In this document: positions 1 through 64,000 of the stretch, one piece after another
How positions within the stretch are numbered: position 1 is the first letter of the stretch
Layout of the letters: each line of letters starts with the position of its first letter
Assembly: GCA_944392815.1 (NCBI GenBank)
Contig: CALXXY010000001.1
Coordinates: forward strand, 160,001 to 224,000
DNA length: 64,000 bases
Direction: 5' to 3'
DNA from: an uncultured Alphaproteobacteria bacterium
GTDB lineage: Bacteria > Pseudomonadota > Alphaproteobacteria > Rs-D84
Translations under genes and position numbers: made by a program
Notes under the pieces: model-generated
Told to the model about the DNA's origin: nothing
What the model saw: only the letters and a program-made list of their open reading frames with translations
Databases searched by the model: none

Positions 1-1101
1 CCCGTGTTTGTCGGGATTATGAATTTCAATTTCATTGCCCGGCAATGGGCCTGCATAGTGCATGGAACCGTCCGGCAACCGAAACGCGAAATTAAAATTC
101 GCCGGACCGGTTGTTTCCGTCAATCCATAACAGTCACCAACAACGAATCCCAGTCGTTCGAAAAATTTCCGAATTGTGGGCTTTAACGTTGCGCCGGCAG
201 ACACCAGAACTTTGGTGCGGCCACCAAACAAATCGTGCACAGGTTTGGTCACTTTGTTCACAATTGCCCCCAACCCAATGGCACGCAGCACGTGACGCAA
301 CGATACAACCACGCGCATTAATGTGTATACATGCTTTTCTTTGGCTGTGGCGATGATTTTTTTATAGAACGTTTCCCAAATACGCGGAACTGCGGGGATA
401 ACTTCGGGCTTGAACTTTTTAAAATCTGCCATAAATTCACGCGGGTTTAACACAGGTTGCAACAGCAATTTACCACGCAGCACCAGCGGCGCGATAATAT
501 TAATCACCACGCCATATATGTGATACAGCGGTAAAAATCCATAAAAAGTATATCCAGGGTGAATGACTGGGCTGTAAAACAATGCGCCATCGCCCAATGA
601 TATAATGTTATCGTGGGTTAAACCAACAACCTTTGGATTGCCGGTTGATCCAGACGTAAATGACAACATCGCAATATCATCGCGTTTGGCCGGGGCCGCA
701 ACAAATTCGCGGGCGTCTGTGTCATCAACCGATTCTATGTCGAACATTTTTGGCACACCGCGACCGGCCACGAAATATTCGCGCTGGGCCAATACCAATT
801 TACATTTCGTGCGGCGCATCATATTAATGTGTTCGGACGACGCCAGACCCGTATCCAACATCAAAACGCGTGCGCCCTGGGATACTATGGCGAAATACGA
901 ACGTATGAAATCCGGTGTGTTGCCGGATAAAATCGCAACTGTATCACCACGTTTTACACCGAATTTTTTTGCCAACAGAACCGCGCGTTGTTTCACACGG
1001 CGCAATAAATCTGCATAGGTTTCGTTCTGTCTGACAAAGAAAATACGGTCTTTGTTCTGGGAACATACCTGGTGCAGCATGTCATAGATATTTTTTATCA
1101 T
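1..1101 (-). CDS. AMP-binding long-chain acyl-CoA synthetase (runs off window start)
   Basis: Manual minus-strand translation from ATG at 1101 (MIKNIYDMLHQ...) gives the AMP-binding signature SFTSGSTGNPK; not in the ORF track because it is truncated by the window edge. Confidence 0.85.
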   Translation of the reverse strand, partial: MIKNIYDMLHQVCSQNKDRIFFVRQNETYADLLRRVKQRAVLLAKKFGVKRGDTVAILSGNTPDFIRSYFAIVSQGARVLMLDTGLASSEHINMMRRTKCKLVLAQREYFVAGRGVPKMFDIESVDDTDAREFVAAPAKRDDIAMLSFTSGSTGNPKVVGLTHDNIISLGDGALFYSPVIHPGYTFYGFLPLYHIYGVVINIIAPLVLRGKLLLQPVLNPREFMADFKKFKPEVIPAVPRIWETFYKKIIATAKEKHVYTLMRVVVSLRHVLRAIGLGAIVNKVTKPVHDLFGGRTKVLVSAGATLKPTIRKFFERLGFVVGDCYGLTETTGPANFNFAFRLPDGSMHYAGPLPGNEIEIHNPDKHG

Positions 1102-1475
1102 TAAATTTTCTCTTTGGTTAATATGCGAATTATTTCACATATATATGAACTATACACATTTTTGGGCCGGAATGACAACCTATTTCATTAAATGGGCAAA
1201 ATTCACAAAAACTTGTCAAAAAAAGCGGTCATTTATCCGTCAATTTGTCAATATATAGATATTGATTCGTTATTTTTTATCTATATTTTGTATTTTTGAT
1301 AAAAAACCGAATCATTTCCCAGGTGAAAAATCTGATTTTTTTAATACAAAAATTCGTTTGGTATCCGATTCAAGTGAATCGGACAGGCGTCAATGCCCCG
1401 GAAAATCCCCTTTTTAAAAAGTAAAGCGAAAAATAAAAATTTTTTTCATTTTTATGTGTTGTTAGTAATTCATAT

Positions 1476-1524
1476 ATACTATATATTGTTATCAAATAAC
1501 GGAAACAACCACTATATATTGTGT
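1476..1524 (+). promoter_or_regulatory. Tandem NrdR boxes
   Basis: ATACTATATATTGTTA (1476-1491) and CCACTATATATTGTGT (1509-1524) match the acaCwAtATaTwGtg consensus, 33 bp apart, directly upstream of nrdD. Confidence 0.75.
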
Positions 1525-1548
1525 TTTAAGAATATTGGGGTATATAAA

Positions 1549-3603
1549 ATGGCTGGGACAGAAAACGATAACAAAATGCAGATTATTCCGACACTTACCA
1601 CGCGACTGAAAGTTGTTCAGAAACGTTCTGGGGAATCGGTTCCATTTGATGCGAAAAAAATTTTTGACGCTGTGAAAAAGGCGGTTGCCGTCACGCATGA
1701 AATTTCGGACGAGCAAATTGTCGCCATTACGCAAAGCGCGCTGAATAAATTGGAATCCAAATTTACAGAAAAAAATCCAACAGTCGAAGATGTCCAGGAA
1801 TCGGTTATTGAATCGCTGATGGACGCGCGTGCGTATAAAACTGCGGAATCATATATTATATATCGTCAAAAACGCAGCGAAATTCGTGATTCGTATGTTG
1901 ACGCGGTCGAAATTATCGAGGGCTATGTCGGTGGTTCCAATTGGCGTATCAAGGAAAACGCCAATATCGGTTATTCCATTGGCGGGTTGATTTTGCGTAC
2001 ATCTGAACGTGTGACCGCAGAATACTGGTTGAATTTATACCCCCGCGAAGTGGCCGAGGCCCACAAAAACGCCGCGATACATATTCATGACCTGGGGTGG
2101 TTGACTGGGTATTGCGCGGGTTGGTCACTGCGCGAATTATTGTACGAGGGATTCAACGGTGTTCCCGGATATTTACAGTGCGAACCCGCCAAACATATGG
2201 CAACTGCGATTTCCCACATGGTGAATTTCCTGGGGACATTGCAGAATGAATTTGCCGGTGCCCAGGCGTTTTCGTCCGTGGACACATATCTGGCCCCATA
2301 TGTCAGAATTGACAATATGACATATGCAGATGTTAAAAATGCTATGCAGACGTTGGTGTTTAACTGTGCTGTGCCATGTCGTTGGGGCACCCAGACACCG
2401 TTTATCAATTTCACATTTGACTGGACCTGTCCCGAAGATTTAAAGAATCAGCGCCCATTCGTTGGCAAAAAGCAAATGGATTTCACATATGGCGAATTGC
2501 AAAACGAAATGGACATGATTAACAAAGCATTTCTGGAGGTCATGACCGAAGGTGACGCCCTGGGGCGGCCGTTTACGTTCCCTATTCCGACATATAACAT
2601 CACAAATGATTTCCCGTGGGAACACCCGAATGTCAAACCTTTGTTTGATTTGGCGGCAAAATACGGTATTCCGAATTTCCAAAACTTTCTGAATTCCGAT
2701 TTGAATCCGACAGATGTGCGTTCTATGTGTTGTCGGTTGCGTCTGGACGTGCGTGAATTGTTAAAACGTGGTGGCGGACTGTTTGGATCGGCGGAAAAAA
2801 CGGGTTCTATTGGTGTGGTGACAATTAACCTGGCACGGTTGGGATACACGCACAAGGGCGACCGCGAAGGTTTATTCCGCGAATTAAAACGTTTATTGGA
2901 TTTGGCACGTGATTCGTTGGAAATCAAACGTCGTATTATTACCAAAAATATGGAACGCGGACTGTATCCGTTTACCCGCAGATATTTGGGCAATTGGGAT
3001 CATCATTTTTCAACCATCGGTGTGAATGGCGCAAATGAAATGGTGCGTAATTTCACAAACGATCGCGAAAATATCGCAACGCCAATGGGTAAAAAACTGG
3101 TGCTGGATTTGATGGATTTCATTCGTGAAAATCTGGCCACGTTCCAGGAACAAACCGGCAACCTGTATAATCTGGAGGCCACCCCAGCCGAGGGCTGTTC
3201 ATACAGATTTGCAAAAACAGACGTGAAAAATTTCCCGGATATTATAACCGCCGGTACCCACGACGCGCCGTATTATACAAATTCGACGCAGTTGCCTGTG
3301 AATTACACAGACGACCCGTTCGTTGCCCTGGAACACCAGGAAGAATTACAACGCAAATATACTGGTGGAACTATGTTGCATTTGTATATGGGCGAACCTG
3401 TTTCCAGTGGCGAAGCCGCGGAAAAAATCGTGCGTACGATTTTCGAAAATTACAAGATTCCGTACATGACGCTGACACCGACATTCTCGATTTGTCCGAA
3501 ACATGGGTATTTGCCTGGCCGGCACGAGTTTTGTCCGAAATGCGATGCTGAAATCGCGGCAAATCAAAATGCGGAATCCGCAACAGTTTCACAAGAAAAA
3601 TAA
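1549..3603 (+). CDS. nrdD: Anaerobic (class III) ribonucleoside-triphosphate reductase, large part with ATP cone
   Basis: ATP cone (VQKRSG...FD), IHIHDL, SMCCRL, ATPAEG, YYTNS, YTGGT, Zn site CPKH..CPKC; start placed at MAGTEND. Confidence 0.95.
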   Translation: MAGTENDNKMQIIPTLTTRLKVVQKRSGESVPFDAKKIFDAVKKAVAVTHEISDEQIVAITQSALNKLESKFTEKNPTVEDVQESVIESLMDARAYKTAESYIIYRQKRSEIRDSYVDAVEIIEGYVGGSNWRIKENANIGYSIGGLILRTSERVTAEYWLNLYPREVAEAHKNAAIHIHDLGWLTGYCAGWSLRELLYEGFNGVPGYLQCEPAKHMATAISHMVNFLGTLQNEFAGAQAFSSVDTYLAPYVRIDNMTYADVKNAMQTLVFNCAVPCRWGTQTPFINFTFDWTCPEDLKNQRPFVGKKQMDFTYGELQNEMDMINKAFLEVMTEGDALGRPFTFPIPTYNITNDFPWEHPNVKPLFDLAAKYGIPNFQNFLNSDLNPTDVRSMCCRLRLDVRELLKRGGGLFGSAEKTGSIGVVTINLARLGYTHKGDREGLFRELKRLLDLARDSLEIKRRIITKNMERGLYPFTRRYLGNWDHHFSTIGVNGANEMVRNFTNDRENIATPMGKKLVLDLMDFIRENLATFQEQTGNLYNLEATPAEGCSYRFAKTDVKNFPDIITAGTHDAPYYTNSTQLPVNYTDDPFVALEHQEELQRKYTGGTMLHLYMGEPVSSGEAAEKIVRTIFENYKIPYMTLTPTFSICPKHGYLPGRHEFCPKCDAEIAANQNAESATVSQEK

Positions 3604-3633
3604 CTAAACAAAAAAAACAGGGAGGAAAACATT

Positions 3634-3819
3634 ATGGCAGCAGAAAACACGCAAAGAACACAATGTGAAGTATTTTCACGTTCAATGGGGTTCATCAGAC
3701 CTGTGTCCAATTTTAACATTGGCAAATATTCTGAATTCTGCGAAAGAAAAACGTTTACCGAAGCGAACAGTTTAACAACTGGTCAGCGTCATAGTGAACT
3801 GATGAAAAAAGCTGCATAA
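3634..3819 (+). CDS. Stand-alone NrdD C-terminal glycyl-radical peptide
   Basis: CEVFSRSMGFIRPV..FN.GK..EF.ERK matches the NrdD glycyl-radical loop; own GGAGG RBS. Confidence 0.85.
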   Translation: MAAENTQRTQCEVFSRSMGFIRPVSNFNIGKYSEFCERKTFTEANSLTTGQRHSELMKKAA

Positions 3820-3822
3820 GTT

Positions 3823-4524
3823 ATGAGAGAGATTCAGATTGGTGGATTGGTGTCGTTCACGACAATCGATTACCCCGGGAAATTGGCCGCGGTGCTGTTT
3901 CTGGTGGGTTGTCCGTTGCGGTGTGCGTATTGTTCCAATCCCCATCTGATACCATTGCACGACGGCGAATACGATCCTGAAAAGGTGTTTGATTGGCTGA
4001 AAAGCCGCGTTGGCAAGCTCGAGGCCGTCGTTTTTTCCGGGGGCGAAGCGTTGATGCAGGGCGACGCGTTGATTGATTATATGCGGCGCGTGCGTGAATT
4101 GGGATTCGCCATCGGATTACATACCAACGGTTTTTATCCAGAAACACTGGCACGCGCGGCCGATGTCGTGGACTGGATTGGTTTGGATTATAAAACTGTG
4201 CGCAACAAATACGGCGATTTGGTTGGGCAAAATATCGCGCACGACCATATGGTTCGCAGTTTGACCACGTGGCAATCCACCGGCAAAGATTTCGAGGTTC
4301 GTATTACCTGTGACCCGCGTTTTGTGACCAAAATGGATTTGCTGGAAATCGCAAATGATTTGCATGCGCGTGGTGTGAAAAAATTCGCTGTACAGAAATA
4401 TATCCCGCATTTCGAGGATTCAACCCATAACACCACACCAGAACAGCGCAATCAATTTTTTTCTGATGACAATTTACGCGATACAATTAATGCGCTGTTT
4501 GATTCTGTCACCTGGCGCGAATAA
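3823..4524 (+). CDS. nrdG: Anaerobic RNR activating radical-SAM protein
   Basis: DYPG, GCPLRCAYCSN (CxxxCxxC), SGGE; in operon with nrdD. Confidence 0.93.
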   Translation: MREIQIGGLVSFTTIDYPGKLAAVLFLVGCPLRCAYCSNPHLIPLHDGEYDPEKVFDWLKSRVGKLEAVVFSGGEALMQGDALIDYMRRVRELGFAIGLHTNGFYPETLARAADVVDWIGLDYKTVRNKYGDLVGQNIAHDHMVRSLTTWQSTGKDFEVRITCDPRFVTKMDLLEIANDLHARGVKKFAVQKYIPHFEDSTHNTTPEQRNQFFSDDNLRDTINALFDSVTWRE

Positions 4525-4582
4525 TCGTGATTTTTCCACTGTTTTGTGATATAATTGATGGCATAATTGATGACAAAGGAAT

Positions 4583-6367
4583 TTGTTCATGCCAAAAACT
4601 ATGTTTGATATCATAAAAAAGCAAAATGGTGAACGTTTTGCCAAGGCAATTCGCAATTACGACAATGGGATTTTTGATATTCCGAATCTGGATACAATTG
4701 TCAAACATGCCGGTCGCGAAGCCGAACCAATTATGGCGTATTTAATATCGCTGAAAAATATTGAAATAAACGAAATGGCTGTGCATATGGATCCGATTAA
4801 ATTGTTGGATCGCGCGGGATATAACGCATATGTGGTGCACAATCTGGCCGAACAGAACGCAATCAAAAAATATTTTGCCCCGGGCGAGGAATTGTGCACT
4901 TTCCACGATCCGCACAGATTTGAAAAATACTATATCATAAACGCTGTACGCAAGGACGTGGATAATATTCGCCGGGCTGATTTTAAAAATCCCAAACGCG
5001 AAGATGAATACGGCACATCGGTCATTTCCATTCAGGTATTAAAAACTGGCGGATTTATCAGTATCAAAAACAGATATAATCACACTGTTGAAAATCCAGA
5101 TAATACGTTGAATTCGAATCCTGATAATATTATCCCTGGATTGGCGGACGCGATAAAGCACCATTTTAACGTGGATTTTGCGTCACATCATGTGGATTTA
5201 CCAATTAATTATACCACCATGAACAACCAGATTTTAAAATATAATCTGGAGGTTGAAAATACCTATATCGGGCCGGATTTTTACGCACGCGATGGGCGTG
5301 TGTTTGACATTAACAAAGATTATGAAATTATTTTGGACACAATCGTATTCAATACAAAAACCAAAGAATTCAAATCTATTGCCCACGCGGACGGTGATTG
5401 GCAGATGATTAGTGCACTGTCGACCGCCATTAATGGGAAAAAGGTAAAAATACAAAACGCGGACAACGACACAAAAATACTGATTGCGGGCGATACACCG
5501 ATTGTCACATTCCAAAACGGGCAAATATTGTCGCTGAATTTGCCAAACGTGCGCGAAATCGGCAATTATTTTGCGTTGGATTGTCAAAAATTGACCAGCG
5601 TGTCTATGCCTGATTTGGAAACAATGGGCACCAACTGTTTTCAATTTAATACATTGGAACATGTGAATATGCCGAAATTGCGCGAAATCGGTGAAATGTC
5701 TTTCTATAAATGCAGAAATTTACAGGAAATAAACCTGCCGCAGGTGCAAAAAATGGGCAGTTTCTGTTTTACTGGCGTTTATCAACTGAAAAATGTTAAT
5801 ATGCCACAACTGCGATATGTCGGGGATCATATGTTTCACACTGCACCCGCGCTGACTGTGTTGGATTTGCCAAATTTGCAACGCATGGGGCAAAACTGTG
5901 TTATGAACGCACAGTTGAAAACAGTGAATTTGCCACAGCTGCAATCTGTTGACAATAATTGTTTTGTGAATGGTTGTGCCGTGACGGAACTGGATTTGCC
6001 GAATTTACAGCATATGGGAAATGTCGTGTTTTACGATGCGCCACAATTACGCAGTGTAAACGCGCCCAAATTGCAAAACATGGGCGCATTCTGTTTCCGC
6101 GCCAGCCAAAATGCCACACATGTATATATGCCGCAACTGCAACATATCAGCCAGGGCTGTTTTGAATCCAATGCAACCGTTTTCGAAAAACTGGATTCCA
6201 TCAGAAATATTTCCGGCGAAATCGCCCCGGGGGGATTGGTCGTCGACCCCGCCGTTGATAACAGTGGCACAAAAAAACTGTTCATGCGCGCCATACAGAA
6301 AATTACCAATTACGGCAAAACAAAAAATAAAATCACACCAACCAAGGATAATCACAATGACCGATAA
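4583..6367 (+). CDS. Leucine-rich repeat (BspA/LRR_5-like) protein with an uncharacterised N-terminal domain
   Basis: About ten ~22-aa repeats of LPxLxxMGxxCF in the C-terminal half. Confidence 0.8.
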   Translation: MFMPKTMFDIIKKQNGERFAKAIRNYDNGIFDIPNLDTIVKHAGREAEPIMAYLISLKNIEINEMAVHMDPIKLLDRAGYNAYVVHNLAEQNAIKKYFAPGEELCTFHDPHRFEKYYIINAVRKDVDNIRRADFKNPKREDEYGTSVISIQVLKTGGFISIKNRYNHTVENPDNTLNSNPDNIIPGLADAIKHHFNVDFASHHVDLPINYTTMNNQILKYNLEVENTYIGPDFYARDGRVFDINKDYEIILDTIVFNTKTKEFKSIAHADGDWQMISALSTAINGKKVKIQNADNDTKILIAGDTPIVTFQNGQILSLNLPNVREIGNYFALDCQKLTSVSMPDLETMGTNCFQFNTLEHVNMPKLREIGEMSFYKCRNLQEINLPQVQKMGSFCFTGVYQLKNVNMPQLRYVGDHMFHTAPALTVLDLPNLQRMGQNCVMNAQLKTVNLPQLQSVDNNCFVNGCAVTELDLPNLQHMGNVVFYDAPQLRSVNAPKLQNMGAFCFRASQNATHVYMPQLQHISQGCFESNATVFEKLDSIRNISGEIAPGGLVVDPAVDNSGTKKLFMRAIQKITNYGKTKNKITPTKDNHNDR

Positions 6368-6815
6368 AATTAAACTGACTTTGCGTGACGGCGACGTCGT
6401 AATCCAAACGCTGCCCGAAATCGCGCCAAAACATGTGGCACGAATAACAGAACTCGTGAAATCAGGATTTTATAATGGGTTGACATTTCACCGCGTGATT
6501 GCCGGATTCATGGCCCAGACCGGTTGCCCCAATGGCGACGGGCGCGGCGGCAGTGGCGTGAAAATTCCCGCTGAATTTTCGGGTGAAAATTTCAGCCGCG
6601 GCGCAGTTGGCATGGCGCGCACTGTCGATGTAAATTCCGCGGATTCCCAGTTTTTTATATGTCTGGCGGATTGTTCGTTTTTGAACGGCAAATATACCCT
6701 GTGGGGACGCGTTATCAGCGGTATGGAATACGTGGACAAAATCAAACTGGGCGACGATATGAATAATGGCCACGTGGATAACCCAGACAAAATTATCAAA
6801 ATGGAAATGATGTGA
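6357..6815 (+). CDS. Cyclophilin-type peptidyl-prolyl cis-trans isomerase
   Basis: FHRVIAGFMAQTG, GMAR, SQFFI, YTLWGRV; start at MTDKIK overlaps the LRR gene end. Confidence 0.93.
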   Translation: MTDKIKLTLRDGDVVIQTLPEIAPKHVARITELVKSGFYNGLTFHRVIAGFMAQTGCPNGDGRGGSGVKIPAEFSGENFSRGAVGMARTVDVNSADSQFFICLADCSFLNGKYTLWGRVISGMEYVDKIKLGDDMNNGHVDNPDKIIKMEMM

Positions 6816-6820
6816 CGTGT

Positions 6821-6851
6821 GTTATTCCCGCACCAGCGGTGCGGGAATAAC
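6821..6851 (+). terminator. Inverted repeat or terminator after the cyclophilin gene
   Basis: GTTATTCCCGCAC-cagcg-GTGCGGGAATAAC perfect 13-bp stem. Confidence 0.6.
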
Positions 6852-7000
6852 AGAGTGTAGAGTGGAGAGTATAGAGTGTAGATATTGTCCGCGCATATGC
6901 GCGGAATTTTATTACCGTCGCGGGGCAAAGTTCCCCTCTGCGGAGGGGTGGCACGTAGTGCCGGGGTGGTTATTGTACCCCCCCGCCCCAAAAGGGTGTG
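6852..7000. repeat. REP-like palindromic intergenic element preceded by AGAGTGT-like heptamer repeats
   Basis: AGAGTGT AGAGTGG AGAGTAT AGAGTGT tandem, followed by CCCCTC-tgcg-GAGGGG and GGCAC-gta-GTGCC hairpins. Confidence 0.4.
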
Positions 7001-7039
7001 GCGGCATCTGAACCCTTGCTTGCAAAAATTATTAATTGT

Positions 7040-7612
7040 TTATTTGCGGAATAAAAAGCATTTATATTCGTGTGAATTAATGACGCCCGCCGATTGCAGG
7101 TATGCATAAACGGTCGTTGTGCCAATGAACTGCATACCACGATGACGTAAATCCGCGGCAATTTTATCTGATAACGCAGAACGGGTTTTGCCAACCTGGT
7201 GTATTATGCGGCCACGCGTCCAATGCCACAGATATTTTGAAAAAGTCCCATATTCATGCGCAATGGACGTAAATACCCGCGCGTTATTGACCACAGCCGC
7301 TATTTTGCGTGCATTGCGAATTATGCCTGTATCGCTCTGTAATTGCGCCAATTTTGCCGTATCATAATTACATACGCGCGCAATATCAAAGTTATCAAAC
7401 GCGCGACGAAATGCATCGCGACGATTTAAAATGCATTCCCAACTTAATCCCGCCTGGAACGTTTCCAGCACCAGCATTTCAAATAATTTCGCGTCGTCGT
7501 ATGTCGGCACGCCCCATTCTGTGTCGTGATAGTGAATGTATTTTTCATTTTTGGGATTGGCCCAGTGACAACGAACGCGGCCATCTGGCCATGTTTTATT
7601 GGGTGCGGTCAT
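7040..7612 (-). CDS. tag: DNA-3-methyladenine glycosylase I
   Basis: RCHW, YHDTEWG, LETFQAGLSW, C-terminal NSH..C. Confidence 0.93.
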   Translation of the reverse strand: MTAPNKTWPDGRVRCHWANPKNEKYIHYHDTEWGVPTYDDAKLFEMLVLETFQAGLSWECILNRRDAFRRAFDNFDIARVCNYDTAKLAQLQSDTGIIRNARKIAAVVNNARVFTSIAHEYGTFSKYLWHWTRGRIIHQVGKTRSALSDKIAADLRHRGMQFIGTTTVYAYLQSAGVINSHEYKCFLFRK

Positions 7613-8109
7613 AGGTTTACCCCCTCGGTCCACAGGAGTTTGTTTTTTATATCCAATCCACCGGCATACCCGACCAATTTTCCATTCGCGCCCAACACAC
7701 GGTGACATGGGATTATTATCGACACAGGATTGCGGCCAACTGCGCCACCCACCGCGCGTGGTGATGTGCCCCGCCCCATGCGCGCAGCAATGTCACCATA
7801 GGTCGTCGTTGTGCCGTATGGGATTTTGCGCAATTCGTGCCACACTGCACGTTGAAATTCTGTGCCGCGGGGGTTCAATGGAATGCGCGATGTGTCTGGG
7901 CGGGCGCCCGCGAAATATTCGTCCAGCCATTGTTTTGTTATATTAAAAACTGATAAATTTGCATTGCGCGCAGCGTTATCCGGCACGCCCGCACGAAAAT
8001 ATTTTTGCCCGCAAAACCACAGCCCCACCAACGTGTCTGGGGTCGCGCACAGTGTTAATTCGCCCAATGGGGAATCGTATGTATCAATAAAATATGTCGG
8101 TGTGGTCAT
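7609..8109 (-). CDS. ogt: Methylated-DNA-protein-cysteine methyltransferase
   Basis: GTEFQ..VW, IPYG, RAVGGA, IPCHRV active site. Confidence 0.93.
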   Translation of the reverse strand: MTTPTYFIDTYDSPLGELTLCATPDTLVGLWFCGQKYFRAGVPDNAARNANLSVFNITKQWLDEYFAGARPDTSRIPLNPRGTEFQRAVWHELRKIPYGTTTTYGDIAARMGRGTSPRAVGGAVGRNPVSIIIPCHRVLGANGKLVGYAGGLDIKNKLLWTEGVNL

Positions 8110-8247
8110 GTCGAAAATCTTAAAAAATACGACGGAAAAAATCAATCCAAAACGGGGCAGATGCATATTTTTCATTTGACTTATTTTTTCATATGGGATA
8201 GCTTTCATTAGGTATTTATACTTATTCAAAAATACATGGGAGAAACT

Positions 8248-9111
8248 ATGAAAAAGAAAATTGCTTTATTTATGGCGGCGGCGATGTTCGCGCCATCTGC
8301 GTTCGCGGCTGAAATCACACCGTATGTTGGGTTGGGCCTGGTTATTGACAAGGCCAGCACGTCCGCACGCCGTGTGGGATTTGACCCGTCAAAAATTAAT
8401 TCATCTGATCCGATGAGTTCTATGACAAACGCCATTATCGTAAATGGTGGTGGCAATATGGATTTCGACATGGCGTTTGCCGGCGAAATCACCGCAGGTG
8501 TGAAATACGGTAATGTCCGTGCAGAGGTCGAAGTTGCAGTTCGCAGTGCGTCCGAAGATGATTATGATATTTTCAATGGGAATATTAATTTGCCCGGTTC
8601 TGCATTAGGGGAAGCAGGAACCATACTGCGCGACGGCATAAATATTCCATTGGAATTGGAAAATTCAATTTCTGTTCGTCACAATTCGTATTTGGTGAAC
8701 ATGTATTATGATTTCGAATTGGCAAATTCCAATTGGACACCATATATCGGTGCCGGTGTTGGTTTTGGTGTATATCATCAAAAGGCAGTTGTCGACATTG
8801 ATATCGATGAAGAAATGTTAATGGCCGGTGTTATGGCTGGTTTAGGGGACATGGCTGCACTGCCAGGGGTTTCGGACCAAGTTATCGAAGGAATGGCCCC
8901 TGTGCTGGCAGGAATGCGCAAAGCCGAGGGCGAACGCACTGTTGCCGATGATACCCTGTATCGTTTTGAATGGCAGGTCGGCCTGGGTGCTGTATACAAT
9001 TTCAACGAAGATTGGGCGATGGATATTGGATATCGTTTCAATTCGTCCACTGTCGGTGGTGAATTCGTCTATGCGCACGAGGTTAAATTGGGCGCACGCT
9101 ATTCATTCTGA
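8248..9111 (+). CDS. Outer-membrane beta-barrel protein (Opa/OmpA-like)
   Basis: Signal peptide, N.YYDF..W.PYIGAGVG, DIGYR, C-terminal YSF. Confidence 0.8.
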   Translation: MKKKIALFMAAAMFAPSAFAAEITPYVGLGLVIDKASTSARRVGFDPSKINSSDPMSSMTNAIIVNGGGNMDFDMAFAGEITAGVKYGNVRAEVEVAVRSASEDDYDIFNGNINLPGSALGEAGTILRDGINIPLELENSISVRHNSYLVNMYYDFELANSNWTPYIGAGVGFGVYHQKAVVDIDIDEEMLMAGVMAGLGDMAALPGVSDQVIEGMAPVLAGMRKAEGERTVADDTLYRFEWQVGLGAVYNFNEDWAMDIGYRFNSSTVGGEFVYAHEVKLGARYSF

Positions 9112-9120
9112 CGCGCATTT

Positions 9121-9149
9121 AAAAACACCGCCGTCCCGGCGGTGTTTTT
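9121..9149 (+). terminator. Rho-independent terminator
   Basis: AAAAACACCGCC-gtccc-GGCGGTGTTTTT. Confidence 0.75.
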
Positions 9150-9188
9150 ATACCCCACCCCACACACAACCCAAACACACGGCACAAC

Positions 9189-9503
9189 ATGAACCACAAA
9201 ATCATCATCAAATTAAAAATCGAATTGGCCATAGAACCCAGAATTTGCAGCATTTGTGGCCAACCTATATTGGATAATCAGCAAATGTCACTGGACCATT
9301 ATATTCCACGATGTCATGGTGGCCCGGACGAGGCGTCTAATCTGTTTCCGGCGCATTCAATTTGCAACTCGATAAAAAATGATTTAATGCCCGATGAATT
9401 TGAACGCGTAAAAAAGCAACTGTATCAGCAGGCATTGGACAATTGGCATATTAAACGCAAAGATAAACTAATCGTTGCCCGCGCATTGGAAAAAATGCAG
9501 TAA
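9189..9503 (+). CDS. Small HNH endonuclease
   Basis: CSICG, LDHYIPR..GG..N, H..CN..K. Confidence 0.85.
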   Translation: MNHKIIIKLKIELAIEPRICSICGQPILDNQQMSLDHYIPRCHGGPDEASNLFPAHSICNSIKNDLMPDEFERVKKQLYQQALDNWHIKRKDKLIVARALEKMQ

Positions 9504-9609
9504 TTTGTTCGGAATAACCGCAGCATGGAAACTGGTGCTATAATATTTTTATCAATTATGGCGGTGGCATTGCATCGCAATTTCCCGACATCGACATTGT
9601 ACATTTATA

Positions 9610-9824
9610 AAAAAACGCCCCGTTGGGCGTGTTTTATTTTATGGCGGATGGGGAGGGGGGATTCCCTCGCACGATGCATACGCATCGGCTGCGGGGCAAC
9701 CGTGACGATTTGACTGCGTTGCACTGGTCAAATCTACTTGTTGTCGAACCTGGGGTTTCTCATCCGCCCCACCGATCCATAAAATAAAAAACGCCCCGTT
9801 GGGCGTGTTTTATTTTATGGCGGA
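9610..9824 (-). repeat. tRNA-Ser-linked 176-bp-period repeat with terminator hairpins
   Basis: AAAAAACGCCCCGTTGGGCGTGTTTTATTTTATGGCGGA occurs twice, 176 bp apart; 9642-9657 TGGCGGATGGGGAGGG is identical to the 3' end of tRNA-Ser at 28655-28670. Confidence 0.75.
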
Positions 9825-9857
9825 GGTGTAACATTTGACGGTATTAGATATGATAAA

Positions 9858-10007
9858 TACAGGGTATTTACAGGGAATTTTTGTCTTTTTACCAGCAGCA
9901 TTTTCGCCCGCCCCGCCACAGTTCCGACACTTTTGCAAAAAATCCCGCAAAAATAACAGGGAATTTGATTCCCCAGAACAGGGATTTTAGTTTATCATAT
10001 CAGGTAA
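9858..10007 (+). repeat. Clustered ACAGGG(A/T) direct repeats at the island end
   Basis: TACAGGGTA 9858, TACAGGGAA 9869, AACAGGGAA 9955, AACAGGGAT 9977, degenerate ATCAGGTAA 9999. Confidence 0.65.
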
Positions 10008-10175
10008 AAATTCTCTGCTTGCCTAAATAGCAGTTAAAACACTATATTAATAATGATCGTCTATTACTTGAACCACTAAAAAATATTATGTCAACAGTAT
10101 ATAATATATAATCTTTGTTCTAACTAATGGCAATTATAATATCCTGAATAACCAGTACTATACAATATTATTTAA

Positions 10176-11159
10176 CTATTTTTTTAATTTACATTTGCTG
10201 GATTTTACTGTTTCCCATAGTTCTAGTTTATGGTTTTCAAGTTCATAATCTTTTACCAAATTGCTTAAAAACAGTTCAAACTCCATTAATGTCTCAGCCA
10301 GATGTTTTTTGCGTCTAAATAAAGTCCATTTGTTTATTTTTACGAGGCGTTCAAAACGTTTGGATGTATTTATCAGTGCGTATTCGGGAAATAGCATATT
10401 GATGCGTTGCGTTTCAATGGTATAACGACGAACTCCCAGAAAAAAGTCATATCGGTTATCTGGTGGATAAAAATACACTTTGGCACCTGGTACGTGTTTT
10501 ATTGCGTTTTGGCCATATTTATGCACAATAGCCATTGACAATATAATATCATCACATATAGGCCCCTTGTCCAAATATAATTTTTTTATAATATTGCGTG
10601 GCACGCGTTTTAACCGTGGTGCAAGATTGTATTTTTTCAAAATATCCTGTGCATCACGCACAATAAACAAGCGCCCATGAAAATAACCGCGTTGCGGCAA
10701 CAAATAGCGCATTTCGTAGTATGCTTTCATTATTTTTTGAAAGTTATTAAGTCGCCCCTTGAAAATTGGCAAAACCTTGGCACAGGCAACCCGCAGTGTA
10801 TCATTTGCACACATGATGTTATATAATTTCTTTATGGCGGCCCTATCTATTATCACATCGGCATCACAATATAGTATAAACCCATTTAATTTACGAACAT
10901 TTGCAATCTTCCTTTCGGCCACAAGTTTTCCGGCACGCGAATGTACGATGCTTAAATGCAAATCTTTACACAATTCCTGAGTTTGTTTATTTTGTATTAC
11001 CGCCAATGTATTATCAGTGGTTCCATTCAAACAAATGATTGTTTCAAATTGTACATGCTTATCCAAACGATTTAACGCTTGTTTTAGCGCCAAAAGGGTT
11101 GAGAATATTGTATTTTCCTCATTTTTTACTGGAATGCCTATTGTTAGCGGTGGTATCAT
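10176..11159 (-). CDS. Glycosyltransferase family 2
   Basis: IGIPVKNEE, CLNGTTDNT, CDAD (DxD); start may be 11159 or 11171. Confidence 0.85.
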   Translation of the reverse strand: MIPPLTIGIPVKNEENTIFSTLLALKQALNRLDKHVQFETIICLNGTTDNTLAVIQNKQTQELCKDLHLSIVHSRAGKLVAERKIANVRKLNGFILYCDADVIIDRAAIKKLYNIMCANDTLRVACAKVLPIFKGRLNNFQKIMKAYYEMRYLLPQRGYFHGRLFIVRDAQDILKKYNLAPRLKRVPRNIIKKLYLDKGPICDDIILSMAIVHKYGQNAIKHVPGAKVYFYPPDNRYDFFLGVRRYTIETQRINMLFPEYALINTSKRFERLVKINKWTLFRRKKHLAETLMEFELFLSNLVKDYELENHKLELWETVKSSKCKLKK

Positions 11160-11188
11160 TGCTGTATCCAAGTTACAAAGGTATCTAC

Positions 11189-11809
11189 ATGATTATAGAT
11201 GATTTCACGCAATATGCAAGTTGTTATGATTTGTTCATTTTTGATATAAATGGTGTATTAGATAACAATCATGAAGCAAAGGTAAGAACTTTATCTGAAG
11301 CGTTCCCAGCATTATCTGATTTGCAAATTTCCAAAATAAATATTGGTATGGAACGTGCATACGAAAAAAGCAAGGATAGCCCAACCGCATCTCATATTGT
11401 GACCGCGTTTGAAGATAACGGCATTGTAATAGACAGCAATAAAGCGGAAGAATTGGCAAACAGATACTATGACCTAAATCGTATCAAGCCAGAAATCACA
11501 AATTTTCTAAATCAATTAAGCGAAACAAAGAAAGTATGCTTGTACACATCTTTATCTAAAGCAAAGGTGGATTATATAACTAGTAGATGCCCACTGTCGT
11601 CCAATATATTGGTATTTGCCCGCGAGGAACAAGTGGAATCAAAGCCGTCTATTAGCAATTTAGAGGCAATTTTGCGCATAACAAACACACCGATTAATCG
11701 CGCCGTTTTGTTTGGTGATAATGTCGCAGTTGATATTATGCCAGCACATCTACTGGGGATTAAGGCCGTTTTAGTTAGCAATTATGTTGATGCGGTCATC
11801 AAAGTATAA
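11189..11809 (+). CDS. HAD-superfamily hydrolase
   Basis: FIFDINGVL motif I, KP motif III, GDN..VDI motif IV. Confidence 0.8.
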   Translation: MIIDDFTQYASCYDLFIFDINGVLDNNHEAKVRTLSEAFPALSDLQISKINIGMERAYEKSKDSPTASHIVTAFEDNGIVIDSNKAEELANRYYDLNRIKPEITNFLNQLSETKKVCLYTSLSKAKVDYITSRCPLSSNILVFAREEQVESKPSISNLEAILRITNTPINRAVLFGDNVAVDIMPAHLLGIKAVLVSNYVDAVIKV

Positions 11810-12609
11810 ATAAATTTTGAAGCATCTGACACATTACCACGTATAAAATACGCTGGGGTGTGGTTAGATATATTTTGTATATCTGCAAGTCGTTGCTTCA
11901 TGATGTGGCGCGTGTCAAAACTATTTTGCGTTTCGGTAAAGTTATTATACAAAAAGTTCAAGTTGCGAATATCCCTGCTTGCCTCTTCATACAAGTGCCA
12001 AAACAGTTTTAACCTGTCCAATTTATAGCAGGTCAATTCTGTTTCATTTGTAATAATCGGAAAAACGACCAAAGCTAATTTAGCAGATTTTGTACGAATA
12101 TTAAGTGTGGAATCACAGGCCGTTTTGTTTTTTAAGTTGTCCTTCGACAATGGACAAGCGGCCACAATAGTCTGGGTTTGACCATCCAATACAAACTTTT
12201 CATCGCCAATAAATTCCGCATTTGGCAGTTGTTGCAAGGTTACAGCCAATGTCGTCTTACCGATGCCAGACATACCACCAATTATGGCAATGGCCTTGTT
12301 ATTAATCGCAACTGCCGCGCCATGCACCTGATAAAGTCTGTGTGCCTGTCTTTTTTGTTCTAATAGTGCCCCAACAATCACAATAACAGATCGCAAATCA
12401 ACATCTGCATCAGTTATTTTGATATTATTGCCCCGCCAATCAAAGGAGGCCCCACGAGAAATCGTCATCTCTGCGGGCTGTGCTGATTTGGTTATACATG
12501 CCCCCGGTATATATTCACGTAAAAAATAATGTGCAGATAATGTATCATATACGCTTTTTAGCGTATCACATACAACACATTGTCCCAAAGATCGTATAGC
12601 TATTCGCAT
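11782..12609 (-). CDS. HPr-kinase-related P-loop kinase
   Basis: VHGAAV....AIIGGMSGIGKTT, FIGDE pattern typical of HprK-like kinases. Confidence 0.65.
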   Translation of the reverse strand: MRIAIRSLGQCVVCDTLKSVYDTLSAHYFLREYIPGACITKSAQPAEMTISRGASFDWRGNNIKITDADVDLRSVIVIVGALLEQKRQAHRLYQVHGAAVAINNKAIAIIGGMSGIGKTTLAVTLQQLPNAEFIGDEKFVLDGQTQTIVAACPLSKDNLKNKTACDSTLNIRTKSAKLALVVFPIITNETELTCYKLDRLKLFWHLYEEASRDIRNLNFLYNNFTETQNSFDTRHIMKQRLADIQNISNHTPAYFIRGNVSDASKFIYTLMTAST

Positions 12610-13676
12610 ATTATAGATTTATAAAATTCCAGTAATTTATTTGTCTGTTTTTTGACATTCCAATTATTAACCGCTTCAAACTCTGCATTTTTTGCAATCT
12701 TTGTTCGCTTCACTTCATTAGATAAAAGTTCCGTGATTGCATTTGATAATGCTTTTACGTCTTTTGGTGGCACCAACAGCGCATTATAGTCATGCTTGGC
12801 AAAATCAACCATGCCGGCGCAATTCGTTGTTATGATAGCACATCCACACATTGCCGCCTCTAACATTGTGGTTAAAACGCCTTCTTTGGCACTGGATGGA
12901 CATGCAAAAATTTTGGCTCGGTTATAATAATTTATTAATTCCTGAGTGGATAGATTTTTGTAATGATGAGCATGTGGATATTTTGCGACAATATCTTCTA
13001 GTGGTCCCGCCCCCACAACAACTAAATTAAAGTTGTTTGTATTTGTCGTTTCTAATAATTCCAAAATACCCTTATGCGGATATAAACGCCCAACAAATAA
13101 AACATCAATGTCACGTTCTTGATGCATATTTTTAAATATTGAACTATCAACCCCGTTGTGTACAACAGATATGGGACGACGCAAAGATTTTATATTCGTT
13201 CCCCATGCATCTTTTACACTTTCAGAAACCGCCAGCAGTCCTGTCGCATTATATAATGCAATTTCCATTAAATTATCAAAATACTCTGGCGTACCGTGTA
13301 AATGGACAACTGTCTTATAACGATCGGGGATAAACAACGCATCTGTTGTATTATGGATAACGACAATATCAAATTTCTCTGTGTTGCCGGCATAAAAATA
13401 TTCAGCCGCATATTTACCAAATAAATATGATTCTATATTAATATCTGTCCACGTATCCCCTGTTTGTGTCGGCACCCGCAGGGGCAGTTCAACCAGTTTT
13501 ACAGACGGATGCGATACGATAAATTCGTCAAAAATTCTAGACCGCTGACCTACATCAGCGGTTAGTACAGTAATATTGTGTCCTTGACTTACAAATTCGG
13601 CACACTGATTCAGGGCAATTACCTCGGCACCGCCGATATAATACCCCAATCTGTAGTAGTGAATCAGTATGTTCAT
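12600..13676 (-). CDS. Glycosyltransferase family 4
   Basis: GGAE, HNGVD, FVGRL..HKG, EG....LEA..CG. Confidence 0.9.
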   Translation of the reverse strand: MNILIHYYRLGYYIGGAEVIALNQCAEFVSQGHNITVLTADVGQRSRIFDEFIVSHPSVKLVELPLRVPTQTGDTWTDINIESYLFGKYAAEYFYAGNTEKFDIVVIHNTTDALFIPDRYKTVVHLHGTPEYFDNLMEIALYNATGLLAVSESVKDAWGTNIKSLRRPISVVHNGVDSSIFKNMHQERDIDVLFVGRLYPHKGILELLETTNTNNFNLVVVGAGPLEDIVAKYPHAHHYKNLSTQELINYYNRAKIFACPSSAKEGVLTTMLEAAMCGCAIITTNCAGMVDFAKHDYNALLVPPKDVKALSNAITELLSNEVKRTKIAKNAEFEAVNNWNVKKQTNKLLEFYKSIICE

Positions 13677-13684
13677 GATTGCTT

Positions 13685-14152
13685 CTATATTTTACGCACA
13701 ATTGGCATAACATTTTGCTCAAAATATTCGCGTTGGGCTGGGAATCCAATTATCTTTTCGTCAACCAATGCCTCGGAATCCAGCCATACAACCTTTACTT
13801 TATCCTCACGTTCTTCGCAAAAATCCAGCACAGCATCACTCGGCACCTTTGCCACAAAGAATATATGAGCCTCGTTATATGCACCACGTTTTTCAATTTT
13901 TTGCTCTGCAACTTTAAATTTATATGGTTCTTTTACTTGTTGTGCCAGTCCAACCATAAATTCTGCTGTTTTACCAAGTTCTTCACGTAATTCGCGGGTT
14001 AAAGCCTGTTCCGCGGTAGTTTCGCCGTCATCAAATCGTCCGCCAATCGTACCATAGGCACCCGGTGCATATTCCAAAATGGCAATTTGCTTTTTATCGC
14101 CAACTATGCGTACTGGAATAATATATGCCGCATAACTAATATCTTTGATCAT
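13685..14152 (-). CDS. NUDIX hydrolase
   Basis: GGRFDDGET..AEQALTRELREELG Nudix box. Confidence 0.9.
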   Translation of the reverse strand: MIKDISYAAYIIPVRIVGDKKQIAILEYAPGAYGTIGGRFDDGETTAEQALTRELREELGKTAEFMVGLAQQVKEPYKFKVAEQKIEKRGAYNEAHIFFVAKVPSDAVLDFCEEREDKVKVVWLDSEALVDEKIIGFPAQREYFEQNVMPIVRKI

Positions 14153-14646
14153 TTTTCTCTCCTTGTATTATATAAAATTTCTAAACTTTTTATGTCTGTT
14201 GCTGATTTTATCACAGATTGCAATGAATCTAAATCACTTTCGTATTCTTCATTATTATCCGGGGTATGTATCAGATTACTTGGTGCGTATTTTTCCCACG
14301 GGGTACAATATTTATTACGAATATATTTTTTTATTTGTGGTCCTGTTGCCAGTGCATTGTATCCCTCTACAATAACCAATAAATGATCCCTGCCAGTACG
14401 GTCTGGACCTAATTGATAATTTATTGTCGCATCTTTCCAGTCTTGTGTCATCTCCGTTTTATAATCTGGTGCCAGCACGGGCTGATAACCTATTAACATA
14501 TCATAGGTCATCTTAAACCTTGCAGAGACTAAAACAGACAAATTCCGTGACTGTAATTGCTTATAAAACTCAAATCTTGCGCGAAAAGTCCGTAAACTCA
14601 GTTGCAGAGCATCTGGTTTTAATAGAAAAAGAGTTTTTTCTAACAT
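14149..14646 (-). CDS. Nucleoside-diphosphate-kinase-like protein
   Basis: EKTLFLLKPDAL N-terminus, IR..Y, NLIHTPD with the catalytic His at the NxxHxSD position. Confidence 0.75.
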   Translation of the reverse strand: MLEKTLFLLKPDALQLSLRTFRARFEFYKQLQSRNLSVLVSARFKMTYDMLIGYQPVLAPDYKTEMTQDWKDATINYQLGPDRTGRDHLLVIVEGYNALATGPQIKKYIRNKYCTPWEKYAPSNLIHTPDNNEEYESDLDSLQSVIKSATDIKSLEILYNTRREK

Positions 14647-14760
14647 ATATTATCCCTATGACGCAGATAAGGCTAACACATTGTTTTTATTTGTCAAATA
14701 CTTCTATAAATCGTTGCGTGGTGTAAAATTGCTTGGTAATATTGCAGGAAAGGGGTAAAA

Positions 14761-15870
14761 ATGAAAGTTGCTATATTTTGCGACTATCTGCATTCGTTCG
14801 GCGGCACAGAATACTATAATGCAACCTTAGCAATGGAATTAAAAAAACGCGGTATAGATGTGCGTGTATTTGTATGTGAAAAGCCGCAAAATTTATATTG
14901 GTTTGACCGCTTGCAAAAACAAGGTATCACAACATACGCTCCAGAGCGTTTTCGCGAAAACCGTGATGACCACACTATAGATGCCGAATTTGCTGCCGAT
15001 ATTATGGACGAGTTTATTGCATGGGCACCCGATGTTATACATGCCAGCCCCGCTGCAAACATGCTGGGCGCATACATAAAACATAAAAAAGCCCCCCATC
15101 TGCCGATTGTGGCAACAGAACATACAACACCCAGCCCAGATTCTGCTTTTTGGTATCCTGTGCACTTTGATAAAATTTTGAAAAACATAGATGCTTTTGT
15201 GGCGACCTGTAAGGCATCTGTAAATGGCATCAGACAATTTCATAAATTCCGTGGCCCTATACACATAATACCACACTTTATAAACAAGCCGCTTTTATAT
15301 AGCACTCGGCGCATACCAAATTCGGTTGCTTGCATTGCCCGAATGTCACCAGAAAAGGGTATCGGTGTTTTACTGGTGGCATGGAAAAGCGTTATTAAAC
15401 AAGTACCAGATGCAAAATTATACTTATACGGACACGGTCGTGCCAAGCTATATTTTGAACGTCTGGCACTATCTTTGGGACTGGGAAACACTGTTCGTTT
15501 TGCAGGCGTATTTGATCCACGTCGTGGTCCAAGTGCCATTGCTGGCAAGCATGACATATTCGTACAACCGTCCTTATTTGAAAGCATCCCTACATCGCTT
15601 ATTGAACTAGCCTTGCTAGGCAAACCTGTAATTGCCACGGATGTTGGTGGTGTTAGGGAGTTAATAAACAATAAAACAGGTGTTTTAATAAAAAGCGCAT
15701 CAACAGACGTATTATCCAAAGCCATTGTGCAGTTATTGCATGATAAAGAACGTCAAGCTGTGTTGGCGAAACAACTGCAACAATCTGTCGCTAATAAATA
15801 TGACCTAAATGCCAATATTGATGCTATGATCAAGTTGTATCAAGATGTTATACAAGCACAGAGCAAGTAA
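14761..15870 (+). CDS. Glycosyltransferase family 4
   Basis: FGGTE, ARMSPEKG, PSLFES.P..LIE, ATDVGG. Confidence 0.9.
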   Translation: MKVAIFCDYLHSFGGTEYYNATLAMELKKRGIDVRVFVCEKPQNLYWFDRLQKQGITTYAPERFRENRDDHTIDAEFAADIMDEFIAWAPDVIHASPAANMLGAYIKHKKAPHLPIVATEHTTPSPDSAFWYPVHFDKILKNIDAFVATCKASVNGIRQFHKFRGPIHIIPHFINKPLLYSTRRIPNSVACIARMSPEKGIGVLLVAWKSVIKQVPDAKLYLYGHGRAKLYFERLALSLGLGNTVRFAGVFDPRRGPSAIAGKHDIFVQPSLFESIPTSLIELALLGKPVIATDVGGVRELINNKTGVLIKSASTDVLSKAIVQLLHDKERQAVLAKQLQQSVANKYDLNANIDAMIKLYQDVIQAQSK

Positions 15871-15871
15871 T

Positions 15872-17050
15872 ATGAAACAATATATTTATGCTTCTAATCG
15901 CTACAAACGTTTTTTTGCAAAGTCTATAACTGGCATAAAATTCATGCGTTCTTTGCACGTACAAGCCATAGATAATGCCTCTATCATAATTGAACCAGAC
16001 ACGCATCGTTTTGGTGTGTTTGATGCAAAAGGTGCACTTGTGCAAGATTCACTGCAATTACGCAATAAAATTGTGCAAAGGGCACCGAAATTTATATCGC
16101 CGACCAAAATTTTAGATATAGAGGCGGTGTATATAGGAACCCTAGAGGACCATTTTGGACATTTCTTATTGGAACACACAAACCGCTTGTACCCCGTTTT
16201 GCATATTAAATATAAGCATATGAAATACGTCATATTAAACAACAGAAATCTGCCAAAAGTATCAGACTTTGTGTATGAATTTCTGCAAATACTTGGCATC
16301 AATGAATCCGACATTTTTATAATAAATGATAATGTAAAAATAAAACGATTATATATACCCCCAGTAGCATTTGAAATACCCAATAAATCTTCATCTGCAT
16401 TTTGTAAAACATTTGATGCCGCTGCGGCGTACGCACAACCAGCGCACCGGATTAAAAAAGTTTATGTATCCAGGGAACGTTTGTCGGAGCGCGCTACATT
16501 TGGCGAACAACAAATACGACAACTATTTGAAAGGAATGGATTTACTGTTATTTATCCAGAACAATTGTCTTTGTATGAGCAAATCTGTTATATGAAACAT
16601 TGCAAATGCCTAGCTGGCATTGCTGGTTCTGCTTTGCATTTATCGCTATTTATGCCCAAGGGCAGCAAAGTAATACAAATTAAACGCAATAAACTGCTGG
16701 CAGACAATGCAAGCACACAGTATTTGTTGTGTAAAACTAAACATTGCGACTTTGTTTTGGTGGATTGTGCGTGTGAAATCTTACCTACACATCACTGGTC
16801 GGAATTTCCTCAGATAATAGGTTCAACCAAATATTTAAAACAGTTTTTAAGAGATTGTCAATTTAATTATACCGCCCAAGACCTTAGTTGTGATAAATCT
16901 ATTCGTAAAAAATACCGCCACGCCTTTCGTGCAAAAGGTGGATTTATTCGCTATCAAATAAAACGCACTCTTGTTTATGTTTTGCCACACATGATGCCCA
17001 CAAAACGATATAAAAATCGTATGCGTCGTTGGTTAAATACGCATCTATGA
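15872..17050 (+). CDS. GT61/DUF563-like glycosyltransferase
   Basis: HFGHFLLE, KVYVSR, PEQLSL.EQI, GSALH. Confidence 0.8.
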   Translation: MKQYIYASNRYKRFFAKSITGIKFMRSLHVQAIDNASIIIEPDTHRFGVFDAKGALVQDSLQLRNKIVQRAPKFISPTKILDIEAVYIGTLEDHFGHFLLEHTNRLYPVLHIKYKHMKYVILNNRNLPKVSDFVYEFLQILGINESDIFIINDNVKIKRLYIPPVAFEIPNKSSSAFCKTFDAAAAYAQPAHRIKKVYVSRERLSERATFGEQQIRQLFERNGFTVIYPEQLSLYEQICYMKHCKCLAGIAGSALHLSLFMPKGSKVIQIKRNKLLADNASTQYLLCKTKHCDFVLVDCACEILPTHHWSEFPQIIGSTKYLKQFLRDCQFNYTAQDLSCDKSIRKKYRHAFRAKGGFIRYQIKRTLVYVLPHMMPTKRYKNRMRRWLNTHL

Positions 17051-17286
17051 TAAAAATAATACGCGTATAAAATTGTCGGGATAAACAGTCCTAAAACTTC
17101 AAGTCGCGTCAGATAAGTTTTCAAGTCAGCCGTTTTATTTTGGTGATTACAGACATCGGTTGAAAACAAAATCGTTTTTTGGTATTCTGATAGTGAAAGG
17201 AGTCGAACTGGCACGTGCGTGCCATAATTGACCCCTTTTTTTATTTATGTGAATTTCGCATAAATAATAAAACAAGGAGAGAGGAA

Positions 17287-18606
17287 ATGAATAAATTACA
17301 AATTGAAAATTTGAAACTGGGTGATATCCACGCGTATAAAAACAACGCGAAAAAACACCCAGAATCTCAGGTGCAGCAGATTATATCTTCTATAACCAAG
17401 TTTGGTTTTAATAATCCAATATTAATCGATGAAAATAATGAAATTATCGCAGGTCATGGTCGTTTTATGGCCGCCCAGGTAATGAATCTGGAAACTGTTC
17501 CAACTGTAAAACTGTCACATTTAACGGATGCACAAAAACGTGCATATAGATTGGCCGATAACAAAATCGCTGAAAATGGTGGTTGGAATAAAGAATTGTT
17601 AAGTCTGGAAATCAAAGATTTGGAAAAGATATGCTTGAACGATAATTTTGTAATCCAAGATATTGGATTTAATGATGCGGAATTTGATTCTATCGTTAAT
17701 TTTACAGACACAAAACCAATCAATCCGAAAACCAATGCTGTTCCATTTATACCAGAAGATGAAATCATATCCAAACCTGGTGATATATGGCAATTAAGCA
17801 AACATCGCATAATCTGTGGTGACAGTTTAAACCCAGAAACATTTGCAAAACTGTTTGAAAATGATAAGGCAGATATGATTCTGCAAGATCCGCCATATAA
17901 TGTCAAAATAGATGGGCATGTATGTGGTTCGGGCATTATTAAACACAAAGAATTTGCAATGGCGTCTGGCGAAATGACCGCAGATGAATTCACGCAGTTC
18001 TTGATGAATAACTTCGCATTGTGTAAACAGTATTCTAATAATGGTTCCCTGCATTATAACTTTATGGATTGGCGTCATGTCTTGGAAATCACAACTGCGG
18101 GCAAGAACATATTTGATAAATTCATCAATATGTGTGTATGGGTAAAAACATCTGGTTGTATGGGCAGTTTATACAGAAGCCAACATGAACTATGTTTTAT
18201 ATTCCAAAACGGCAAAGGATCACATAATAACAATGTTCAACTTGGTAAATATGGCCGATACAGAACCAATGTATGGCAATATGCAGGCGTGAATACTTTT
18301 GGCAAACATAAACAAGACGGCATCATGCATCCAACGGTTAAGCCCATAGAGATGCTAAAAGATGCAATATTGGATGTATCAAAACGTGGTGATATTGTGT
18401 TGGACAGTTTTCTTGGCTCGGGTAGCACTTTAATTGCATGTCAACAATCTGGACGAATTTGTTATGGCATAGAATATGAACCGTTGTACATCGATACAAC
18501 AATACGCAGGTTTCAGAATTTATTCGGGATAGATGCGATAAATTTATCCATCGATAAAACATACAATGAAATATTGAAAGAGCATAAGGGGGGTAATAAT
18601 GTATGA
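17287..18606 (+). CDS. ParB-like N-terminal domain fused to an N4/N6 DNA methyltransferase
   Basis: IIAGHGR, YRLADNK (ParB/Srx), DPPYN, HPTVKP, LDSFLGSGST. Confidence 0.9.
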   Translation: MNKLQIENLKLGDIHAYKNNAKKHPESQVQQIISSITKFGFNNPILIDENNEIIAGHGRFMAAQVMNLETVPTVKLSHLTDAQKRAYRLADNKIAENGGWNKELLSLEIKDLEKICLNDNFVIQDIGFNDAEFDSIVNFTDTKPINPKTNAVPFIPEDEIISKPGDIWQLSKHRIICGDSLNPETFAKLFENDKADMILQDPPYNVKIDGHVCGSGIIKHKEFAMASGEMTADEFTQFLMNNFALCKQYSNNGSLHYNFMDWRHVLEITTAGKNIFDKFINMCVWVKTSGCMGSLYRSQHELCFIFQNGKGSHNNNVQLGKYGRYRTNVWQYAGVNTFGKHKQDGIMHPTVKPIEMLKDAILDVSKRGDIVLDSFLGSGSTLIACQQSGRICYGIEYEPLYIDTTIRRFQNLFGIDAINLSIDKTYNEILKEHKGGNNV

Positions 18607-18973
18607 TTATGAAATAGGATATGGTCGCCCACCAAAATCGACCAGATTTAAACCCGGTCAATCGGGTAACCCAAAGGGTCGTAAAAAGGGTTCTAAAAAC
18701 ACGTACAGCATATTACGTGATATATTGAATCAGAAAGTCACAGTAAATACGACTGACAAAGGTGCAATACAAATTACTAAACAACAAGCAATTTTATTGC
18801 AAGCAACTAATCAGGCGGTTTCTGGTGATATTAAAGCAATAACATTTGTTATGCCGTACCTGTTGAAGATGGACGAAAAAGAAGCAGAACGTAATACATT
18901 GAATAAACAATTAAATATTAATGATAAACAAATAATTGAAACATGGTTGAAGAACAATGGGACAAAACACTGA
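18599..18973 (+). CDS. DUF5681-like protein (putative terminase small subunit)
   Basis: YEIGYGRPPK.TRFKPGQSGNPKGR; overlaps the terminase gene. Confidence 0.8.
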   Translation: MYDYEIGYGRPPKSTRFKPGQSGNPKGRKKGSKNTYSILRDILNQKVTVNTTDKGAIQITKQQAILLQATNQAVSGDIKAITFVMPYLLKMDEKEAERNTLNKQLNINDKQIIETWLKNNGTKH

Positions 18974-20426
18974 TATTTTACTATCACTTTTGCGAACTGA
19001 TTTTAAATCGTTTTGTATAAAAGTGTTTAATACGATTTCAAGTGCAGACACATACATGGATAATTGGCATGTAGATGTGATTTGTAATGAAATCGAACAG
19101 ATGATCGATGGTAAGAATAACCGTTTGATAATAAATATTCCGCCACGTAATATGAAATCTATTATCTGTTCTGTTGCGCTACCGGCATTTTTGTTGGGGC
19201 TCGATCCATCAACAAGAATTATTTGTGTAAGTTATAGTGACGAATTGGTAAAAAAGCTATCCAATGATTGCAAAATGGTTATGACAAGTAGTTGGTATAA
19301 AGAACTATTTCCGCGTACAGTGATAGATTCAAAACATTGTTCAGCAACAAATTTTGGAACTACACGCAGTGGCGGTCGTTTTGCAACATCTGTTGGTGGA
19401 CCATTAACGGGTATAGGTGGCGATTGGATTATTATAGACGATCCATTAAAAGCCAGTGATGCATGTTCCGACACAGTAAGAGGAAAAGTAAATAATTGGT
19501 ATACCAATACATTGTATTCGCGTCTAAATAACAAAAACACAGGTCGTATTTTAGTTGTTATGCAACGTTTGCATGAAATGGATTTAACAGGATATTTATT
19601 ATCAAAAACACTTGGATTCAAACAAATTCGAATACCAATAATTGCAGAAGATGACGAGAATTGGTCTTTTACAGATAAATTTAATCGTAACCATAATATA
19701 AAACGCAAAAAAGATGAACTACTGCACCCCGCACGTGAAAATTTTGACGCGGTCACCGGTATGCGTAATATGATGGGAGAATTTGCTTTTGCCGGGCAAT
19801 ATCAACAACGCCCCGTTCCACAAGATGGTGGCATAGTAAAAAGGGGATGGTTGCATTATTATAATCAAGTGCCTAAAATATGGCGCATCATCATTTCTTG
19901 GGATACTGCCGCAAAAGCTGGTTCTGCAAATGCTTATTCGGCATGTTCGATTTTTGGAATATGTGACGGTGACAAGCCTGGTAAATACAACCGAAAAATC
20001 ATATTATTGGAAGTTCGCAGAATGAAGTTAGAATTTCCGGCTCTAGTGAACTTTATTGAAAGATTTCCAGAAGAAATTCGTGATAAATATCGACAATATT
20101 TTACCAACGATTGCGTCCAAGTTGAGACTATCATAGAAGATGCGTCATCTGGAACCGCCATAATACAATTTTTACAATCAAAAGGTATACGTGTCAGACC
20201 AATAAAGTCCGAAACAGATAAAGAGACCAGATTGACTGGCATCACGCATCTTTTAGAAAACGGAACCGTTTTATTACCAAATCAACAAAACGGTGACTTA
20301 GTTGATTTCTTTGATGAATTGTTTAAATTTCCAAATTCTACATTCAAAGACATGGTCGATTCTTTTTCTCAGGGCGTTCGATACATAGATGACTCCTACA
20401 TCTCCGGATCACGCGGGTATTTCTGA
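18957..20426 (+). CDS. Phage terminase large subunit
   Basis: INIPPRNMKS, IIIDDP, MQRLHE, QYQQRP, SWDTA, IIED, D.VDS.SQ. Confidence 0.9.
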   Translation: MGQNTDILLSLLRTDFKSFCIKVFNTISSADTYMDNWHVDVICNEIEQMIDGKNNRLIINIPPRNMKSIICSVALPAFLLGLDPSTRIICVSYSDELVKKLSNDCKMVMTSSWYKELFPRTVIDSKHCSATNFGTTRSGGRFATSVGGPLTGIGGDWIIIDDPLKASDACSDTVRGKVNNWYTNTLYSRLNNKNTGRILVVMQRLHEMDLTGYLLSKTLGFKQIRIPIIAEDDENWSFTDKFNRNHNIKRKKDELLHPARENFDAVTGMRNMMGEFAFAGQYQQRPVPQDGGIVKRGWLHYYNQVPKIWRIIISWDTAAKAGSANAYSACSIFGICDGDKPGKYNRKIILLEVRRMKLEFPALVNFIERFPEEIRDKYRQYFTNDCVQVETIIEDASSGTAIIQFLQSKGIRVRPIKSETDKETRLTGITHLLENGTVLLPNQQNGDLVDFFDELFKFPNSTFKDMVDSFSQGVRYIDDSYISGSRGYF

Positions 20427-20595
20427 TGCCTACAATTATTAAAAAACCATTGAATGTGCAAAATTCTCTATCTGAATCCTATTTTATGTAAAATCTTTCT
20501 GGGACCCCACCGGGTCCACGTATATCTATTACTCTGCCAAATAAATTTAGCAATGATCTATGATGGTGTAATTGCCACTAAACATTAGGTTTATT

Positions 20596-21228
20596 TTAAG
20601 CAATCCATTTTGACTGTTTATCCATATATAGTGGTTCAAGATTGCGCCTAAATTCTTCAACAATATTACGGATTTCTTTATTGATCTTATCATCAGGATT
20701 GATTTTATCAGCTTTCGTTTCGCAAAATATTAAATCATATAACGGTTTGTATTCAGGAATGTCCTTACCATAATATAAATTTTTGGAAGCTTGCATAATC
20801 ACCGAGTTATAATTAGTCAATTTAAGCATAGCCGCCATGATTCCGTTACCCCAATACATATAAGCATTGTTTTGTAAAGAACGCAACCTATCTATAATAT
20901 CTTGCTGTGTTATCAATCGGTGATGCGGAACAAGATAGTTTATTCTTTCTGGATGTATATCTACCTTGCCAGGATTTGTAATTGCTTCTGATTTAATCCA
21001 CTCTAGAGTCTCATCATGCTCTGTTTGGGCTATCATGGGCATTCTAACATGTATGTATAAATCCTGGATATCGTAAACAGCGCGCATAATTTCAGCAGCA
21101 AGTTCAATTTTCTTTTTACCAATAAATTCCCGCTTCCAAGTATATAAAGCAACCACGGCGAGAATGGGTGTAATAACAGAAGCAATTGCAGAAATAATAC
21201 TATAAATATTGCAAGTCATCGATATCAC
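20596..21228 (-). CDS. Hypothetical protein with N-terminal transmembrane helix
   Basis: 210-aa ORF, hydrophobic N-terminus, last gene of the R-M operon. Confidence 0.65.
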   Translation of the reverse strand: MISMTCNIYSIISAIASVITPILAVVALYTWKREFIGKKKIELAAEIMRAVYDIQDLYIHVRMPMIAQTEHDETLEWIKSEAITNPGKVDIHPERINYLVPHHRLITQQDIIDRLRSLQNNAYMYWGNGIMAAMLKLTNYNSVIMQASKNLYYGKDIPEYKPLYDLIFCETKADKINPDDKINKEIRNIVEEFRRNLEPLYMDKQSKWIA

Positions 21229-21235
21229 CCGTTGT

Positions 21236-22399
21236 TTATTTTAAACGATCAAACACATAATCAACAGGAGATTCGTATTTATTCGGCATCATAGATGATA
21301 CAAATCTTCTAACTTCCGGACGAGAATTTAACATATTCTCTATGATATGACGTTGCAAATCAGGAAACGCCCTGTGTGGTGCTAAAGCTCTGTGACATAC
21401 TGGACATAATTTTACCAAATTATCCAGTACATCAACCGCATCAGAATCATTAGCATATGCAATAACATGATTTACTTCAAAATAATATCTATTGTTTCGT
21501 GGCATCAGGAATGAACGATCTTTGATATCATACCGATCACCACAACCAACGCATACATCCGCGAAAGTTTCTCTTGCGAATGCAACAATTTTTTGATTTC
21601 TGATAGAAAATTTATTTTCTGGCACCACATCAATTGGTTCACGAAATTCAAGATCTTGTCTTAAGGCGTTTATTTCATTTGGCGTCAACTCTCTGCCAAG
21701 AATCTTTTGACGATAAAAAATCAGACGTTCTTCAAACATGTGATACGCATGAACTTCACCCAAATTTCTTATATTTACTCTTAAGACATCTGTTTTATAT
21801 TTATTTATATTCGGGTATCTAGTTATTACGTTTTCGTAAAACCATTTCAAATTTATTCTAATTTGAGTATTTCTCTCCCTTTCTCCTGTGGCAAACTGCG
21901 GTTGTAATTCTCTAAAGTTTAGGTTCAAACGTTCTATCAAATTATTTGAAGACAATAACAGTTTAAAAATATTGTCTACATATCGTGGAGTAGGATTTTT
22001 AAGATCCAACGCATATAAGCCACGATTAAAATCTGCGCTTCCACGCAACAAAAACATTGCCAGAGCAACTTCTTCATCTAGTGGGTAATTAACTGGCAAT
22101 TTATTCAATAATACGATGATTTTTTCATAAATAGCATTCAGAAAATCATCCAATGATATGCGTTTGTCATTGACGACAGTTGCAGCTATGGTTGTTGCGT
22201 TTATTTGAACAAAATCAATTCCATATTTACGAGTCAGCGCTTGAGCTGTTTTCTTATGTGAATCCGCTGGCAAAGGTAAAAACTTCGTTATTCTGTACCT
22301 GGATTGAATTTCAAAATTTCCGTTTTTTTCATCGGCAGCATTGAAAAACGCTACGAAAAGAGTTTCTATCGGCATTTGTAATAATTGACCTATATTCAT
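21236..22399 (-). CDS. HNH restriction endonuclease
   Basis: C-terminal CVGC..FEVNHVI..NLVKLCPVCH; downstream of two MTases. Confidence 0.75.
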   Translation of the reverse strand: MNIGQLLQMPIETLFVAFFNAADEKNGNFEIQSRYRITKFLPLPADSHKKTAQALTRKYGIDFVQINATTIAATVVNDKRISLDDFLNAIYEKIIVLLNKLPVNYPLDEEVALAMFLLRGSADFNRGLYALDLKNPTPRYVDNIFKLLLSSNNLIERLNLNFRELQPQFATGERERNTQIRINLKWFYENVITRYPNINKYKTDVLRVNIRNLGEVHAYHMFEERLIFYRQKILGRELTPNEINALRQDLEFREPIDVVPENKFSIRNQKIVAFARETFADVCVGCGDRYDIKDRSFLMPRNNRYYFEVNHVIAYANDSDAVDVLDNLVKLCPVCHRALAPHRAFPDLQRHIIENMLNSRPEVRRFVSSMMPNKYESPVDYVFDRLK

Positions 22400-22410
22400 A
22401 ACAATCCCCA

Positions 22411-23151
22411 CTAAATATCATTAAAAATTCTTTTATATGACATGTTGTAGAATTTTTCATCCAATTCTACACCTATAAAGTGTCTGTTTTGACGGACACA
22501 TGCAATACCTGTACTGCCACTACCCATAAATGGGTCTAACACCAAATCCCCGGGGTTTGTTAAGGTTTTTACAAGAAATTCCATCAAACATACAGGCTTC
22601 TGGGTTGGGTGCCCCAATCTTTCTTTTCCACTTGGCGATGGGCATTTGATCTCTGGTCTTAAATATGAGCCACTAGTATTATTAAATGTCCATTTCTTTT
22701 TGCCTTTGACACACCATATTGCCAATTCATAATCAGCAACGAACCGACTGGACATATTACGTGGCATTGGATTTGGTTTAATCCACCTTATCAAGTCTTT
22801 TACAGAGTATCCATGTTGCTCTAACGTTTTTGCTATGGTTCCGATATTCAAAAAACTATTAAATATAACGATATTACCGCCGTCTTTTAATAATGTATCA
22901 GCAATATCTAACCAAGATAATAAGTCAAAGCCTTTATCCCATTCACCAAAATCCACCCCCTGTCTTTTAGCAGATTTCATTGTTCCAAAATTATTGCTCT
23001 TAGATATGTTATATGGTGGATCTGTAATAATAGCATCAACTTTTATGCCTTTCTTAGCTAAATCGGTCATAGCAATCAAACAGTCTCCGTGTATAAGTTG
23101 AACGGATTCTTTGTTGAGTAAGCCATTAAAATCCATCTGACTATTATTCAT
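22411..23151 (-). CDS. N4/N6 DNA methyltransferase (beta class)
   Basis: TDPPYN, HPTQKP, LDPFMGSGST. Confidence 0.92.
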   Translation of the reverse strand: MNNSQMDFNGLLNKESVQLIHGDCLIAMTDLAKKGIKVDAIITDPPYNISKSNNFGTMKSAKRQGVDFGEWDKGFDLLSWLDIADTLLKDGGNIVIFNSFLNIGTIAKTLEQHGYSVKDLIRWIKPNPMPRNMSSRFVADYELAIWCVKGKKKWTFNNTSGSYLRPEIKCPSPSGKERLGHPTQKPVCLMEFLVKTLTNPGDLVLDPFMGSGSTGIACVRQNRHFIGVELDEKFYNMSYKRIFNDI

Positions 23152-24211
23152 CTTCAGCTTTTATTATCTCTTGTGCTATTGCGTTGGCTAATCTAGGCGG
23201 CACAGCATTGCCAATCTGTTTTATTATAGACGATTTATTGCCATAAAAGACAAAGTCATCTGGAAATGATTGGATACGCGCTGCCTCTCGCGGCGTTATA
23301 GACCTGTTCAAAAACGGGTGATTATTACGACCATTTGATGGCGTATCAAATCTGGTAACGATGGTAGGTGACGGTTTGTCTTTTTCAAGACGCCCCCATG
23401 TTCCACCAAATGTAGATTTAGTCAAATGCTCTTTTGGTAAAAACTCTTTGCCTTTTTCTGGTGGAATTAAAGATAACCTGTATATGGCTACATCTGAATG
23501 CTTTGTCGCCACATGATTATACAATTTCTTGCTGTTTTTGCGAAGCTCTTTTTGATAATCACTTTGTGCAGCATTTCTATATTCTGAAATAAAATCTCCT
23601 TCACCAGATTCTAGATAAGCTAAATCTGAAATGGCGTCCCAAACCGAAACCTGTCTTGCTTGTAAATTTTGAACAGGTAGTTTGATTTCGCCCCTTTTTG
23701 TACCTATAAATACAGCTCTTCTTCTGGTTTGTGGTACGCCAAAGTATCGGGCATCCAATACCCCATAATTAACAGTATACCCTTGTCTGTGCGCTTCCTT
23801 CAAAATAAGTTTCAGGAAATAACCATTTTCTGTACCAAGTATACTTGCAACGTTTTCAATGACAAAATATTTTGGATTAAAGAACTTAGTATATCTAAAA
23901 AATTCTTTGAACAAAAAGTTTCTCTCATCTTCTCTGCCAAGACATTTACCACGTGTTGAAAAACCCTGACATGGGGGCCCCCCAACGATGATATCAATTT
24001 TTGCGTCTATTTGTTTTGCGATATCTTTTATATCTAACTTACAAATATCGCCTATAAATACCTTTGCATTTGGATTGTTTTTAGCATATGAAGCCGCTAT
24101 CGTTGGGTCCCACTCCAACCCAGCGACAACATTAAAACGACCAGTCTGTTCAAAACCAAGACTCAAACCGCCAACACCGCAAAACAATTCAAACAAATTG
24201 AGTTTTTTCAT
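23144..24211 (-). CDS. C5 cytosine DNA methyltransferase
   Basis: LFCGVGG, GGPPCQGFS, ENV, QTRRR, REAARIQSFPD, QIGNAVPP. Confidence 0.95.
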   Translation of the reverse strand: MKKLNLFELFCGVGGLSLGFEQTGRFNVVAGLEWDPTIAASYAKNNPNAKVFIGDICKLDIKDIAKQIDAKIDIIVGGPPCQGFSTRGKCLGREDERNFLFKEFFRYTKFFNPKYFVIENVASILGTENGYFLKLILKEAHRQGYTVNYGVLDARYFGVPQTRRRAVFIGTKRGEIKLPVQNLQARQVSVWDAISDLAYLESGEGDFISEYRNAAQSDYQKELRKNSKKLYNHVATKHSDVAIYRLSLIPPEKGKEFLPKEHLTKSTFGGTWGRLEKDKPSPTIVTRFDTPSNGRNNHPFLNRSITPREAARIQSFPDDFVFYGNKSSIIKQIGNAVPPRLANAIAQEIIKAEDE

Positions 24212-24475
24212 TATTCCTTCCGATAGAAAAACTATACAAGAATTTTACAAACAAAATCAAGGCGATTTACAACTTTCTATAAGCCCTATTTTTACCCAAT
24301 GTTACTATTCGGAACACTTTAAGGTACAATAAATCGCAAAATCTGTGAATGTTATCCAAATAGGGGTGGATAGTCATTTCTTTTATATATCAGACATTTT
24401 GTGTAATAGAGTTTTATCAACTTGACTTTCTGCGCTTTGTAAGCAGTAATTGCACAACCTTAAAAGGATGTGATT

Positions 24476-24913
24476 ATGGCAAAAATTGAATTACCGACGA
24501 CATTGGATGAATTACGTGCGATGTCGTTCGCAGATCGGGTGGCATTATGGGCAAAATACAGTCCATATCCGTTTAAACGGCAAATGCGGTCGCTTTGGTA
24601 TTATATTCAATGTGACCGCCTAAACCTGCGAATTGAGCATAAATATCTAGTAAAAATCCGCAAATACAAAGATGAACCAGAAAAATGCTTAACCAGTGTT
24701 CAAAAAAACAAATATAACTTTGTTCCTGGCACAATTCTGACCCGATATTTCAAGGGCATAAAACACACCATCTTAGTCAATGATGATGGCAGTTTTTCTT
24801 ATAACGGCGATAAATATTCCACATTGTCGGGGGTAGCAACTAAAATTGCTGGTATGAAAATGTCTGGCAACTTCTTTTTTGGTATAAACAAAAGGTACAA
24901 ACATGACAATTAA
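24476..24913 (+). CDS. DUF2924-like protein
   Basis: PGT.L.R.FKG..H.....G.F.YNG..Y.TLS.VA..I.G...SG..FFG; coupled to the recombinase. Confidence 0.75.
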   Translation: MAKIELPTTLDELRAMSFADRVALWAKYSPYPFKRQMRSLWYYIQCDRLNLRIEHKYLVKIRKYKDEPEKCLTSVQKNKYNFVPGTILTRYFKGIKHTILVNDDGSFSYNGDKYSTLSGVATKIAGMKMSGNFFFGINKRYKHDN

Positions 24914-26492
24914 GTGCGCAATTTATACGCGTAAATCAACAGAACACGGACTTGAACAAGAATTTAATTCTCTGCAAAACCAAGAAGAGTCCTGCAAAGC
25001 ATATATTGCATCGCAATCCTTCAACGGCTGGCAATATTATAAAACATACAGCGATGCGGCGATATCTGGTGGGACTATGGAACGCCCGGCACTAAAACAA
25101 ATGTTGGATGATATGGCACACGGTTTAGTAAATACGGTGGTCGTTTACAAAGTTGATCGATTATCGCGTTCAATCTTGGATTTCCACAATATGATGAAAT
25201 ATTTTGAAAGATACGGTGCAAATTTTGTATCCATTACTCAGTCATTTGATACCAGTACATCAATGGGGAAACTGACACTGAATATGTTGCTGTCATTCGC
25301 CCAATTTGAACGCGAGGTGTCATCGGAACGTGTGCGTGATAAAATCCGTGCTAGTAAGGCCAAGGGTCTGTGGATGGGCGGTAATCCGCCACTGGGGTAT
25401 GATGTGATAGATAAAAAGTTGATCCCGAACACGGCTGAGGCCACAAACGTTCGGAAACTTTTTGAAAAGTATCTGGAACTGCAATCTGTAAATGCATTAA
25501 CAGAATATGTCGCGGCGCACAAAATATATGCCAAACAATGGACAACCGCCAAAGGTATTATCAAAGGTGGTCGTCCCATTGCAAAAATGAGTATGCACCG
25601 TATCCTGCGGGATAAGATTTACATCGGTCAAATTGAAAACAAAAAAGAAGGCACTTTTGCCAAAGGCGAACACGAACCAATAATTCCCGAAGAACTGTTT
25701 AATCGTGTTCAGGTTGCGCTGGCTAATAATTCCAACAACAAATCACCCAGCACGCGTGCACCGAATATACTAACTGGCAAACTGTTTAATCATAATGGTG
25801 TTAAATTTATAAATCAACGCACAAGTGGTAAAGGCAAAAAGACCGCGTATTATTATGCAACCAAAGGCTTCTATCTGACCGCGACACGCGTGGATGCAAT
25901 CGCCATAAAAACAATAACGGATTTTCTGAATAGCGATATGTCGAATTTGCCTATAAACTTGGCCACCATATTAAAACGAATTGATATTACAAATATGACA
26001 TATACACAAAAACGAGATTTGATTCAATCGCTGGTTGAAAAGGTTGTATATTCGCAGGAACAATTGATTTATACGCTTACGACCGATGCTACAAAATTGC
26101 AACAATTTGTATCCGAAAATTATGTAAATCAAAATACAGATAAAATGGAATACATAATTGGAGACAATAGCGTCACAATTACCGAAAAAGTATTTCTTCG
26201 TAAATATGTGAATACAGTATACGACCGTGGCAAAAATGGGGTATTAAATGTCACCGACAACAACCATCTGATTCTGAAAGCCTTTGCCACCGCATGGAAA
26301 TATCGTGAATTATACGAACAAGATGGTAATGTAGATAATATTATTCGCTACCTGCACACTTCGCCACGCCAATTCTACCGTTATCTGGGCATCGCATACA
26401 TGACCCCAGACAATGTCAACGAAATCTTGTCTGGGAAATTAAAAATTAATGTTAATGATTTATTTCGGATTGCGAGAGAAAACGATTTTTAA
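24903..26492 (+). CDS. Large serine recombinase (integrase)
   Basis: CAIYTRKS, ERPAL, KVDRLSRS, FAQFERE, Y.G and H.PII recombinase-domain motifs. Confidence 0.93.
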   Translation: MTIKCAIYTRKSTEHGLEQEFNSLQNQEESCKAYIASQSFNGWQYYKTYSDAAISGGTMERPALKQMLDDMAHGLVNTVVVYKVDRLSRSILDFHNMMKYFERYGANFVSITQSFDTSTSMGKLTLNMLLSFAQFEREVSSERVRDKIRASKAKGLWMGGNPPLGYDVIDKKLIPNTAEATNVRKLFEKYLELQSVNALTEYVAAHKIYAKQWTTAKGIIKGGRPIAKMSMHRILRDKIYIGQIENKKEGTFAKGEHEPIIPEELFNRVQVALANNSNNKSPSTRAPNILTGKLFNHNGVKFINQRTSGKGKKTAYYYATKGFYLTATRVDAIAIKTITDFLNSDMSNLPINLATILKRIDITNMTYTQKRDLIQSLVEKVVYSQEQLIYTLTTDATKLQQFVSENYVNQNTDKMEYIIGDNSVTITEKVFLRKYVNTVYDRGKNGVLNVTDNNHLILKAFATAWKYRELYEQDGNVDNIIRYLHTSPRQFYRYLGIAYMTPDNVNEILSGKLKINVNDLFRIARENDF

Positions 26493-26497
26493 TGAAA

Positions 26498-28426
26498 TTA
26501 TTTTTTTAGGATATTGTAATATTGATCCTCAAGATATTGTATGCCATCTTCTTTATCAATATGACTATTTAACATTTGTTTCATGTTAAATAAAGCTTGC
26601 TCGTTTTCATTTAAAATATCAGCCCATGTTTTTATATATAATCTTTTATTTGGTGTGTCTTGTACACCATAATTTATAAAACCTGTTTTCTTATTTTCTA
26701 TTTCTTTTTGAGCTTCCAGTTTAATTTTAGAAGAAACCACAATTATATCCATTTCGTATTTATCAAACTGAGCATTTGACGTAATAGTGTTGTAGTATTT
26801 TTTAATTTGAGTAACTTCATCAAATCCTATATCAACACTAGGTCTTTTCAACTCAACTATTAGTGCTTTCGGAGCATCGCCAGAAAAACCTTTTCTAGCA
26901 AAAAATAAATCGGGTATATACTCTCCTCCAACAATATCACCCTGACAAGCAAAATCTTTTAAACTATCGCGCAATTCTTTTATAATCGTGCTAAAAGCAT
27001 TATCCGAAGCTAAAAAATTAAACCTTTCGCCAAAAATCCACGTTTCATTTTCAATAATTTTATGTAATTGGGAACGTTCTTTTATGTTTTTTAAATCACC
27101 ATATGCTATTTGCCTTAATCCCTCTAAAAATTTTAATCTGCGTTGTATTGTTGAAGCGGTTTTGATTATTGAATTTAAAGATACCTCTTTTAGTAAATCA
27201 GAAAAATCTTGCATTTCTTCAGCGGTTAAATCCATCAGTTTTTCCAATACGTCTTTAAAATTTTCAGGATCTTTTTGTATAACTAATTGAATAGTATTAA
27301 CAATGCCCTTTCTGATATATTGCGGTGTAGAACTTTTAAATACTGATGGACGAGTAGTATTTAGTTTTATTAGAATTTTATCATAAATACGTTTAGTCTG
27401 TTCTTCTGATACGGTTAGTTCACTATCATCATCGTACGGATAAATTCCGTCTCGCTTAAGGATCTGGATAATGTCTTCGGATTTTTGCTTATTATGATTG
27501 AAAACAAAAGCATTTTTCATTTCAATCGCTTGGTTTTTTATATAAGATAATTCTGGGTCTAAATTAGCAACACCTAAACGATTTTCTTTATACGCATTGG
27601 CAACCCTATCTGCTGCTACATACACAGAGTGATTTGACGTTTTCTTGCTATCATCCAATTTATCTTCCAATAGAGTATTCCAACTTGAATCACACCAAAA
27701 CAAACGATTATTTTCTGGAGTAGTGGTTTTCCAAACAATCGTCTTCATTTTTACATCTTCATTTGGATTTGGCAAATTGCTAATATCACTTGTAGCTTCA
27801 ATATGATCAGAAATATCTAGCAGGACACCGTTTAATGTTACAGATATTCGTTTATCTTCAAGAATAGTAACAAAAAAACGTTCTAAGGTTTCTTTTAAGT
27901 CTTGTTGTGATGGAATTTTTATAGTTTTCCCATTTGCATATGCTGTAAAAATAGTCCCTGTAATTGTTTTTATATCAGAAACATCCGCATCGTCTTCTAT
28001 TTCTGGTTTTAAAGGATCATTGATATTTATAGTAACTCTTGTAGAATCTTTGTCTGTTTTGGTTTTCCATTCTACAATATTACCTAAAGCAAAACTTTTA
28101 AATCTACCTTGTCCATTACGTCCATGTACCAATCGATGGAAATCGTTTGTTTGTCCGAGCCTTTTGTTTGACTTTCCGAGAGTTAGAAAGGGGTCAACTT
28201 CTGTGTCCTCGTTTGGTTTATAAAAACCCTTACCATTATCTATAACTGTGATTTTATCGACCACCTTTAATTCATTCATGTAGATATTTATATCGATCTT
28301 GCTTGCAGATGCATCTAACGAATTATAGATTATTTCTTCAAGAGCCTCAACTGGATTTAAATTGCTATAATTAGTGTTAATTAATTTAGGATTGGTTCGT
28401 ACATTAGCAGTTCGTATCTTTGGCAT
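26498..28426 (-). CDS. GHKL (MORC/HATPase_c_3-like) ATPase fused to a PD-(D/E)xK nuclease; putative defence protein
   Basis: EIIYNSLDA, DNGKG, GRNGQGRF; C-terminal WIFG, PDLF, IVELKRP. Confidence 0.75.
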   Translation of the reverse strand: MPKIRTANVRTNPKLINTNYSNLNPVEALEEIIYNSLDASASKIDINIYMNELKVVDKITVIDNGKGFYKPNEDTEVDPFLTLGKSNKRLGQTNDFHRLVHGRNGQGRFKSFALGNIVEWKTKTDKDSTRVTININDPLKPEIEDDADVSDIKTITGTIFTAYANGKTIKIPSQQDLKETLERFFVTILEDKRISVTLNGVLLDISDHIEATSDISNLPNPNEDVKMKTIVWKTTTPENNRLFWCDSSWNTLLEDKLDDSKKTSNHSVYVAADRVANAYKENRLGVANLDPELSYIKNQAIEMKNAFVFNHNKQKSEDIIQILKRDGIYPYDDDSELTVSEEQTKRIYDKILIKLNTTRPSVFKSSTPQYIRKGIVNTIQLVIQKDPENFKDVLEKLMDLTAEEMQDFSDLLKEVSLNSIIKTASTIQRRLKFLEGLRQIAYGDLKNIKERSQLHKIIENETWIFGERFNFLASDNAFSTIIKELRDSLKDFACQGDIVGGEYIPDLFFARKGFSGDAPKALIVELKRPSVDIGFDEVTQIKKYYNTITSNAQFDKYEMDIIVVSSKIKLEAQKEIENKKTGFINYGVQDTPNKRLYIKTWADILNENEQALFNMKQMLNSHIDKEDGIQYLEDQYYNILKK

Positions 28427-28610
28427 ATATTTTCCTGTTTTTCAATACTGATTTTATTATTCATTTTATATAAAAGCAATTTATTTTATTATGAAAACTG
28501 GCATCGGGTTTTTGGGCAGAGTATATAGTTGTGATGAAATTGGGCGGATTGTTGGCAACTGGCGATATACACTGGTAATATCGTCCGCAAAGATCGCCAG
28601 AAACGGGGCG

Positions 28611-28645
28611 AAAAAGAACATCCCGTGTGATTGCCACGGGATGTC
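28611..28645 (-). terminator. Terminator downstream of tRNA-Ser, supplied by the island end
   Basis: ACATCCCGTG-tgattgc-CACGGGATGT stem followed by a U-rich run on the minus strand. Confidence 0.65.
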
Positions 28646-28654
28646 AGATATTAC

Positions 28655-28744
28655 TGGCGGATGGGGAGGGATTCGAACCCCCGGTGGAGTTGCCCCCACA
28701 ACGGTTTTCAAGACCGTCGCAATCGACCGCTCTGCCACCCATCC
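28655..28744 (-). tRNA. tRNA-Ser (anticodon UGA)
   Basis: GGATGGGTGGCAGAGCGG...CTTGAAA...GGTTCGAATCCCTCCCCATCCGCCA; 90 nt with long variable arm and CCA end. Confidence 0.95.
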
Positions 28745-28957
28745 TAAACTTTTTTACCGACGGTCTCTCAAACCTACGGTTGTGTTCGCTGACCGCTACC
28801 CAACGGTGCCGGCAAAACGTCACGAACGCGCGTATTATACAGTACTGGGGGCGTGTTGTCAATTCATCTGTTGGAGGAAAATTATTACGCTTGCGAACGT
28901 GCGGGTATATGATATCATTATCCCCATGGAGAGGGCCAACATAAAAGGCAATAAAAC

Positions 28958-29971
28958 ATGGCTAAATCTATTTTGGTGACTGGTGGCGCGGGATTCATAG
29001 GTTCGAATTTTGTTCCGTATTTTGCAAAAAAATATCCTGAATATCGTATATTTAACCTGGACAAATTGACTTATGCGGCAAATTTGGACAATTTGGCGGA
29101 ATGTCGCGATATGCCGAATTATAAATTTATCCAGGGCGACATTTGCGATGCAAATTTGGTTGACGCCATATTCCAAGATTGCGATATTCGTGGCGTTATT
29201 CATTTCGCAGCCGAAAGCCATGTTGACAATTCCATAACCGGGCCGCGCGCTTTTATTAATACAAATGTTATGGGGACGACCAATTTATTGGAATCCGCAC
29301 GTGGTCATTGGATGGACGCGCCACACCGCGTAAAACCCGGTCATGAATCCGACAGATTTCATCATATTTCCACAGACGAGGTTTACGGTGCGTTGGGTTC
29401 GACGGGGCTGTTTACGGAAACCACGCCATATGACCCCAGCAGTCCATATTCTGCGTCCAAGGCCGCGTCTGACCACCTGGTCAGTGCATGGCACCGCACG
29501 TTTGGGTTAAATACAACCATATCGAATTGTTCGAATAACTATGGTCCGAAACAGCACCCTGAAAAATTAATCCCGAAAATTATTCAAAATTGTGTTAATT
29601 GGCAACCGATACCTATCTATGGGCGCGGTGAAAACGTTCGCGATTGGCTGTATGTGTTGGATCATGCGCGCGCGATTGATTTAATTTTCCACAATGGCCG
29701 TGCGGGGCAAACATATAACATAGGCGGACATAACGAACGCACCAATATGCAGATAGTAAATACTATCTGTGCCATTATGGATAAAAAAATGCCGCGGCAA
29801 TCGGGAAAGTATTCAGATTTAATCACTTTTGTTGCGGACAGACCGGGTCATGATTTGCGATATGCAATTGACGCATCGAAACTGGAACGCGAGTTGGGTT
29901 GGCGTGCGAATGAAACGTTTGATCGTGGAATCGTAAAAACTGTTGATTGGTATTTACAAAAATCGCGTTAA
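28958..29971 (+). CDS. rfbB: dTDP-glucose 4,6-dehydratase
   Basis: GGAGFIG, DKLTYA, AAESHVD, STDEVYG, YSASK, DRPGHD.RYA. Confidence 0.95.
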   Translation: MAKSILVTGGAGFIGSNFVPYFAKKYPEYRIFNLDKLTYAANLDNLAECRDMPNYKFIQGDICDANLVDAIFQDCDIRGVIHFAAESHVDNSITGPRAFINTNVMGTTNLLESARGHWMDAPHRVKPGHESDRFHHISTDEVYGALGSTGLFTETTPYDPSSPYSASKAASDHLVSAWHRTFGLNTTISNCSNNYGPKQHPEKLIPKIIQNCVNWQPIPIYGRGENVRDWLYVLDHARAIDLIFHNGRAGQTYNIGGHNERTNMQIVNTICAIMDKKMPRQSGKYSDLITFVADRPGHDLRYAIDASKLERELGWRANETFDRGIVKTVDWYLQKSR

Positions 29972-29996
29972 AAAATGCCGGCATTTGCCGGCGTTT

Positions 29997-30266
29997 TTAT
30001 TTTGTTCTGTACGCGTCAGATATTTTTTTCAGACACAGTGATTTTATATCCATACATTCGCGCGCATAATCAGGCCACACAAACGGTACATCACGCGGCG
30101 TGCCGTGTGCCAATGTCCAATATACGCCATGGCCACGCGTGTCCTGGCACTGCATTTTATAACATGCCTGGTGATAATTGTTAAAACAACACGCATCGCA
30201 TTTTGCGCCAGTGGATTTATTTGCGATTAATAATTCATTTAAATCAGATACGGAATCATATTTCAT
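29997..30266 (-). CDS. Small Cys-rich hypothetical protein
   Basis: 89-aa ORF 2 bp downstream of lgt with an AGGGG RBS; seven Cys. Confidence 0.6.
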   Translation of the reverse strand: MKYDSVSDLNELLIANKSTGAKCDACCFNNYHQACYKMQCQDTRGHGVYWTLAHGTPRDVPFVWPDYARECMDIKSLCLKKISDAYRTK

Positions 30267-30268
30267 TT

Positions 30269-31099
30269 TTATTTACCCCTTTTGAAAGCAACAGCGCACA
30301 CAACCGCGCCGGCGATAAACATTATCGCACTTAACAATTGTCCCATGGTCAGGCCCCAACTGGTTAAAAAACCTATTTGCACATCTGGGGCACGGAATTG
30401 TTCACAAAATATGCGAAACACAGCGTACAGCATCGCCAACACGCCGCCCAGTGCGCCCGGGTATTTACGCAATTTTGTAAAACGATACAGGCAATACATG
30501 ATGATGAACAGTAATATGCCCTCGGTCGCGGCCTCGTACAAAGGGCTGGGGTGGCGCGGAAGTGGCGTTTGACCGGCAAACACCACCGCCCAGGGCACAT
30601 CTGTGGGACGTCCCATAACCTCGATATTAATAAAATTGGCAATTCGGCCGAAAAACAGGCCAATGGGTGTAATCACCGCCAAAATATCCAGAATGTTAAA
30701 TGCTGTTTTATATGTGCCACCAGATATTGCGCCACGACGATTTTGTGACACAGCGAATAAAAATACCGCGACAATGACACCCACCAGGCCGCCATGGAAA
30801 CTCATTCCGCCGTGCCATACAGCAAAAATTTCCAGCGGGTGCGCGATAAAAAACGGCAGGTTATACAGCAACACATATCCCAATCGGCCACCGATTATAA
30901 CGCCCAATATAATTGCGGTCAGCAAATCGTCCAACTGTTTTTTATCCAGTTTTATTTGACTGTCGTCACGGCGTGTGAACGCGCGCAGCATAAAATATCC
31001 AATCACAAATGCCGCAACATAGGCCAGCGCATACCAGCGAATATCCAGCCCAAAGACTGAAAACGCCACAGGCGAAATCGGGTTAATCATTATTGCCAT
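30269..31099 (-). CDS. lgt: Prolipoprotein diacylglyceryl transferase
   Basis: IRWYAL, GGRLGYV, GGMSFHGG, GRIANFIN, RHPS.LYEA. Confidence 0.95.
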   Translation of the reverse strand: MAIMINPISPVAFSVFGLDIRWYALAYVAAFVIGYFMLRAFTRRDDSQIKLDKKQLDDLLTAIILGVIIGGRLGYVLLYNLPFFIAHPLEIFAVWHGGMSFHGGLVGVIVAVFLFAVSQNRRGAISGGTYKTAFNILDILAVITPIGLFFGRIANFINIEVMGRPTDVPWAVVFAGQTPLPRHPSPLYEAATEGILLFIIMYCLYRFTKLRKYPGALGGVLAMLYAVFRIFCEQFRAPDVQIGFLTSWGLTMGQLLSAIMFIAGAVVCAVAFKRGK

Positions 31100-31179
31100 A
31101 GTTTTATCCTGTAAATGATATAACTTGAATTAATGCCCGAATTGTATTATATAATGCAGTGACTAACAAGGAGAAAAAC

Positions 31180-31923
31180 ATGGCAGTAAAAAATGTCGCA
31201 ATTAAAACCAAACCTGACGCCATTCGGCATGCTCAATCCGATGGTGGTATTGGTGTATATTTAAAAAGAATTTTCGCGCTGATGTTCGGCGCGGTTGCAG
31301 TGACGGCGCTGACGTCGTGGTTGACCATATTCACCCCGCTGGGCGGCATATTGGTGACGGCGCACGGCAGTTTGTCTGCCATGTATTACGTGCTGTTGTT
31401 TGGTGGATTGGCATTGTCCATCTGGGCCCAGGCGCGTGCGTTCAGTTTCAAACCGTCAACAGGTGCGCTGTTGTTATTCCTGTACGCAATTATTATCGGC
31501 ATAGTTATATCGCCGATGTTGCTGTACGTCAGTGTATCTAATCCGATGTCAATTCCGATGGCGTTTGGCATTGCGGCCGCTATGTTCGCGTGCATGGCGC
31601 TGTTCGGATATAAAACGGTTAAAAACCTGTCGTTTTTGGGAATCTTTCTGTTTATGGGCATGATTGGGTTGGTGCTGGTTGGATTGGCGTCTTTGATATG
31701 GCCGGTAATTGTCAGCGGCACATTTGGCACAATCGTATCCATTATTGGTGTGTTGGTATTCGCCCTGTTTACCGCATACGATATGCAAACGCTGAAAAAT
31801 GCGTACGCAATGGGTGGGGACGACACACGTAAAAATCAGTTGGCTGTGCTGGGGGCATTGCAACTGTACATTTCTTTTGTTGCACTGTTCCAATACATTT
31901 TGGATTTGTTCAACAGAAATTAA
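31180..31923 (+). CDS. Bax inhibitor-1/YccA family membrane protein
   Basis: Seven hydrophobic segments, TAYDMQ, AL.LY.SFV.LF. Confidence 0.85.
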   Translation: MAVKNVAIKTKPDAIRHAQSDGGIGVYLKRIFALMFGAVAVTALTSWLTIFTPLGGILVTAHGSLSAMYYVLLFGGLALSIWAQARAFSFKPSTGALLLFLYAIIIGIVISPMLLYVSVSNPMSIPMAFGIAAAMFACMALFGYKTVKNLSFLGIFLFMGMIGLVLVGLASLIWPVIVSGTFGTIVSIIGVLVFALFTAYDMQTLKNAYAMGGDDTRKNQLAVLGALQLYISFVALFQYILDLFNRN

Positions 31924-31957
31924 TTAACCAAATAACCAAGTAATATGGAGTTATAAA

Positions 31958-32140
31958 ATGGCTTATAAAATCGATCCTGCGAAATGCATTGGTTGTCACA
32001 CTTGCATGGGGGCATGCCCTGTGATGGCGATATCCACGGGCCCAGACGGCAAATGTGTGATTGATCCGGCAAAATGTATTTCATGCGGTACGTGCGCGGC
32101 TGTATGCCCAGTGGCGGCAATTGCCCCGGACGCAAAATAA
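31958..32140 (+). CDS. 2[4Fe-4S] ferredoxin
   Basis: Two CxxCxxCxxxCP motifs. Confidence 0.92.
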   Translation: MAYKIDPAKCIGCHTCMGACPVMAISTGPDGKCVIDPAKCISCGTCAAVCPVAAIAPDAK

Positions 32141-32252
32141 ATATGACATTGCGTTGAATAAAACGGGGGTTCGCCCCCGTTTTTATTGTAAAAAATGTTG
32201 CAAACAAACAAATTCTGTATAACAATACATCGGTAAAATTTGGGGGTATAAA

Positions 32253-33614
32253 ATGCCAGCGAAAACAGTTAATGATATCGTCGCATTATGCAAACGGCGT
32301 GGTTTTATTTTTACAGGTTCTGAAATCTATGGCGGAATGGGCGGCACATACGATTATGGCCCATATGGTGTGGAATTAATGAAAAATATCCGCAACGCAT
32401 GGTGGAATTCTATGATTTATTCCCGTAATGATATAGAGGGACTGGAGGCCGCAGTCATAACCAACCGTTTAATGTGGAAATATTCTGGGCATGAATCCAG
32501 TTTTTCTGATCCACTGGTTGAATGTAAAAAATGCGGTGCCCGCATGCGCCAGGATAAAATGCGCGACCAAACAAAATGCGATAATTGTGGCAGTACTGAT
32601 TTAACCCCGCCACGCGCGTATCAGTTGATGATGGGGCTGTCAATCGGCGCAACGGCTGATGGTGAAATAAACGCGTATTTGCGGCCGGAAACTGCGACAA
32701 CGACATACGTTAATTTTAAAAATGTTTTGGACGCGTGTCCGCATAAATTGCCGTTTGGTATCGCCCAAATTGGCAAAGCGTTCCGTAATGAAATTTCACC
32801 GCGTGGATTCGTGTTCCGCATGCGTGAATTTGAACAGGCCGAAATGCAATATTTCGTTAATCCTGCGGACGACGAAAAATATTTTGAAATGTGGAAAAAA
32901 ATCCGTATGGCATGGTGGATTGACGTATTGGGAATACCTGCGAACAAATTGCGTTTCACACCACATGAAAAATTGGCCCATTATGCCAAGGCCGCCGGCG
33001 ACATCGAATACGAATTCCCCGACGGATTCGACGAAGTCGAAGGTATCCATAACCGCCAGGATTTTGACCTGGGGTCGCATACAAAATCGCAAAACGAATT
33101 CAAAATCAATGCCCGCGTTATGGAAAATCGCGACAGTACTGTAAAATTGGCATACAGTGATCCGCAAACGGGCGAAAGTTTTATCCCGTACGTTATTGAA
33201 ACGGCCATGGGGGTAAATCGCGCCATGTTCGCGGTTATGCTGGACGCATATACCGAAGAACAATTGCCGGACGGGAAATCACGCGTGGTGCTGAAATTAA
33301 AACCTGCGCTGGCCCCGGTAAAGGCCGCGGTTATACCGTTGGCGCGCAACGTGCCTGAATTGGTGACAATTGCGAACAATATTGAAAACGATTTGCGTAA
33401 ATTACATATTGGCCGCATAGAATTGGAAAATTCCGGCAACATCGGTAAAAATTACCGCAGACATGACGAAATCGGCACGCCGGTGTGCATAACTGTCGAC
33501 CACCAAACTATGGAGGATAACACCGTCACCCTGCGTCATCGTGATTCCATGCAACAGGAACGCGTGGCGGTATCTGATGTGCCGCGTCGCGTGATGGAAA
33601 TAATAAACGGGTAA
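32253..33614 (+). CDS. glyQS: Glycine--tRNA ligase, homodimeric (alpha2) type
   Basis: CKRRGF...SEIYGG, YDYGP.G, LRPETA, QIGKAFRNEISP, AHYA, IPYVIE, IGK.YRRHDEIGTP. Confidence 0.93.
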   Translation: MPAKTVNDIVALCKRRGFIFTGSEIYGGMGGTYDYGPYGVELMKNIRNAWWNSMIYSRNDIEGLEAAVITNRLMWKYSGHESSFSDPLVECKKCGARMRQDKMRDQTKCDNCGSTDLTPPRAYQLMMGLSIGATADGEINAYLRPETATTTYVNFKNVLDACPHKLPFGIAQIGKAFRNEISPRGFVFRMREFEQAEMQYFVNPADDEKYFEMWKKIRMAWWIDVLGIPANKLRFTPHEKLAHYAKAAGDIEYEFPDGFDEVEGIHNRQDFDLGSHTKSQNEFKINARVMENRDSTVKLAYSDPQTGESFIPYVIETAMGVNRAMFAVMLDAYTEEQLPDGKSRVVLKLKPALAPVKAAVIPLARNVPELVTIANNIENDLRKLHIGRIELENSGNIGKNYRRHDEIGTPVCITVDHQTMEDNTVTLRHRDSMQQERVAVSDVPRRVMEIING

Positions 33615-33645
33615 ATAAAAATCCCGCCGTATGGCGGGATTTTTA

Positions 33646-35343
33646 TTATTCCTGCTCGGGCACAACGGACATTGCGGGAATGGCCACTGTATCGTTATAT
33701 TTACTTAAATATCTGTCGCCTGTAATGCAATATACAGTTGTCAAAGAATCCGTGTATTCACGCGACGCGGCCGTCCAACGATTTTGAACGTCCAATTGTG
33801 CGCCCTGGTACCCGGACAGACCGCCCAACGCACCACCAACACCCGCACCAATCAATGTGCCTTTCAGGCGGGCTTTGTTGCCAAAATCAATCAAACCGCC
33901 GTCGGTGGCACTTTCCTTCATGGGATAAAAATTATCGAAATCATCTTGTAAATCATCGGGCAATGTATATGCCGTGCCATTACCAGAACGTCCGTAAATT
34001 GTTTTCCCGGCACTGCGGGTTGATTTCCATTCGGACCAATCTTCGCTGGACAGTCCAAACGCCCGATCGTCCATTTCAACCATGGCGGCAATTTGACGGT
34101 CAATTGTGCCCGCCCCAGATTCAATCGGCGTGAACACCCCGGTGCCACTGACGATATTATCCGTTTGTTCGCCATCGGGAATTATGACCATTTTGCCATT
34201 TTGGTTGGACATGTAATAACGCAAACTGATATCTTCGTTAACCTTGGTTTCCAGTTCGGCTGTGTCGATATCTTCGATATCCCTGCCCGGGAATGCGGTT
34301 AATTTAACCGACACCAGTTCCTGGTCTGTACAGCCATCTGTTGGGTCGCAAACATATGTTTCACGGGTCGTCACGTTGTAATATGCAGTTTGATCCGCAT
34401 CCAATGGCTTTGGCGTCACCAACGCCCCCCACAAACATGTCGTGTCATGTCCGTCAATGGTACATTTTTCAATACGCAACACAGAATCACCAGATGCCGC
34501 CATGTTGCCAACAACCCCACCGGCCGCGGCATTAACCCCAACGGACAAAATCGTATCGCCGGCCACTTTGCCCGCATACGCATTGCCGGCCATTAATGCA
34601 CCGCCAGACAATGCGCCGATAACTGTATTTTGTATTTTTCCCTGGTCCGTGCCCAATAAACTGCTGTTGCCTGGGTCGTTTGCGCCACTCATATTCCCGC
34701 CCAGTCCACCAATTATCACACCGGCCGCGATTTTCAGGCCCGCGTTTTTCTTTTGTTCCTGGTTCATTTGGGCAATCACATCGTCCATAGTCGGGGCGTT
34801 ATCCGCCGGGAAAGTAAAACTTTCGACCGCACTGGCAATCATTGTTGATTCCGGGAAAGATGAAATATTGCATTTTATGCTGTCGCCGGCCGCCAAATTC
34901 GCCCGTGCCAAAACCAAATCAGTGCCGTTTGGGCCGGCCTGGTACCCGCGCAATTCAACAACCGCCACGCATGTATCCGCACCACCAACCCCCGCACCAA
35001 CGGTTGGGGCGTCCCACGCGAATTCACCATTCGGATATATCATCGCGCATCGGGCTAAACGATCGTACGCCGCGGAATCCGTACTGGACGCAGAAATTTC
35101 CTGGGCCAAATCAGCGTCGGCCACGCGAACAGGCAAATTATTTTCAACATCTGTTGATGGGGTCACGACAGTCGGGGTTTCTGTGGTTTGCACGGGCGTG
35201 TTCAGGGCATTGACCTGTTGATACGCCTGGGCATAACTGCGCGAATGATTACCAACACGCATGGCCGCAAACGTCATCGTCGGCACGACGCCAATTAACG
35301 CCGCAAACAAAGAATAGTGAATAATCGCACGTTTTGTATTCAT
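33646..35343 (-). CDS. Secreted or membrane hypothetical protein with glycine-zipper segments
   Basis: Signal-like N-terminus, repeated GxxxGxxxG segments, paired Cys. Confidence 0.7.
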   Translation of the reverse strand: MNTKRAIIHYSLFAALIGVVPTMTFAAMRVGNHSRSYAQAYQQVNALNTPVQTTETPTVVTPSTDVENNLPVRVADADLAQEISASSTDSAAYDRLARCAMIYPNGEFAWDAPTVGAGVGGADTCVAVVELRGYQAGPNGTDLVLARANLAAGDSIKCNISSFPESTMIASAVESFTFPADNAPTMDDVIAQMNQEQKKNAGLKIAAGVIIGGLGGNMSGANDPGNSSLLGTDQGKIQNTVIGALSGGALMAGNAYAGKVAGDTILSVGVNAAAGGVVGNMAASGDSVLRIEKCTIDGHDTTCLWGALVTPKPLDADQTAYYNVTTRETYVCDPTDGCTDQELVSVKLTAFPGRDIEDIDTAELETKVNEDISLRYYMSNQNGKMVIIPDGEQTDNIVSGTGVFTPIESGAGTIDRQIAAMVEMDDRAFGLSSEDWSEWKSTRSAGKTIYGRSGNGTAYTLPDDLQDDFDNFYPMKESATDGGLIDFGNKARLKGTLIGAGVGGALGGLSGYQGAQLDVQNRWTAASREYTDSLTTVYCITGDRYLSKYNDTVAIPAMSVVPEQE

Positions 35344-35393
35344 GTATTCTGCCCCCACCGCGCCGAATTTATGGCGCGCCCCCATTAAAAATA

Positions 35394-36485
35394 TCAGAAC
35401 TGCAAACGCAAACGCAGGCCCAGGTCAATCATGCTTAAACGGCCACCCTCGTACCAATTGGTGTAATGATACACACTGTCGTACGGGGCGGGGTATTCCA
35501 TACCTGCGCCGTCGCCCAGCCATTCTGTTTGTGAAACGATGATACTGCCAGATGTTCTGACACGCCCCAAATTAGTATATCTGACAAAGAAATCGATTTT
35601 AATTCCACCGTCCATTTCAGTGGTCAGGCCGCCTTCGACCATGAATGCAAACTGTTCAGATGTGCCGCCATTATGATACGCGTACACGTCCGAAATACCG
35701 GTTAAATCACCGGCACCAGCCACACTGGGGTCCATTTCGGAATAAAAAGTGTTATCATATACAACATAGTCGGCAATGGTGTTCAATGAAATACCAGCAC
35801 CCACACCGACATACGGGCGCAACATACCACCGGCCAAATATCCCGTGTACGAATCGATATTATAATACACGTTCAACATTGTTGCGTTTGCGGTGATGGC
35901 GCCGCCCTCTACTGTGGCATCGACATAGCCACCAACACCGTCGGCGGATTTAACCATTGACGGATACGCAATTCCCGAATAACGCAGATATCCAAAATCC
36001 ACGCGCAAATCATTATTAATCGACGCACCAACCGACAATTGCAGTGGAATCACTGTGTCGGTGGCGAAATCGGCCTCTTGAAAAGCGCCGGGGACGAATT
36101 GGCCACCCTCTTCGTCCATATAGTCGGACAAAACCGTGCCGCTGACACTGGCCGAATAACCAACAGACAAACCAACGTACAGACCACTGTCCGCCAAACG
36201 GTCGAAATCAGTGGGCTGATAATATTGACGGCCCGCGACCGTGGTGGTTGCGGTTGTTGCATTTGAACCAACACGCGGCAAAGTGCCCGTCACCCGTGTG
36301 GGATTGGCAACATTTGGGTTGTTTGTTTGCATAACAGTCCCGCTGGCGGTTGGTAATAACACAACCTGGCCCGCGGCATTTGTGCCCTGATACCCGGAAT
36401 AAACAGGATATGTCGCAGCATTTGCCACGCCGTGCGCGCCAAACAAAACACCCGTCAATGCCGCAAGAAAGCCGACTTTTTTCAT
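35394..36485 (-). CDS. Outer-membrane beta-barrel protein
   Basis: Signal peptide, NVYYN, PYVGVGAG, C-terminal LRLQF. Confidence 0.75.
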   Translation of the reverse strand: MKKVGFLAALTGVLFGAHGVANAATYPVYSGYQGTNAAGQVVLLPTASGTVMQTNNPNVANPTRVTGTLPRVGSNATTATTTVAGRQYYQPTDFDRLADSGLYVGLSVGYSASVSGTVLSDYMDEEGGQFVPGAFQEADFATDTVIPLQLSVGASINNDLRVDFGYLRYSGIAYPSMVKSADGVGGYVDATVEGGAITANATMLNVYYNIDSYTGYLAGGMLRPYVGVGAGISLNTIADYVVYDNTFYSEMDPSVAGAGDLTGISDVYAYHNGGTSEQFAFMVEGGLTTEMDGGIKIDFFVRYTNLGRVRTSGSIIVSQTEWLGDGAGMEYPAPYDSVYHYTNWYEGGRLSMIDLGLRLRLQF

Positions 36486-36622
36486 TGCCTTTCCATTTTC
36501 CTTTTATGCCATTATACCACAAAAATATTCGCGATAAAAGCATTTTCACGGCCACATAATAAAATACCCCGCGGATGCGGGGTATTTTTGTCCAATATAA
36601 GTTAATTCAGTTTTTTTTCGTA

Positions 36623-37624
36623 TTAGAACGCCAGGTTCAAACGAACACCAACCTCGGCCTTGACATCTGTGCCGTTTTGAGAGTTGGCATGCGCTTCGTC
36701 GAATGTGTATTCGCCGTACACAGCAACCTGGACATTGTCTGTCAATTGATTTGCCGCAGACAGTGTGACGATGTATTCATCGAAACCATCGTTCATGTCG
36801 GACAGTGGGGCAATAATCCCACTTGCCACCGCATTCCCCATTGCGTCTAATTCTGTAGCCAAACTTTTAACACCATTGTCGGCGTGGTGATTATATTTGA
36901 ATCCCGCACCGAATGACCAGCGGTCGTTTAACTGATAAAATGCGTTCAAACCAAAGTTAACCTCGGTTGTGGATTTCAGGTTAACAGAAATCTCACTCGG
37001 GATACCAGCCGCTGCCAACGCGCCCCTCATTTCAGCATTCAAGCCAGCAATATCAATCACGTTGTTGCTGTTGCCGAATGTTTTCAGAACTTCCACAAAC
37101 GCGCTGGTGGTCAATTTGCTCCAAGTTTTACCAAAGCGAACACCGGCGTCAAAGCCCCAGCGGCCGTTGGAATAGTTGTCATACTGGAAACCACGTTCCA
37201 ATGTGTACGCGCCGCGCATTTTGTTAATGCCGCCCAGGTGTGCGTCTGCATAGATATCCAACACGATATCGTCGGACGTTTCAATCGCACGCCAAATCAG
37301 ACCAAAACGGCCGTGATTCATGCCCTTGCGATCAATGTCGGCGTCATGTGTGTATGCGAATGCACCACGAATTGCGATACGGTCTGTGATACCGATACCC
37401 AAATCTTCCTGGATACGCCAAATTGGGAATTCTGTTGCGCCATCGTGACCCTTTTTAACATGGGCATCTGAACTGTCCGCAACCTTTAACATCAATCCGC
37501 CCGATGTTTTCGAATAGAATTCGCCAGCGGTCGGCATATACAACGGATTTTCCAAATTAGCAGCCATCGCAGGTGTTGCCAAAACAGATGCAGCAACCGC
37601 CAATTTTAAACTTTTTTTCATCAT
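36623..37624 (-). CDS. Outer-membrane protein (beta-barrel)
   Basis: Signal peptide, alternating beta-strands, C-terminal VRLNLAF. Confidence 0.7.
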   Translation of the reverse strand: MMKKSLKLAVAASVLATPAMAANLENPLYMPTAGEFYSKTSGGLMLKVADSSDAHVKKGHDGATEFPIWRIQEDLGIGITDRIAIRGAFAYTHDADIDRKGMNHGRFGLIWRAIETSDDIVLDIYADAHLGGINKMRGAYTLERGFQYDNYSNGRWGFDAGVRFGKTWSKLTTSAFVEVLKTFGNSNNVIDIAGLNAEMRGALAAAGIPSEISVNLKSTTEVNFGLNAFYQLNDRWSFGAGFKYNHHADNGVKSLATELDAMGNAVASGIIAPLSDMNDGFDEYIVTLSAANQLTDNVQVAVYGEYTFDEAHANSQNGTDVKAEVGVRLNLAF

Positions 37625-37866
37625 TTAACTCCTTGGTTTCGATGAAATGAATCACACGGCCCCCATTATTGGCAAGACCGCGGGTCATATCCGCCCCGCC
37701 CATTATTGGCAACAGCGCGTTTTTGTGATATGGCCGTTGTACAGGGTGCTATATTCTGTGAATAAAGTCAAAGGCAAAATATTTTGTCCCGAAATTATTG
37801 ACAAACATGCTGGACGCACTATATCAGTTTGATGTGGTGGGGATTATTTAACCAAAGGGGGCGAAT

Positions 37867-38418
37867 ATGGCCGACAAATTCAACGAATATATGCAAATTA
37901 TCGCTGGGGCAAATCCCCAAAAAAGCAACACCAAACAATTATCTGACGCGGACAAGAAAAAATTATCGTCCAACTATTTCGAATTGTTTTATAACCTGAC
38001 CGCAACAAATTGGCTGCGCGGTGGGAATCTGGGACGGGCATGGTATGTCGCACTGAACCAGATGAAACAATATATAACGACCCAGGCACCAAATAATCCG
38101 GCCGCCATGTACCTGCGCCAGGTATTCGCCGCGCATAACACGCGTTGGGCGCAAATCATGATGACCAGTCCACACAGAAACGACACAATTGACGCGCCGG
38201 CTGACAAGCGCGCTGAATGGACTGCGCGGGTTGCACAAAAAACAACCGCCGCGTTAAATGATTTGAATTCTGTATTGGCGCAATATCGTGTGGATACAAA
38301 AACTCAACAGGCGAACATCGCCACCAAACAGGCCGCTATGCGCACCGCGGTGCAAAATATACAAATGCAGATTTTAATGCAAATGAAGCGTCAGCAAAAC
38401 GGCGGTATGGCCGCATAA
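37867..38418 (+). CDS. Hypothetical helical protein
   Basis: 183-aa ORF with GGGGG RBS and a downstream hairpin. Confidence 0.65.
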   Translation: MADKFNEYMQIIAGANPQKSNTKQLSDADKKKLSSNYFELFYNLTATNWLRGGNLGRAWYVALNQMKQYITTQAPNNPAAMYLRQVFAAHNTRWAQIMMTSPHRNDTIDAPADKRAEWTARVAQKTTAALNDLNSVLAQYRVDTKTQQANIATKQAAMRTAVQNIQMQILMQMKRQQNGGMAA

Positions 38419-38444
38419 AACACACGGGGCATACGCCCCGTTTT

Positions 38445-39686
38445 TTATTTATGCGCGTATGCCAATGTATACGGCACCAATGCGTCCGTGGAACCATTAA
38501 ACCAGGCACGCGGAATTATCAAACTGTTATGCTGGCCCGCCGACATTTTGGGCAATGTATCACCATTTTTCGCATTAATAATTTGTGGCAATGACACTGA
38601 TATATCATTCGTACTGTGCGGAACGATGAATTTGATTTCGGCGCCCCGACGTATTTCGTTGCGCAATTCCAATGTGATTTTTTCCGTGTCCACAGACGTA
38701 ATAACCCCGGCCGCATGGTAATCTGACGTTGAACGCGCCGTTTCATAATTCTGGGCGTCTGGGCCGGCCGCGCCATTGAAAAATGCCGTGGTGTATCCGC
38801 GCGTTTCCAGGCGTTCCAATTCCGCCATAAATGGCGCAGGGTCAAATTCCGCCGGGTTGCGCGCATACGCGTCCAAAGCCGCACGATATGCGTGCACAAC
38901 CGCACCAACGTAATATTCACTGCGATTGCGGCCTTCGATTTTCAAAGAATCTGGTCGCGATTCAATTACATCGCGCAATACAGGCATTAAACACAAATCG
39001 CGTGCGTTCATGATGTATGTGCCACGGTCGTCCTGATCAATTGGCATTTCAATGCCTGTTTCGTGTTCGCGCAAAATTACGTCGTATTTCCACCGGCATA
39101 ATTGCGCGCACGCACCGCGGTTGGCCGGGCGACCTGTGATAAAATTAGACAACAGGCAACGCCCAGAATAACTCATGCACATGGCGCCATGGACAAAAAT
39201 TTCCAGCCCCATATCAGGACATTTTTCACGAATGATTTTAAATTCGCTGTGCGAAACCTCGCGCGCAAGGACGCACAACCGCGCCCCTGCATTTTGCCAA
39301 AATTTAACCGCGGCGGCCGAACAAATGTTTGCCTGGGTCGATACATGTATGGGCATGTCGGGGTGGTGTTCGCGCACCCACATCATGACCCCTGGATCGG
39401 ATACTATCAGGGCGTCGGGCCGCAAATAGTTGATTGTATCGCTGACGCGGGACATATTTTCAAAATCACGTTCATGCGCAAACAGATTGAACGCCAGGTA
39501 CACTTTGCGTCCCGCACTGTGCGCCAACGCTATGCCGGCGTGAACCTCGTCCGTGGTGATTTTTGCACGCGCCCGCATGGAAAACCCGGGCAGTCCCGCA
39601 TAAACAGCGTCTGCGCCATATAAAATGGCCGTTTTAAACGCGTCCAGCGTGCCCGCCGGCGCCAATAACTCAGGTAATTTTATCAT
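38445..39686 (-). CDS. Peptidase U32 family (TrhP/YegQ-like tRNA hydroxylase)
   Basis: PELLAPAG, GADAVY, HVSTQAN, VHGAMC.SYSGRCLLS, ANRG.CAQ.CRW, SLKIEGR. Confidence 0.88.
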   Translation of the reverse strand: MIKLPELLAPAGTLDAFKTAILYGADAVYAGLPGFSMRARAKITTDEVHAGIALAHSAGRKVYLAFNLFAHERDFENMSRVSDTINYLRPDALIVSDPGVMMWVREHHPDMPIHVSTQANICSAAAVKFWQNAGARLCVLAREVSHSEFKIIREKCPDMGLEIFVHGAMCMSYSGRCLLSNFITGRPANRGACAQLCRWKYDVILREHETGIEMPIDQDDRGTYIMNARDLCLMPVLRDVIESRPDSLKIEGRNRSEYYVGAVVHAYRAALDAYARNPAEFDPAPFMAELERLETRGYTTAFFNGAAGPDAQNYETARSTSDYHAAGVITSVDTEKITLELRNEIRRGAEIKFIVPHSTNDISVSLPQIINAKNGDTLPKMSAGQHNSLIIPRAWFNGSTDALVPYTLAYAHK

Positions 39687-39783
39687 AGTAATTATATTTT
39701 TAACTGTTATTTGCACAATGCAAGCATTTTGTGAATTTTTTAACTTGAAATTTGTGCGTGCACAATGTATAGTATGCCACGTT

Positions 39784-39859
39784 GCCAGTTTAGCTCAGCT
39801 GGTAGAGCATCTGATTTGTAATCAGAGGGTCGTTGGTTCAAGTCCGACAACTGGCACCA
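39784..39859 (+). tRNA. tRNA-Thr (anticodon UGU)
   Basis: GCCAGTTTAGCTCAGCTGGTAGAGC...TTTGTAA...GGTTCAAGTCC...GGCACCA; 76 nt. Confidence 0.96.
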
Positions 39860-39928
39860 GAATATGTCCCTGATATCAGGGACTTTTTCATTTTTATACT
39901 TAAATATTCCCTGCCCTTTATTTATTTT

Positions 39929-39950
39929 TTTGCTACCTATTTGCTACTGA
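39929..39950 (+). repeat. Integrase arm-type sites, left end (TTTGCTAC x2)
   Basis: TTTGCTACCTATTTGCTACTGA, near-identical to 54062-54083. Confidence 0.7.
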
Positions 39951-40013
39951 GAACATTTAAAATTGTTCTGTATTATTATTGAATATTATATATTTTTATA
40001 TATCATACAACCT

Positions 40014-40568
40014 ATGAGAAACTTAACAGCGTCTATAATTTTCATTTTTTTAATCATAATTGTCGGAATCGCCCTATTCTTTCAAATTATGTATAGCGAC
40101 AGATCTACTTTAGGCATGTTCATTGTAACAGCAATGGCGGCTTTAGGGACTTGTGGTGTAACTATTTTAAATATATTCCCTTATATTCCAAAAGACAAAC
40201 TAACTGCAGTCCTGTGCTATCGCAACAAAAAGCTTTGGATATTGGTAACTAACCATACAAACCACACTGTTTATCTTGGGATGGATAAATACCCTATTGC
40301 AGAATATCCAGATGCATTTGCTTTATGGTGGAAAACGAATAAAAATTGCAATGAGCTAAATTCAAATCCTATTCTAACAAATCCTGGAGACAATGTAGCC
40401 ATACCTCCTAAAGTAACAGTTGGCTATCCAATTAACCATAAAATTTTTAGAAAAAATGATCTAAACAAGATAAAAATTGTCGTCTGTACAAGTTCTGGAT
40501 ATAGAATTAATGTAGAAAAAAGATTAAATAAAAAAAAGAACAACAATGTCAACAAACAACATTCTTGA
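40014..40568 (+). CDS. Hypothetical membrane protein
   Basis: Two N-terminal hydrophobic helices. Confidence 0.6.
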   Translation: MRNLTASIIFIFLIIIVGIALFFQIMYSDRSTLGMFIVTAMAALGTCGVTILNIFPYIPKDKLTAVLCYRNKKLWILVTNHTNHTVYLGMDKYPIAEYPDAFALWWKTNKNCNELNSNPILTNPGDNVAIPPKVTVGYPINHKIFRKNDLNKIKIVVCTSSGYRINVEKRLNKKKNNNVNKQHS

Positions 40569-41058
40569 AGTTCCTTTGAAAGCTCACTTATTATCTTCAA
40601 AAGAAGAAAATAATAAACAGCATGACGCTGATTTAATAGAACGAGAAAAAGCGCTGTTTCAAAAATACGGGTTAACACGACCTGCCCAACTATCCCCAGA
40701 CACCAGAAAACTTATCCAACTAATGGCAGTGGACTTAAACATAAATGGATTTAAGACAGCAAACGAAGTTAAACCGTGTGGTCGACCAAATAAATGGAAA
40801 GAAATAGATGTTATTTTATTATTCGGAATACGAGTATACCTTATGCAGCAAAAACATCCTACTTATACTTTGGTAAATATTATAAACCATGTCTCCAAGA
40901 AGTATTATCCGGACGAAAATCCCAAAAGCCTGTACACACGATATCATGAAATTTTTAACAATAGCGTTAACACAAAATTAATAACATACATAAAACAAAC
41001 AATATCCAACAAAAACATAGAAGAATTAGAAAAACAACTTTCCAATATACAACAATAA
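40546..41058 (+). CDS. Hypothetical protein (possible DNA-binding regulator)
   Basis: GRP.KW motif and helical C-terminus; precedes the HTH gene. Confidence 0.5.
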   Translation: MSTNNILEVPLKAHLLSSKEENNKQHDADLIEREKALFQKYGLTRPAQLSPDTRKLIQLMAVDLNINGFKTANEVKPCGRPNKWKEIDVILLFGIRVYLMQQKHPTYTLVNIINHVSKKYYPDENPKSLYTRYHEIFNNSVNTKLITYIKQTISNKNIEELEKQLSNIQQ

Positions 41059-41176
41059 TCGTTATACGAAAAACAAATCAGAATATTCGTATACGTTTTT
41101 TGTTATACGAATATTATTTTCCTTTATCCGTATAAATCCGCCTTTTATGATTTTTTTGAATTTAAAAGGAGGATAA

Positions 41177-41383
41177 ATGAACAATGAAACATTAAATTCA
41201 TCGGCTTTAATGGATCAGCGCGCTGCTGCCGCATACCTGGGAACTACTGTAGGCACTTTGAACACATGGCGACATTATGGAAAACAAAAAATACCATTTA
41301 TGCGCTGGGACAATTGCATACGATACAGAAAAGAAGATTTAGATGCATTTATTGCCAAGAACATAGAAAATCCGATTGAATAA
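41177..41383 (+). CDS. Helix-turn-helix excisionase/AlpA-like protein
   Basis: AAAYLG..VGTL..WR...IPF......RYRKEDLDAFI; AGGAGG RBS. Confidence 0.85.
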   Translation: MNNETLNSSALMDQRAAAAYLGTTVGTLNTWRHYGKQKIPFMRWDNCIRYRKEDLDAFIAKNIENPIE

Positions 41384-41463
41384 AAATAATACTCTAATCT
41401 AGCTTGACTATCAGGTTGTGCCGCATATGGCTATTCCTGATATCATGCTTTTTTCAATAAGAT

Positions 41464-41997
41464 ATGCGCACAATAACCAGCGCAGTTAATATCACTATGG
41501 ACGAATTAAATGAACTAAAACATTGGTTAAGCACGCAATACGGGACAAAATCACTATTTTTATCCTTACATTTTAAAACTACGCCCGTGAACAAAGAGTC
41601 TCTTTGTAAACGATGGCGACCAATTTTTACAACCCTGTTCAGATCTATTCTAGGCCGACATTGGATAAAAAGTTATAACCGACATTTTCGGTTCATTGGA
41701 TTTCAGGAGTTCGGAATAAAACATGACCGGCACATTCATTTTATACTAAATGTTAATATTGATATACCTACTGAATTTATAATAGAGAAATTAAAAACTT
41801 TGTCGTTTCGTCTTAATATGGATATATGGACAGACGAGACAGAAAAAATTCATATACCAAAACAACATGGCGACAATCTGATGATAAAACAAATATATTC
41901 AGAACGAATTTTTGACTATATAACCAAAGAAATCCGGATTTTTATACCAAATTCACCAAACCACAGGATAATATTAGATATCGACATAATTCACTAA
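41464..41997 (+). CDS. HUH rolling-circle Rep-like protein
   Basis: E......HIHFIL (HUH) and DYITKE (YxxK). Confidence 0.6.
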   Translation: MRTITSAVNITMDELNELKHWLSTQYGTKSLFLSLHFKTTPVNKESLCKRWRPIFTTLFRSILGRHWIKSYNRHFRFIGFQEFGIKHDRHIHFILNVNIDIPTEFIIEKLKTLSFRLNMDIWTDETEKIHIPKQHGDNLMIKQIYSERIFDYITKEIRIFIPNSPNHRIILDIDIIH

Positions 41998-42158
41998 ACT
42001 GTATGCCTAAAGTCGCACACAAAAACAATAAAAAGCGATAATTGGTGACAGAAACGCGAACAAATCTTACCAACGCCACAGAATCCGTGGCTTTGCGAAG
42101 AAAATCGTTTCTGTCGTTAATATCGCACATTTTTTCAAACCCCGAAAATCTGGCACTT

Positions 42159-42521
42159 CTAACAACTTTTACGATTATTTGAATACACGGACCATATAAG
42201 CACAATTAACAATGCACAGATTCCTAGTCCAACCCCAAGCAAAACATCACCATTCTTTCGGAACCATTCAGCGCGCAGATATTCTCTTTCATATTCTTTC
42301 TGTAATTCTTTACGACTTCTTATTGTTTGTTCTTTCAAACGCCTTTCCTTGTATTGCTCCGCTATATTTTTTGTTGACGTCGGATCGTAACCGGCTTCTC
42401 TGGCCTTTTGATATAATTCTTGTTGATATATAGCCTGCTCTCTATCAAATTGTTCTACAGTCATGGCACTAGCCGATGTAATACCCAAAAACATAATAAA
42501 TAATATTAAATACTTTTTCAT
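42159..42521 (-). CDS. Hypothetical exported or membrane-anchored protein
   Basis: Signal peptide, coiled region, C-terminal TM helix. Confidence 0.65.
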   Translation of the reverse strand: MKKYLILFIMFLGITSASAMTVEQFDREQAIYQQELYQKAREAGYDPTSTKNIAEQYKERRLKEQTIRSRKELQKEYEREYLRAEWFRKNGDVLLGVGLGICALLIVLIWSVYSNNRKSC

Positions 42522-42628
42522 TCTATTACCTTTTGTTGATTCGACAACCTTGTCGATCCAAAATTTTCTCTTATAGCTTAATTTTGCAAAAGCATATTCA
42601 GATATGAGCAGAATCAGATAACGGCATA

Positions 42629-42877
42629 TTATTTTTCTTTCCTTATCTTCAGAAACACTTTATATACGATATATTGGTATAAGAATAAACATACAAAATA
42701 CCCAGCAGCACCAAGAATTAAACTCAGCTCTTTATTCTGTCCTATACTCGTATCCGAAAGCCCAAATAATTCTATAATTCCACCAAGAATCAGAGCAGGA
42801 ATCAACAAAGAACATAAAAATTCTACCACCGCCCAAATAGGTTTTCCACCTGTATAAAGTTTGTAAATCATCGGCAC
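42629..42877 (-). CDS. Small two-TM hypothetical protein
   Basis: 82 aa, two hydrophobic helices, GGGGG RBS; lies downstream of the C4-like leader. Confidence 0.6.
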   Translation of the reverse strand: MPMIYKLYTGGKPIWAVVEFLCSLLIPALILGGIIELFGLSDTSIGQNKELSLILGAAGYFVCLFLYQYIVYKVFLKIRKEK

Positions 42878-42915
42878 CCCCTTTTACATAAGAAAAGGCC
42901 ACCCAATAAGAGAGT

Positions 42916-43111
42916 GGTCGGGGAGTTGATAAATCACTGTATTACTGATTCTGTTGCCTTCGAGTTACCTCTGTTTTATAGCAAACAGCTCCCCGACATA
43001 AATCAGGGATATAACGATGCAAAAAGCATCGAAACACCAGATTACGATGCTTTCGCACCGAATACAGTAGGCTTATCACAGCCCCGAACCCAATTCCCAT
43101 TGGATTCGAAG
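42916..43111 (-). ncRNA. C4/CI-like antisense RNA plus its downstream target leader
   Basis: Minus strand: three hairpins exposing UGAUAA and ACUGUAUU; complementary AAUACAGU..UUAUCA ~130 nt downstream inside a GUCGGGGAG/CUCCCCGAC stem. Confidence 0.6.
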
Positions 43112-43114
43112 TTG

Positions 43115-43143
43115 ATTCTATCAAGAAAAATAGAAAAACGCAA
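43115..43143 (-). promoter_or_regulatory. Sigma70-type promoter for the C4-like RNA
   Basis: TTGCGT-17 bp-TAGAAT on the minus strand, a few nt before the first hairpin. Confidence 0.6.
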
Positions 43144-43182
43144 AGAAAATACTTATGCCAAACCAAGCTTTATACCATATGC

Positions 43183-45399
43183 TTATATTTCTTTATCTCG
43201 CTGTTTTTTATGTTCTTCATAAATGCTTTTCATACGCTCAGTTACCACAAGCTCAGCTTCTTTTATATCAAATTTATCTTTTAAGATACTTCTATAACGC
43301 ATAAAATGTATGATGCTAATTTGGCTAAGTTCATCAGAGACTATCAAATTCCATAATAAAACAATGACTTTCTTTACTTCGCTTGTGGTATACTTTGGGC
43401 TTTTAGTGAAATAATCATCATAATACCTATTTATACAGTAAAATAAATTTTCACAATTTTTTACTACACTTTCTAAATATGCTCTATCCGATAACACATC
43501 TAAGAAAACCTTATCTTTCTCTAAAATAAGATCAAATACGCTAGACAGCTCTAGTTTTGTGTTGGGATAGTCATTATTAAATGTTTTGTATTTTTCCCCC
43601 ATCCTGTTCTTGTACTCTTGCTTTATCCTTTCTTTCATTTGTTTTATAATAGTAGCAAGACTATCGTGTTCTATACTCGGGGTAATATATTCACAACACT
43701 CATCAAAAAGCTCCCCCAATTCTTTCAATGTAAAACCAGACAGACTCTTATCAAGCATCATACTCAAGAAATCTTTCTTAGCAGATATAATTTCTTGATC
43801 TTTAATACCAACTATACGAGGCTTATGCAAAAATAAATTTATTAAATTTGTAGAATAAATCGTCCATTCGTCAGACTTTTGCATAATGTCCTTACCAACT
43901 TCCAAGGCCATAAGCATATTACTCTTATGTCTTTGCATTTCATGATCCACAGTTTGAGTACCTATATTCATTTCGTACATATTGTATATATTTACGATAT
44001 CTCTTAATGCAAATGCGGATTTTTTATTTCTTATGTATTTTTCTACATCTTCTTTGGTCTCACATTTATCAAACTCTTTAATGGTTATTATAATGGCTTT
44101 AGAATTATCAGAATAATCTATAAAAAACTCTTCTCTTTTTCCTTCATCAAACATTTTATGAGTCAGATCTTTTATAAGAAGGTAATTTGAATTTTTCTTA
44201 TTACAGTATCGGCCTACAAGAATATCCAGTTCTTTTTTTTGTTGTTCAACTGCTTCTTCTTTATTTCTACTAATAGCTAAATCTATATTGCTTTTTATAT
44301 CTGTGCTCAATTTTAAAGCATAAAATAAATCACCCGCGACATACCTAAATATTATCGATAATAAAAATGCTTTTTTATCGATTTCAAACGGATAAAATCT
44401 TTGTAACTCAACCTCTCGTTCTAACAAATCCCTTAAAATTGTTTTTATTTGTCTGGGATTATTTGGAAAAGAATCCGCATTCCTAATTAGAAAATCCTCT
44501 GTGAAGATTTTGGCTTTTCTAAAGTCTCCTGTTAAAAGTTTTTTCAAGAAATACCTTTTCGAATCATTTGTCATTGCTGGGATATAAAAATGAAAATCAA
44601 TAAATTTATTTATAAATTCGATATTCCAAAGAGCATTTCCCGCTTCTTTCAAAGAAAGGTCTACCTTATCTCTGTCCAACAAGAAAATAAAATTAAAATT
44701 TTCAATTCCAAATAAATCAGATAATTTTGTAAATAAATTTGGAATATCTTCAAATTTTGGGCTTCTATCTATATCATCCAAAACAATTATAAAATTTTTA
44801 TTCTTTGATAACTTCTTTAGTTTTGTTTTTTTCTTTTCATAAGACAAACGAAATAAATCTTGTATTGTACCAAAATATGAAGGTAGTTTTACTTTATCAA
44901 ATATTCTAGGCAACATTAAAAAGGCAGAAAAAAGGGAAACAGGTAATATAATTTTAATATATGGAATTAACAGAATAAAAGAATCAAATAAAAAATACTT
45001 TGTGCATATTATATCTGACAAACAAACTGCCAACCAAGCACAAAATACATATTTCATAAATCCATAAAATAGCCTTTTACTTTTCTGGCACAAATTATAA
45101 TTAGTTAATATTTCTAATAAAGCATCTACTATTTCATCTGAATTTTTATATGCCCACGTATTAAAATCTATAAAGATATATTCTTTCCTAGCCAATTCTT
45201 TCACCATACCAATGATGGATGTTTTTCCGCTTCCCCATTCACCATAAAGACCCATATTACAGCCCTTTTTTATACCATCGGTATCTTTATAACTAATATT
45301 TTTATTTTTTATCGTGCTAACTATATTTTGTGCTATTGTTGCAAAACCTAATAAATCTTTTTCAACATTAACTGTTGGAACTTCTGCCAAATTATTCAT
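43183..45399 (-). CDS. KAP-family P-loop NTPase
   Basis: GLYGEWGSGKT, FNTW, two TM helices, VLDDIDR, KFID, NPRQIK. Confidence 0.88.
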   Translation of the reverse strand: MNNLAEVPTVNVEKDLLGFATIAQNIVSTIKNKNISYKDTDGIKKGCNMGLYGEWGSGKTSIIGMVKELARKEYIFIDFNTWAYKNSDEIVDALLEILTNYNLCQKSKRLFYGFMKYVFCAWLAVCLSDIICTKYFLFDSFILLIPYIKIILPVSLFSAFLMLPRIFDKVKLPSYFGTIQDLFRLSYEKKKTKLKKLSKNKNFIIVLDDIDRSPKFEDIPNLFTKLSDLFGIENFNFIFLLDRDKVDLSLKEAGNALWNIEFINKFIDFHFYIPAMTNDSKRYFLKKLLTGDFRKAKIFTEDFLIRNADSFPNNPRQIKTILRDLLEREVELQRFYPFEIDKKAFLLSIIFRYVAGDLFYALKLSTDIKSNIDLAISRNKEEAVEQQKKELDILVGRYCNKKNSNYLLIKDLTHKMFDEGKREEFFIDYSDNSKAIIITIKEFDKCETKEDVEKYIRNKKSAFALRDIVNIYNMYEMNIGTQTVDHEMQRHKSNMLMALEVGKDIMQKSDEWTIYSTNLINLFLHKPRIVGIKDQEIISAKKDFLSMMLDKSLSGFTLKELGELFDECCEYITPSIEHDSLATIIKQMKERIKQEYKNRMGEKYKTFNNDYPNTKLELSSVFDLILEKDKVFLDVLSDRAYLESVVKNCENLFYCINRYYDDYFTKSPKYTTSEVKKVIVLLWNLIVSDELSQISIIHFMRYRSILKDKFDIKEAELVVTERMKSIYEEHKKQRDKEI

Positions 45400-45700
45400 A
45401 CATATGCCCTTTCATTATAAAGAATTGTATTATAATAGTATAAAACTAAATTCCTAGCATTAGAATAATGCGCCTCTAAAAGGCTATTAAAATTATCATC
45501 ATAAAAATATCAAAATTTGATGCATATTGACTACTTTCACTTATTTAACATAATTATTACCAAGAGTACTTCATTATAACAACAATAAGGAACTCTTATT
45601 CATATGTTTTTGGACAATTTAAAGATCACCTATCGATTTAAACTTGCACTTAGATCATCATTAAAAGCTCAAGGAGTTTGTTGCCATATTAGCACACCCT

Positions 45701-46129
45701 TCATCCCTTTATATACGAATCAAATTTTTCTATAAAACTGCGTGCATTTAAAAACAACAACCTTACCTGTTCCATATTTATATGATTAATATTTATCGAT
45801 GCTGTATGCGCGCTACTCTGATTCCTTAGATTTTTAATTTGCTGAATTGACGAAATTTCCTCGAATAAAAATACATTCTGTCCATTAGCACCAAGAACCC
45901 CTCTACAGTGATCAAACACATCTTCCGGTTCTTTAGCATTGCATTTTTCACGTATTAAAATCAAATTAGCTTGTACATACTCATCAATTTCTGCATTAAT
46001 TTTTACGATATAATATTCTGCTAATATGGCATTCAAAAGGCCATAATTATTCCCGATTTTGACACTATCAGGAATTTCTTGCAAAATATTATTTATCAAC
46101 TGCAAAAGCTGTTCCGAACTATTAAGCAC
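45701..46129 (-). CDS. HEPN-like protein
   Basis: LRNQSSAH (RxxxxH-like) near the C-terminus; directly downstream of DUF262. Confidence 0.65.
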   Translation of the reverse strand: MLNSSEQLLQLINNILQEIPDSVKIGNNYGLLNAILAEYYIVKINAEIDEYVQANLILIREKCNAKEPEDVFDHCRGVLGANGQNVFLFEEISSIQQIKNLRNQSSAHTASININHINMEQVRLLFLNARSFIEKFDSYIKG

Positions 46130-46139
46130 TAGTAAAACC

Positions 46140-47186
46140 CTATTTCAGTATATTTCTAGCTATTTCTAGTCGGGTATCAACGAATTTTTTTGACGTTGTC
46201 CCATTACCCCTCAGAATAATTTCCATATACTCTGGGTTTTGCTTTAAAAGTTCAAATTTTTCGGGTAAATTTTCCACTTCCCCGTTGTGCATCAATGCCA
46301 CTATTACCGAGTCAAGCAAAGTATAATTTGGAATATGGCTTTTATTTATTGAAAAGGGATGTTCTGGTAATACATTATCAATTTGTTCCACTGCTTTTAA
46401 GAAAAGTTCTTGCACATCTGTCTTTTCGCTATTTTTGTTAGACTCCATATATTCATTTAGATAAGACTTCATTACCCCCGTATATTCCACTTCATAAAAA
46501 GCGAAACAACGAAGCACTAACTCCAAATCCAAGAAACGCTTTCCCAGTCCTTGTACCCCCAATATATTTTGCCAATGCATATTTTTATTTGTCTCTTCTA
46601 AAACCATAAGAAATTTGCCGTATGCTATACTTCTTCGAATTTCCATATTATTCAAAGACACCCCTCCGGTATTTAATCTTTCAAAAATCTTATATAAAAT
46701 AGACCTATCGTTAAAATTTGTTGGACGTATAACAGTCGCTGACAACACAACATTTTGCAATCTTCGTTGTTGCACTTGATCTAATTCACTAAACTTTTTA
46801 TTACAATATGGGCTATTTTCATTTAACTTTTTTAATTTGAATTCATCATTTAAAAAGGCCGCAATAGTACTTATACGCTGCAAACCATCAACAATAGAAA
46901 AACTTGCGCCATCTTTTGTAAACAAAAACACCGGAGGGACAGGCAACCCCATAAAAAAAGATTCTATTAAACGAGATTTACGAACATCATCCCACACGGG
47001 CCGACGTTGAAAATCAGGTACATTAAAAGTATGGTCTTTAAAATATTTAGAGTAATTTTCTAGCGTGTAAAAAGCGGGATATGTATTAATTTCATAATTT
47101 GTATTATCAGGCTCCATTTCGTCTTCTTCGATAATTTCTCTTTGTTTATCAATTTCTTCTAACCGCAATAAAACATCATCTGCCAT
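46140..47186 (-). CDS. DUF262 (ParB/Srx-like) domain protein
   Basis: PDFQRRPVW, LIES...LPVP, VDGLQR, IFERLNTGG..L...EIR. Confidence 0.9.
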   Translation of the reverse strand: MADDVLLRLEEIDKQREIIEEDEMEPDNTNYEINTYPAFYTLENYSKYFKDHTFNVPDFQRRPVWDDVRKSRLIESFFMGLPVPPVFLFTKDGASFSIVDGLQRISTIAAFLNDEFKLKKLNENSPYCNKKFSELDQVQQRRLQNVVLSATVIRPTNFNDRSILYKIFERLNTGGVSLNNMEIRRSIAYGKFLMVLEETNKNMHWQNILGVQGLGKRFLDLELVLRCFAFYEVEYTGVMKSYLNEYMESNKNSEKTDVQELFLKAVEQIDNVLPEHPFSINKSHIPNYTLLDSVIVALMHNGEVENLPEKFELLKQNPEYMEIILRGNGTTSKKFVDTRLEIARNILK

Positions 47187-47466
47187 GATTTTAACACCCC
47201 TATAAATAGTTAATTAGTGTATTTAGTATATAAAAATATGTGTTTTTAAGCAAGAACTGTTATCAATAACATAAAAAATAATATACCCCCGATAACACTA
47301 TACGTTCGAAACATTTTCTTTACAAGAAAGCATTCCAATATCCACAGCCTTTTTCATGGAGAAACAAATCATACTATTTGCAATAAATTGTACACACATC
47401 AAAAATTTATTGACTTTACAGCATTTTATTTTACCATGCTTGTTATCAAAATAAAGGTTTATTAAC

Positions 47467-48663
47467 ATGCGGTTATCATCTATTCCGTACTCTGCGAGTA
47501 TAAACTTACTTCAGTGCAATAAATCTGTTCCTTGTAATCGTTTACTGGCCGACACAAACCTTATTCAACAAAATAGCCCTGGACATATTATATATACACC
47601 AATAGTTCAAAAAATAAAAAAGAACATTGAAAACATCACATTGGAAAACGCTGAGAAATACGGTTTCAATGAAATGCTGTTTCCGGTTTTGATGGAAACC
47701 AAGCTTTTAGACGCATCAGGCAAAACTCAAGAATATGCCGATGAATTTTATGCACCGTCCGATTCAAAAGGAAATTTGATTATCTCGCCAACCACGGAAG
47801 AAAGACTGATAGATTTTGTGGCACGCAGTGGCGTTTTATCCTATAAATCATTGCCTATGCGATTTTCACAGGTGTCTAATGTATACAGAAATTTGAAAAG
47901 AACTGAAGGATTGTATAAATCACGAGAAATTTCATGTGTTGTTTTGACTGCTATTGACAAAGATAATGCAACTTATTTACAAACAATGAAAGATTTCAGA
48001 TTGTTATGTGAAGAATCATTCAAACAAATGGGCATCCCAAATTTTTATATCCAAGATAAAATGTCTGGCGCAGTTGAATTCTTTTATACAACAGAGTTAG
48101 CTGATAGACCGCTAAGCAAAAGTATTATCAACAACTTTGGAAACAAGAACAAGTTTGAAACCCAAGAATTGTTTGGTAGTTTATCCATGGGCTATCCTTT
48201 TAAACAGAGTGAAAATTTCAATTTATTTTACACGGACAACAGAGGCACACGCAAGAAACCTGTAGTCAGCACATATGGTATCGGAACCCAACGTTGTATC
48301 CACACATTATTTGAACAAGCGAAAAACGGGCGTACAGATGCGTTTTCTCCAGCGGTACGTCCTTTTGACGTTGATATTATTGTATTATCCAAAGACACCC
48401 AACATGCTCAAATTAAGATATTGGCCGAACAATTGCAAAAAAATAAGATCCATTATTGTATCGACGATCGTAATAATAGCATGAAAGATAAAATGCGATT
48501 TTCGGAATTCTTTTCCATACCATGTCGTATTATTATCGGTGACAAAGAAATTGCACAACAACAATATTCTGTAAAACCGTTGACGGTAAATGAGCCAATG
48601 TATGTTGATATAGCAAAAGCAATAGAACTTGTAAAACAATTAACAATAGAGAGAGTGAGATGA
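47467..48663 (+). CDS. Highly diverged ProRS paralog (class II aaRS core + anticodon-binding domain)
   Basis: SPTTEE, SYKSLP, altered motif 2 YRNLKRTEGLYKSREI, motif 3 TYGIGTQR, DDR and IP.RIIIG.KE anticodon domain. Confidence 0.75.
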   Translation: MRLSSIPYSASINLLQCNKSVPCNRLLADTNLIQQNSPGHIIYTPIVQKIKKNIENITLENAEKYGFNEMLFPVLMETKLLDASGKTQEYADEFYAPSDSKGNLIISPTTEERLIDFVARSGVLSYKSLPMRFSQVSNVYRNLKRTEGLYKSREISCVVLTAIDKDNATYLQTMKDFRLLCEESFKQMGIPNFYIQDKMSGAVEFFYTTELADRPLSKSIINNFGNKNKFETQELFGSLSMGYPFKQSENFNLFYTDNRGTRKKPVVSTYGIGTQRCIHTLFEQAKNGRTDAFSPAVRPFDVDIIVLSKDTQHAQIKILAEQLQKNKIHYCIDDRNNSMKDKMRFSEFFSIPCRIIIGDKEIAQQQYSVKPLTVNEPMYVDIAKAIELVKQLTIERVR

Positions 48664-49664
48664 CCCGACCTGTATCTTCCTGGAACAACCCAAAGCAACA
48701 CTTAGACAAACTGTTAACAACACCTTGGTATAGAGTCATTAACAAAATATTTTCTGAGATATTGGTACTTACTCACGATTTTTATAAAACTGAAAATATT
48801 GCACCCACAATTTTTCCAATTACTACTGGTTCTGTCAGTAGTCCTTTTGGGCTTGGGAGTGATTCTTTGCCAGTAAAAATCAAAATTAAGAATAATGACA
48901 TATATTTGGCAGATTCTATGCAGTTTTCATTGGAAATTGCATCTCGCTTGAACACCAATGGAGCATATTATATTATGCCGTCTTTTCGTGGCGAAGATAT
49001 GGATGCCCGTCATCTTAACGAATTCGTTCATTCAGAGGTCGAAATAAAGGGCTCTCTGGACGATGTTATGGCGTTGGCCGAACGTTACATAAAATTTCTT
49101 ATCAAGGGATTAAAGTTATCTTGCGCAACAGAAATTACAGAAGTATGTGGCACAACGGAACACTTAGATACAGCTTTGGCACGTCCATTTCATAAAATTA
49201 GATTTGAAACCGCTATGCAAGAATTAGCCAGCGTCGAGGATGCATTTAAAAGGTTGGATGATAAATTATACGCTATTACATCTGCTGGAGAACATGCGTT
49301 GATTGACAAATATGGTGATTTTACATGGATAACAAACATGCCTCACAAAGCAGTGCCTTTCTATCAAGCAGAAGAACCTGACACAGAATATTCTATGACA
49401 GGCGATTTACTGGCTGGAATTGGCGAAATATTAGGCTGTGGACAACGTGTATTCTCAGCTCAAGACGCAATTAATTCTTTAGATAATCACAATATTGACA
49501 AGACTGGTTATCAATGGTATATCCACATGCGTGAAATAAATCCTCTACAAACATCAGGCTTTGGAATGGGGATAGAGCGGTTTATTTTATGGTTGTTAAA
49601 ACACAACGACATCCGTGATTGCACTTTACTGATTCGCAACCACAAGGATGTCGTATTTCCTTAA
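48660..49664 (+). CDS. AsnRS/AspRS-like catalytic-domain-only protein (asparagine synthetase A-like)
   Basis: YLADSMQF, SFRGE..D.RHLNEF.HSE.E, GEILG.GQR, YQWY, SGFGMGIERF; no OB anticodon domain. Confidence 0.82.
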   Translation: MTRPVSSWNNPKQHLDKLLTTPWYRVINKIFSEILVLTHDFYKTENIAPTIFPITTGSVSSPFGLGSDSLPVKIKIKNNDIYLADSMQFSLEIASRLNTNGAYYIMPSFRGEDMDARHLNEFVHSEVEIKGSLDDVMALAERYIKFLIKGLKLSCATEITEVCGTTEHLDTALARPFHKIRFETAMQELASVEDAFKRLDDKLYAITSAGEHALIDKYGDFTWITNMPHKAVPFYQAEEPDTEYSMTGDLLAGIGEILGCGQRVFSAQDAINSLDNHNIDKTGYQWYIHMREINPLQTSGFGMGIERFILWLLKHNDIRDCTLLIRNHKDVVFP

Positions 49665-50629
49665 TGTTTAAGGATAGTTAAAGAATTATCAGAAATTTTT
49701 ACCTGACCACCAATTGGTAAGGTTACCATTGGATAAGTGTGTCCAAAATCGATGTTGGCCAGCACAGGCATAGCCTTTAATTCTGGATGAATATTAAATA
49801 TAGAGACAATATCTTCTTTAGATATTTCGTTTTTCTGTTCCATGCGTCCAAACAATATTCCACGAACATTTTTAAACCAGGGTTGATGTATTGTGGATTG
49901 CAAAATTCTATCCAATATGTACTTGTTACCACCCTCTATTTCCACCGCCAAAATCACATCTTCATCAATGGGCATATACTGTGTGCCATACAACAATTGG
50001 ACAGTTGTGGCTTCGCCACCAATCAGGGTACCGGTAGCATTTCCATGGTTAATTACCCAAAAGCCGTCGTTTTCATGAAAAGTTCTATCTTCTTGGTTTA
50101 TAAACCATTCAGGGTCGTCACTCCATTTTGTGCTGGCCACTAATGTCTTTTCAGAATTATCAAACAGTATGTGTTTCAAATAGTCCATAGAATAATCTGC
50201 GCCGTATTTCATTCCCAATGTAGAAAAATGTGGTCCATAATATGAAACAATACCTGTTTTTGCCAGTATTGCGTTTTGTAATGCAGCAATGTCAGAATAC
50301 CCGATTAACATCTTAGGATTTTGCCTTATCAAATCATAATCTATTAAATCCAGCAACTGATTAGAATTAAAACCACCAATAACTGTGAATATAGCTTTTA
50401 CATTACTGTCTTTATACGCATCGTGAATATCGTTCAGACGGGCCACCACAGGTGAAGAAACAAAGGCGTCTATAATGTCCAGATTTTTCCCAAAAGATAC
50501 TTTCAACCCCATATCTTCCAATCTTTGTTGGGCCAAGGCTCTTACATCTTCGCCAATAATTTTATACGACATAGCCGGCGCAATAATACGTACTTCATCA
50601 CCAGCTTTTAGTTTTTGTGGAAAAATCAT
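49661..50629 (-). CDS. S66 peptidase, MccF/LD-carboxypeptidase family
   Basis: IGGFNSNQLL..IDY, GYSD (Ser), E, DFGHT (His); Trp-containing loop WSDDPEW. Confidence 0.88.
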   Translation of the reverse strand: MIFPQKLKAGDEVRIIAPAMSYKIIGEDVRALAQQRLEDMGLKVSFGKNLDIIDAFVSSPVVARLNDIHDAYKDSNVKAIFTVIGGFNSNQLLDLIDYDLIRQNPKMLIGYSDIAALQNAILAKTGIVSYYGPHFSTLGMKYGADYSMDYLKHILFDNSEKTLVASTKWSDDPEWFINQEDRTFHENDGFWVINHGNATGTLIGGEATTVQLLYGTQYMPIDEDVILAVEIEGGNKYILDRILQSTIHQPWFKNVRGILFGRMEQKNEISKEDIVSIFNIHPELKAMPVLANIDFGHTYPMVTLPIGGQVKISDNSLTILKH

Positions 50630-50640
50630 CTCTCTCTCCT

Positions 50641-51465
50641 TTATTTATTTGTGCCAAATACAAATATATTATTACCACGAGCAGCCACATCATTGTTTTT
50701 GATATGCTCTTTTTCCATATCAAAAATCCGTTGAAAAATTTCTTTATTTTCTAGTATATCGGCTATTTCGCCAGTTTGTCCACGCAATTGGGTTTCTTGA
50801 TACCCAGGATAAATCAGATTTGGAAAACCAGAACAAAAATCAACTGTTATATTATGCTTTTTCATCATATCCTTGATGCTGTTCGGCGAGAACATATTAA
50901 TATATGGCATTTGATCTGTAAAACGACCACGTCCAGACAGACATTTATTTGCCTCATCAATATTTCCCAGTTTTGTATTAAAGAATGCTGCGTGATACAT
51001 ATTTGGTGCCAATGTACAAATTATACCGCCTTTTTTTGTTACGGATTTTAACTGTTCAAAAAAATTATCAACATTTTCACCTACGAAACCGATAACATTA
51101 TGAAAATTAAATACAAAATCAAACTGTTCGTCTACTTGTGACAAATCGTTCAAATCTTGTAACATAAAATCCCATCTTCCCTGATACGGAATTGACTTAT
51201 GTTTAGCTACATCCAACATTTCTTTGGAAAAGTCTATCGTAACACCAGAACACTCTGGAAATTCCTCTAATAATTTATGAGACCAACGACCTGTACCACC
51301 ACCCGCATCACAAAACCTGAAATTCTTAGGTAATTTAGGAATAATATATGTTTTTATGGAATCCCACAACAGGGCATCTGATAACCGCCAATAACTTTGA
51401 TTTTCTACCAAGTCATATTCTGATGCTTTCTCTGCAAAATATTTTAATACAGAATCTTTGTACAT
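50641..51465 (-). CDS. Class I SAM-dependent methyltransferase
   Basis: DAGGGTGRW, DFSKEML, FDFV..HNV. Confidence 0.88.
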   Translation of the reverse strand: MYKDSVLKYFAEKASEYDLVENQSYWRLSDALLWDSIKTYIIPKLPKNFRFCDAGGGTGRWSHKLLEEFPECSGVTIDFSKEMLDVAKHKSIPYQGRWDFMLQDLNDLSQVDEQFDFVFNFHNVIGFVGENVDNFFEQLKSVTKKGGIICTLAPNMYHAAFFNTKLGNIDEANKCLSGRGRFTDQMPYINMFSPNSIKDMMKKHNITVDFCSGFPNLIYPGYQETQLRGQTGEIADILENKEIFQRIFDMEKEHIKNNDVAARGNNIFVFGTNK

Positions 51466-51478
51466 AGAACCCTCCTCT

Positions 51479-52756
51479 TTATCTAAGTTTTGTCTGTTGT
51501 GTTAATCTTATTAAATCGTTAACTGACATCTGTGTAACGTTACCATTTTTGCGATCTTTTACCTCGACATTGCCTGTATTAAAGAATGTTTTACCGATAA
51601 TTATTCTATTTGGAATACCAATAAGGTCACTTTCTGCAAATTTAATACCTCCACGTACATCTTTGCGGTCGTCATATAAGACATCAAATTGTGCATTTAA
51701 TAACTGTTGATATATATTGTCTACAACAGCTATTTCGTCATCTTTTACCGCCATTGAAATTAGATGCCATTCAAACGGCGCTATTTTAGCAGGCCATACC
51801 AATCCCCTGTCGTCACTTAAGCACTCTGCAACAGTACCCATAACACGGCTTGGACCAATACCATAACACCCCATGATAATAGGTTTGCTTTGGCCCTTGT
51901 TATCAATAAAATTCGCATCAAACGGTGCTGTGAAACGTGTACCAAGCTTAAATATGTTTCCAACTTCTACAGCGCGTTTTTGTTCAAATGTTTTTTCTAT
52001 ACCATCCGTATAGTTTGGAATAATATCGCGCAAAGCACATTTATCTCCGATAATTTCACGATTGATAGCAATTTTTGTCCCTGGAATTATATAAATGGTA
52101 TCTTCACCGGCATCGGTCAATGTTTGGAATTCATGAGAATATTTTGCAAACGCACCTCCACTGGCATATGTAAAATAAGTTTTATCACCAATACCACAAT
52201 CCGTGTAGAACTCCATATACATTTGAGCAACTTTTTCATAATACATATCTAAATCTGCCTGACTTTCATGAAAAGAATACAAATCATTCATACGAAATTC
52301 TTTACACCGGAACAAGCCAGACTTTGAACGAGGTTCATCTCTGAACTTGTTTTGAATCTGAAATACCGCCTTTGGCAAGTCTTTATAAGAAGAGATAAAA
52401 TTAGTCACAAAAGGCGTAACAACCTCTTCGTTTGTTGGACTTAAGGCATATTCTTTATCTGCATGGCCATGAATCTTATATAAAACATCTATCTTATCCC
52501 AACGACCGGTTTGCTTCCAAACATCTGACGGCTGCAAAACAGGCATCATAACTTCTTGGCCGTTTACAGTTTGCATATACTGACGGATTAAATTCTCAAT
52601 TTTGTTCAATGTTCTAAAGCCCAATGGCATATAAGAATAAGCCCCCCCCATTAATTTATGAATAAAGCCTGCGCGTGTCAACAACTGGGCGTTTTTAGAC
52701 ATCTCTTGTACATTGGAGGCTTTTTGTGTTTTATAAAACAAGTTACTTTGGCGCAT
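51479..52756 (-). CDS. Second proline--tRNA ligase (bacterial type, no editing domain)
   Basis: LLTRAGF, W..TGRW, PTNEE, SYKDLP, FRDEPR..SGL.R..EF.M.DLYSFH, EVGNIFKLG, MGCYGIG.SR, WP..IAPF. Confidence 0.88.
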   Translation of the reverse strand: MRQSNLFYKTQKASNVQEMSKNAQLLTRAGFIHKLMGGAYSYMPLGFRTLNKIENLIRQYMQTVNGQEVMMPVLQPSDVWKQTGRWDKIDVLYKIHGHADKEYALSPTNEEVVTPFVTNFISSYKDLPKAVFQIQNKFRDEPRSKSGLFRCKEFRMNDLYSFHESQADLDMYYEKVAQMYMEFYTDCGIGDKTYFTYASGGAFAKYSHEFQTLTDAGEDTIYIIPGTKIAINREIIGDKCALRDIIPNYTDGIEKTFEQKRAVEVGNIFKLGTRFTAPFDANFIDNKGQSKPIIMGCYGIGPSRVMGTVAECLSDDRGLVWPAKIAPFEWHLISMAVKDDEIAVVDNIYQQLLNAQFDVLYDDRKDVRGGIKFAESDLIGIPNRIIIGKTFFNTGNVEVKDRKNGNVTQMSVNDLIRLTQQTKLR

Positions 52757-52883
52757 AACAAATACCTTTTGTGTTGCCTACATATACACTCTTCTGTGCT
52801 AAGAATACCGAAATCATAGGAAAAATCAAGAAGTTCTTGAATATAAAGCTATCAAAAAACAGCGTTTATAGTCCATATTAAAA

Positions 52884-54056
52884 TCATACACTGTTTATCA
52901 TCCTATCCACGGCTTTTTGCATAGAGGCACGGACTGGATCGGCAGACAAACGGGCATAAATAGCAGTTGCAGCGGTTGATTTATGCCCCAAAGACCTGCC
53001 AATTACATTCATGCTTGCTCCTGTAATCGCTTGATAACTTCCCATAGTTCTACGTAAATCATGTAGTCGTAGATTATCTATATTCGCTCGTCTTAGAAGA
53101 CTTTTCCATGCACGTTTTGGCTCTTCCAGATGGCCACTGGCACTTTGTTCACTTGGTAACACCCAAGAACTATTACTATTTTGTTTAATTTTTAATAATA
53201 ATTCTCTTAACTGTTCGATAATCGGGACCTGCATAGGTTCACCATTTTTAGTATCTGATAAGTATATAAAGCCATTTACTAAGTCTATCTGAGACCAGCG
53301 CAGGCTCAATACATTACTTCTACGCTGTCCAGAATATAGAGAAATCAGCACATAATTCTTAAACACATCATTGGGTTCGTTATTTAATGCGTCAAACAAT
53401 CGTTTTAATTCGTCATCTCGTAAAAATCTATCCCGACTTATTTCCCTGAACATTTTTATACCATCAGTTGGATTTTCAAAACGTTTCGGGAATCCGCATT
53501 CATAAGCTTTGTTATACATATGTCTGATAAGCGCCAGCATACGATTGGCGGTATACGAACTTACCGTTTGTCGCAAGAAGTTATGATGTCGCGCTACTTC
53601 ATCACGGCTTATTGTTCGCATCTGACGATTATGAAATACAGACAAATGATTTCTAAAAGTAGCATTATCGTTAATTTGCGTTTTCTGCTTTTTATGCGTT
53701 AAGGAATGCACAGGTAAATATACTTTTTCATAATATTCTTTCAATGTCATATCATGCAATTCATCAAAGCGTTCTTGCGCTGGATCTTCGCCGCATATTG
53801 CCCTTTCACGCATTGTATGCGCTTTACGACGCGCAGTTTCCAATTCAACATGTCCGAACTTACCTATCTTTATACGTTTAGGCATCCCCTGATATTTCAT
53901 ATAGGCATAAAATGTTTTAGAGCCACCATAAGAAACAATTAAACACAGACCATCTTTTGAGCCTGAATCATAATACACAACCTGGTTTTTTTCCTTGGTT
54001 GGAATAGGCAAAGAAGCTATTGCTTTTTTAGTAAAATTTATGGTCTGTGTTTTCAT
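52884..54056 (-). CDS. Tyrosine recombinase/integrase (P4-like, with arm-binding domain)
   Basis: N-terminal GL.L.V...GSK arm domain; SGQR, TKNG, HDLRRT, LGH, YA catalytic residues. Confidence 0.95.
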   Translation of the reverse strand: MKTQTINFTKKAIASLPIPTKEKNQVVYYDSGSKDGLCLIVSYGGSKTFYAYMKYQGMPKRIKIGKFGHVELETARRKAHTMRERAICGEDPAQERFDELHDMTLKEYYEKVYLPVHSLTHKKQKTQINDNATFRNHLSVFHNRQMRTISRDEVARHHNFLRQTVSSYTANRMLALIRHMYNKAYECGFPKRFENPTDGIKMFREISRDRFLRDDELKRLFDALNNEPNDVFKNYVLISLYSGQRRSNVLSLRWSQIDLVNGFIYLSDTKNGEPMQVPIIEQLRELLLKIKQNSNSSWVLPSEQSASGHLEEPKRAWKSLLRRANIDNLRLHDLRRTMGSYQAITGASMNVIGRSLGHKSTAATAIYARLSADPVRASMQKAVDRMINSV

Positions 54057-54061
54057 ATTTT

Positions 54062-54110
54062 TTTGCTACTTATTTGCTACTGATGGCATTTTTTGCTACC
54101 GTTTGCTACC
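54062..54110 (+). repeat. Integrase arm-type sites, right end (TTTGCTAC x4)
   Basis: TTTGCTACTTATTTGCTACTGA...TTTGCTACCGTTTGCTACC. Confidence 0.7.
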
Positions 54111-54206
54111 AATTTTGATTAAACTATAACAAACTTAGAAATCGTTGTAAAGCGCAGAATACTAAGAAAAATTTAACATTGTAAAACACCGTTAAACATA
54201 CGACTT

Positions 54207-54258
54207 TCTGATTTGTAATCAGAGGGTCGTTGGTTCAAGTCCGACAACTGGCACCAGA
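54207..54258 (+). repeat. att site: duplicated 3' half of tRNA-Thr
   Basis: Identical to 39810-39861. Confidence 0.95.
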
Positions 54259-54313
54259 TTTTCCCCGCTGGGTGGCGGGGATTTATTTATGATTTATATA
54301 TCAACTGAAAACA

Positions 54314-54709
54314 TCAATATCCCGACACGACCAAACTGTGTATTAAATCGTTAATTTGTTTGGCTATTGCTGTGGAATCAAAACGTTTTAAGCCATTGGT
54401 TGCGATATCTGACATTTGTTTGGCTTTTGCCGGGTGTTCAAAAACAAACTTCATGTTTTTTGCCAACGCGTTGGCATCGCCAGTTTCAAATAATAAACCG
54501 CCGCGTCCATTCAACAGTATTTCACGTGGTCCGTTTTTACACTTGGACGAAATGCAGGGAACACCCAATGCCACAGATTCAAGCAACACTGTCGGCAGCC
54601 CTTCGCTTTCGCTGGATAAAATATTTGCAATGGCGCCCCGCATAATGCCATATGGATTATTCAGGGCACCAGTAAACACAATGCGTTTTACGGACGGCAA
54701 TTGGGGCAA
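54314..54709 (-). pseudogene. C-terminal fragment of a GT4 glycosyltransferase
   Basis: NPY, SSESEGLPTVLLES, GPREIL; only ~130 aa, N-terminal domain absent. Confidence 0.7.
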
Positions 54710-55144
54710 TTATTAAATGAACTGCAATCAAACGATATTTTAATTGCCGCCGAGATATCACGGCTGGGTCGATCTTTGCTGGAGGTCATGCATATACTGG
54801 AATACTGTTTGAATAAAAATTGCCAGGTGTGGACCATCAAAGAAAATTACAGATTGGGCAACGATATTCAATCCAAAGTTATGGCGTTTGCGTTTGGATT
54901 ATCGGCCGAAATAGAACGCAATTTAATATCGCAACGAACCAAGGCGTCATTGGAAAGCGTGCGGGCAACCGGCAAACGATTGGGGCGGCCTTTTTCGGCG
55001 CAATCAAAAAAATTGAAACTGTCCAGCAATACCAAAAAAGTAAAAAAATTGTTGGACATGGGGTTGACCAAGTATCGGATTGCCAAAATAATGCAGGTTA
55101 AACAATCAACTGTATCCAGATTTATTGTCCGAATGGGCTGGTGA
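54701..55144 (+). pseudogene. N-terminally truncated serine resolvase/invertase (Mpi-like)
   Basis: EISRLGRS, AEIERNLISQRTK, LGRP and HTH present; catalytic Y.RVS N-terminus missing. Confidence 0.75.
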
Positions 55145-55188
55145 ATATTTCCCCCACCCCGCCGGCGGCGGGGGGGGTATGATGGTGA

Positions 55189-55707
55189 TTATTTTTTACG
55201 TTTTGTGGGTTTGGATTTTTTGTTTTTTGGGGTCACGGAATCATCGTCGTACACAGCGTAATCGTATTCGTCATATTCTGTATCAATTTCGTTGGGCGCG
55301 ACGTCCATGATTTCATTCAACACACGACGGGCGCGGGGATTGCGGTCTGAATATTTTTTCAGTCCAACAACCAATGCCGCTGTTATCATTTTTTCCATGT
55401 CTGCGCTGGACACATGTTCAGACACCCGGTCGCGGATATTTTGCGCCATATGTTTGACTGCATGTTTGGCTTTGTACAGCAACGAATGTCTGCGACGAAT
55501 TTTATCGATGATTTCCATAATCCACATGATTATCAAAAACGCCACCAATGGCACCGCCACACACCAGACAAAATATTTTAACACAGAATCACTGCAGAAC
55601 GACAGACCGAACATAGCGTTGCAAGTGTTCGGACAATGCAGCAGCATAACTGCAGCGATTTCGTACAGCGCCAAAATTGTTAACCCCAGTTTATATTTTA
55701 AAAACAT
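55189..55707 (-). CDS. Hypothetical membrane protein
   Basis: Two TM helices, acidic/basic tail, GGAG RBS. Confidence 0.7.
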   Translation of the reverse strand: MFLKYKLGLTILALYEIAAVMLLHCPNTCNAMFGLSFCSDSVLKYFVWCVAVPLVAFLIIMWIMEIIDKIRRRHSLLYKAKHAVKHMAQNIRDRVSEHVSSADMEKMITAALVVGLKKYSDRNPRARRVLNEIMDVAPNEIDTEYDEYDYAVYDDDSVTPKNKKSKPTKRKK

Positions 55708-55741
55708 TTTATTTCTCCCTTGGTTTTATTTGATTAATTGA

Positions 55742-56485
55742 TTAAAAATTCATAAAGCGGATACCCATCAGCACAGTCCAATCATTGCGCCGCCAATTCC
55801 CGCCCAGGCGATGTCCTGCACGAATCCAAACGCCTGTGGTTCTGTTCAGCATTGTACCCAATTCCAATTCGGCCAAAAATTCCTGGCGGCCGGTTTCGTA
55901 ATTTACCCATACCTGGGGATCGGCCAGAACCCACCAACCCTGGTTAGACGCATATCCCAGCAACATTCTGTATTGGCCCTGGTTTATATCTTGGGAAATG
56001 GCGGGGTCGGTGTTATGCAGCGAAATGAACTGTTTCGCGACCAGCGCGCCGAATATGTTATGCCCAAACGAATACACGTATCCCAAAATCGGGTCAAAAG
56101 TATATTGCTGGGCGCCCAGGGTATCTTCGGTTGCGGTGGGCAATAAAAATTCTGCTGCACCAATCAGGGTATGACGCCCCCAGGTATGCTGGGCACGGCC
56201 ACGCAATGTTAAATCGCCAATGCCGTTGTCGGAACGACCGTGGCCACTGTACCGCACCAGCGGCAATTCTGCATTAATACCGAACACGCGTTTAATTGCA
56301 TGGTCGTATTTTAATGTCAACGATGTGATTGATGAATCACCAAATGCACGCAACTGTGGCAACAGTTCCAGTTTGGTTAAATTGTCCGCTGGGTTAATAC
56401 CACGTGCGGTGTCTGCGCTGTCCGCGGCCCATACGTTTGGTGCGGCCAGGATTACGGTCAAAACCGTCAGTATTGTTTTTTTCAT
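55742..56485 (-). CDS. Putative outer-membrane channel (MetA-pathway-like transporter)
   Basis: Signal peptide, GIGD, LPTA....LG, C-terminal RFMNF. Confidence 0.65.
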   Translation of the reverse strand: MKKTILTVLTVILAAPNVWAADSADTARGINPADNLTKLELLPQLRAFGDSSITSLTLKYDHAIKRVFGINAELPLVRYSGHGRSDNGIGDLTLRGRAQHTWGRHTLIGAAEFLLPTATEDTLGAQQYTFDPILGYVYSFGHNIFGALVAKQFISLHNTDPAISQDINQGQYRMLLGYASNQGWWVLADPQVWVNYETGRQEFLAELELGTMLNRTTGVWIRAGHRLGGNWRRNDWTVLMGIRFMNF

Positions 56486-56593
56486 TTTTGTTTCCCCCAT
56501 CTGAAAACATTGTGACATGGTGTGACAAAAAAATCACCAGGAACGAAAACCCACCGCAAATGCGGTGGGCGTACGTATAATTTATCAGACAAA

Positions 56594-57466
56594 TTAATCC
56601 GATGTGACCGGGGCGTCGGCACTGCCATACTGGGCGGCGGCGTCCGTGGTGCCAACATCATCGGCCGCGTTTTCCATTTCTGCGGTTGCCGCGGCGGTGG
56701 CATCTGTGGCGGATTGTGCGTCCGCGGCCGCAGCGTCCGCAGCGGCGCGTTCTTCCTCGGCACGGGCGGCGTTTTCAATTTGCAGCAATTGTTTTTCCAA
56801 CGCGGAACGTTCGGACGTTTTGTATCCCGTTTCGGCATCAGATTCGGTGGCCCCGTCGTCAGTGGACGTGCCGCGCATTGCATCAACCGCAGGATTAATC
56901 AGATTTTCAAATATTTCCTGGTTCGCCTGGGTTCCGGTCATGTCGCGCGCCAACAGTTTACTGCCGGGGCCGGGGAAAAACCATTCGTCCAATTTCATTG
57001 CTGTCAATTGCATGATTGGGCGTGTGCGGGCATTTTCGACCCACGGTGCGGGACGTGGCGCGTCCGAATAATACCACAGCGCACACCAGTATACTATGCC
57101 CATAATCACAATACCGCGGATTAAACCGAATATTATCCCCAGGGTACGATCGGTCACCTTCATAATACTGTTTTGTATTTTTTCGCGCAGACGTTGATTG
57201 AAAAAACCAATCAACATTAATATTACGAAAAATACTATGAAATATGACGCGACCAACGTACCAACAGTGGACGCAGTTAAATCAAACCAACCCTGTAATA
57301 ATTTGTCCAGCAACGGCGATATGAAACGTGCCGCAATTGCCGCGATTACCCACGACAGTGTTGCAACCGTTTCGAAAATACCACCACGAATGCTGGCCCA
57401 TACTGTGGACGCCACCAGGACGCCCACATAAATCCAATCCAAAGTAGTTAAATCAAACATCGGCAT
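56594..57466 (-). CDS. cvpA: CvpA family protein
   Basis: LD......S...RG..E, DRTLG.IFG.IRG. Confidence 0.8.
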   Translation of the reverse strand: MPMFDLTTLDWIYVGVLVASTVWASIRGGIFETVATLSWVIAAIAARFISPLLDKLLQGWFDLTASTVGTLVASYFIVFFVILMLIGFFNQRLREKIQNSIMKVTDRTLGIIFGLIRGIVIMGIVYWCALWYYSDAPRPAPWVENARTRPIMQLTAMKLDEWFFPGPGSKLLARDMTGTQANQEIFENLINPAVDAMRGTSTDDGATESDAETGYKTSERSALEKQLLQIENAARAEEERAAADAAAADAQSATDATAAATAEMENAADDVGTTDAAAQYGSADAPVTSD

Positions 57467-57503
57467 AATCCAATTTTATTGTTATGGTTGTGGATAAATC
57501 TTT

Positions 57504-58103
57504 TTATTTTTTCTTTTTATCCTTGCGTACCAAAACAAACGCCAATGCTGCGACCAAAACAATTAACAGGATATAGAAATACACCGGTGACGCGGGGCTA
57601 TTTTTTTTTTCGTTTTGCGTTGCGTCGTCATTTGCGGCATTTTGTGCGGCCGCATTGTATTCTGTAATTTTGCCCTGGCGATTGGCGTGCGATTTTCTGA
57701 ATTCATCAGCGTTATCGTCCAATGCCTTTTTATTTTCGGCGGCGGTATCTTTCTGGTCCTGGGACATGCCAACCTCGACCGCGTCACGCAATTCCTGTTG
57801 CATGAAATCGGCATAGCCCTGGAAACATTTGTCGCCAACAACGATAACCGGCACACCACCGCTGTCGTATTCGCATTTCTTTAACGCTTCCTGGAATGCG
57901 GGCAGATTTGCCCGGTCCATAACATTAATTTGAACAATGCGCAAATCTGGATATTCGTATACTATTCTGCTGGTGAAAAAATCACGCGCATGATGGCAAT
58001 GCGGGCATGACGGCGAATAATACAGTGTGATATCGGCCGCATTTGCCGCGCCCATGAATAAAAAACCAAATACTGCGAATAACGTTGATAATTTTTTCAT
58101 CAT
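57504..58103 (-). CDS. Exported thioredoxin/glutaredoxin-fold protein with C-terminal anchor
   Basis: Signal peptide, CPHC, GVP, C-terminal TM. Confidence 0.8.
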   Translation of the reverse strand: MMKKLSTLFAVFGFLFMGAANAADITLYYSPSCPHCHHARDFFTSRIVYEYPDLRIVQINVMDRANLPAFQEALKKCEYDSGGVPVIVVGDKCFQGYADFMQQELRDAVEVGMSQDQKDTAAENKKALDDNADEFRKSHANRQGKITEYNAAAQNAANDDATQNEKKNSPASPVYFYILLIVLVAALAFVLVRKDKKKK

Positions 58104-58162
58104 TTCTCCTTTGACTGATTGGTTGCATTATAGAAATCCAGCGCACTGTGTGCAAGCCATTT

Positions 58163-59554
58163 TTATTTCACATATCTGTCATAAATAACAGGGGTTTTGT
58201 TTATGGTATAAATTCTGTCGTCTGAATCACGGTTGTACCAGACATACAATATGTTTACCATATCGTTTTCCGCATACGGGTCAGCATATCCAACAACCTG
58301 GCGCTGGGTGTTATGGGGGAAAACAGCGTGAAAAGTATTGTCAAACACCCGGGAATATTTATCGCGGAACGATTGGCTGGCCACCACGTTCATGATTAAT
58401 ATGCCGTCATGGGCAATATGCGATTTTACACGCTGCATGAATTCGGCGGTGATAAAGCCCTCGGGTATCTGGAAAGAATTTGAATAAACGTCCACCAAAA
58501 TCATATCGTATTTTTCAGTGCTGTTTTTCAAATACTGACTGGCGTCCTGGACCAGGAATTTTTTATTTTCAGGCAACGGACGGCCCAGAAAATATTTTTC
58601 GGAAATTTCCTGTAATGTATGTTCTATGTCCACAAAAGTGTAATCATTAAACGTATCGTTCAGGCCGGCTGTAAATCCGCCCGTCCCCAGCACCAATATT
58701 TTATGCCGTCTGTCGGTGGGCAAATTGTATATGAAATGTGCGTTCAGGTAATCTATGTATTCCGCGTTCTGGCCAGTTGTTGGATTATGCACAGACATCG
58801 GCAACCCGTTCATGTACAGCACACGCGTATTGTCTGTGAACTGGGTCACTGAAATAGTAGAATTCGCATTGTTTACCAAAACACCAAAACGATTGTATTG
58901 CACGTAATCGCTGTTGATAATCATGGTTGGAATCAAAATGCACAATCCCAACAATATCGTCCACCAACGCGGGCGCGTGACCAAGGCCGCAAACAATGCC
59001 AATGTGATAATTAATATCACTGTGTAATTTACACCGATAAACGGCATTAAAATCAGCGTGGTCAGTAATGACCCCATAACGGAACCAATCGTGTCCCACG
59101 CCATAATATTACCCGTATAGTTTGTATTATATTTATGCAGGCAACGTGACAGCAACGTTGTGTTGAACCCAAACAAAAATGGGCCAATGGATAAAAATAA
59201 AAATGAAAATATAAACGTCTGTAATACGCTGGACGTAATGCCCCATTGATACAGGCGCATAAAATATTCCATAACCAATGGAAAACTGGCGGCGCACAGG
59301 GCAAATACAGCAATCACGATGAAACTGGCGGCCAATATTGTTCTGATTCGTTTGTGCGCAATGCGTTCAGATGACCCCAGGAAATATCCCAATGACATAA
59401 ATCCCAAAAATATGCCCATTATAATACTGGTGATAACCGCACTGGAACCGACCCAGAACGATAACTGGCGCAGTACGACCAATTCAAAAGATAAACTGAC
59501 ATACCCGTTCAGAAAAATTAAAAATATTAACCATATGCGTAATTTGCGTGACAT
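58163..59554 (-). CDS. Fused MFS/spermidine-synthase-like protein
   Basis: N-terminal TM bundle, LVLGTGG, DA..YL, YDMILVDVY. Confidence 0.82.
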   Translation of the reverse strand: MSRKLRIWLIFLIFLNGYVSLSFELVVLRQLSFWVGSSAVITSIIMGIFLGFMSLGYFLGSSERIAHKRIRTILAASFIVIAVFALCAASFPLVMEYFMRLYQWGITSSVLQTFIFSFLFLSIGPFLFGFNTTLLSRCLHKYNTNYTGNIMAWDTIGSVMGSLLTTLILMPFIGVNYTVILIITLALFAALVTRPRWWTILLGLCILIPTMIINSDYVQYNRFGVLVNNANSTISVTQFTDNTRVLYMNGLPMSVHNPTTGQNAEYIDYLNAHFIYNLPTDRRHKILVLGTGGFTAGLNDTFNDYTFVDIEHTLQEISEKYFLGRPLPENKKFLVQDASQYLKNSTEKYDMILVDVYSNSFQIPEGFITAEFMQRVKSHIAHDGILIMNVVASQSFRDKYSRVFDNTFHAVFPHNTQRQVVGYADPYAENDMVNILYVWYNRDSDDRIYTINKTPVIYDRYVK

Positions 59555-59633
59555 GAAAAATCCCCCTGACCTGATTATGTTAACGATGGCATACTACTGC
59601 AAAAACTGCATAGGATTCAAGTGGGAATTTATG

Positions 59634-59936
59634 TTATCGCGTGTGCAAAAATCGCACATCGTCAAATTCTGAATATCTGCTGAACATAGCCGATGCAAAT
59701 GGGCACATTGGAATAACTTTGCGGTGTTGTTTGCGCGCCAAATCCGCCGCACAACGAACCAGGTTTAACCCGACACTGGCGCGTCTGTATTTTTCTGCGA
59801 CGGCGGTATAATCTATTATCATTTTATCCGCCCCCACCCGTACAAAAGTTATTTCACCAACATGGTGGCCATTACAATTGGCATAAAAACCTGCGCCGTC
59901 TGGAAAAATATCATAAGTGATTTTTTCATCTGCCAT
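59634..59936 (-). CDS. GNAT acetyltransferase (YjdJ-like)
   Basis: IDYT.V, KVIPMCPFA. Confidence 0.8.
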   Translation of the reverse strand: MADEKITYDIFPDGAGFYANCNGHHVGEITFVRVGADKMIIDYTAVAEKYRRASVGLNLVRCAADLARKQHRKVIPMCPFASAMFSRYSEFDDVRFLHTR

Positions 59937-60013
59937 ATTAAAACGCCCCCATGTTCGGATTATAGCATGGGGGCATTGACGTTTTAATCGGATTGTAATC
60001 GGATATAATTTGA

Positions 60014-60943
60014 CTATATCATATCGTAATTTTTACGGATAATTTTGCCACTGCGACGCAGGGCTGCGGATTCAGCCGCCGACAATTTTGGACGCAATGT
60101 GGCAACAACGCCACCCGCCCCAACCAGACGCGGCAAAGACATTGCAACCATATCAGCCCCCGTGCCGGACACTGTGCTGACCGTCAAAATTCTGTGTTCG
60201 TCGTTTATTATACAACGCAGTAAATCCGCAGCGGCGGCACCTATGCCGTCCCAGGTTGCGCCACGACCACGAATGATTTCATATGCCGCGTTGCGCACAC
60301 GGTGTGCGATTGTGTTGCGTGTCGTTTGTGGCATGGATATTTTCATTTGCCGGCAAAATTCGTCCAACGACAGTGCACCGACTGTGGCAGATGTCCAATC
60401 CACAACACTGCTGTCGCCATGTTCGCCCAATACGTACGCATTTATTGATTGGGTGGATACGCCCAAATGCCGTGCCAATATCGTGCGCAGACGTGCTGAA
60501 TCCAACATGGTGCCCGTGCCAATCACACGCCCCGGGGCCAGACGCGATAATTTTTGCGCCAGCATAACCATAACGTCCAACGGATTTGTCAGAATTATTA
60601 TTTTCACGTTTTTCGCATCTACGTTGGCCATGACGCGCGGAATAATGTCTGATATCACAGCGGCGTTTTTGGCCAATAAATCAGTGCGTGTTTCGCCGGG
60701 TTTTTGATTCGCACCGGCCGCAACGATAACTATATCACTGCCGCGGATACCGCGATAATTACTGACCGCGGTTATTTTTACGTCAAATCCAAAACTGGCG
60801 GCATGACCCAAATCATCGGCCGCAGCGCGCGCACGCACCCCGTCGCGATCAAATAAAACTATTTCGTGAACAAATCCTGTATTTTTAACCGCGGTTGCAA
60901 CCGCAGAACCAACTGTACCAATACCTATAATTGCTATTTTCAT
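60014..60943 (-). CDS. ldh: L-lactate dehydrogenase
   Basis: GIGTVG, AGANQKPGETR.DL, TNPLD, GTMLDSAR, GEHGDS. Confidence 0.9.
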   Translation of the reverse strand: MKIAIIGIGTVGSAVATAVKNTGFVHEIVLFDRDGVRARAAADDLGHAASFGFDVKITAVSNYRGIRGSDIVIVAAGANQKPGETRTDLLAKNAAVISDIIPRVMANVDAKNVKIIILTNPLDVMVMLAQKLSRLAPGRVIGTGTMLDSARLRTILARHLGVSTQSINAYVLGEHGDSSVVDWTSATVGALSLDEFCRQMKISMPQTTRNTIAHRVRNAAYEIIRGRGATWDGIGAAAADLLRCIINDEHRILTVSTVSGTGADMVAMSLPRLVGAGGVVATLRPKLSAAESAALRRSGKIIRKNYDMI

Positions 60944-61018
60944 ATGTGTGTCCTCTCCTGAGGAAATATTATATCATAAATTGCGGGAAATTAAAAATCC
61001 CGCGTATTGCGGGATTTT

Positions 61019-62455
61019 TTAATATGATTTTGCAACATATACGTATGTTGGGTCATTATCGTCCAGGCACCGGCGCGATATTTTGTATTTTTCCATCAAT
61101 TCATCAAATTTTTCATTTGTTGTTAAATCGTATTTAATACGGAAAAATCCAATTTTACCGGCCGCCAATGCTGATTCCAGTGCGTCAATATCCGCAACAT
61201 CGTGAATCATAGTTTCATTGCGACGAACGACCGCGTCATACATATCGTGCTGGATTTGTTCCAACATATTTTTCACGTCGGCCACAAATGCGTCCGTGGA
61301 CATAGTTTGTTTTGATGATTTACCCAAATCACGACGTGTGACCGTCACATTGTTTTCGTCCATTTCACGCGCGCCAATTTCCACACGCAGTGGCACGCCG
61401 CGCTTAATCCATTTCCACATTTTATCCGGCGCGCGCATATCAGATGTATCAACCAACACACGCACGTCGATGTTTTCCAATTGTTCGCCCAATTTCTGTG
61501 CGAACGCGTTTAATGCGTCGGCCGTGTCGTCACGCGTGATTGGGATAATCACAACCTGGTACGGGGCGATGGCGGGCGGCAACACCAGCCCATCGTCGTC
61601 GGAATGCGTCATGAACAAACTGCCCATCATACGCGTGGATACGCCCCACGATGTTGTCCAGGCATGTTTTAACGCACCATCTGTATCCAAAAATTGAATA
61701 CCGAATGATTTTGAAAAATGCTGGCCCAGGTCATGTGATGTTCCGGCCTGTAAAGCTTTGCCGTCCTGCATAATGTGTTCCAGTGTATATGTGTGATCGG
61801 CACCGGCAAATCGTTCCTCGGGCGTTTTTTCACCCATGATTGACGGTATGGCCAAAATTTCGCGCATATAGTCACCATACACGCGGTGCATTTTACGCGC
61901 GTCTGCATTTGCCTCTTCATGTGTGGCGAATGCGTTGTGACCTTCCTGCCAATAAAATTCTGATGTGCGCAGGAACAGGCGTGGCCGCATTTCCCAACGC
62001 ATAACATTTACCCACTGATTCAATTTCAGCGGCAAATCGCGATACGATTGTACCCAACGCGACATTGCGTCACCGATAATTGTTTCAGACGTCGGACGAA
62101 TAACATACGGTTCCGTTAATTTTGCGTCTGGGTCGGGCTGTAATGTGCCGTCAATCATTTTCAGACGATAATGCGTGACAACGGCGGCCTCTTTGGCAAA
62201 GCCGGCGACATGTTCGGCCTCGCGATTAAAAAAATTGATTGGTATCAGTAATGGGAACTGAGCATTTTGCGCGCCACATTTTTTTATGCGTTTGTCCAAT
62301 GCATCACGCATCAATTCCCAAATGGCCCAACCATACGGCTTTATCGTCATGCACCCACGCACAGGCGCATTTTCCGCCAAATCGGCCGCAGTTATCAGGT
62401 TTTGATACCATTCGCTGAAATTTTCCGAACGGGTCGGTGTAATTGCTGTTTTCAT
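61019..62455 (-). CDS. proS: Proline--tRNA ligase, archaeal/eukaryal type (housekeeping)
   Basis: FSEWY, VRGC, EHVAGF, RPTSET, QW.NV.RWE, FLRTSEF.WQEGH, QAGTSH, SWG.STR, C-terminal AKSY. Confidence 0.95.
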   Translation of the reverse strand: MKTAITPTRSENFSEWYQNLITAADLAENAPVRGCMTIKPYGWAIWELMRDALDKRIKKCGAQNAQFPLLIPINFFNREAEHVAGFAKEAAVVTHYRLKMIDGTLQPDPDAKLTEPYVIRPTSETIIGDAMSRWVQSYRDLPLKLNQWVNVMRWEMRPRLFLRTSEFYWQEGHNAFATHEEANADARKMHRVYGDYMREILAIPSIMGEKTPEERFAGADHTYTLEHIMQDGKALQAGTSHDLGQHFSKSFGIQFLDTDGALKHAWTTSWGVSTRMMGSLFMTHSDDDGLVLPPAIAPYQVVIIPITRDDTADALNAFAQKLGEQLENIDVRVLVDTSDMRAPDKMWKWIKRGVPLRVEIGAREMDENNVTVTRRDLGKSSKQTMSTDAFVADVKNMLEQIQHDMYDAVVRRNETMIHDVADIDALESALAAGKIGFFRIKYDLTTNEKFDELMEKYKISRRCLDDNDPTYVYVAKSY

Positions 62456-62473
62456 TGTTTTTAATCTCTTTTA

Positions 62474-63301
62474 TTATTTTGCATGTTTATTTTTTAATTC
62501 CATATATTTATCAGAAACTGTTTTGTGCAGCGTTTCTGCAATCTGCTTTCTGTCCATACCCGCCAGGGGCGGTGGTGGCAACACAGTCAATTCAACCATA
62601 AATCCACCCAACATCATGATGTGAAATACCTGGCCGAATGCGCTGCGTTCACGTGAACACGCGGGACCCATATCCTGGTTTGAATTATTAAAGTATGCAA
62701 AATGTTCCGCCATGTCCGCATCGGATATCGGACTGCCGTCGCGAAAACGATAATTCATGACCAGCGGTTGTACAACCACGTCCGAATTTTCAACAAAATT
62801 GAACAAAGTGCTTTTAAATGGTTTTACATACGCGCCGTTTGTTGTGGTACCTTCGGGAAATAAAAATACAGGATACGACACAGTGTTCAATGTATCGCGA
62901 ACCTGGGCCAATGCGTCCAGCGCGTGCGATGGGCGACGGTCAATAAACACCACACCAAATTTACGCGCAACCCAGCCAACCAATGGCCATGATTCCATTT
63001 CTTTTTTGGCAATAAAACTGCCGCCCAAGGCAACTGGGAACGTTGCGATTTCGAAAATAGATATGTGATTGGATATGACCAATAACGGCCTGTGCGATGA
63101 AATTTTTCCATGCACGCGGATTTTTATTCCAGCCAACACCAACAATATCCGCATAAAAAATGACATATATTTCACCGACCATTTTGAACGCGGCAATACC
63201 AAAATTATTGGCAATTGGATTGCAACCATAATCCAAAACGCAGTGAATTTTAATACTGCACCAAACGTGTTAAAAATATTTTGCCGTCTGACGTGTGCCA
63301 T
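62474..63301 (-). CDS. Lysophospholipid/lyso-ornithine lipid acyltransferase (OlsA/PlsC family)
   Basis: SNHIS..E, FIAK.E...WP, FPEGTT; downstream of olsB. Confidence 0.85.
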   Translation of the reverse strand: MAHVRRQNIFNTFGAVLKFTAFWIMVAIQLPIILVLPRSKWSVKYMSFFMRILLVLAGIKIRVHGKISSHRPLLVISNHISIFEIATFPVALGGSFIAKKEMESWPLVGWVARKFGVVFIDRRPSHALDALAQVRDTLNTVSYPVFLFPEGTTTNGAYVKPFKSTLFNFVENSDVVVQPLVMNYRFRDGSPISDADMAEHFAYFNNSNQDMGPACSRERSAFGQVFHIMMLGGFMVELTVLPPPPLAGMDRKQIAETLHKTVSDKYMELKNKHAK

Positions 63302-64000
63302 TATTTTTCGTCCCCATCATCGTCATGTTCATCATCGATGTATTCAGCGTCGGCGGCATCTTCGCGCAGTAAAAATTCCAGAACCGAACGAACCATTTTA
63401 AACGACCCCGTCACAGGCAGCAGCATAATTTTGCCAACTGTTTTTAACGGATTGTCGCGCACGTCCAGATTTTCCAGCGCATTTTCACGCCCCAGGAAAT
63501 GTTTCTGGTATGCGGCATCAATTTTTTTGGTTTGCACCATGACAAATACATCATACGAATTGAACGGTTTATCAATAAATACGCCGCGACCAAATGTCGC
63601 CCCCAAACGTAAATAGCCCTTTATCAACGGGGTCATTTGACGGCGGGCGTCTGTTTCGTCAACAAATTCGCGCGGCAAAATATTCATGCGCGACAGTTTC
63701 GGATTAACGCCTTCGGCGAAATTTTCACTTAACACCGTGGCGCGCAATCCCAATGGCGACAAATGATTGTAATACAGGTATGAAATGGCCTGGGCAGATT
63801 CCACGGATTTTGTGCCAACCCATGACGCAACACCAAACAAAATCGCAATTTTGCGGCGCATTACAAATTCACCCAGCCCCGCCCATAACATACGCATAAC
63901 CAGCGCATTATCACGATATTCGCGTTTCACACATGCGCGCGACATTTCTGCGATATTGCCGTCGACCTTTTTAATTTTTGAAATATTAAATTCTGTTTCG
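63301..64000 (-). CDS. olsB: Ornithine acyl-ACP N-acyltransferase (OlsB), 5' end outside the window
   Basis: E.SRACV..EYR, LFGVAS, PLIKGYLRLGA......ID..FN..D. Confidence 0.8.
   Translation of the reverse strand, partial: ETEFNISKIKKVDGNIAEMSRACVKREYRDNALVMRMLWAGLGEFVMRRKIAILFGVASWVGTKSVESAQAISYLYYNHLSPLGLRATVLSENFAEGVNPKLSRMNILPREFVDETDARRQMTPLIKGYLRLGATFGRGVFIDKPFNSYDVFVMVQTKKIDAAYQKHFLGRENALENLDVRDNPLKTVGKIMLLPVTGSFKMVRSVLEFLLREDAADAEYIDDEHDDDGDEK

What the first reader, a model, noticed from the sequence alone, without database searches (positions are those of the whole stretch)
47467..52756. Mobile five-gene aaRS-paralog cassette (2x ProRS-like, AsnRS-like, MccF-like, SAM MTase): candidate undescribed aminoacyl-nucleotide system
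Seen: inside the tRNA-Thr island two convergent operons meet with a 4-bp stop-codon overlap (TTAA, 49661-49664). The plus operon is diverged ProRS then AsnRS catalytic domain (coupled, 48660-48663). The minus operon is near-canonical ProRS, SAM MTase, S66 peptidase (gaps of 11-13 bp). The host already has a housekeeping ProRS at 61019-62455. Established: MccF-type S66 peptidases detoxify aminoacyl-adenylate mimics such as processed microcin C; extra aaRS copies act as self-resistance genes in aaRS-inhibitor clusters (agrocin 84, albomycin, mupirocin); aaRS paralogs lacking tRNA domains act as amide ligases. Inference: the cassette makes or neutralises a Pro/Asp-Asn aminoacyl-nucleotide analogue, or performs tRNA-dependent amide chemistry, with ProRS-2 and MccF giving self-protection. 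No MccA/MccB is present, so it is not a microcin C cluster.
Basis: partly seen in the sequence, partly recalled or inferred. Interest (0 to 1): 0.9.

Follow-up and report, generated by a model that had tools for sequence, protein, structure and literature searches.

The report
Mobile agrocin-84-like prolyl-nucleotide antibiotic cassette
A five-gene unit on a small mobile island in a chicken-gut bacterium looks like a stripped-down relative of the agrocin 84 antibiotic gene cluster, probably making a proline-adenosine mimic that blocks prolyl-tRNA synthetase while carrying a spare copy of that enzyme for self-protection.

Summary
All five ORFs, the ATGA and TTAA overlaps, the 11- and 13-bp gaps and the separate host ProRS are as described.

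The cassette lies in a 14.4-kb low-GC island bounded by a perfect 52-nt repeat of the tRNA-Thr 3' part, with an integrase.

The AsnRS-like gene is a full-length homolog (43.8% identity) of AgnA, annotated 'agrocin 84 synthetase', on plasmid pAgK84. The S66 peptidase matches the same cluster's MccF-like AgnC5.

Across 26 metagenome loci with at least 3 kb on both sides of the AgnA homolog, 18 have an S66 gene within 6 kb, 18 a methyltransferase, and 14 an aaRS or aaRS-like gene. The aaRS genes include Gly, Glu, Met, Ser, Thr, Pro and Leu types, in several loci as pairs.

The same five-gene unit recurs in six other complete loci, in differing flanks, under purifying selection.

Best reading: a minimal agn-like cluster for a prolyl-nucleotide ProRS inhibitor. 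ProRS1 would be the prolyl-loading enzyme and ProRS2 the resistance copy. This is a new variant of a known but poorly understood kind. Nothing here is biochemically tested.

The parts
39784..39859 (+). tRNA-Thr (tgt), integration target of the island
   Evidence: ARAGORN; Rfam tRNA 72.6 bits
39810..39861 (.). attL: 52-nt perfect direct repeat (3' part of tRNA-Thr)
   Evidence: the repeat finder family D1, 100% identity, spacing 14397
54207..54258 (.). attR: second copy of the 52-nt repeat; GC rises to host level to its right
39923..39958 (.). 36-nt repeat just inside attL; candidate arm-type integrase site (inferred)
   Evidence: family D3, 89% identical to 54056-54091; the integrase has an Arm-DNA-bind_3 domain
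54056..54091 (.). Second copy of the 36-nt repeat, directly upstream of the integrase start
47467..48663 (+). ProRS1: diverged, INS-less ProRS-like enzyme that retains the anticodon-binding domain; proposed prolyl-loading ligase
   Evidence: Pfam and NCBIfam, below all cut-offs. Motif-2 Arg, motif-3 GxGxxR and the TxE motif are kept; the Glu of RDE and the Asp of the downstream MxD position are lost in all ProRS1-type rows, and the Phe next to the second Arg is Ile in the window-type copies. More similar to ligases in the Streptomyces and Xenorhabdus AgnA clusters (139 and 73 bits) than ProRS2 is (65 and 42 bits). dN/dS 0.05-0.11
48660..49664 (+). AsnX: AgnA-family class IIb catalytic core without a tRNA-binding domain
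   Evidence: 43.8% identity over residues 1-334 to agnA of pAgK84; 855 relatives; AsnRS-like motifs conserved
49661..50629 (-). S66 serine peptidase of the MccF-like branch (AgnC5 homolog)
   Evidence: 29% identity, E 8e-38 to agnC5. PDB: BA_5613 MccF-like 309 bits, B. anthracis MccF 146, E. coli MccF 109, LdcA 59 or less
50641..51465 (-). Class I SAM methyltransferase (my cluster 3); sits in the AgnB1 position in other loci
   Evidence: Pfam. All weak NCBIfam hits are far below cut-off; the best are BchM, CmoM, BioC, then MenG/UbiE-type. Follows the AgnA homolog directly in L056, L061 and L073. Matches AgnB1 only after jackhmmer iteration
51479..52756 (-). ProRS2: near-canonical bacterial-type ProRS without INS; proposed self-resistance copy
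   Evidence: TIGR00409 407 bits against 306.7; 323 bits to S. aureus ProRS 5ZNJ; dN/dS 0.03-0.05
52884..54056 (-). Tyrosine integrase of the island
   Evidence: Phage_integrase plus Arm-DNA-bind_3
61019..62455 (-). Host housekeeping ProRS (type I), outside the island; context only
   Evidence: TIGR00408 455 bits against 437

Best explanation
The five genes form a compact, horizontally mobile relative of the agrocin 84 (agn) gene cluster. I propose that they make an aminoacyl-nucleotide mimic of prolyl-adenylate, most likely an N-prolyl adenosine 5'-phosphoramidate and possibly O-methylated like phosmidosine, and that they protect the producer from it.

Proposed roles, all inferred:
- AsnX (AgnA family) is a tRNA-independent class II adenylating enzyme that builds the nucleotide-amide (N-P) scaffold.
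- MT O-methylates an acidic group, either a carboxylate or the phosphate.
- S66 (AgnC5/MccF family) cleaves an aminoacyl-N bond next to the phosphoramidate. It would either detoxify product that stays in the cell, or trim an Asp/Asn-derived intermediate to free adenosine 5'-phosphoramidate.
- ProRS1, a neofunctionalised ProRS paralog that keeps its anticodon-binding domain, puts proline on the nitrogen, from Pro-AMP or Pro-tRNAPro, as AcmF does in ascamycin synthesis.
- ProRS2 is an additional, functional ProRS that keeps translation running, like AgnB2 or AcmD.

Shown here: the homologies, the conserved synteny, mobility, purifying selection, and that ProRS2 is an extra copy. Inferred: every chemical step and the identity of the product.
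For: (1) AsnX is 43.8% identical over its full length to agnA ('Agrocin84-synthetase') of pAgK84, and S66 is 29% identical (E 8e-38) to agnC5 'MccF-like protein' of the same cluster.

(2) AgnA homologs sit in variable cluster-like neighbourhoods. Of 26 metagenome loci with at least 3 kb on both sides, 18 have S66 within 6 kb, 18 a class I methyltransferase, 15 both, and 14 an aaRS or aaRS-like gene. AgnB1 groups with my methyltransferase cluster 2, present in 29 loci.

(3) Full-length aaRS genes in these loci change type. GlyRS x2 (L048, L086), GluRS x2 (L081), ThrRS (L094) and SerRS (L074) all pass their NCBIfam cut-offs. L069 has one MetRS below and one above cut-off. L061 has ProRS plus a HisRS-like protein, and L073 the same pair by cluster membership. 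The Xenorhabdus plasmid and pAgK84 carry LeuRS. Pairs of one aaRS type, as in the window, thus recur in L048, L086, L081 and L069; a clearly diverged-plus-canonical pair by NCBIfam score is seen in L069.

(4) ProRS1 is closer to the aaRS-like proteins of the Streptomyces and Xenorhabdus AgnA clusters than ProRS2 is. An exhaustive search finds 31 representatives at E <= 1e-30; all are 283-433 aa, match in one stretch, and none has canonical ProRS length.

(5) ProRS2 is an extra copy. G000 has a type I ProRS, and all 4 other genomes carrying the full cassette have another ProRS outside it.

(6) All three known microcin C immunity enzyme classes occur next to AgnA homologs: S66/MccF, RimL-type GNAT and HIT (immunity roles from section 14 of PMC8323819).

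(7) Published proposals and precedents. AgnA is proposed to form the phosphoramide bond, and AgnB2 is a resistant LeuRS (PMC8323819 section 18). AcmF (AlaRS-like) aminoacylates a nucleoside sulfamate using Ala-tRNA made by the resistant extra AlaRS AcmD (PMC12945691 passages).

(8) The unit recurs with identical architecture in six complete loci with differing flanks, and dN/dS is 0.03-0.11.
Against: - No exporter and no uptake ('Trojan horse') genes are in the island, unlike agnG and agnD-F.
- MT is not the AgnB1 subfamily: there is no phmmer hit, only a jackhmmer hit.
- ProRS1 shows no detectable similarity to AgnC1.
- The agn pathway itself is unsolved, so the roles are borrowed from proposals, not from demonstrated reactions.
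- The closest solved relative of S66, BA_5613, is labelled only 'MccF-like'.
- The near relative L013 carries AsnX at 79% identity with different partner genes, and its genome has no ProRS2-type gene. The five genes are therefore not an obligate set.
- Housekeeping ProRS type varies among carrier genomes, so resistance cannot simply follow from enzyme type.
- The neighbouring island cargo is phage-defence-like.
- The host genome is only 0.93 Mb, an unusual setting for an antibiotic producer.
Confidence: 0.6

Rival explanations
1. Resistance-only island. The cassette makes nothing, and instead protects its carrier against a prolyl-nucleotide or other aminoacyl-nucleotide antibiotic made by neighbours. 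ProRS2 would act as a bypass target, S66 as a hydrolase and MT as a modifying enzyme; AsnX and ProRS1 would be remnants or accessory detoxifiers.
For: There is no exporter in the island. MccF-type enzymes and extra aaRS copies are established immunity devices (section 14 and 18 of PMC8323819). The island otherwise carries defence-type cargo.
Against: AsnX and ProRS1 are under purifying selection as strong as the other genes (dN/dS 0.03-0.11) and are translationally coupled. AsnX is the homolog of the gene annotated as the agrocin 84 synthetase. AgnA homologs are the most conserved element of these loci.
Confidence: 0.13
2. Anti-phage or other intracellular system. The product is a modified nucleotide that acts inside the cell, for example during infection, rather than a secreted antibiotic.
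For: The cassette sits 280 bp from an NsnA/PD-T4-2_A-like GmrSD_N gene and near a KAP NTPase, in an integrase-borne island. No exporter is present. RelA/SpoT-type genes accompany AgnA homologs in 13 loci.
Against: None of ProRS1, AsnX, S66 or ProRS2 hits any PADLOC model; MT has only a weak mad2 hit. A resistant ProRS would keep translation running for a phage too. The homologous agn cluster makes a secreted antibiotic. In other loci the cassette has unrelated flanks.
Confidence: 0.08
3. Metabolic or translational supplement for a reduced genome. AsnX would be an asparagine synthetase A, ProRS2 a backup ProRS, S66 a murein LD-carboxypeptidase and MT unrelated.
For: The best NCBIfam names for AsnX are 'asparagine synthetase A' models, and public records use that name. 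The genome is small and has no other S66 gene.
Against: AsnX scores 240 bits against a cut-off of 389 for the best AsnA model. S66 is far closer to MccF-like structures than to LdcA (309 against 59 bits or less). None of the 36 same-genus genomes searched has a close AsnX homolog; the best matches are 27-30% identical, in open frames of 236-447 aa. The five genes travel together on islands.
Confidence: 0.05
4. A different end product. ProRS1/ProRS2 would supply Pro-tRNA for tRNA-dependent amide chemistry on a non-nucleotide acceptor, or the warhead would be Asp/Asn-based as in processed microcin C, with ProRS2 unrelated to immunity.
For: AsnX keeps AsnRS-like signature motifs. ProRS1 keeps its anticodon-binding domain. 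MccF enzymes are known to cleave aspartate from processed microcin C and isoasparaginyl-adenylates (section 14 of PMC8323819); a preference for acidic aminoacyl groups is my recollection.
Against: No AspRS or AsnRS immunity copy is present in the island or genome. The aaRS carried changes with the locus in a way that fits target-matched immunity.
Confidence: 0.1

Closest known systems
Agrocin 84 (agn) biosynthesis and immunity cluster of plasmid pAgK84, Rhizobium rhizogenes K84
   Same: It contains an AgnA homolog (43.8% identity to AsnX), an MccF-like S66 gene (AgnC5, 29% to S66), SAM methyltransferases, an aaRS-like protein (AgnC1, described in the review as remotely ProRS-like) and a resistant full-length aaRS (AgnB2). 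The product is a phosphoramidate aminoacyl-adenylate mimic.
   Different: agn has 17 genes, including an exporter and genes for the uptake moiety and the modified pentanamide; the window has five genes. The immunity aaRS is LeuRS there and ProRS here. The window MT is another methyltransferase subfamily, and ProRS1 has no detectable sequence similarity to AgnC1. agn is on a conjugative plasmid; this cassette is on a tRNA-integrated island.
Ascamycin cluster pair AcmF (AlaRS-like transferase) and AcmD (resistant extra AlaRS)
   Same: A diverged aaRS paralog sits beside a canonical extra copy of the same aaRS. The diverged one puts the amino acid on the nitrogen of an adenosine 5'-derivative, and the canonical one gives resistance and supplies aa-tRNA (passages of PMC12945691). 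The ProRS1/ProRS2 pair here, and the MetRS pair in L069, show the same pattern.
   Different: The ascamycin scaffold is a sulfamate made by unrelated genes, and the enzymes are class II AlaRS, not ProRS. No homology was tested here, and tRNA dependence of ProRS1 is unknown.
Microcin C (mcc) clusters
   Same: The product class is an aminoacyl-adenylate mimic with an N-P bond. MccF-type S66, GNAT and HIT immunity enzymes also appear around AgnA homologs.
   Different: No MccA peptide gene and no ThiF-type MccB are in the window. The N-P-forming candidate is an AsnRS-like enzyme instead.
Phosmidosine (Streptomyces nucleotide antibiotic; N-prolyl, O-methyl phosphoramidate of 8-oxoadenosine)
   Same: It is a natural prolyl-AMP mimic with a methyl group, which would use exactly the activities predicted here: N-P formation, O-methylation, prolyl transfer and ProRS resistance. 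The structure is partly recalled; 'resembles proline-AMP' and 'phosphoramidate nucleotide antibiotic' are stated in PMC11229370 and PMC6429109. A Streptomyces plasmid locus has AgnA-MT-FAD/molybdopterin enzyme-ProRS1-like ligase-S66.
   Different: No biosynthetic genes for phosmidosine were found in print in my searches, so the link is conjecture. The window has no oxidase for an 8-oxo group.

Membership tests
agrocin 84-type (agn-like) gene cluster | AgnA homolog (AsnRS-like catalytic core without a tRNA-binding domain) | tested here: met
   43.8% identity over residues 1-334, E 4e-88 to agnA of CP000632.1
agrocin 84-type (agn-like) gene cluster | MccF-like S66 gene (AgnC5) | tested here: met
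   tblastn 29% identity over 318 aa, E 8e-38; phmmer 124 bits
agrocin 84-type (agn-like) gene cluster | AgnB1-type SAM methyltransferase next to AgnA | tested here: inconclusive
   A class I methyltransferase is present, but it gives no tblastn or phmmer hit to AgnB1. It matches only after jackhmmer iteration. The same subfamily follows the AgnA homolog in L056, L061 and L073
agrocin 84-type (agn-like) gene cluster | AgnC1-type aaRS-like protein | tested here: inconclusive
   ProRS1 is an aaRS-like enzyme of ProRS ancestry, but it shows no detectable similarity to AgnC1 by tblastn, phmmer or jackhmmer. The ProRS likeness of AgnC1 is taken from the review
agrocin 84-type (agn-like) gene cluster | Extra full-length aaRS that is insensitive to the product | not testable with these tools
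   An extra ProRS is present and passes TIGR00409. Insensitivity needs enzyme assays
agrocin 84-type (agn-like) gene cluster | Dedicated exporter and uptake-moiety genes (agnG, agnD-F) | tested here: not met
   No transporter or such genes were found among the island ORFs scanned
microcin C (mcc) cluster | ThiF-type MccB adenylyltransferase with an MccA precursor peptide | tested here: not met
   No ThiF domain in any island ORF scanned. Short peptide genes were not searched systematically
asparagine synthetase A (archaeal AsnRS-like type) | Score above the NCBIfam equivalog cut-off | tested here: not met
   NF005055 239.7 bits against 389; NF005053 231 against 322
canonical bacterial-type ProRS (for ProRS2) | Equivalog score, class II motifs and anticodon-binding domain | tested here: met
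   TIGR00409 407.3 against 306.7, with an HGTP_anticodon domain. The INS editing domain is absent: the two matched stretches flank it
canonical ProRS (for ProRS1) | Equivalog score and signature residues | tested here: not met
   Best 145 bits against 558, and 117.9 against 306.7. The Glu of RDE and the Asp of the downstream MxD position are lost in all ProRS1-type rows, the Phe next to the second Arg is Ile in the window-type copies, and the GxxFxLG motif is changed
MccF branch of peptidase S66 (for S66) | Closer to MccF-type than to LdcA-type structures; Ser, His and Glu motifs present | tested here: met
   309 bits to BA_5613, 146 to B. anthracis MccF, 109 to E. coli MccF, 59 or less to LdcA. 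The GYSD, GHT and an upstream conserved Glu are visible in the alignment; assigning them as the catalytic triad is from memory
known anti-phage defence systems (PADLOC) | Match to a defence-system protein model | tested here: not met
   0 families for ProRS1, AsnX, S66 and ProRS2; MT has only a weak mad2 hit at 48.7 bits

The most novel reading that the evidence does not exclude
AgnA, the methyltransferase and the MccF-like peptidase together form a universal three-enzyme module. The AsnRS-like AgnA would turn Asn or Asp plus ATP into an isoasparaginyl-adenylate, as in processed microcin C. The S66 enzyme would cut off the aspartate to leave adenosine 5'-phosphoramidate, which may then be O-methylated. 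An aaRS-like ligase, partnered by a resistant copy of the matching aaRS, would then load any chosen amino acid onto that nitrogen, which amounts to a natural 'reaction-hijacking' chemistry. This would make the family a plug-and-play source of aminoacyl-AMP mimics against ProRS, GlyRS, GluRS, MetRS, SerRS, ThrRS and LeuRS. It would explain how the N-P bond of agrocin 84 arises, and it would make the window cassette the minimal five-gene route to a phosmidosine-like compound.
Probability: 0.25. Interest if true: 0.85.

Novelty: new variant of a known kind. Interest (0 to 1): 0.7.

Why it matters
According to the 2021 review I read (sections 18-19), agrocin 84 is the only characterised compound of its class. 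Its pathway is unknown, and only one Ensifer cluster and 19 actinobacterial agnC1 homologs, most of whose clusters encode a MetRS, were reported as relatives.

The window gives the smallest self-contained relative seen here: five genes that move as a unit. The comparison set shows that AgnA homologs anchor many gene neighbourhoods in which the aaRS changes type.

That makes three things directly testable:
- how the N-acyl phosphoramidate bond is made;
- whether aaRS paralogs are the amino-acid-loading enzymes;
- whether the resident aaRS predicts the target.

ProRS is a validated drug target, so a natural prolyl-adenylate mimic with its resistance gene would be useful. It is also notable that a 0.93-Mb gut bacterium carries such a cassette on an integrative island.

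Tried and rejected
- PADLOC scan of the five proteins found no system.
- Rfam scan of 38000-56000 found only the tRNA.
- The promoter/terminator scan found no more sites than shuffles give (26 against 26.9, and 3 against 3.8). The TTGACT-16-TACCAT site at 47410-47437 is therefore not evidence.
- Sequencing-run search: no RNA holder is listed, so nothing can be said about expression. The DNA holders are chicken-gut and other gut metagenomes, and four may be the source sample.
- Microcin C reading rejected: no ThiF/MccB.
- AsnA reading rejected on score and context.
- I tested the idea that ProRS2 is protective simply because it is the bacterial type in a host with the archaeal-like type. It does not hold generally: G062 has the archaeal-like type, G064 has that type plus a second bacterial-type ProRS outside the cassette, and G061 and G065 have a bacterial-type housekeeping ProRS.
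- A ProRS immunity gene near the Streptomyces AgnA locus was not found in 259-297 kb of the record. The PLSDB gene table is incomplete.
- Literature. Searches for MccF plus ProRS plus asparagine synthetase, phosmidosine, MccF/aaRS paralogs, agrocin 84/AgnA, MccF structures and ProRS self-resistance gave no paper describing this five-gene cassette, an AgnA-centred family with swapped aaRS types, or phosmidosine biosynthesis genes. The library lacks most subscription journals. Kim et al. 2006 on pAgK84 was not read; its content is taken from the review.
The review's ESI could list further agn-like clusters that I could not see.
- The careful tree search did not finish, so the AsnX tree cited is the quick one, midpoint-rooted, with 25 of 71 inner branches open.
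- Structure prediction, fold search, complex prediction and the protein-atlas search were not used, and no binding claim is made.

Full report
WHAT IS THERE. The ORF list reproduces the finding exactly. ProRS1 is at 47467-48663 (+) and AsnX at 48660-49664 (+); they overlap by ATGA behind a purine-rich stretch. On the minus strand ProRS2 is at 51479-52756, MT at 50641-51465 and S66 at 49661-50629, separated by 13 and 11 bp. The AsnX and S66 stop codons share TTAA.

Pfam and NCBIfam give the following:
- ProRS1 has a class II G/H/P/S/T core plus an HGTP anticodon-binding domain. Its best ProRS score is 145 bits against a cut-off of 558.
- AsnX has only the class II D/K/N core. It aligns to positions 127-447 of a 451-position AsnRS model, so the N-terminal tRNA-binding part is absent.
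- S66 has both Peptidase_S66 domains.
- MT is a class I SAM methyltransferase. Its weak best matches are BchM, CmoM and BioC, followed by MenG/UbiE-type enzymes; trans-aconitate methyltransferase appears lower in the list. All are far below cut-off. That BchM, CmoM, BioC and the trans-aconitate enzyme methylate carboxyl groups is my recollection.
- ProRS2 passes the bacterial ProRS equivalog (407 against 306.7) but has no INS insertion.
- The host ProRS at 61019-62455 is the other architectural type (TIGR00408, 455 against 437).

THE ISLAND.
- GC falls from about 0.46-0.51 to 0.26-0.38 between about 39.9 and 54.3 kb.
- A perfect 52-nt direct repeat at 39810-39861, which is the 3' part of tRNA-Thr, recurs at 54207-54258 and bounds 14.4 kb.
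- A second 36-nt repeat lies just inside each end, at 39923-39958 and 54056-54091. I read these as arm-type sites for the integrase at 52884-54056, which has an Arm-DNA-bind_3 domain. That reading is inference.
- Other cargo: a KAP-family NTPase at 43183-45399, and a GmrSD_N protein at 46140-47186 that matches PADLOC NsnA (211 bits) and PD-T4-2_A.
- No transporter is present among the island ORFs scanned.
- The genome holding the window is 927 kb in 18 contigs and 96.8% complete. DNA holders of the cassette are chicken-gut and other gut metagenomes.

THE CASSETTE IS A UNIT THAT MOVES.
- None of the 36 same-genus genomes searched has a close AsnX homolog. The six matches are 27-30% identical, in open frames of 236-447 aa, which I take to be ordinary AsnRS genes.
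- The same five genes, with the same order and overlaps, occur in four MAG contigs labelled Alphaproteobacteria or Candidatus Enterousia (L011, L012, L014, L015) and in metagenome contigs L018 and L019, and partly in L017. Identities are ProRS1 60-71%, AsnX 70-81%, S66 70-80%, MT 68-90% and ProRS2 74-84%.
- Flanking genes differ between loci. L011 and L015 sit near a tRNA-Ser and a GroES/GroEL-like pair that lies on another contig in this genome. Housekeeping flanks are 50-82% identical to this genome, so the carriers are relatives.
- dN/dS in unsaturated pairs is 0.03-0.11 for all five genes. ProRS1 is the most relaxed, at 0.05-0.11.
- L013 has AsnX at 79% identity but another methyltransferase type, an S66 only 30% identical and a ProRS1-like gene at 25%. 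The unit can therefore be re-assorted.

WHAT IT IS RELATED TO.
- AsnX has 855 relatives in the large protein collection, many at 40-60% identity, with AsnRS-like motifs invariant.
- In the plasmid collection it hits agnA, annotated 'Agrocin84-synthetase', of pAgK84 at 43.8% identity over its whole length.
- The annotated agn region reads agnA, a SAM methyltransferase (AgnB1), the resistant LeuRS agnB2, agnC1, and further on agnC5 'MccF-like protein'. S66 matches AgnC5 at E 8e-38.
- The review of Travin and colleagues (PMC8323819; I read sections 14, 18 and passages of 19) says the following. The agn pathway is unknown. AgnA was proposed to make the phosphoramide bond. AgnC1 is remotely ProRS-like. 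AgnB2 is about 1000-fold less sensitive to the toxic moiety. Only an Ensifer cluster and 19 actinobacterial AgnC1 homologs, most in clusters that encode a MetRS, were found as relatives.

THE WIDER FAMILY. I clustered ORFs from the window and 86 loci that contain AgnA homologs.
- Of the 80 metagenome loci, 3 lost their AsnX ORF in my overlap pruning. Of the other 77, 37 have S66 within 6 kb, 40 a methyltransferase and 22 an aaRS or aaRS-like gene.
- Among the 26 loci with at least 3 kb on both sides, the counts are 18, 18 (15 with both) and 14. Many of the remaining loci are short contigs.
- AgnB1 belongs to my methyltransferase cluster 2 (29 loci). The window MT belongs to cluster 3 (15 loci), which takes the same place directly after the AgnA homolog in L056, L061 and L073.
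- The aaRS genes vary:
  - two GlyRS in L048 and L086, and two members of the same cluster in L065;
  - two GluRS in L081 and two cluster members in L096, and one each in L041 and L072;
  - in L069, one MetRS below cut-off (246 against 336) and one above (649 against 598);
  - SerRS in L074 and ThrRS in L094;
  - ProRS with a HisRS-like protein in L061 and L073.
- The Xenorhabdus bovienii plasmid reads AgnA-MT-S66-...-LeuRS-'aminoacyl-tRNA ligase-related protein'-MFS transporter.
- A batch scan of 81 further large neighbours put MetRS first in the tally, with 3 members.
- Other recurrent neighbours: a RelA/SpoT-HD-TGS protein just upstream (13 loci), an unknown 345-aa protein, ABC exporters, AMP-binding enzymes, YcaO with ThiF, a RimL-type GNAT, and HIT proteins.
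- MccF, GNAT and HIT are the three microcin C immunity classes described in the review.
- On the quick AsnX tree the window falls in an 8-row clade in which every locus has ProRS-type genes (support 98). The L061/L073 ProRS-linked pair lies elsewhere, so the ProRS link arose at least twice (quick search only, midpoint root).

THE TWO ProRS GENES.
- ProRS2 aligns to S. aureus ProRS over both halves of the catalytic domain and the anticodon-binding domain (323 bits). It belongs to a large family of about 420-aa INS-less ProRS proteins.
- ProRS1 keeps the motif-2 arginine, the motif-3 GxGxxR and the TxE motif. In all ProRS1-type rows the Glu of RDE and the Asp of the downstream MxD position are lost, the GxxFxLG motif is changed and the connecting region is shorter. 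The Phe next to the second Arg is Ile in the window-type copies; the Streptomyces and Xenorhabdus ligases and L013 keep it. The functional meaning of these residues is recalled from general aaRS knowledge.
- ProRS1 is more similar to the aaRS-like proteins of the Streptomyces and Xenorhabdus AgnA loci (139 and 73 bits) than ProRS2 is (65 and 42 bits).
- The word-indexed search finds only 30 close relatives. The exhaustive search finds 1684 at E <= 0.001, of which 31 at E <= 1e-30 are all 283-433 aa and match in one stretch. Canonical-length ProRS first appears at about 1e-23. ProRS1 therefore belongs to a distinct short ProRS-like family.
- ProRS2 is always an extra copy. This genome has one other ProRS, and G061, G062, G064 and G065 each have at least one ProRS outside the cassette. 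The outside copy is the archaeal-like type in G062, that type plus a second bacterial-type gene beside it in G064, and the bacterial type in G061 and G065.

HOW IT MOST LIKELY WORKS. The homologies above are shown. The chemistry is inferred.
- I take the end product to be a prolyl-adenylate mimic, because the immunity-type aaRS is ProRS and, across loci, the aaRS varies while AgnA stays.
- AgnA homologs are 40-55% identical across loci with different aaRS types and keep AsnRS-like motifs. Their substrate is therefore probably common to all clusters (a nucleotide plus Asn, Asp or ammonia) rather than the variable amino acid.
- The amino acid is then most simply installed by the aaRS-like ligase, here ProRS1. 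The experimentally shown precedent is ascamycin. There the AlaRS-like AcmF transfers alanine from Ala-tRNA, charged by the extra and more resistant AlaRS AcmD, onto the sulfamate nitrogen of the nucleoside (passages of PMC12945691).
- S66 may be plain immunity, which is the known role of MccF. The GNAT and HIT genes seen in other AgnA loci fit that reading. Alternatively it may trim an isoasparaginyl-adenylate to adenosine 5'-phosphoramidate. I put these at roughly 50% and 35%.
- MT may methylate a carboxylate or the phosphate. Phosmidosine, a natural prolyl-AMP mimic, carries such a methyl group. Its structure is partly recalled; its likeness to Pro-AMP and its phosphoramidate nature are in PMC11229370 and PMC6429109.
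- A Streptomyces plasmid locus with AgnA-MT-FAD/molybdopterin enzyme-ProRS1-like ligase-S66 is a lead for that compound's genes, nothing more.

WHAT SPEAKS AGAINST.
- There is no exporter and no uptake moiety.
- MT is not the AgnB1 subfamily.
- ProRS1 shows no similarity to AgnC1.
- The agn pathway is itself unproven.
- The L013 variant lacks ProRS2.
- The rest of the island carries defence-type cargo.
- The host genome is very small.
- There are no expression data.

The rival readings are an immunity-only island, an intracellular or anti-phage nucleotide system, metabolic supplementation, and a different end product. I give them 0.13, 0.08, 0.05 and 0.10.

VERDICT. It is a minimal, ProRS-directed, island-borne variant of the agrocin 84 kind.

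Noticed in passing
window 43183-45399 (-), 45701-46129 (-), 46140-47186 (-): Defence-type cargo in the same island. There is a KAP-family P-loop NTPase with weak N-terminal matches to PifA and QatA, and a GmrSD_N protein matching PADLOC NsnA (211 bits) and PD-T4-2_A (168 bits). A 142-aa ORF between them has only a faint PDC-S15 hit.
   Followed up: partly
window 54314-55707: Just right of attR lie a 131-aa glycosyltransferase fragment, a 147-aa resolvase lacking its first ~50 residues, and an ORF with a weak RepA_C match. These look like remnants of another mobile element or of rearrangement.
   Followed up: no
L029, L031, L041, L048, L051, L055, L058, L064, L065, L074, L089, L090 and others: A 485-aa RelA/SpoT-type protein (HD_4 + RelA_SpoT + TGS) sits directly upstream of the AgnA homolog in 13 loci. 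This suggests a pyrophosphorylated nucleotide step in some family members. An unknown 345-aa protein (my cluster 4, no Pfam hit) recurs in 14 loci.
   Followed up: no
L035, L040, L044: These loci have the order YcaO - AgnA homolog - RimL-type GNAT - ThiF, with no S66. They may be hybrids between agn-like and microcin C-like chemistry.
   Followed up: no
L101 (Pantoea agglomerans plasmids) and L102 (Bacillus pseudomycoides plasmid): In Pantoea the AgnA homolog lies inside a 427-aa gene annotated as a GNAT acetyltransferase, next to an MFS transporter; this may be a fusion. In B. pseudomycoides it sits between a methyltransferase and an ATP-grasp gene, with adenosylhomocysteinase nearby.
   Followed up: no
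L019 8001-8738: In this otherwise complete copy of the cassette the AsnX frame ends after 245 aa. It could be a broken gene or an assembly error.
   Followed up: no
G064 contig C68, 8120-10882: One carrier genome has an archaeal-like ProRS and a 436-aa bacterial-type ProRS side by side, in addition to the cassette copies.
   Followed up: no
ProRS2 relatives: There are more than 100 clusters of about 420-aa INS-less ProRS proteins at 51-66% identity in many metagenomes, some named only 'aminoacyl-tRNA ligase-related'. Whether they are housekeeping enzymes or second, cluster-linked copies is unknown.
   Followed up: no
window 41464-41997 (+): This 177-aa island ORF has a weak match (E 7e-4, below cut-off) to a replication-associated ORF2/G2P domain. 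The other small island ORFs (39963-43222) have no family match.
   Followed up: no

What the first reader, a model, noticed from the sequence alone, without database searches (positions are those of the whole stretch)
47467..48663. ProRS paralog with a remodelled active site but an intact anticodon-binding domain
Compared with the island's own ProRS-2, motif 2 FRDEPRSKSGLFRCKEFRMNDLYSF becomes YRNLKRTEGLYKSREISCVVLTAI. The acidic residue after Arg, the adenine-stacking Phe and the M.D are lost, and EVGNIFKLG becomes SLSMGYPFK. PTxEE, motif 3 (YGIGTQR) and the C-terminal anticodon domain are kept. The ORF is full length, which argues against simple decay. Inference: it has a new substrate, is a tRNA-binding aminoacyl transferase, or is a non-catalytic partner in a heterodimer (by analogy with HisZ or PolG2).
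Basis: partly seen in the sequence, partly recalled or inferred. Interest (0 to 1): 0.72.

Follow-up and report, generated by a model that had tools for sequence, protein, structure and literature searches.

The report
ProRS-derived enzyme in antibiotic cassette
This gene is a conserved, re-tooled copy of prolyl-tRNA synthetase in a small mobile gene cassette related to the agrocin 84 antibiotic genes, and it most likely helps build a decoy of activated proline that poisons the normal synthetase.

Summary
ORF 47467-48663 is a full-length ProRS-fold protein (AF2 pLDDT 92.5). Motif 1, the TxE motif, both class II arginines and the anticodon-binding domain are kept. The ATP/adenine subsite is remodelled.

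It is not decaying: dN/dS is about 0.08, and the new residues are fixed across a family that diverges to about 25% identity.

It belongs to a five-gene cassette on a tRNA-Thr integrative island in a 0.93 Mb gut alphaproteobacterium:
- the ProRS-like gene
- an AsnRS-core protein 44% identical to AgnA, annotated "Agrocin84-synthetase"
- an MccF-like S66 peptidase
- a SAM methyltransferase
- an extra intact ProRS

Distant relatives sit in AgnA-type clusters with an extra LeuRS. Other AgnA-type clusters carry a degenerate AlaRS-like gene plus an extra AlaRS instead.

Best reading (inferred, untested): the cassette makes a prolyl-adenylate mimic of the agrocin 84 / phosmidosine type and protects the producer from it. 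The paralog would be a Pro-tRNA(Pro)-dependent prolyl transferase, like AcmF in ascamycin synthesis. ProRS-2 would supply the substrate and resist the product.

Rivals are an ATP-dependent amide-nucleotide ligase or a non-catalytic adaptor. I rate it a new variant of a known kind.

The parts
47467..48663 (+). ProRS-like paralog (398 aa): class IIa catalytic fold with a remodelled ATP/adenine subsite, plus an anticodon-binding domain
   Evidence: AF2 pLDDT 92.5; best fold match is R. palustris ProRS 2i4l (TMq 0.81). dN/dS median 0.082.
48660..49664 (+). AgnA ortholog (AsnRS catalytic core without an anticodon domain, 334 aa). Its start overlaps the paralog's stop by 4 nt.
   Evidence: 44% identity over 336 aa, E 2e-103, to agnA 'Agrocin84-synthetase' of pAgK84. 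Pfam tRNA-synt_2 128 bits. Motif 2 and 3 residues are invariant in 20 homologs.
49661..50629 (-). MccF-like S66 serine peptidase (322 aa), presumed self-immunity hydrolase for aminoacyl-nucleotides
   Evidence: 309 bits to the B. anthracis MccF-like protein 4e5s and 109 bits to E. coli MccF 3tla, against 52-59 bits to LdcA-type chains. 29% identity, E 3e-41, to AgnC5 'MccF-like protein'.
50641..51465 (-). Class I SAM-dependent methyltransferase (274 aa); substrate unknown
   Evidence: Pfam Methyltransf_25/11/31. All NCBIfam hits are below cut-off. Only weak similarity to AgnB1 (E 0.003 over 113 aa). Among the methyltransferases of the other clusters, only the B. pseudomycoides one matched, weakly (28% over 127 aa, E 2.5e-5).
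51479..52756 (-). ProRS-2: an intact extra prolyl-tRNA synthetase without an editing insertion (425 aa)
   Evidence: TIGR00409 407 bits against a cut-off of 307. Canonical motifs. The genome has another ProRS at 61019-62455.
52884..54056 (-). Tyrosine integrase of the island
   Evidence: Pfam Phage_integrase 86.9 bits and Arm-DNA-bind_3.
39810..39861 (+). attL: 52-nt exact direct repeat covering the 3' part of tRNA-Thr(UGU) (gene at 39784-39859)
54207..54258 (+). attR: the second copy of the 52-nt repeat; the island is about 14.4 kb
   Evidence: GC is 0.28-0.37 inside the island and 0.42-0.49 outside.

Best explanation
The ORF encodes a re-purposed ProRS that is the amino-acid-specifying enzyme of a mobile five-gene cassette of the agrocin 84 type. 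The cassette makes a non-hydrolysable prolyl-adenylate mimic, an N-prolyl nucleoside phosphoramidate that may be methylated like phosmidosine, and it protects the producer. Proposed mechanism (inferred): ProRS-2 charges tRNA(Pro) even when the inhibitor is present. The paralog holds Pro-tRNA(Pro) through its anticodon-binding domain and its kept prolyl subsite (TxE plus the motif 2 Arg). It then passes the prolyl group to the amino group of a nucleoside 5'-phosphoramidate made by the AgnA ortholog. That is the second aminoacylation step run backwards on an AMP analogue, the same logic as AcmF and SbzA. The MccF-like peptidase and ProRS-2 give self-immunity. Shown here: the fold, the conservation, the cassette, AgnA orthology and the mobility. 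Inferred: the product, the tRNA dependence and the acceptor.
For: 1. Functional constraint. dN/dS has a median of 0.082 in 25 usable of 45 pairs. The remodelled motif 2 stretch is the most constrained at 0.045. 27 of 29 close homologs are 382-399 aa.
2. The family signature is fixed across 30 members at 22-70% identity to the window's protein: R141 30/30, M241 30/30, T109 29/30, E111 and E112 30/30, R276 27/30, P73 30/30, no acid after the Arg in 30/30.
3. The anticodon-domain dN/dS of 0.167 is close to the 0.124 of the true ProRS-2 domain. DDR is 30/30, 30/30 and 29/30.
4. The cassette is syntenic in 9 close loci. All five genes are present in 7; the other 2 are cut by contig ends. The flanks differ.
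5. The neighbour is an AgnA ortholog and the peptidase is MccF-like.
6. Distant paralogs at 24-28% identity also sit with an AgnA-like gene and an S66 gene. L023 adds a GNAT and a ProRS remnant. The Xenorhabdus cluster adds a LeuRS. The Streptomyces cluster is the third case.
7. Of 7 AgnA-type loci with a degenerate aaRS-like gene, 6 also carry a full aaRS or a remnant of one. Of 5 loci without such a gene, none does. Two of these loci pair a truncated AlaRS-like gene with an AlaRS, which is the AcmF/AcmD arrangement.
8. Precedent, from passages of review PMC12945691: AcmF is an AlaRS-like protein that lacks ATP-binding residues and moves Ala from Ala-tRNA onto a sulfamate NH2.
9. Review PMC8323819 reports that AgnC1 is remotely ProRS-like and that AgnB2 is a resistant LeuRS.
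Against: No biochemistry exists for this family or for AgnC1.
- Both class II arginines are kept, and 19 of 30 members keep the stacking Phe. AcmF is described as having lost most ATP-binding residues, so an ATP-using reaction is not excluded.
- Homology to AgnC1 itself is weak: no BLAST hit and hhalign E 0.005 with probability 7%.
- The cassette has no exporter and no gene for an uptake moiety.
- The window's methyltransferase is not detectably the AgnB1 type.
- In the LeuRS-linked clusters a ProRS scaffold would have to handle a leucine-like group.
- Five AgnA-type loci have no aaRS-like gene, so AgnA-type chemistry can run without it.
- The locus counts are small, the loci were picked from the top of a hit list, and they rest partly on incomplete plasmid annotation.
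Confidence: 0.5

Rival explanations
1. ATP-dependent ligase. The paralog binds prolinamide (made by the AgnA ortholog through asparagine-synthetase-A-like amidation) together with ATP or an analogue. The amide nitrogen attacks the alpha-phosphate and forms the N-acyl phosphoramidate directly, a variant of the first aminoacylation step. The anticodon domain would be structural.
For: The motif 2 Arg (30/30) and the motif 3 Arg (27/30, the rest Lys) bind ATP phosphates in class II enzymes (recalled), and both are kept. The stacking Phe is kept in 19/30. Review PMC8323819 names AgnC1 as a candidate for attaching the pentanamide to the nucleotide. The AgnA family is annotated as asparagine synthetase A.
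Against: The Glu of EVGxIF is Ser in 26/30. I recall this Glu as the Mg2+/ribose ligand of class IIa enzymes. The acid after the motif 2 Arg is lost in 30/30. This reading gives no reason to keep an anticodon domain under ProRS-like constraint, and no reason why the paralog travels with a full cognate aaRS in 6 of 7 loci. AgnA-like proteins stay 41-46% identical across clusters linked to Pro, Ala and Leu, which fits a common nucleotide substrate better than different amino acids.
Confidence: 0.2
2. Non-catalytic adaptor, in the manner of HisZ or PolG2. The paralog has no chemistry of its own. It brings tRNA(Pro) or proline sensing to the AgnA ortholog, which lacks an anticodon domain, or it forms a mixed dimer with ProRS-2.
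For: The two genes overlap by 4 nt in the window and in the close loci. The AgnA ortholog has no anticodon domain. Canonical adenine-binding residues are lost in this clade.
Against: The remodelled pocket is the most constrained part of the protein (0.045) and carries family-invariant residues. In the distant clusters the two genes are not adjacent: one gene lies between them in L023, three in the Streptomyces cluster and six in the Xenorhabdus cluster. Relatives occur with LeuRS instead of ProRS, so a ProRS-2 heterodimer cannot be the family's general role.
Confidence: 0.12
3. A working tRNA synthetase with changed specificity. It would charge tRNA(Pro) or another tRNA with proline or a proline analogue, as ProRSx does with tRNA(ProA).
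For: The full two-domain architecture, motif 1, TxE and both arginines are kept.
Against: It fails all ProRS equivalog cut-offs. The island holds no extra tRNA gene and no Rfam RNA; the only tRNA is the tRNA-Thr at the attachment site. Residues for adenine and Mg-ATP are lost. The company it keeps, AgnA and MccF homologs, points to inhibitor chemistry.
Confidence: 0.08
4. The cassette only confers resistance to a ProRS inhibitor made by other gut bacteria, and makes nothing itself.
For: ProRS-2 and the MccF-like peptidase are immunity-type genes, and the five genes include no exporter.
Against: The AgnA ortholog is annotated 'Agrocin84-synthetase' in pAgK84 and is proposed as the key biosynthetic enzyme there. 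Two dedicated aaRS-like enzymes under strong purifying selection are not needed for resistance.
Confidence: 0.08

Closest known systems
agn cluster of pAgK84 (agrocin 84): AgnA, AgnB1, AgnB2, AgnC1, AgnC5
   Same: The gene kinds match. There is an AsnRS-core synthetase (44% identity to AgnA), an MccF-like S66 peptidase (29% to AgnC5), a class I SAM methyltransferase, an extra aaRS as the presumed immunity gene, and a roughly 400-aa protein of ProRS ancestry. Both clusters sit on a mobile element in an alphaproteobacterium.
   Different: Five genes instead of 17, with no exporter, no sugar or opine uptake moiety and no tailoring enzymes. The extra aaRS is ProRS, not LeuRS. The ProRS-like protein keeps TxE and a Pfam-detectable anticodon domain, which AgnC1 lacks (no Pfam hit). 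It is only marginally similar to AgnC1. There is no room for an agnC0-like ORF upstream. The methyltransferase is not the AgnB1 type.
AcmF / AcmD of ascamycin biosynthesis, and SbzA of SB-203208 biosynthesis
   Same: An aaRS-derived protein with a damaged activation site and a kept tRNA-recognition part is encoded beside an intact cognate aaRS, in a pathway to an aminoacyl-adenylate mimic (passages of PMC12945691).
   Different: AcmF is AlaRS-derived and SbzA is IleRS-derived. No ProRS-derived (class IIa) example appears in the passages I read. Their acceptors are a sulfamate or a sulfonamide, not a phosphoramidate. AcmF is said to have lost most ATP-binding residues, while this family keeps both arginines. 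I had no AcmF sequence, so no comparison was made.
Phosmidosine (Streptomyces): an O-methylated N-prolyl phosphoramidate of 8-oxoadenosine that resembles Pro-AMP
   Same: It is the kind of product predicted here: proline, a phosphoramidate nucleotide and a methyl group. It is cited as resembling proline-AMP in PMC11229370 and listed among the phosphoramidate nucleotide antibiotics in PMC6429109.
   Different: I found no phosmidosine gene cluster in the library (search), so the link is chemical analogy only. The window's cassette has no oxidase for the 8-oxo group. A Streptomyces plasmid cluster with a family member does carry FAD and molybdopterin proteins.
Microcin C immunity enzymes MccF and MccE2
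   Same: The S66 peptidase scores with the MccF group rather than with LdcA. The distant cluster L023 also has an Acetyltransf_3 GNAT, the family I recall for MccE2. Both enzymes detoxify aminoacyl-nucleotides (PMC8323819 section 14).
   Different: There is no MccA peptide and no MccB ThiF-like adenylyltransferase. The P-N bond must be made by different, aaRS-derived enzymes.
HisZ, PolG2 and ProRSx (other class IIa paralogs)
   Same: A class IIa catalytic fold plus an anticodon-like domain is reused outside normal aminoacylation.
   Different: HisZ and PolG2 are non-catalytic partners. Here the pocket is conserved and remodelled, not degenerate. ProRSx is a working ProRS with its own tRNA (PMC9437257), and no such tRNA is present here.

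Membership tests
Canonical prolyl-tRNA synthetase | Score above the curated equivalog cut-offs | tested here: not met
   NF006625 145 against 558 bits; NF008979 123.5 against 550; TIGR00409 117.9 against 306.7.
Canonical prolyl-tRNA synthetase | Motif 2 fRxE with stacking Phe, and the EVGxIF strand | tested here: not met
   YRNL and SREI replace FRDE and KEF; SLSMGY replaces EVGNIF. The acid is absent in 30/30 family members.
Canonical prolyl-tRNA synthetase | Class IIa fold with a C-terminal anticodon-binding domain | tested here: met
   AF2 pLDDT 92.5. Foldseek best match is 2i4l ProRS, E 4.5e-29, TMq 0.81. Pfam HGTP_anticodon 46 bits.
Canonical prolyl-tRNA synthetase | Charges tRNA(Pro) with proline | not testable with these tools
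   Needs an aminoacylation assay.
AgnC1 family (agrocin 84 cluster) | Sequence homology to AgnC1 | tested here: inconclusive
   BLASTP finds none. The profile-profile comparison gives E 0.005, probability 7%, over 248 collinear columns. There is a link through the Xenorhabdus protein: E 2e-23 to the window's protein and E 2e-5 to AgnC1.
AgnC1 family (agrocin 84 cluster) | Encoded with an AgnA homolog, an MccF-like peptidase and an extra aaRS | tested here: met
AgnC1 family (agrocin 84 cluster) | Preceded by an agnC0-like ORF of about 420 bp (review PMC8323819) | tested here: not met
   The upstream spacer is 280 bp and its longest ORF is 56 aa, on the other strand.
aa-tRNA-dependent aaRS-like transferases (AcmF/SbzA type) | aaRS scaffold that keeps its tRNA-recognition part | tested here: met
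   The anticodon domain is present and constrained: dN/dS 0.167 against 0.124 in ProRS-2.
aa-tRNA-dependent aaRS-like transferases (AcmF/SbzA type) | Loss of the residues needed for ATP binding and amino-acid activation | tested here: inconclusive
   The acid after the Arg, the EVG Glu and (in this clade) the stacking Phe are lost, but both class II arginines are kept.
aa-tRNA-dependent aaRS-like transferases (AcmF/SbzA type) | An intact cognate aaRS encoded in the same cluster | tested here: met
   ProRS-2 at 51479-52756. 6 of 7 loci with a paralog carry a full aaRS or a remnant.
aa-tRNA-dependent aaRS-like transferases (AcmF/SbzA type) | Transfers the aminoacyl group from aa-tRNA to an amine acceptor | not testable with these tools
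   Needs an in vitro assay with Pro-tRNA(Pro).
HisZ/PolG2-like non-catalytic class IIa paralogs | Degenerate, unconstrained active site | tested here: not met
   The motif 2 region has dN/dS 0.045, the lowest in the protein. Pocket residues are invariant.
ProRSx-type alternative ProRS | A dedicated unusual tRNA gene nearby and intact catalytic motifs | tested here: not met
   The island's only tRNA is the tRNA-Thr at the attachment site. The motifs are remodelled.

The most novel reading that the evidence does not exclude
This would be the first class IIa (ProRS-derived) aminoacyl-tRNA-dependent transferase. It would form an N-acyl phosphoramidate by running the tRNA-charging step backwards onto an AMP analogue. 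AgnA-type clusters would then be modular: swapping the pair of degenerate aaRS and intact aaRS (Pro, Ala, Leu) would reprogramme which synthetase the warhead hits. The five-gene version would be the minimal natural kit, perhaps giving a methylated, uncharged inhibitor that needs no Trojan-horse carrier, spread by an integrase among 0.9 Mb gut alphaproteobacteria.
Probability: 0.4. Interest if true: 0.82.

Novelty: new variant of a known kind. Interest (0 to 1): 0.68.

Why it matters
The review I read (PMC8323819, 2021) says the pathway of agrocin 84 biosynthesis is unknown, and my library searches found nothing later on its enzymes. This cassette is a stripped-down natural version with only two candidate bond-forming enzymes, so it is a tractable system for working out how the phosphoramidate warhead is made. 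If the paralog is a Pro-tRNA-dependent transferase, the AcmF/SbzA principle extends to a third aaRS lineage and to phosphoramidates. It would also suggest a rule for genome mining: a degenerate aaRS next to an intact aaRS and an AgnA homolog predicts the target. Finally, it would show that bacteria with very small genomes in animal guts carry mobile antibiotic and immunity kits aimed at translation.

Tried and rejected
Things that led nowhere or gave no answer:

- Neutral decay is rejected. There are no stops or frameshifts in 10 orthologous copies, and dN/dS is 0.05-0.12.
- Phage-defence system: PADLOC has no model for four of the five cassette proteins. The methyltransferase gets only a generic domain hit to mad2.
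- T-box, riboswitch or extra tRNA in the island: none at E up to 1. A weak snoRNA match at E 0.97 is taken as chance.
- Promoter and terminator scan: counts equal the shuffled expectation, so it is uninformative.
- Complex prediction of the paralog with the AgnA ortholog gave no verdict (score 0.00, controls not run). It is evidence neither way. The alignment I gave for chain 1 (A1) includes ProRS-2 as one row.
- Expression: no RNA holder was listed for the stretch, and read laying was not used. Near-identical DNA is held by runs of three studies besides the possible source. I did not lay them.
- Direct AgnC1 homology by BLAST: none.
- The methyltransferase as an AgnB1 ortholog is not supported.
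- An extra ProRS in the Streptomyces plasmid locus was not found in the 25 kb seen.
- The second paper search was badly framed and returned only unrelated papers.
- Supplements of papers were not consulted. Figure 9 and the ESI of PMC8323819 may list further AgnC1-type clusters that I could not see.
Full report
THE OBSERVATION. ORF 47467-48663 (+) encodes 398 aa. Pfam finds a class II core (tRNA-synt_2b, 46.3 bits) and a class IIa anticodon-binding domain (HGTP_anticodon, 46 bits). The nearest NCBIfam models are ProRS equivalogs, but the scores are far below cut-off (145 against 558 bits). The island's other ProRS, at 51479-52756 (-), passes TIGR00409 with 407 against 307 bits. The two proteins are 23% identical. 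An AlphaFold2 model built on 30 family sequences is confident (mean pLDDT 92.5, pTM 0.92). Its best structural match is the insertion-less ProRS of Rhodopseudomonas palustris (2i4l, E 4.5e-29, TMq 0.81).

NOT DECAY. The 5.8-billion-protein search returned 36 proteins at E up to 0.001. Of these, 29 have E of 3e-103 or lower and 46-100% identity, and 27 of those 29 are 382-399 aa. The two short ones come from contigs of 981 and 1602 bases. Nei-Gojobori dN/dS among the window copy and nine orthologous loci has a median of 0.082 (range 0.051-0.121; 25 usable of 45 pairs, the rest saturated or too close). The other four cassette genes give 0.042-0.067. By region, the remodelled motif 2 stretch is the most constrained (0.045), the catalytic domain gives 0.063 and the anticodon domain 0.167. 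In the bona fide ProRS-2 the same two domains give 0.028 and 0.124. The paralog's anticodon domain is therefore held about as tightly as that of a working synthetase from the same cassette.

A WIDER FAMILY. The exhaustive HMMER search of 1.84 billion representatives found 31 proteins at E up to 1e-30. Below them, mixed with true ProRS, are several dozen more single-stretch hits of about 370-420 aa. In an alignment of 30 members, 22-70% identical to the window's protein, I counted key columns:
- motif 1 Pro73: 30/30
- T109: 29/30; E111 and E112: 30/30
- motif 2 Arg141: 30/30
- motif 3 Arg276: 27/30, the rest Lys
- the residue two after Arg141 is never acidic (I, V or L in 25/30)
- the Glu of EVGxIF is Ser in 26/30, within a signature S-[LIV]-[AS]-M-[GY]-[YF] whose Met is 30/30
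- the stacking position is Phe in 19, Ile in 8, Leu in 2 and Met in 1
- the DDR of the anticodon domain is 30/30, 30/30 and 29/30

From what I recall of ProRS structures (no call supports this), TxE and the motif 2 Arg hold the proline. The acid after the Arg, the Phe and the motif 3 Arg hold the adenine. The strand Glu holds Mg2+ and ribose. On that reading the prolyl subsite is kept and the ATP-Mg subsite is rebuilt.

THE CASSETTE AND THE ISLAND. The paralog's stop overlaps the start of a 334-aa AsnRS-core protein with no anticodon domain (48660-49664). Converging on that gene are three others:
- an S66 peptidase (49661-50629)
- a class I SAM methyltransferase (50641-51465)
- ProRS-2

These are followed by a tyrosine integrase (52884-54056). 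Exact 52-nt direct repeats at 39810-39861 (the 3' part of tRNA-Thr) and 54207-54258 bound a 14.4 kb low-GC island. The same five genes in the same order occur in 7 of 9 close loci from alphaproteobacterial MAGs and metagenomes. The other two loci end at a contig edge. The flanking genes differ from locus to locus. The host assembly is 927,230 bases and 96.8% complete. It has a second, archaeal-type ProRS at 61019-62455. The carrier genomes reached through loci L001-L005 each have other ProRS-like matches as well. The paralog was found in 4 of 151 other genomes of the same genus. One of those four lies on the contig of a MAG titled Candidatus Enterousia sp. It was found in 0 of 400 other sampled genomes of the class. 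The cassette is a rare accessory element.

WHAT THE NEIGHBOURS ARE. The AsnRS-core protein is 44% identical over 336 aa (E 2e-103) to agnA of plasmid pAgK84, annotated "Agrocin84-synthetase". Its class II motif residues are invariant in 20 homologs, and the family is large (855 proteins at E up to 0.001). The peptidase scores 309 bits with the Bacillus anthracis MccF-like protein and 109 bits with E. coli MccF, against 52-59 bits with LdcA-type chains. It is 29% identical (E 3e-41) to AgnC5, annotated "MccF-like protein". MccF cleaves the aminoacyl-nucleotide bond of processed microcin C (PMC8323819, section 14). The same review (sections 18 and 19 read) makes these points:
- The agrocin 84 pathway is unknown.
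- AgnA is the proposed phosphoramide-forming enzyme.
- AgnC1 has remote similarity to ProRS.
- AgnB2 is a resistant LeuRS.
- Actinobacterial agn-like clusters carry an extra MetRS.

pAgK84 thus holds the same five kinds of gene as the window's cassette.

DISTANT RELATIVES KEEP THE SAME COMPANY.
- L023, a metagenome contig whose paralog is 28% identical, encodes in one direction an AgnA-like protein (41%), a U32 protein, the paralog, a methyltransferase, an S66 peptidase (31%), a second methyltransferase, an unknown protein, an Acetyltransf_3 GNAT and the first ~55 codons of a ProRS. That ProRS reading frame then breaks off.
- A Streptomyces plasmid has an AgnA-like gene, a methyltransferase, FAD and molybdopterin proteins, the paralog (26%, E 8e-42) and an LD-carboxypeptidase.
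- A Xenorhabdus megaplasmid has an AgnA-like gene (46%), a methyltransferase, an S66 peptidase, a nucleoside phosphorylase, a LeuRS, the paralog (24%, E 2e-23) and an MFS pump.
- In Exiguobacterium and Peribacillus plasmids the AgnA-like gene and methyltransferase sit with a truncated "alanine--tRNA ligase-related protein" (375 and 386 aa; 54-75 bits on tRNA-synt_2c) and a full 595-aa AlaRS (about 470 bits).

In all, I examined 12 AgnA-type loci: the window, L023 and 10 plasmid loci, counting identical pAgK84 copies once.
- 7 have a degenerate aaRS-like gene. 6 of those 7 also carry a full aaRS or a remnant of one.
- 5 have no aaRS-like gene and no aaRS in about 20 kb. This rests on the plasmid annotation and on tblastn with nine aaRS queries.

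The sample is small, was picked from the top of a hit list, and rests partly on incomplete plasmid annotation.

RELATION TO AgnC1 ITSELF. BLASTP finds nothing. A profile of the family against a profile of six AgnC1 homologs gives E 0.005 and probability 7% over 248 collinear columns. That alignment pairs FRN..RP.G..SR.F with F.GFR.V.G..LFRDRF, SLAMGY with ILAMFF, and the start of the anticodon domain. The Xenorhabdus protein hits AgnC1 at E 2e-5. I take AgnC1 as the probable far relative and positional equivalent, not as a proven homolog. AgnC1 lacks TxE and gets no Pfam hit. The Xenorhabdus protein gets no anticodon-domain hit. The members linked to ProRS (the window and L023) keep both features. 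That fits a tRNA(Pro)-specific role for the domain, but it is two cases against two.

MECHANISM. The closest worked-out precedent is ascamycin (passages of review PMC12945691). AcmF is a truncated AlaRS-like protein that lacks most residues for ATP binding. It transfers alanine from Ala-tRNA(Ala), charged by the cluster's own AlaRS homolog AcmD, onto the sulfamate NH2 of the nucleoside. SbzA does the same from Ile-tRNA(Ile).

By analogy I propose that the paralog binds Pro-tRNA(Pro) and transfers the prolyl group to the amino group of a nucleoside 5'-phosphoramidate supplied by the AgnA ortholog. This would give a prolyl-adenylate mimic. ProRS-2 would both feed the reaction and resist the product. 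The S66 peptidase would clear product that builds up inside the cell. The methyltransferase may neutralise the phosphoramidate as in phosmidosine, a compound described as resembling proline-AMP, but nothing here shows which atom it methylates.

AgnA-like proteins stay 41-46% identical across clusters linked to Pro, Ala and Leu. That fits an enzyme acting on the common nucleotide part. All of this paragraph is inference.

RIVALS AND WEAK POINTS.
- The kept arginines, and the Phe in most members, leave room for an ATP-using ligase acting on prolinamide. That is what the 2021 review suggested for AgnC1.
- A silent adaptor role is made unlikely by the constrained pocket and by the non-adjacent gene order in distant clusters.
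- A working alternative ProRS is made unlikely by the lost residues and by the absence of any extra tRNA.
- The five genes include no exporter, so how the product leaves the cell is open, and so is whether it acts outside the cell at all.
- A 2022 review of aaRS duplications lists only ProRSx under ProRS (PMC9437257, passages).
- My searches for AgnC1, AgnA, phosmidosine and agrocin 84 since 2021 or 2022 found no enzymology of this family in the held library. Subscription journals are mostly missing from that library.

VERDICT. This is a real, selected, re-purposed ProRS in a minimal mobile agrocin-84-type cassette that targets ProRS. I rate it a new variant of a known kind. My confidence that it is a biosynthetic enzyme of an aaRS-inhibitor pathway is about 0.8. 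My confidence in the specific tRNA-dependent transferase mechanism is about 0.5.

Noticed in passing
window 43183-47186 (-): The same island carries likely phage-defence genes. These are a DUF262/GmrSD_N protein (PADLOC NsnA 211 bits, PD-T4-2_A 168 bits), a 142-aa partner ORF and a 738-aa KAP-family P-loop NTPase with weak PifA/QatA hits.
   Followed up: partly
window 61019-62455 (-): A 478-aa ProRS, about 24% identical to the ProRS-2-type proteins of the related loci, lies 8 kb outside the island. I take it to be the housekeeping enzyme and the presumed target.
   Followed up: partly
L020 7194-8197: In one 316 kb metagenome contig the AgnA-like gene is split into two ORFs of 245 and 89 aa, while the other four cassette genes are intact. 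This could be a sequencing error or a recently inactivated copy.
   Followed up: no
L023 9659-10233: The ProRS gene at the end of the distant cluster stops after about 55 ProRS-like residues. A different ORF follows, which looks to me like the start of a transposase, so the ProRS may have been cut by an insertion.
   Followed up: no
L024 (Streptomyces sp. NBC_01707 plasmid) 6173-14315: This cluster has an AgnA-like gene, a methyltransferase, FAD-binding and molybdopterin proteins, the ProRS-like gene and an LD-carboxypeptidase. A molybdenum hydroxylase could make an 8-oxopurine, so this is a speculative candidate for a phosmidosine-type pathway. No extra ProRS was seen in the 25 kb examined.
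   Followed up: partly
L027 and L030 (Exiguobacterium and Peribacillus plasmids): These AgnA-like clusters carry a truncated AlaRS-like gene, a full 595-aa AlaRS, an MFS pump and ATP-grasp genes. They look like alanyl-nucleotide versions of the same scheme.
   Followed up: partly
L028 (Pantoea agglomerans plasmids) 8737-11248: The AgnA-like domain is fused behind the C-terminal part of an Acetyltransf_3 GNAT, and an MFS transporter gene follows. This could be a two-gene producer-and-immunity unit.
   Followed up: no
L038 (Bradyrhizobium symbiosis plasmids) 8865-12650: An S66 peptidase 42% identical to the window's, an AgnA-like gene, a HAD hydrolase and a methyltransferase lie near nodU, with no aaRS-like gene.
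   Followed up: no
window 10001-28000 and tRNA-Ser 28655-28744: A second long low-GC stretch (0.32-0.39, against 0.42-0.51 nearby) ends near a tRNA-Ser gene. It may be another island.
   Followed up: no
window 47200-52900: Near-identical DNA is held by public runs of three studies besides the possible source. Several of the runs are labelled chicken gut metagenome, and none is on record as RNA. I did not lay the reads.
   Followed up: no
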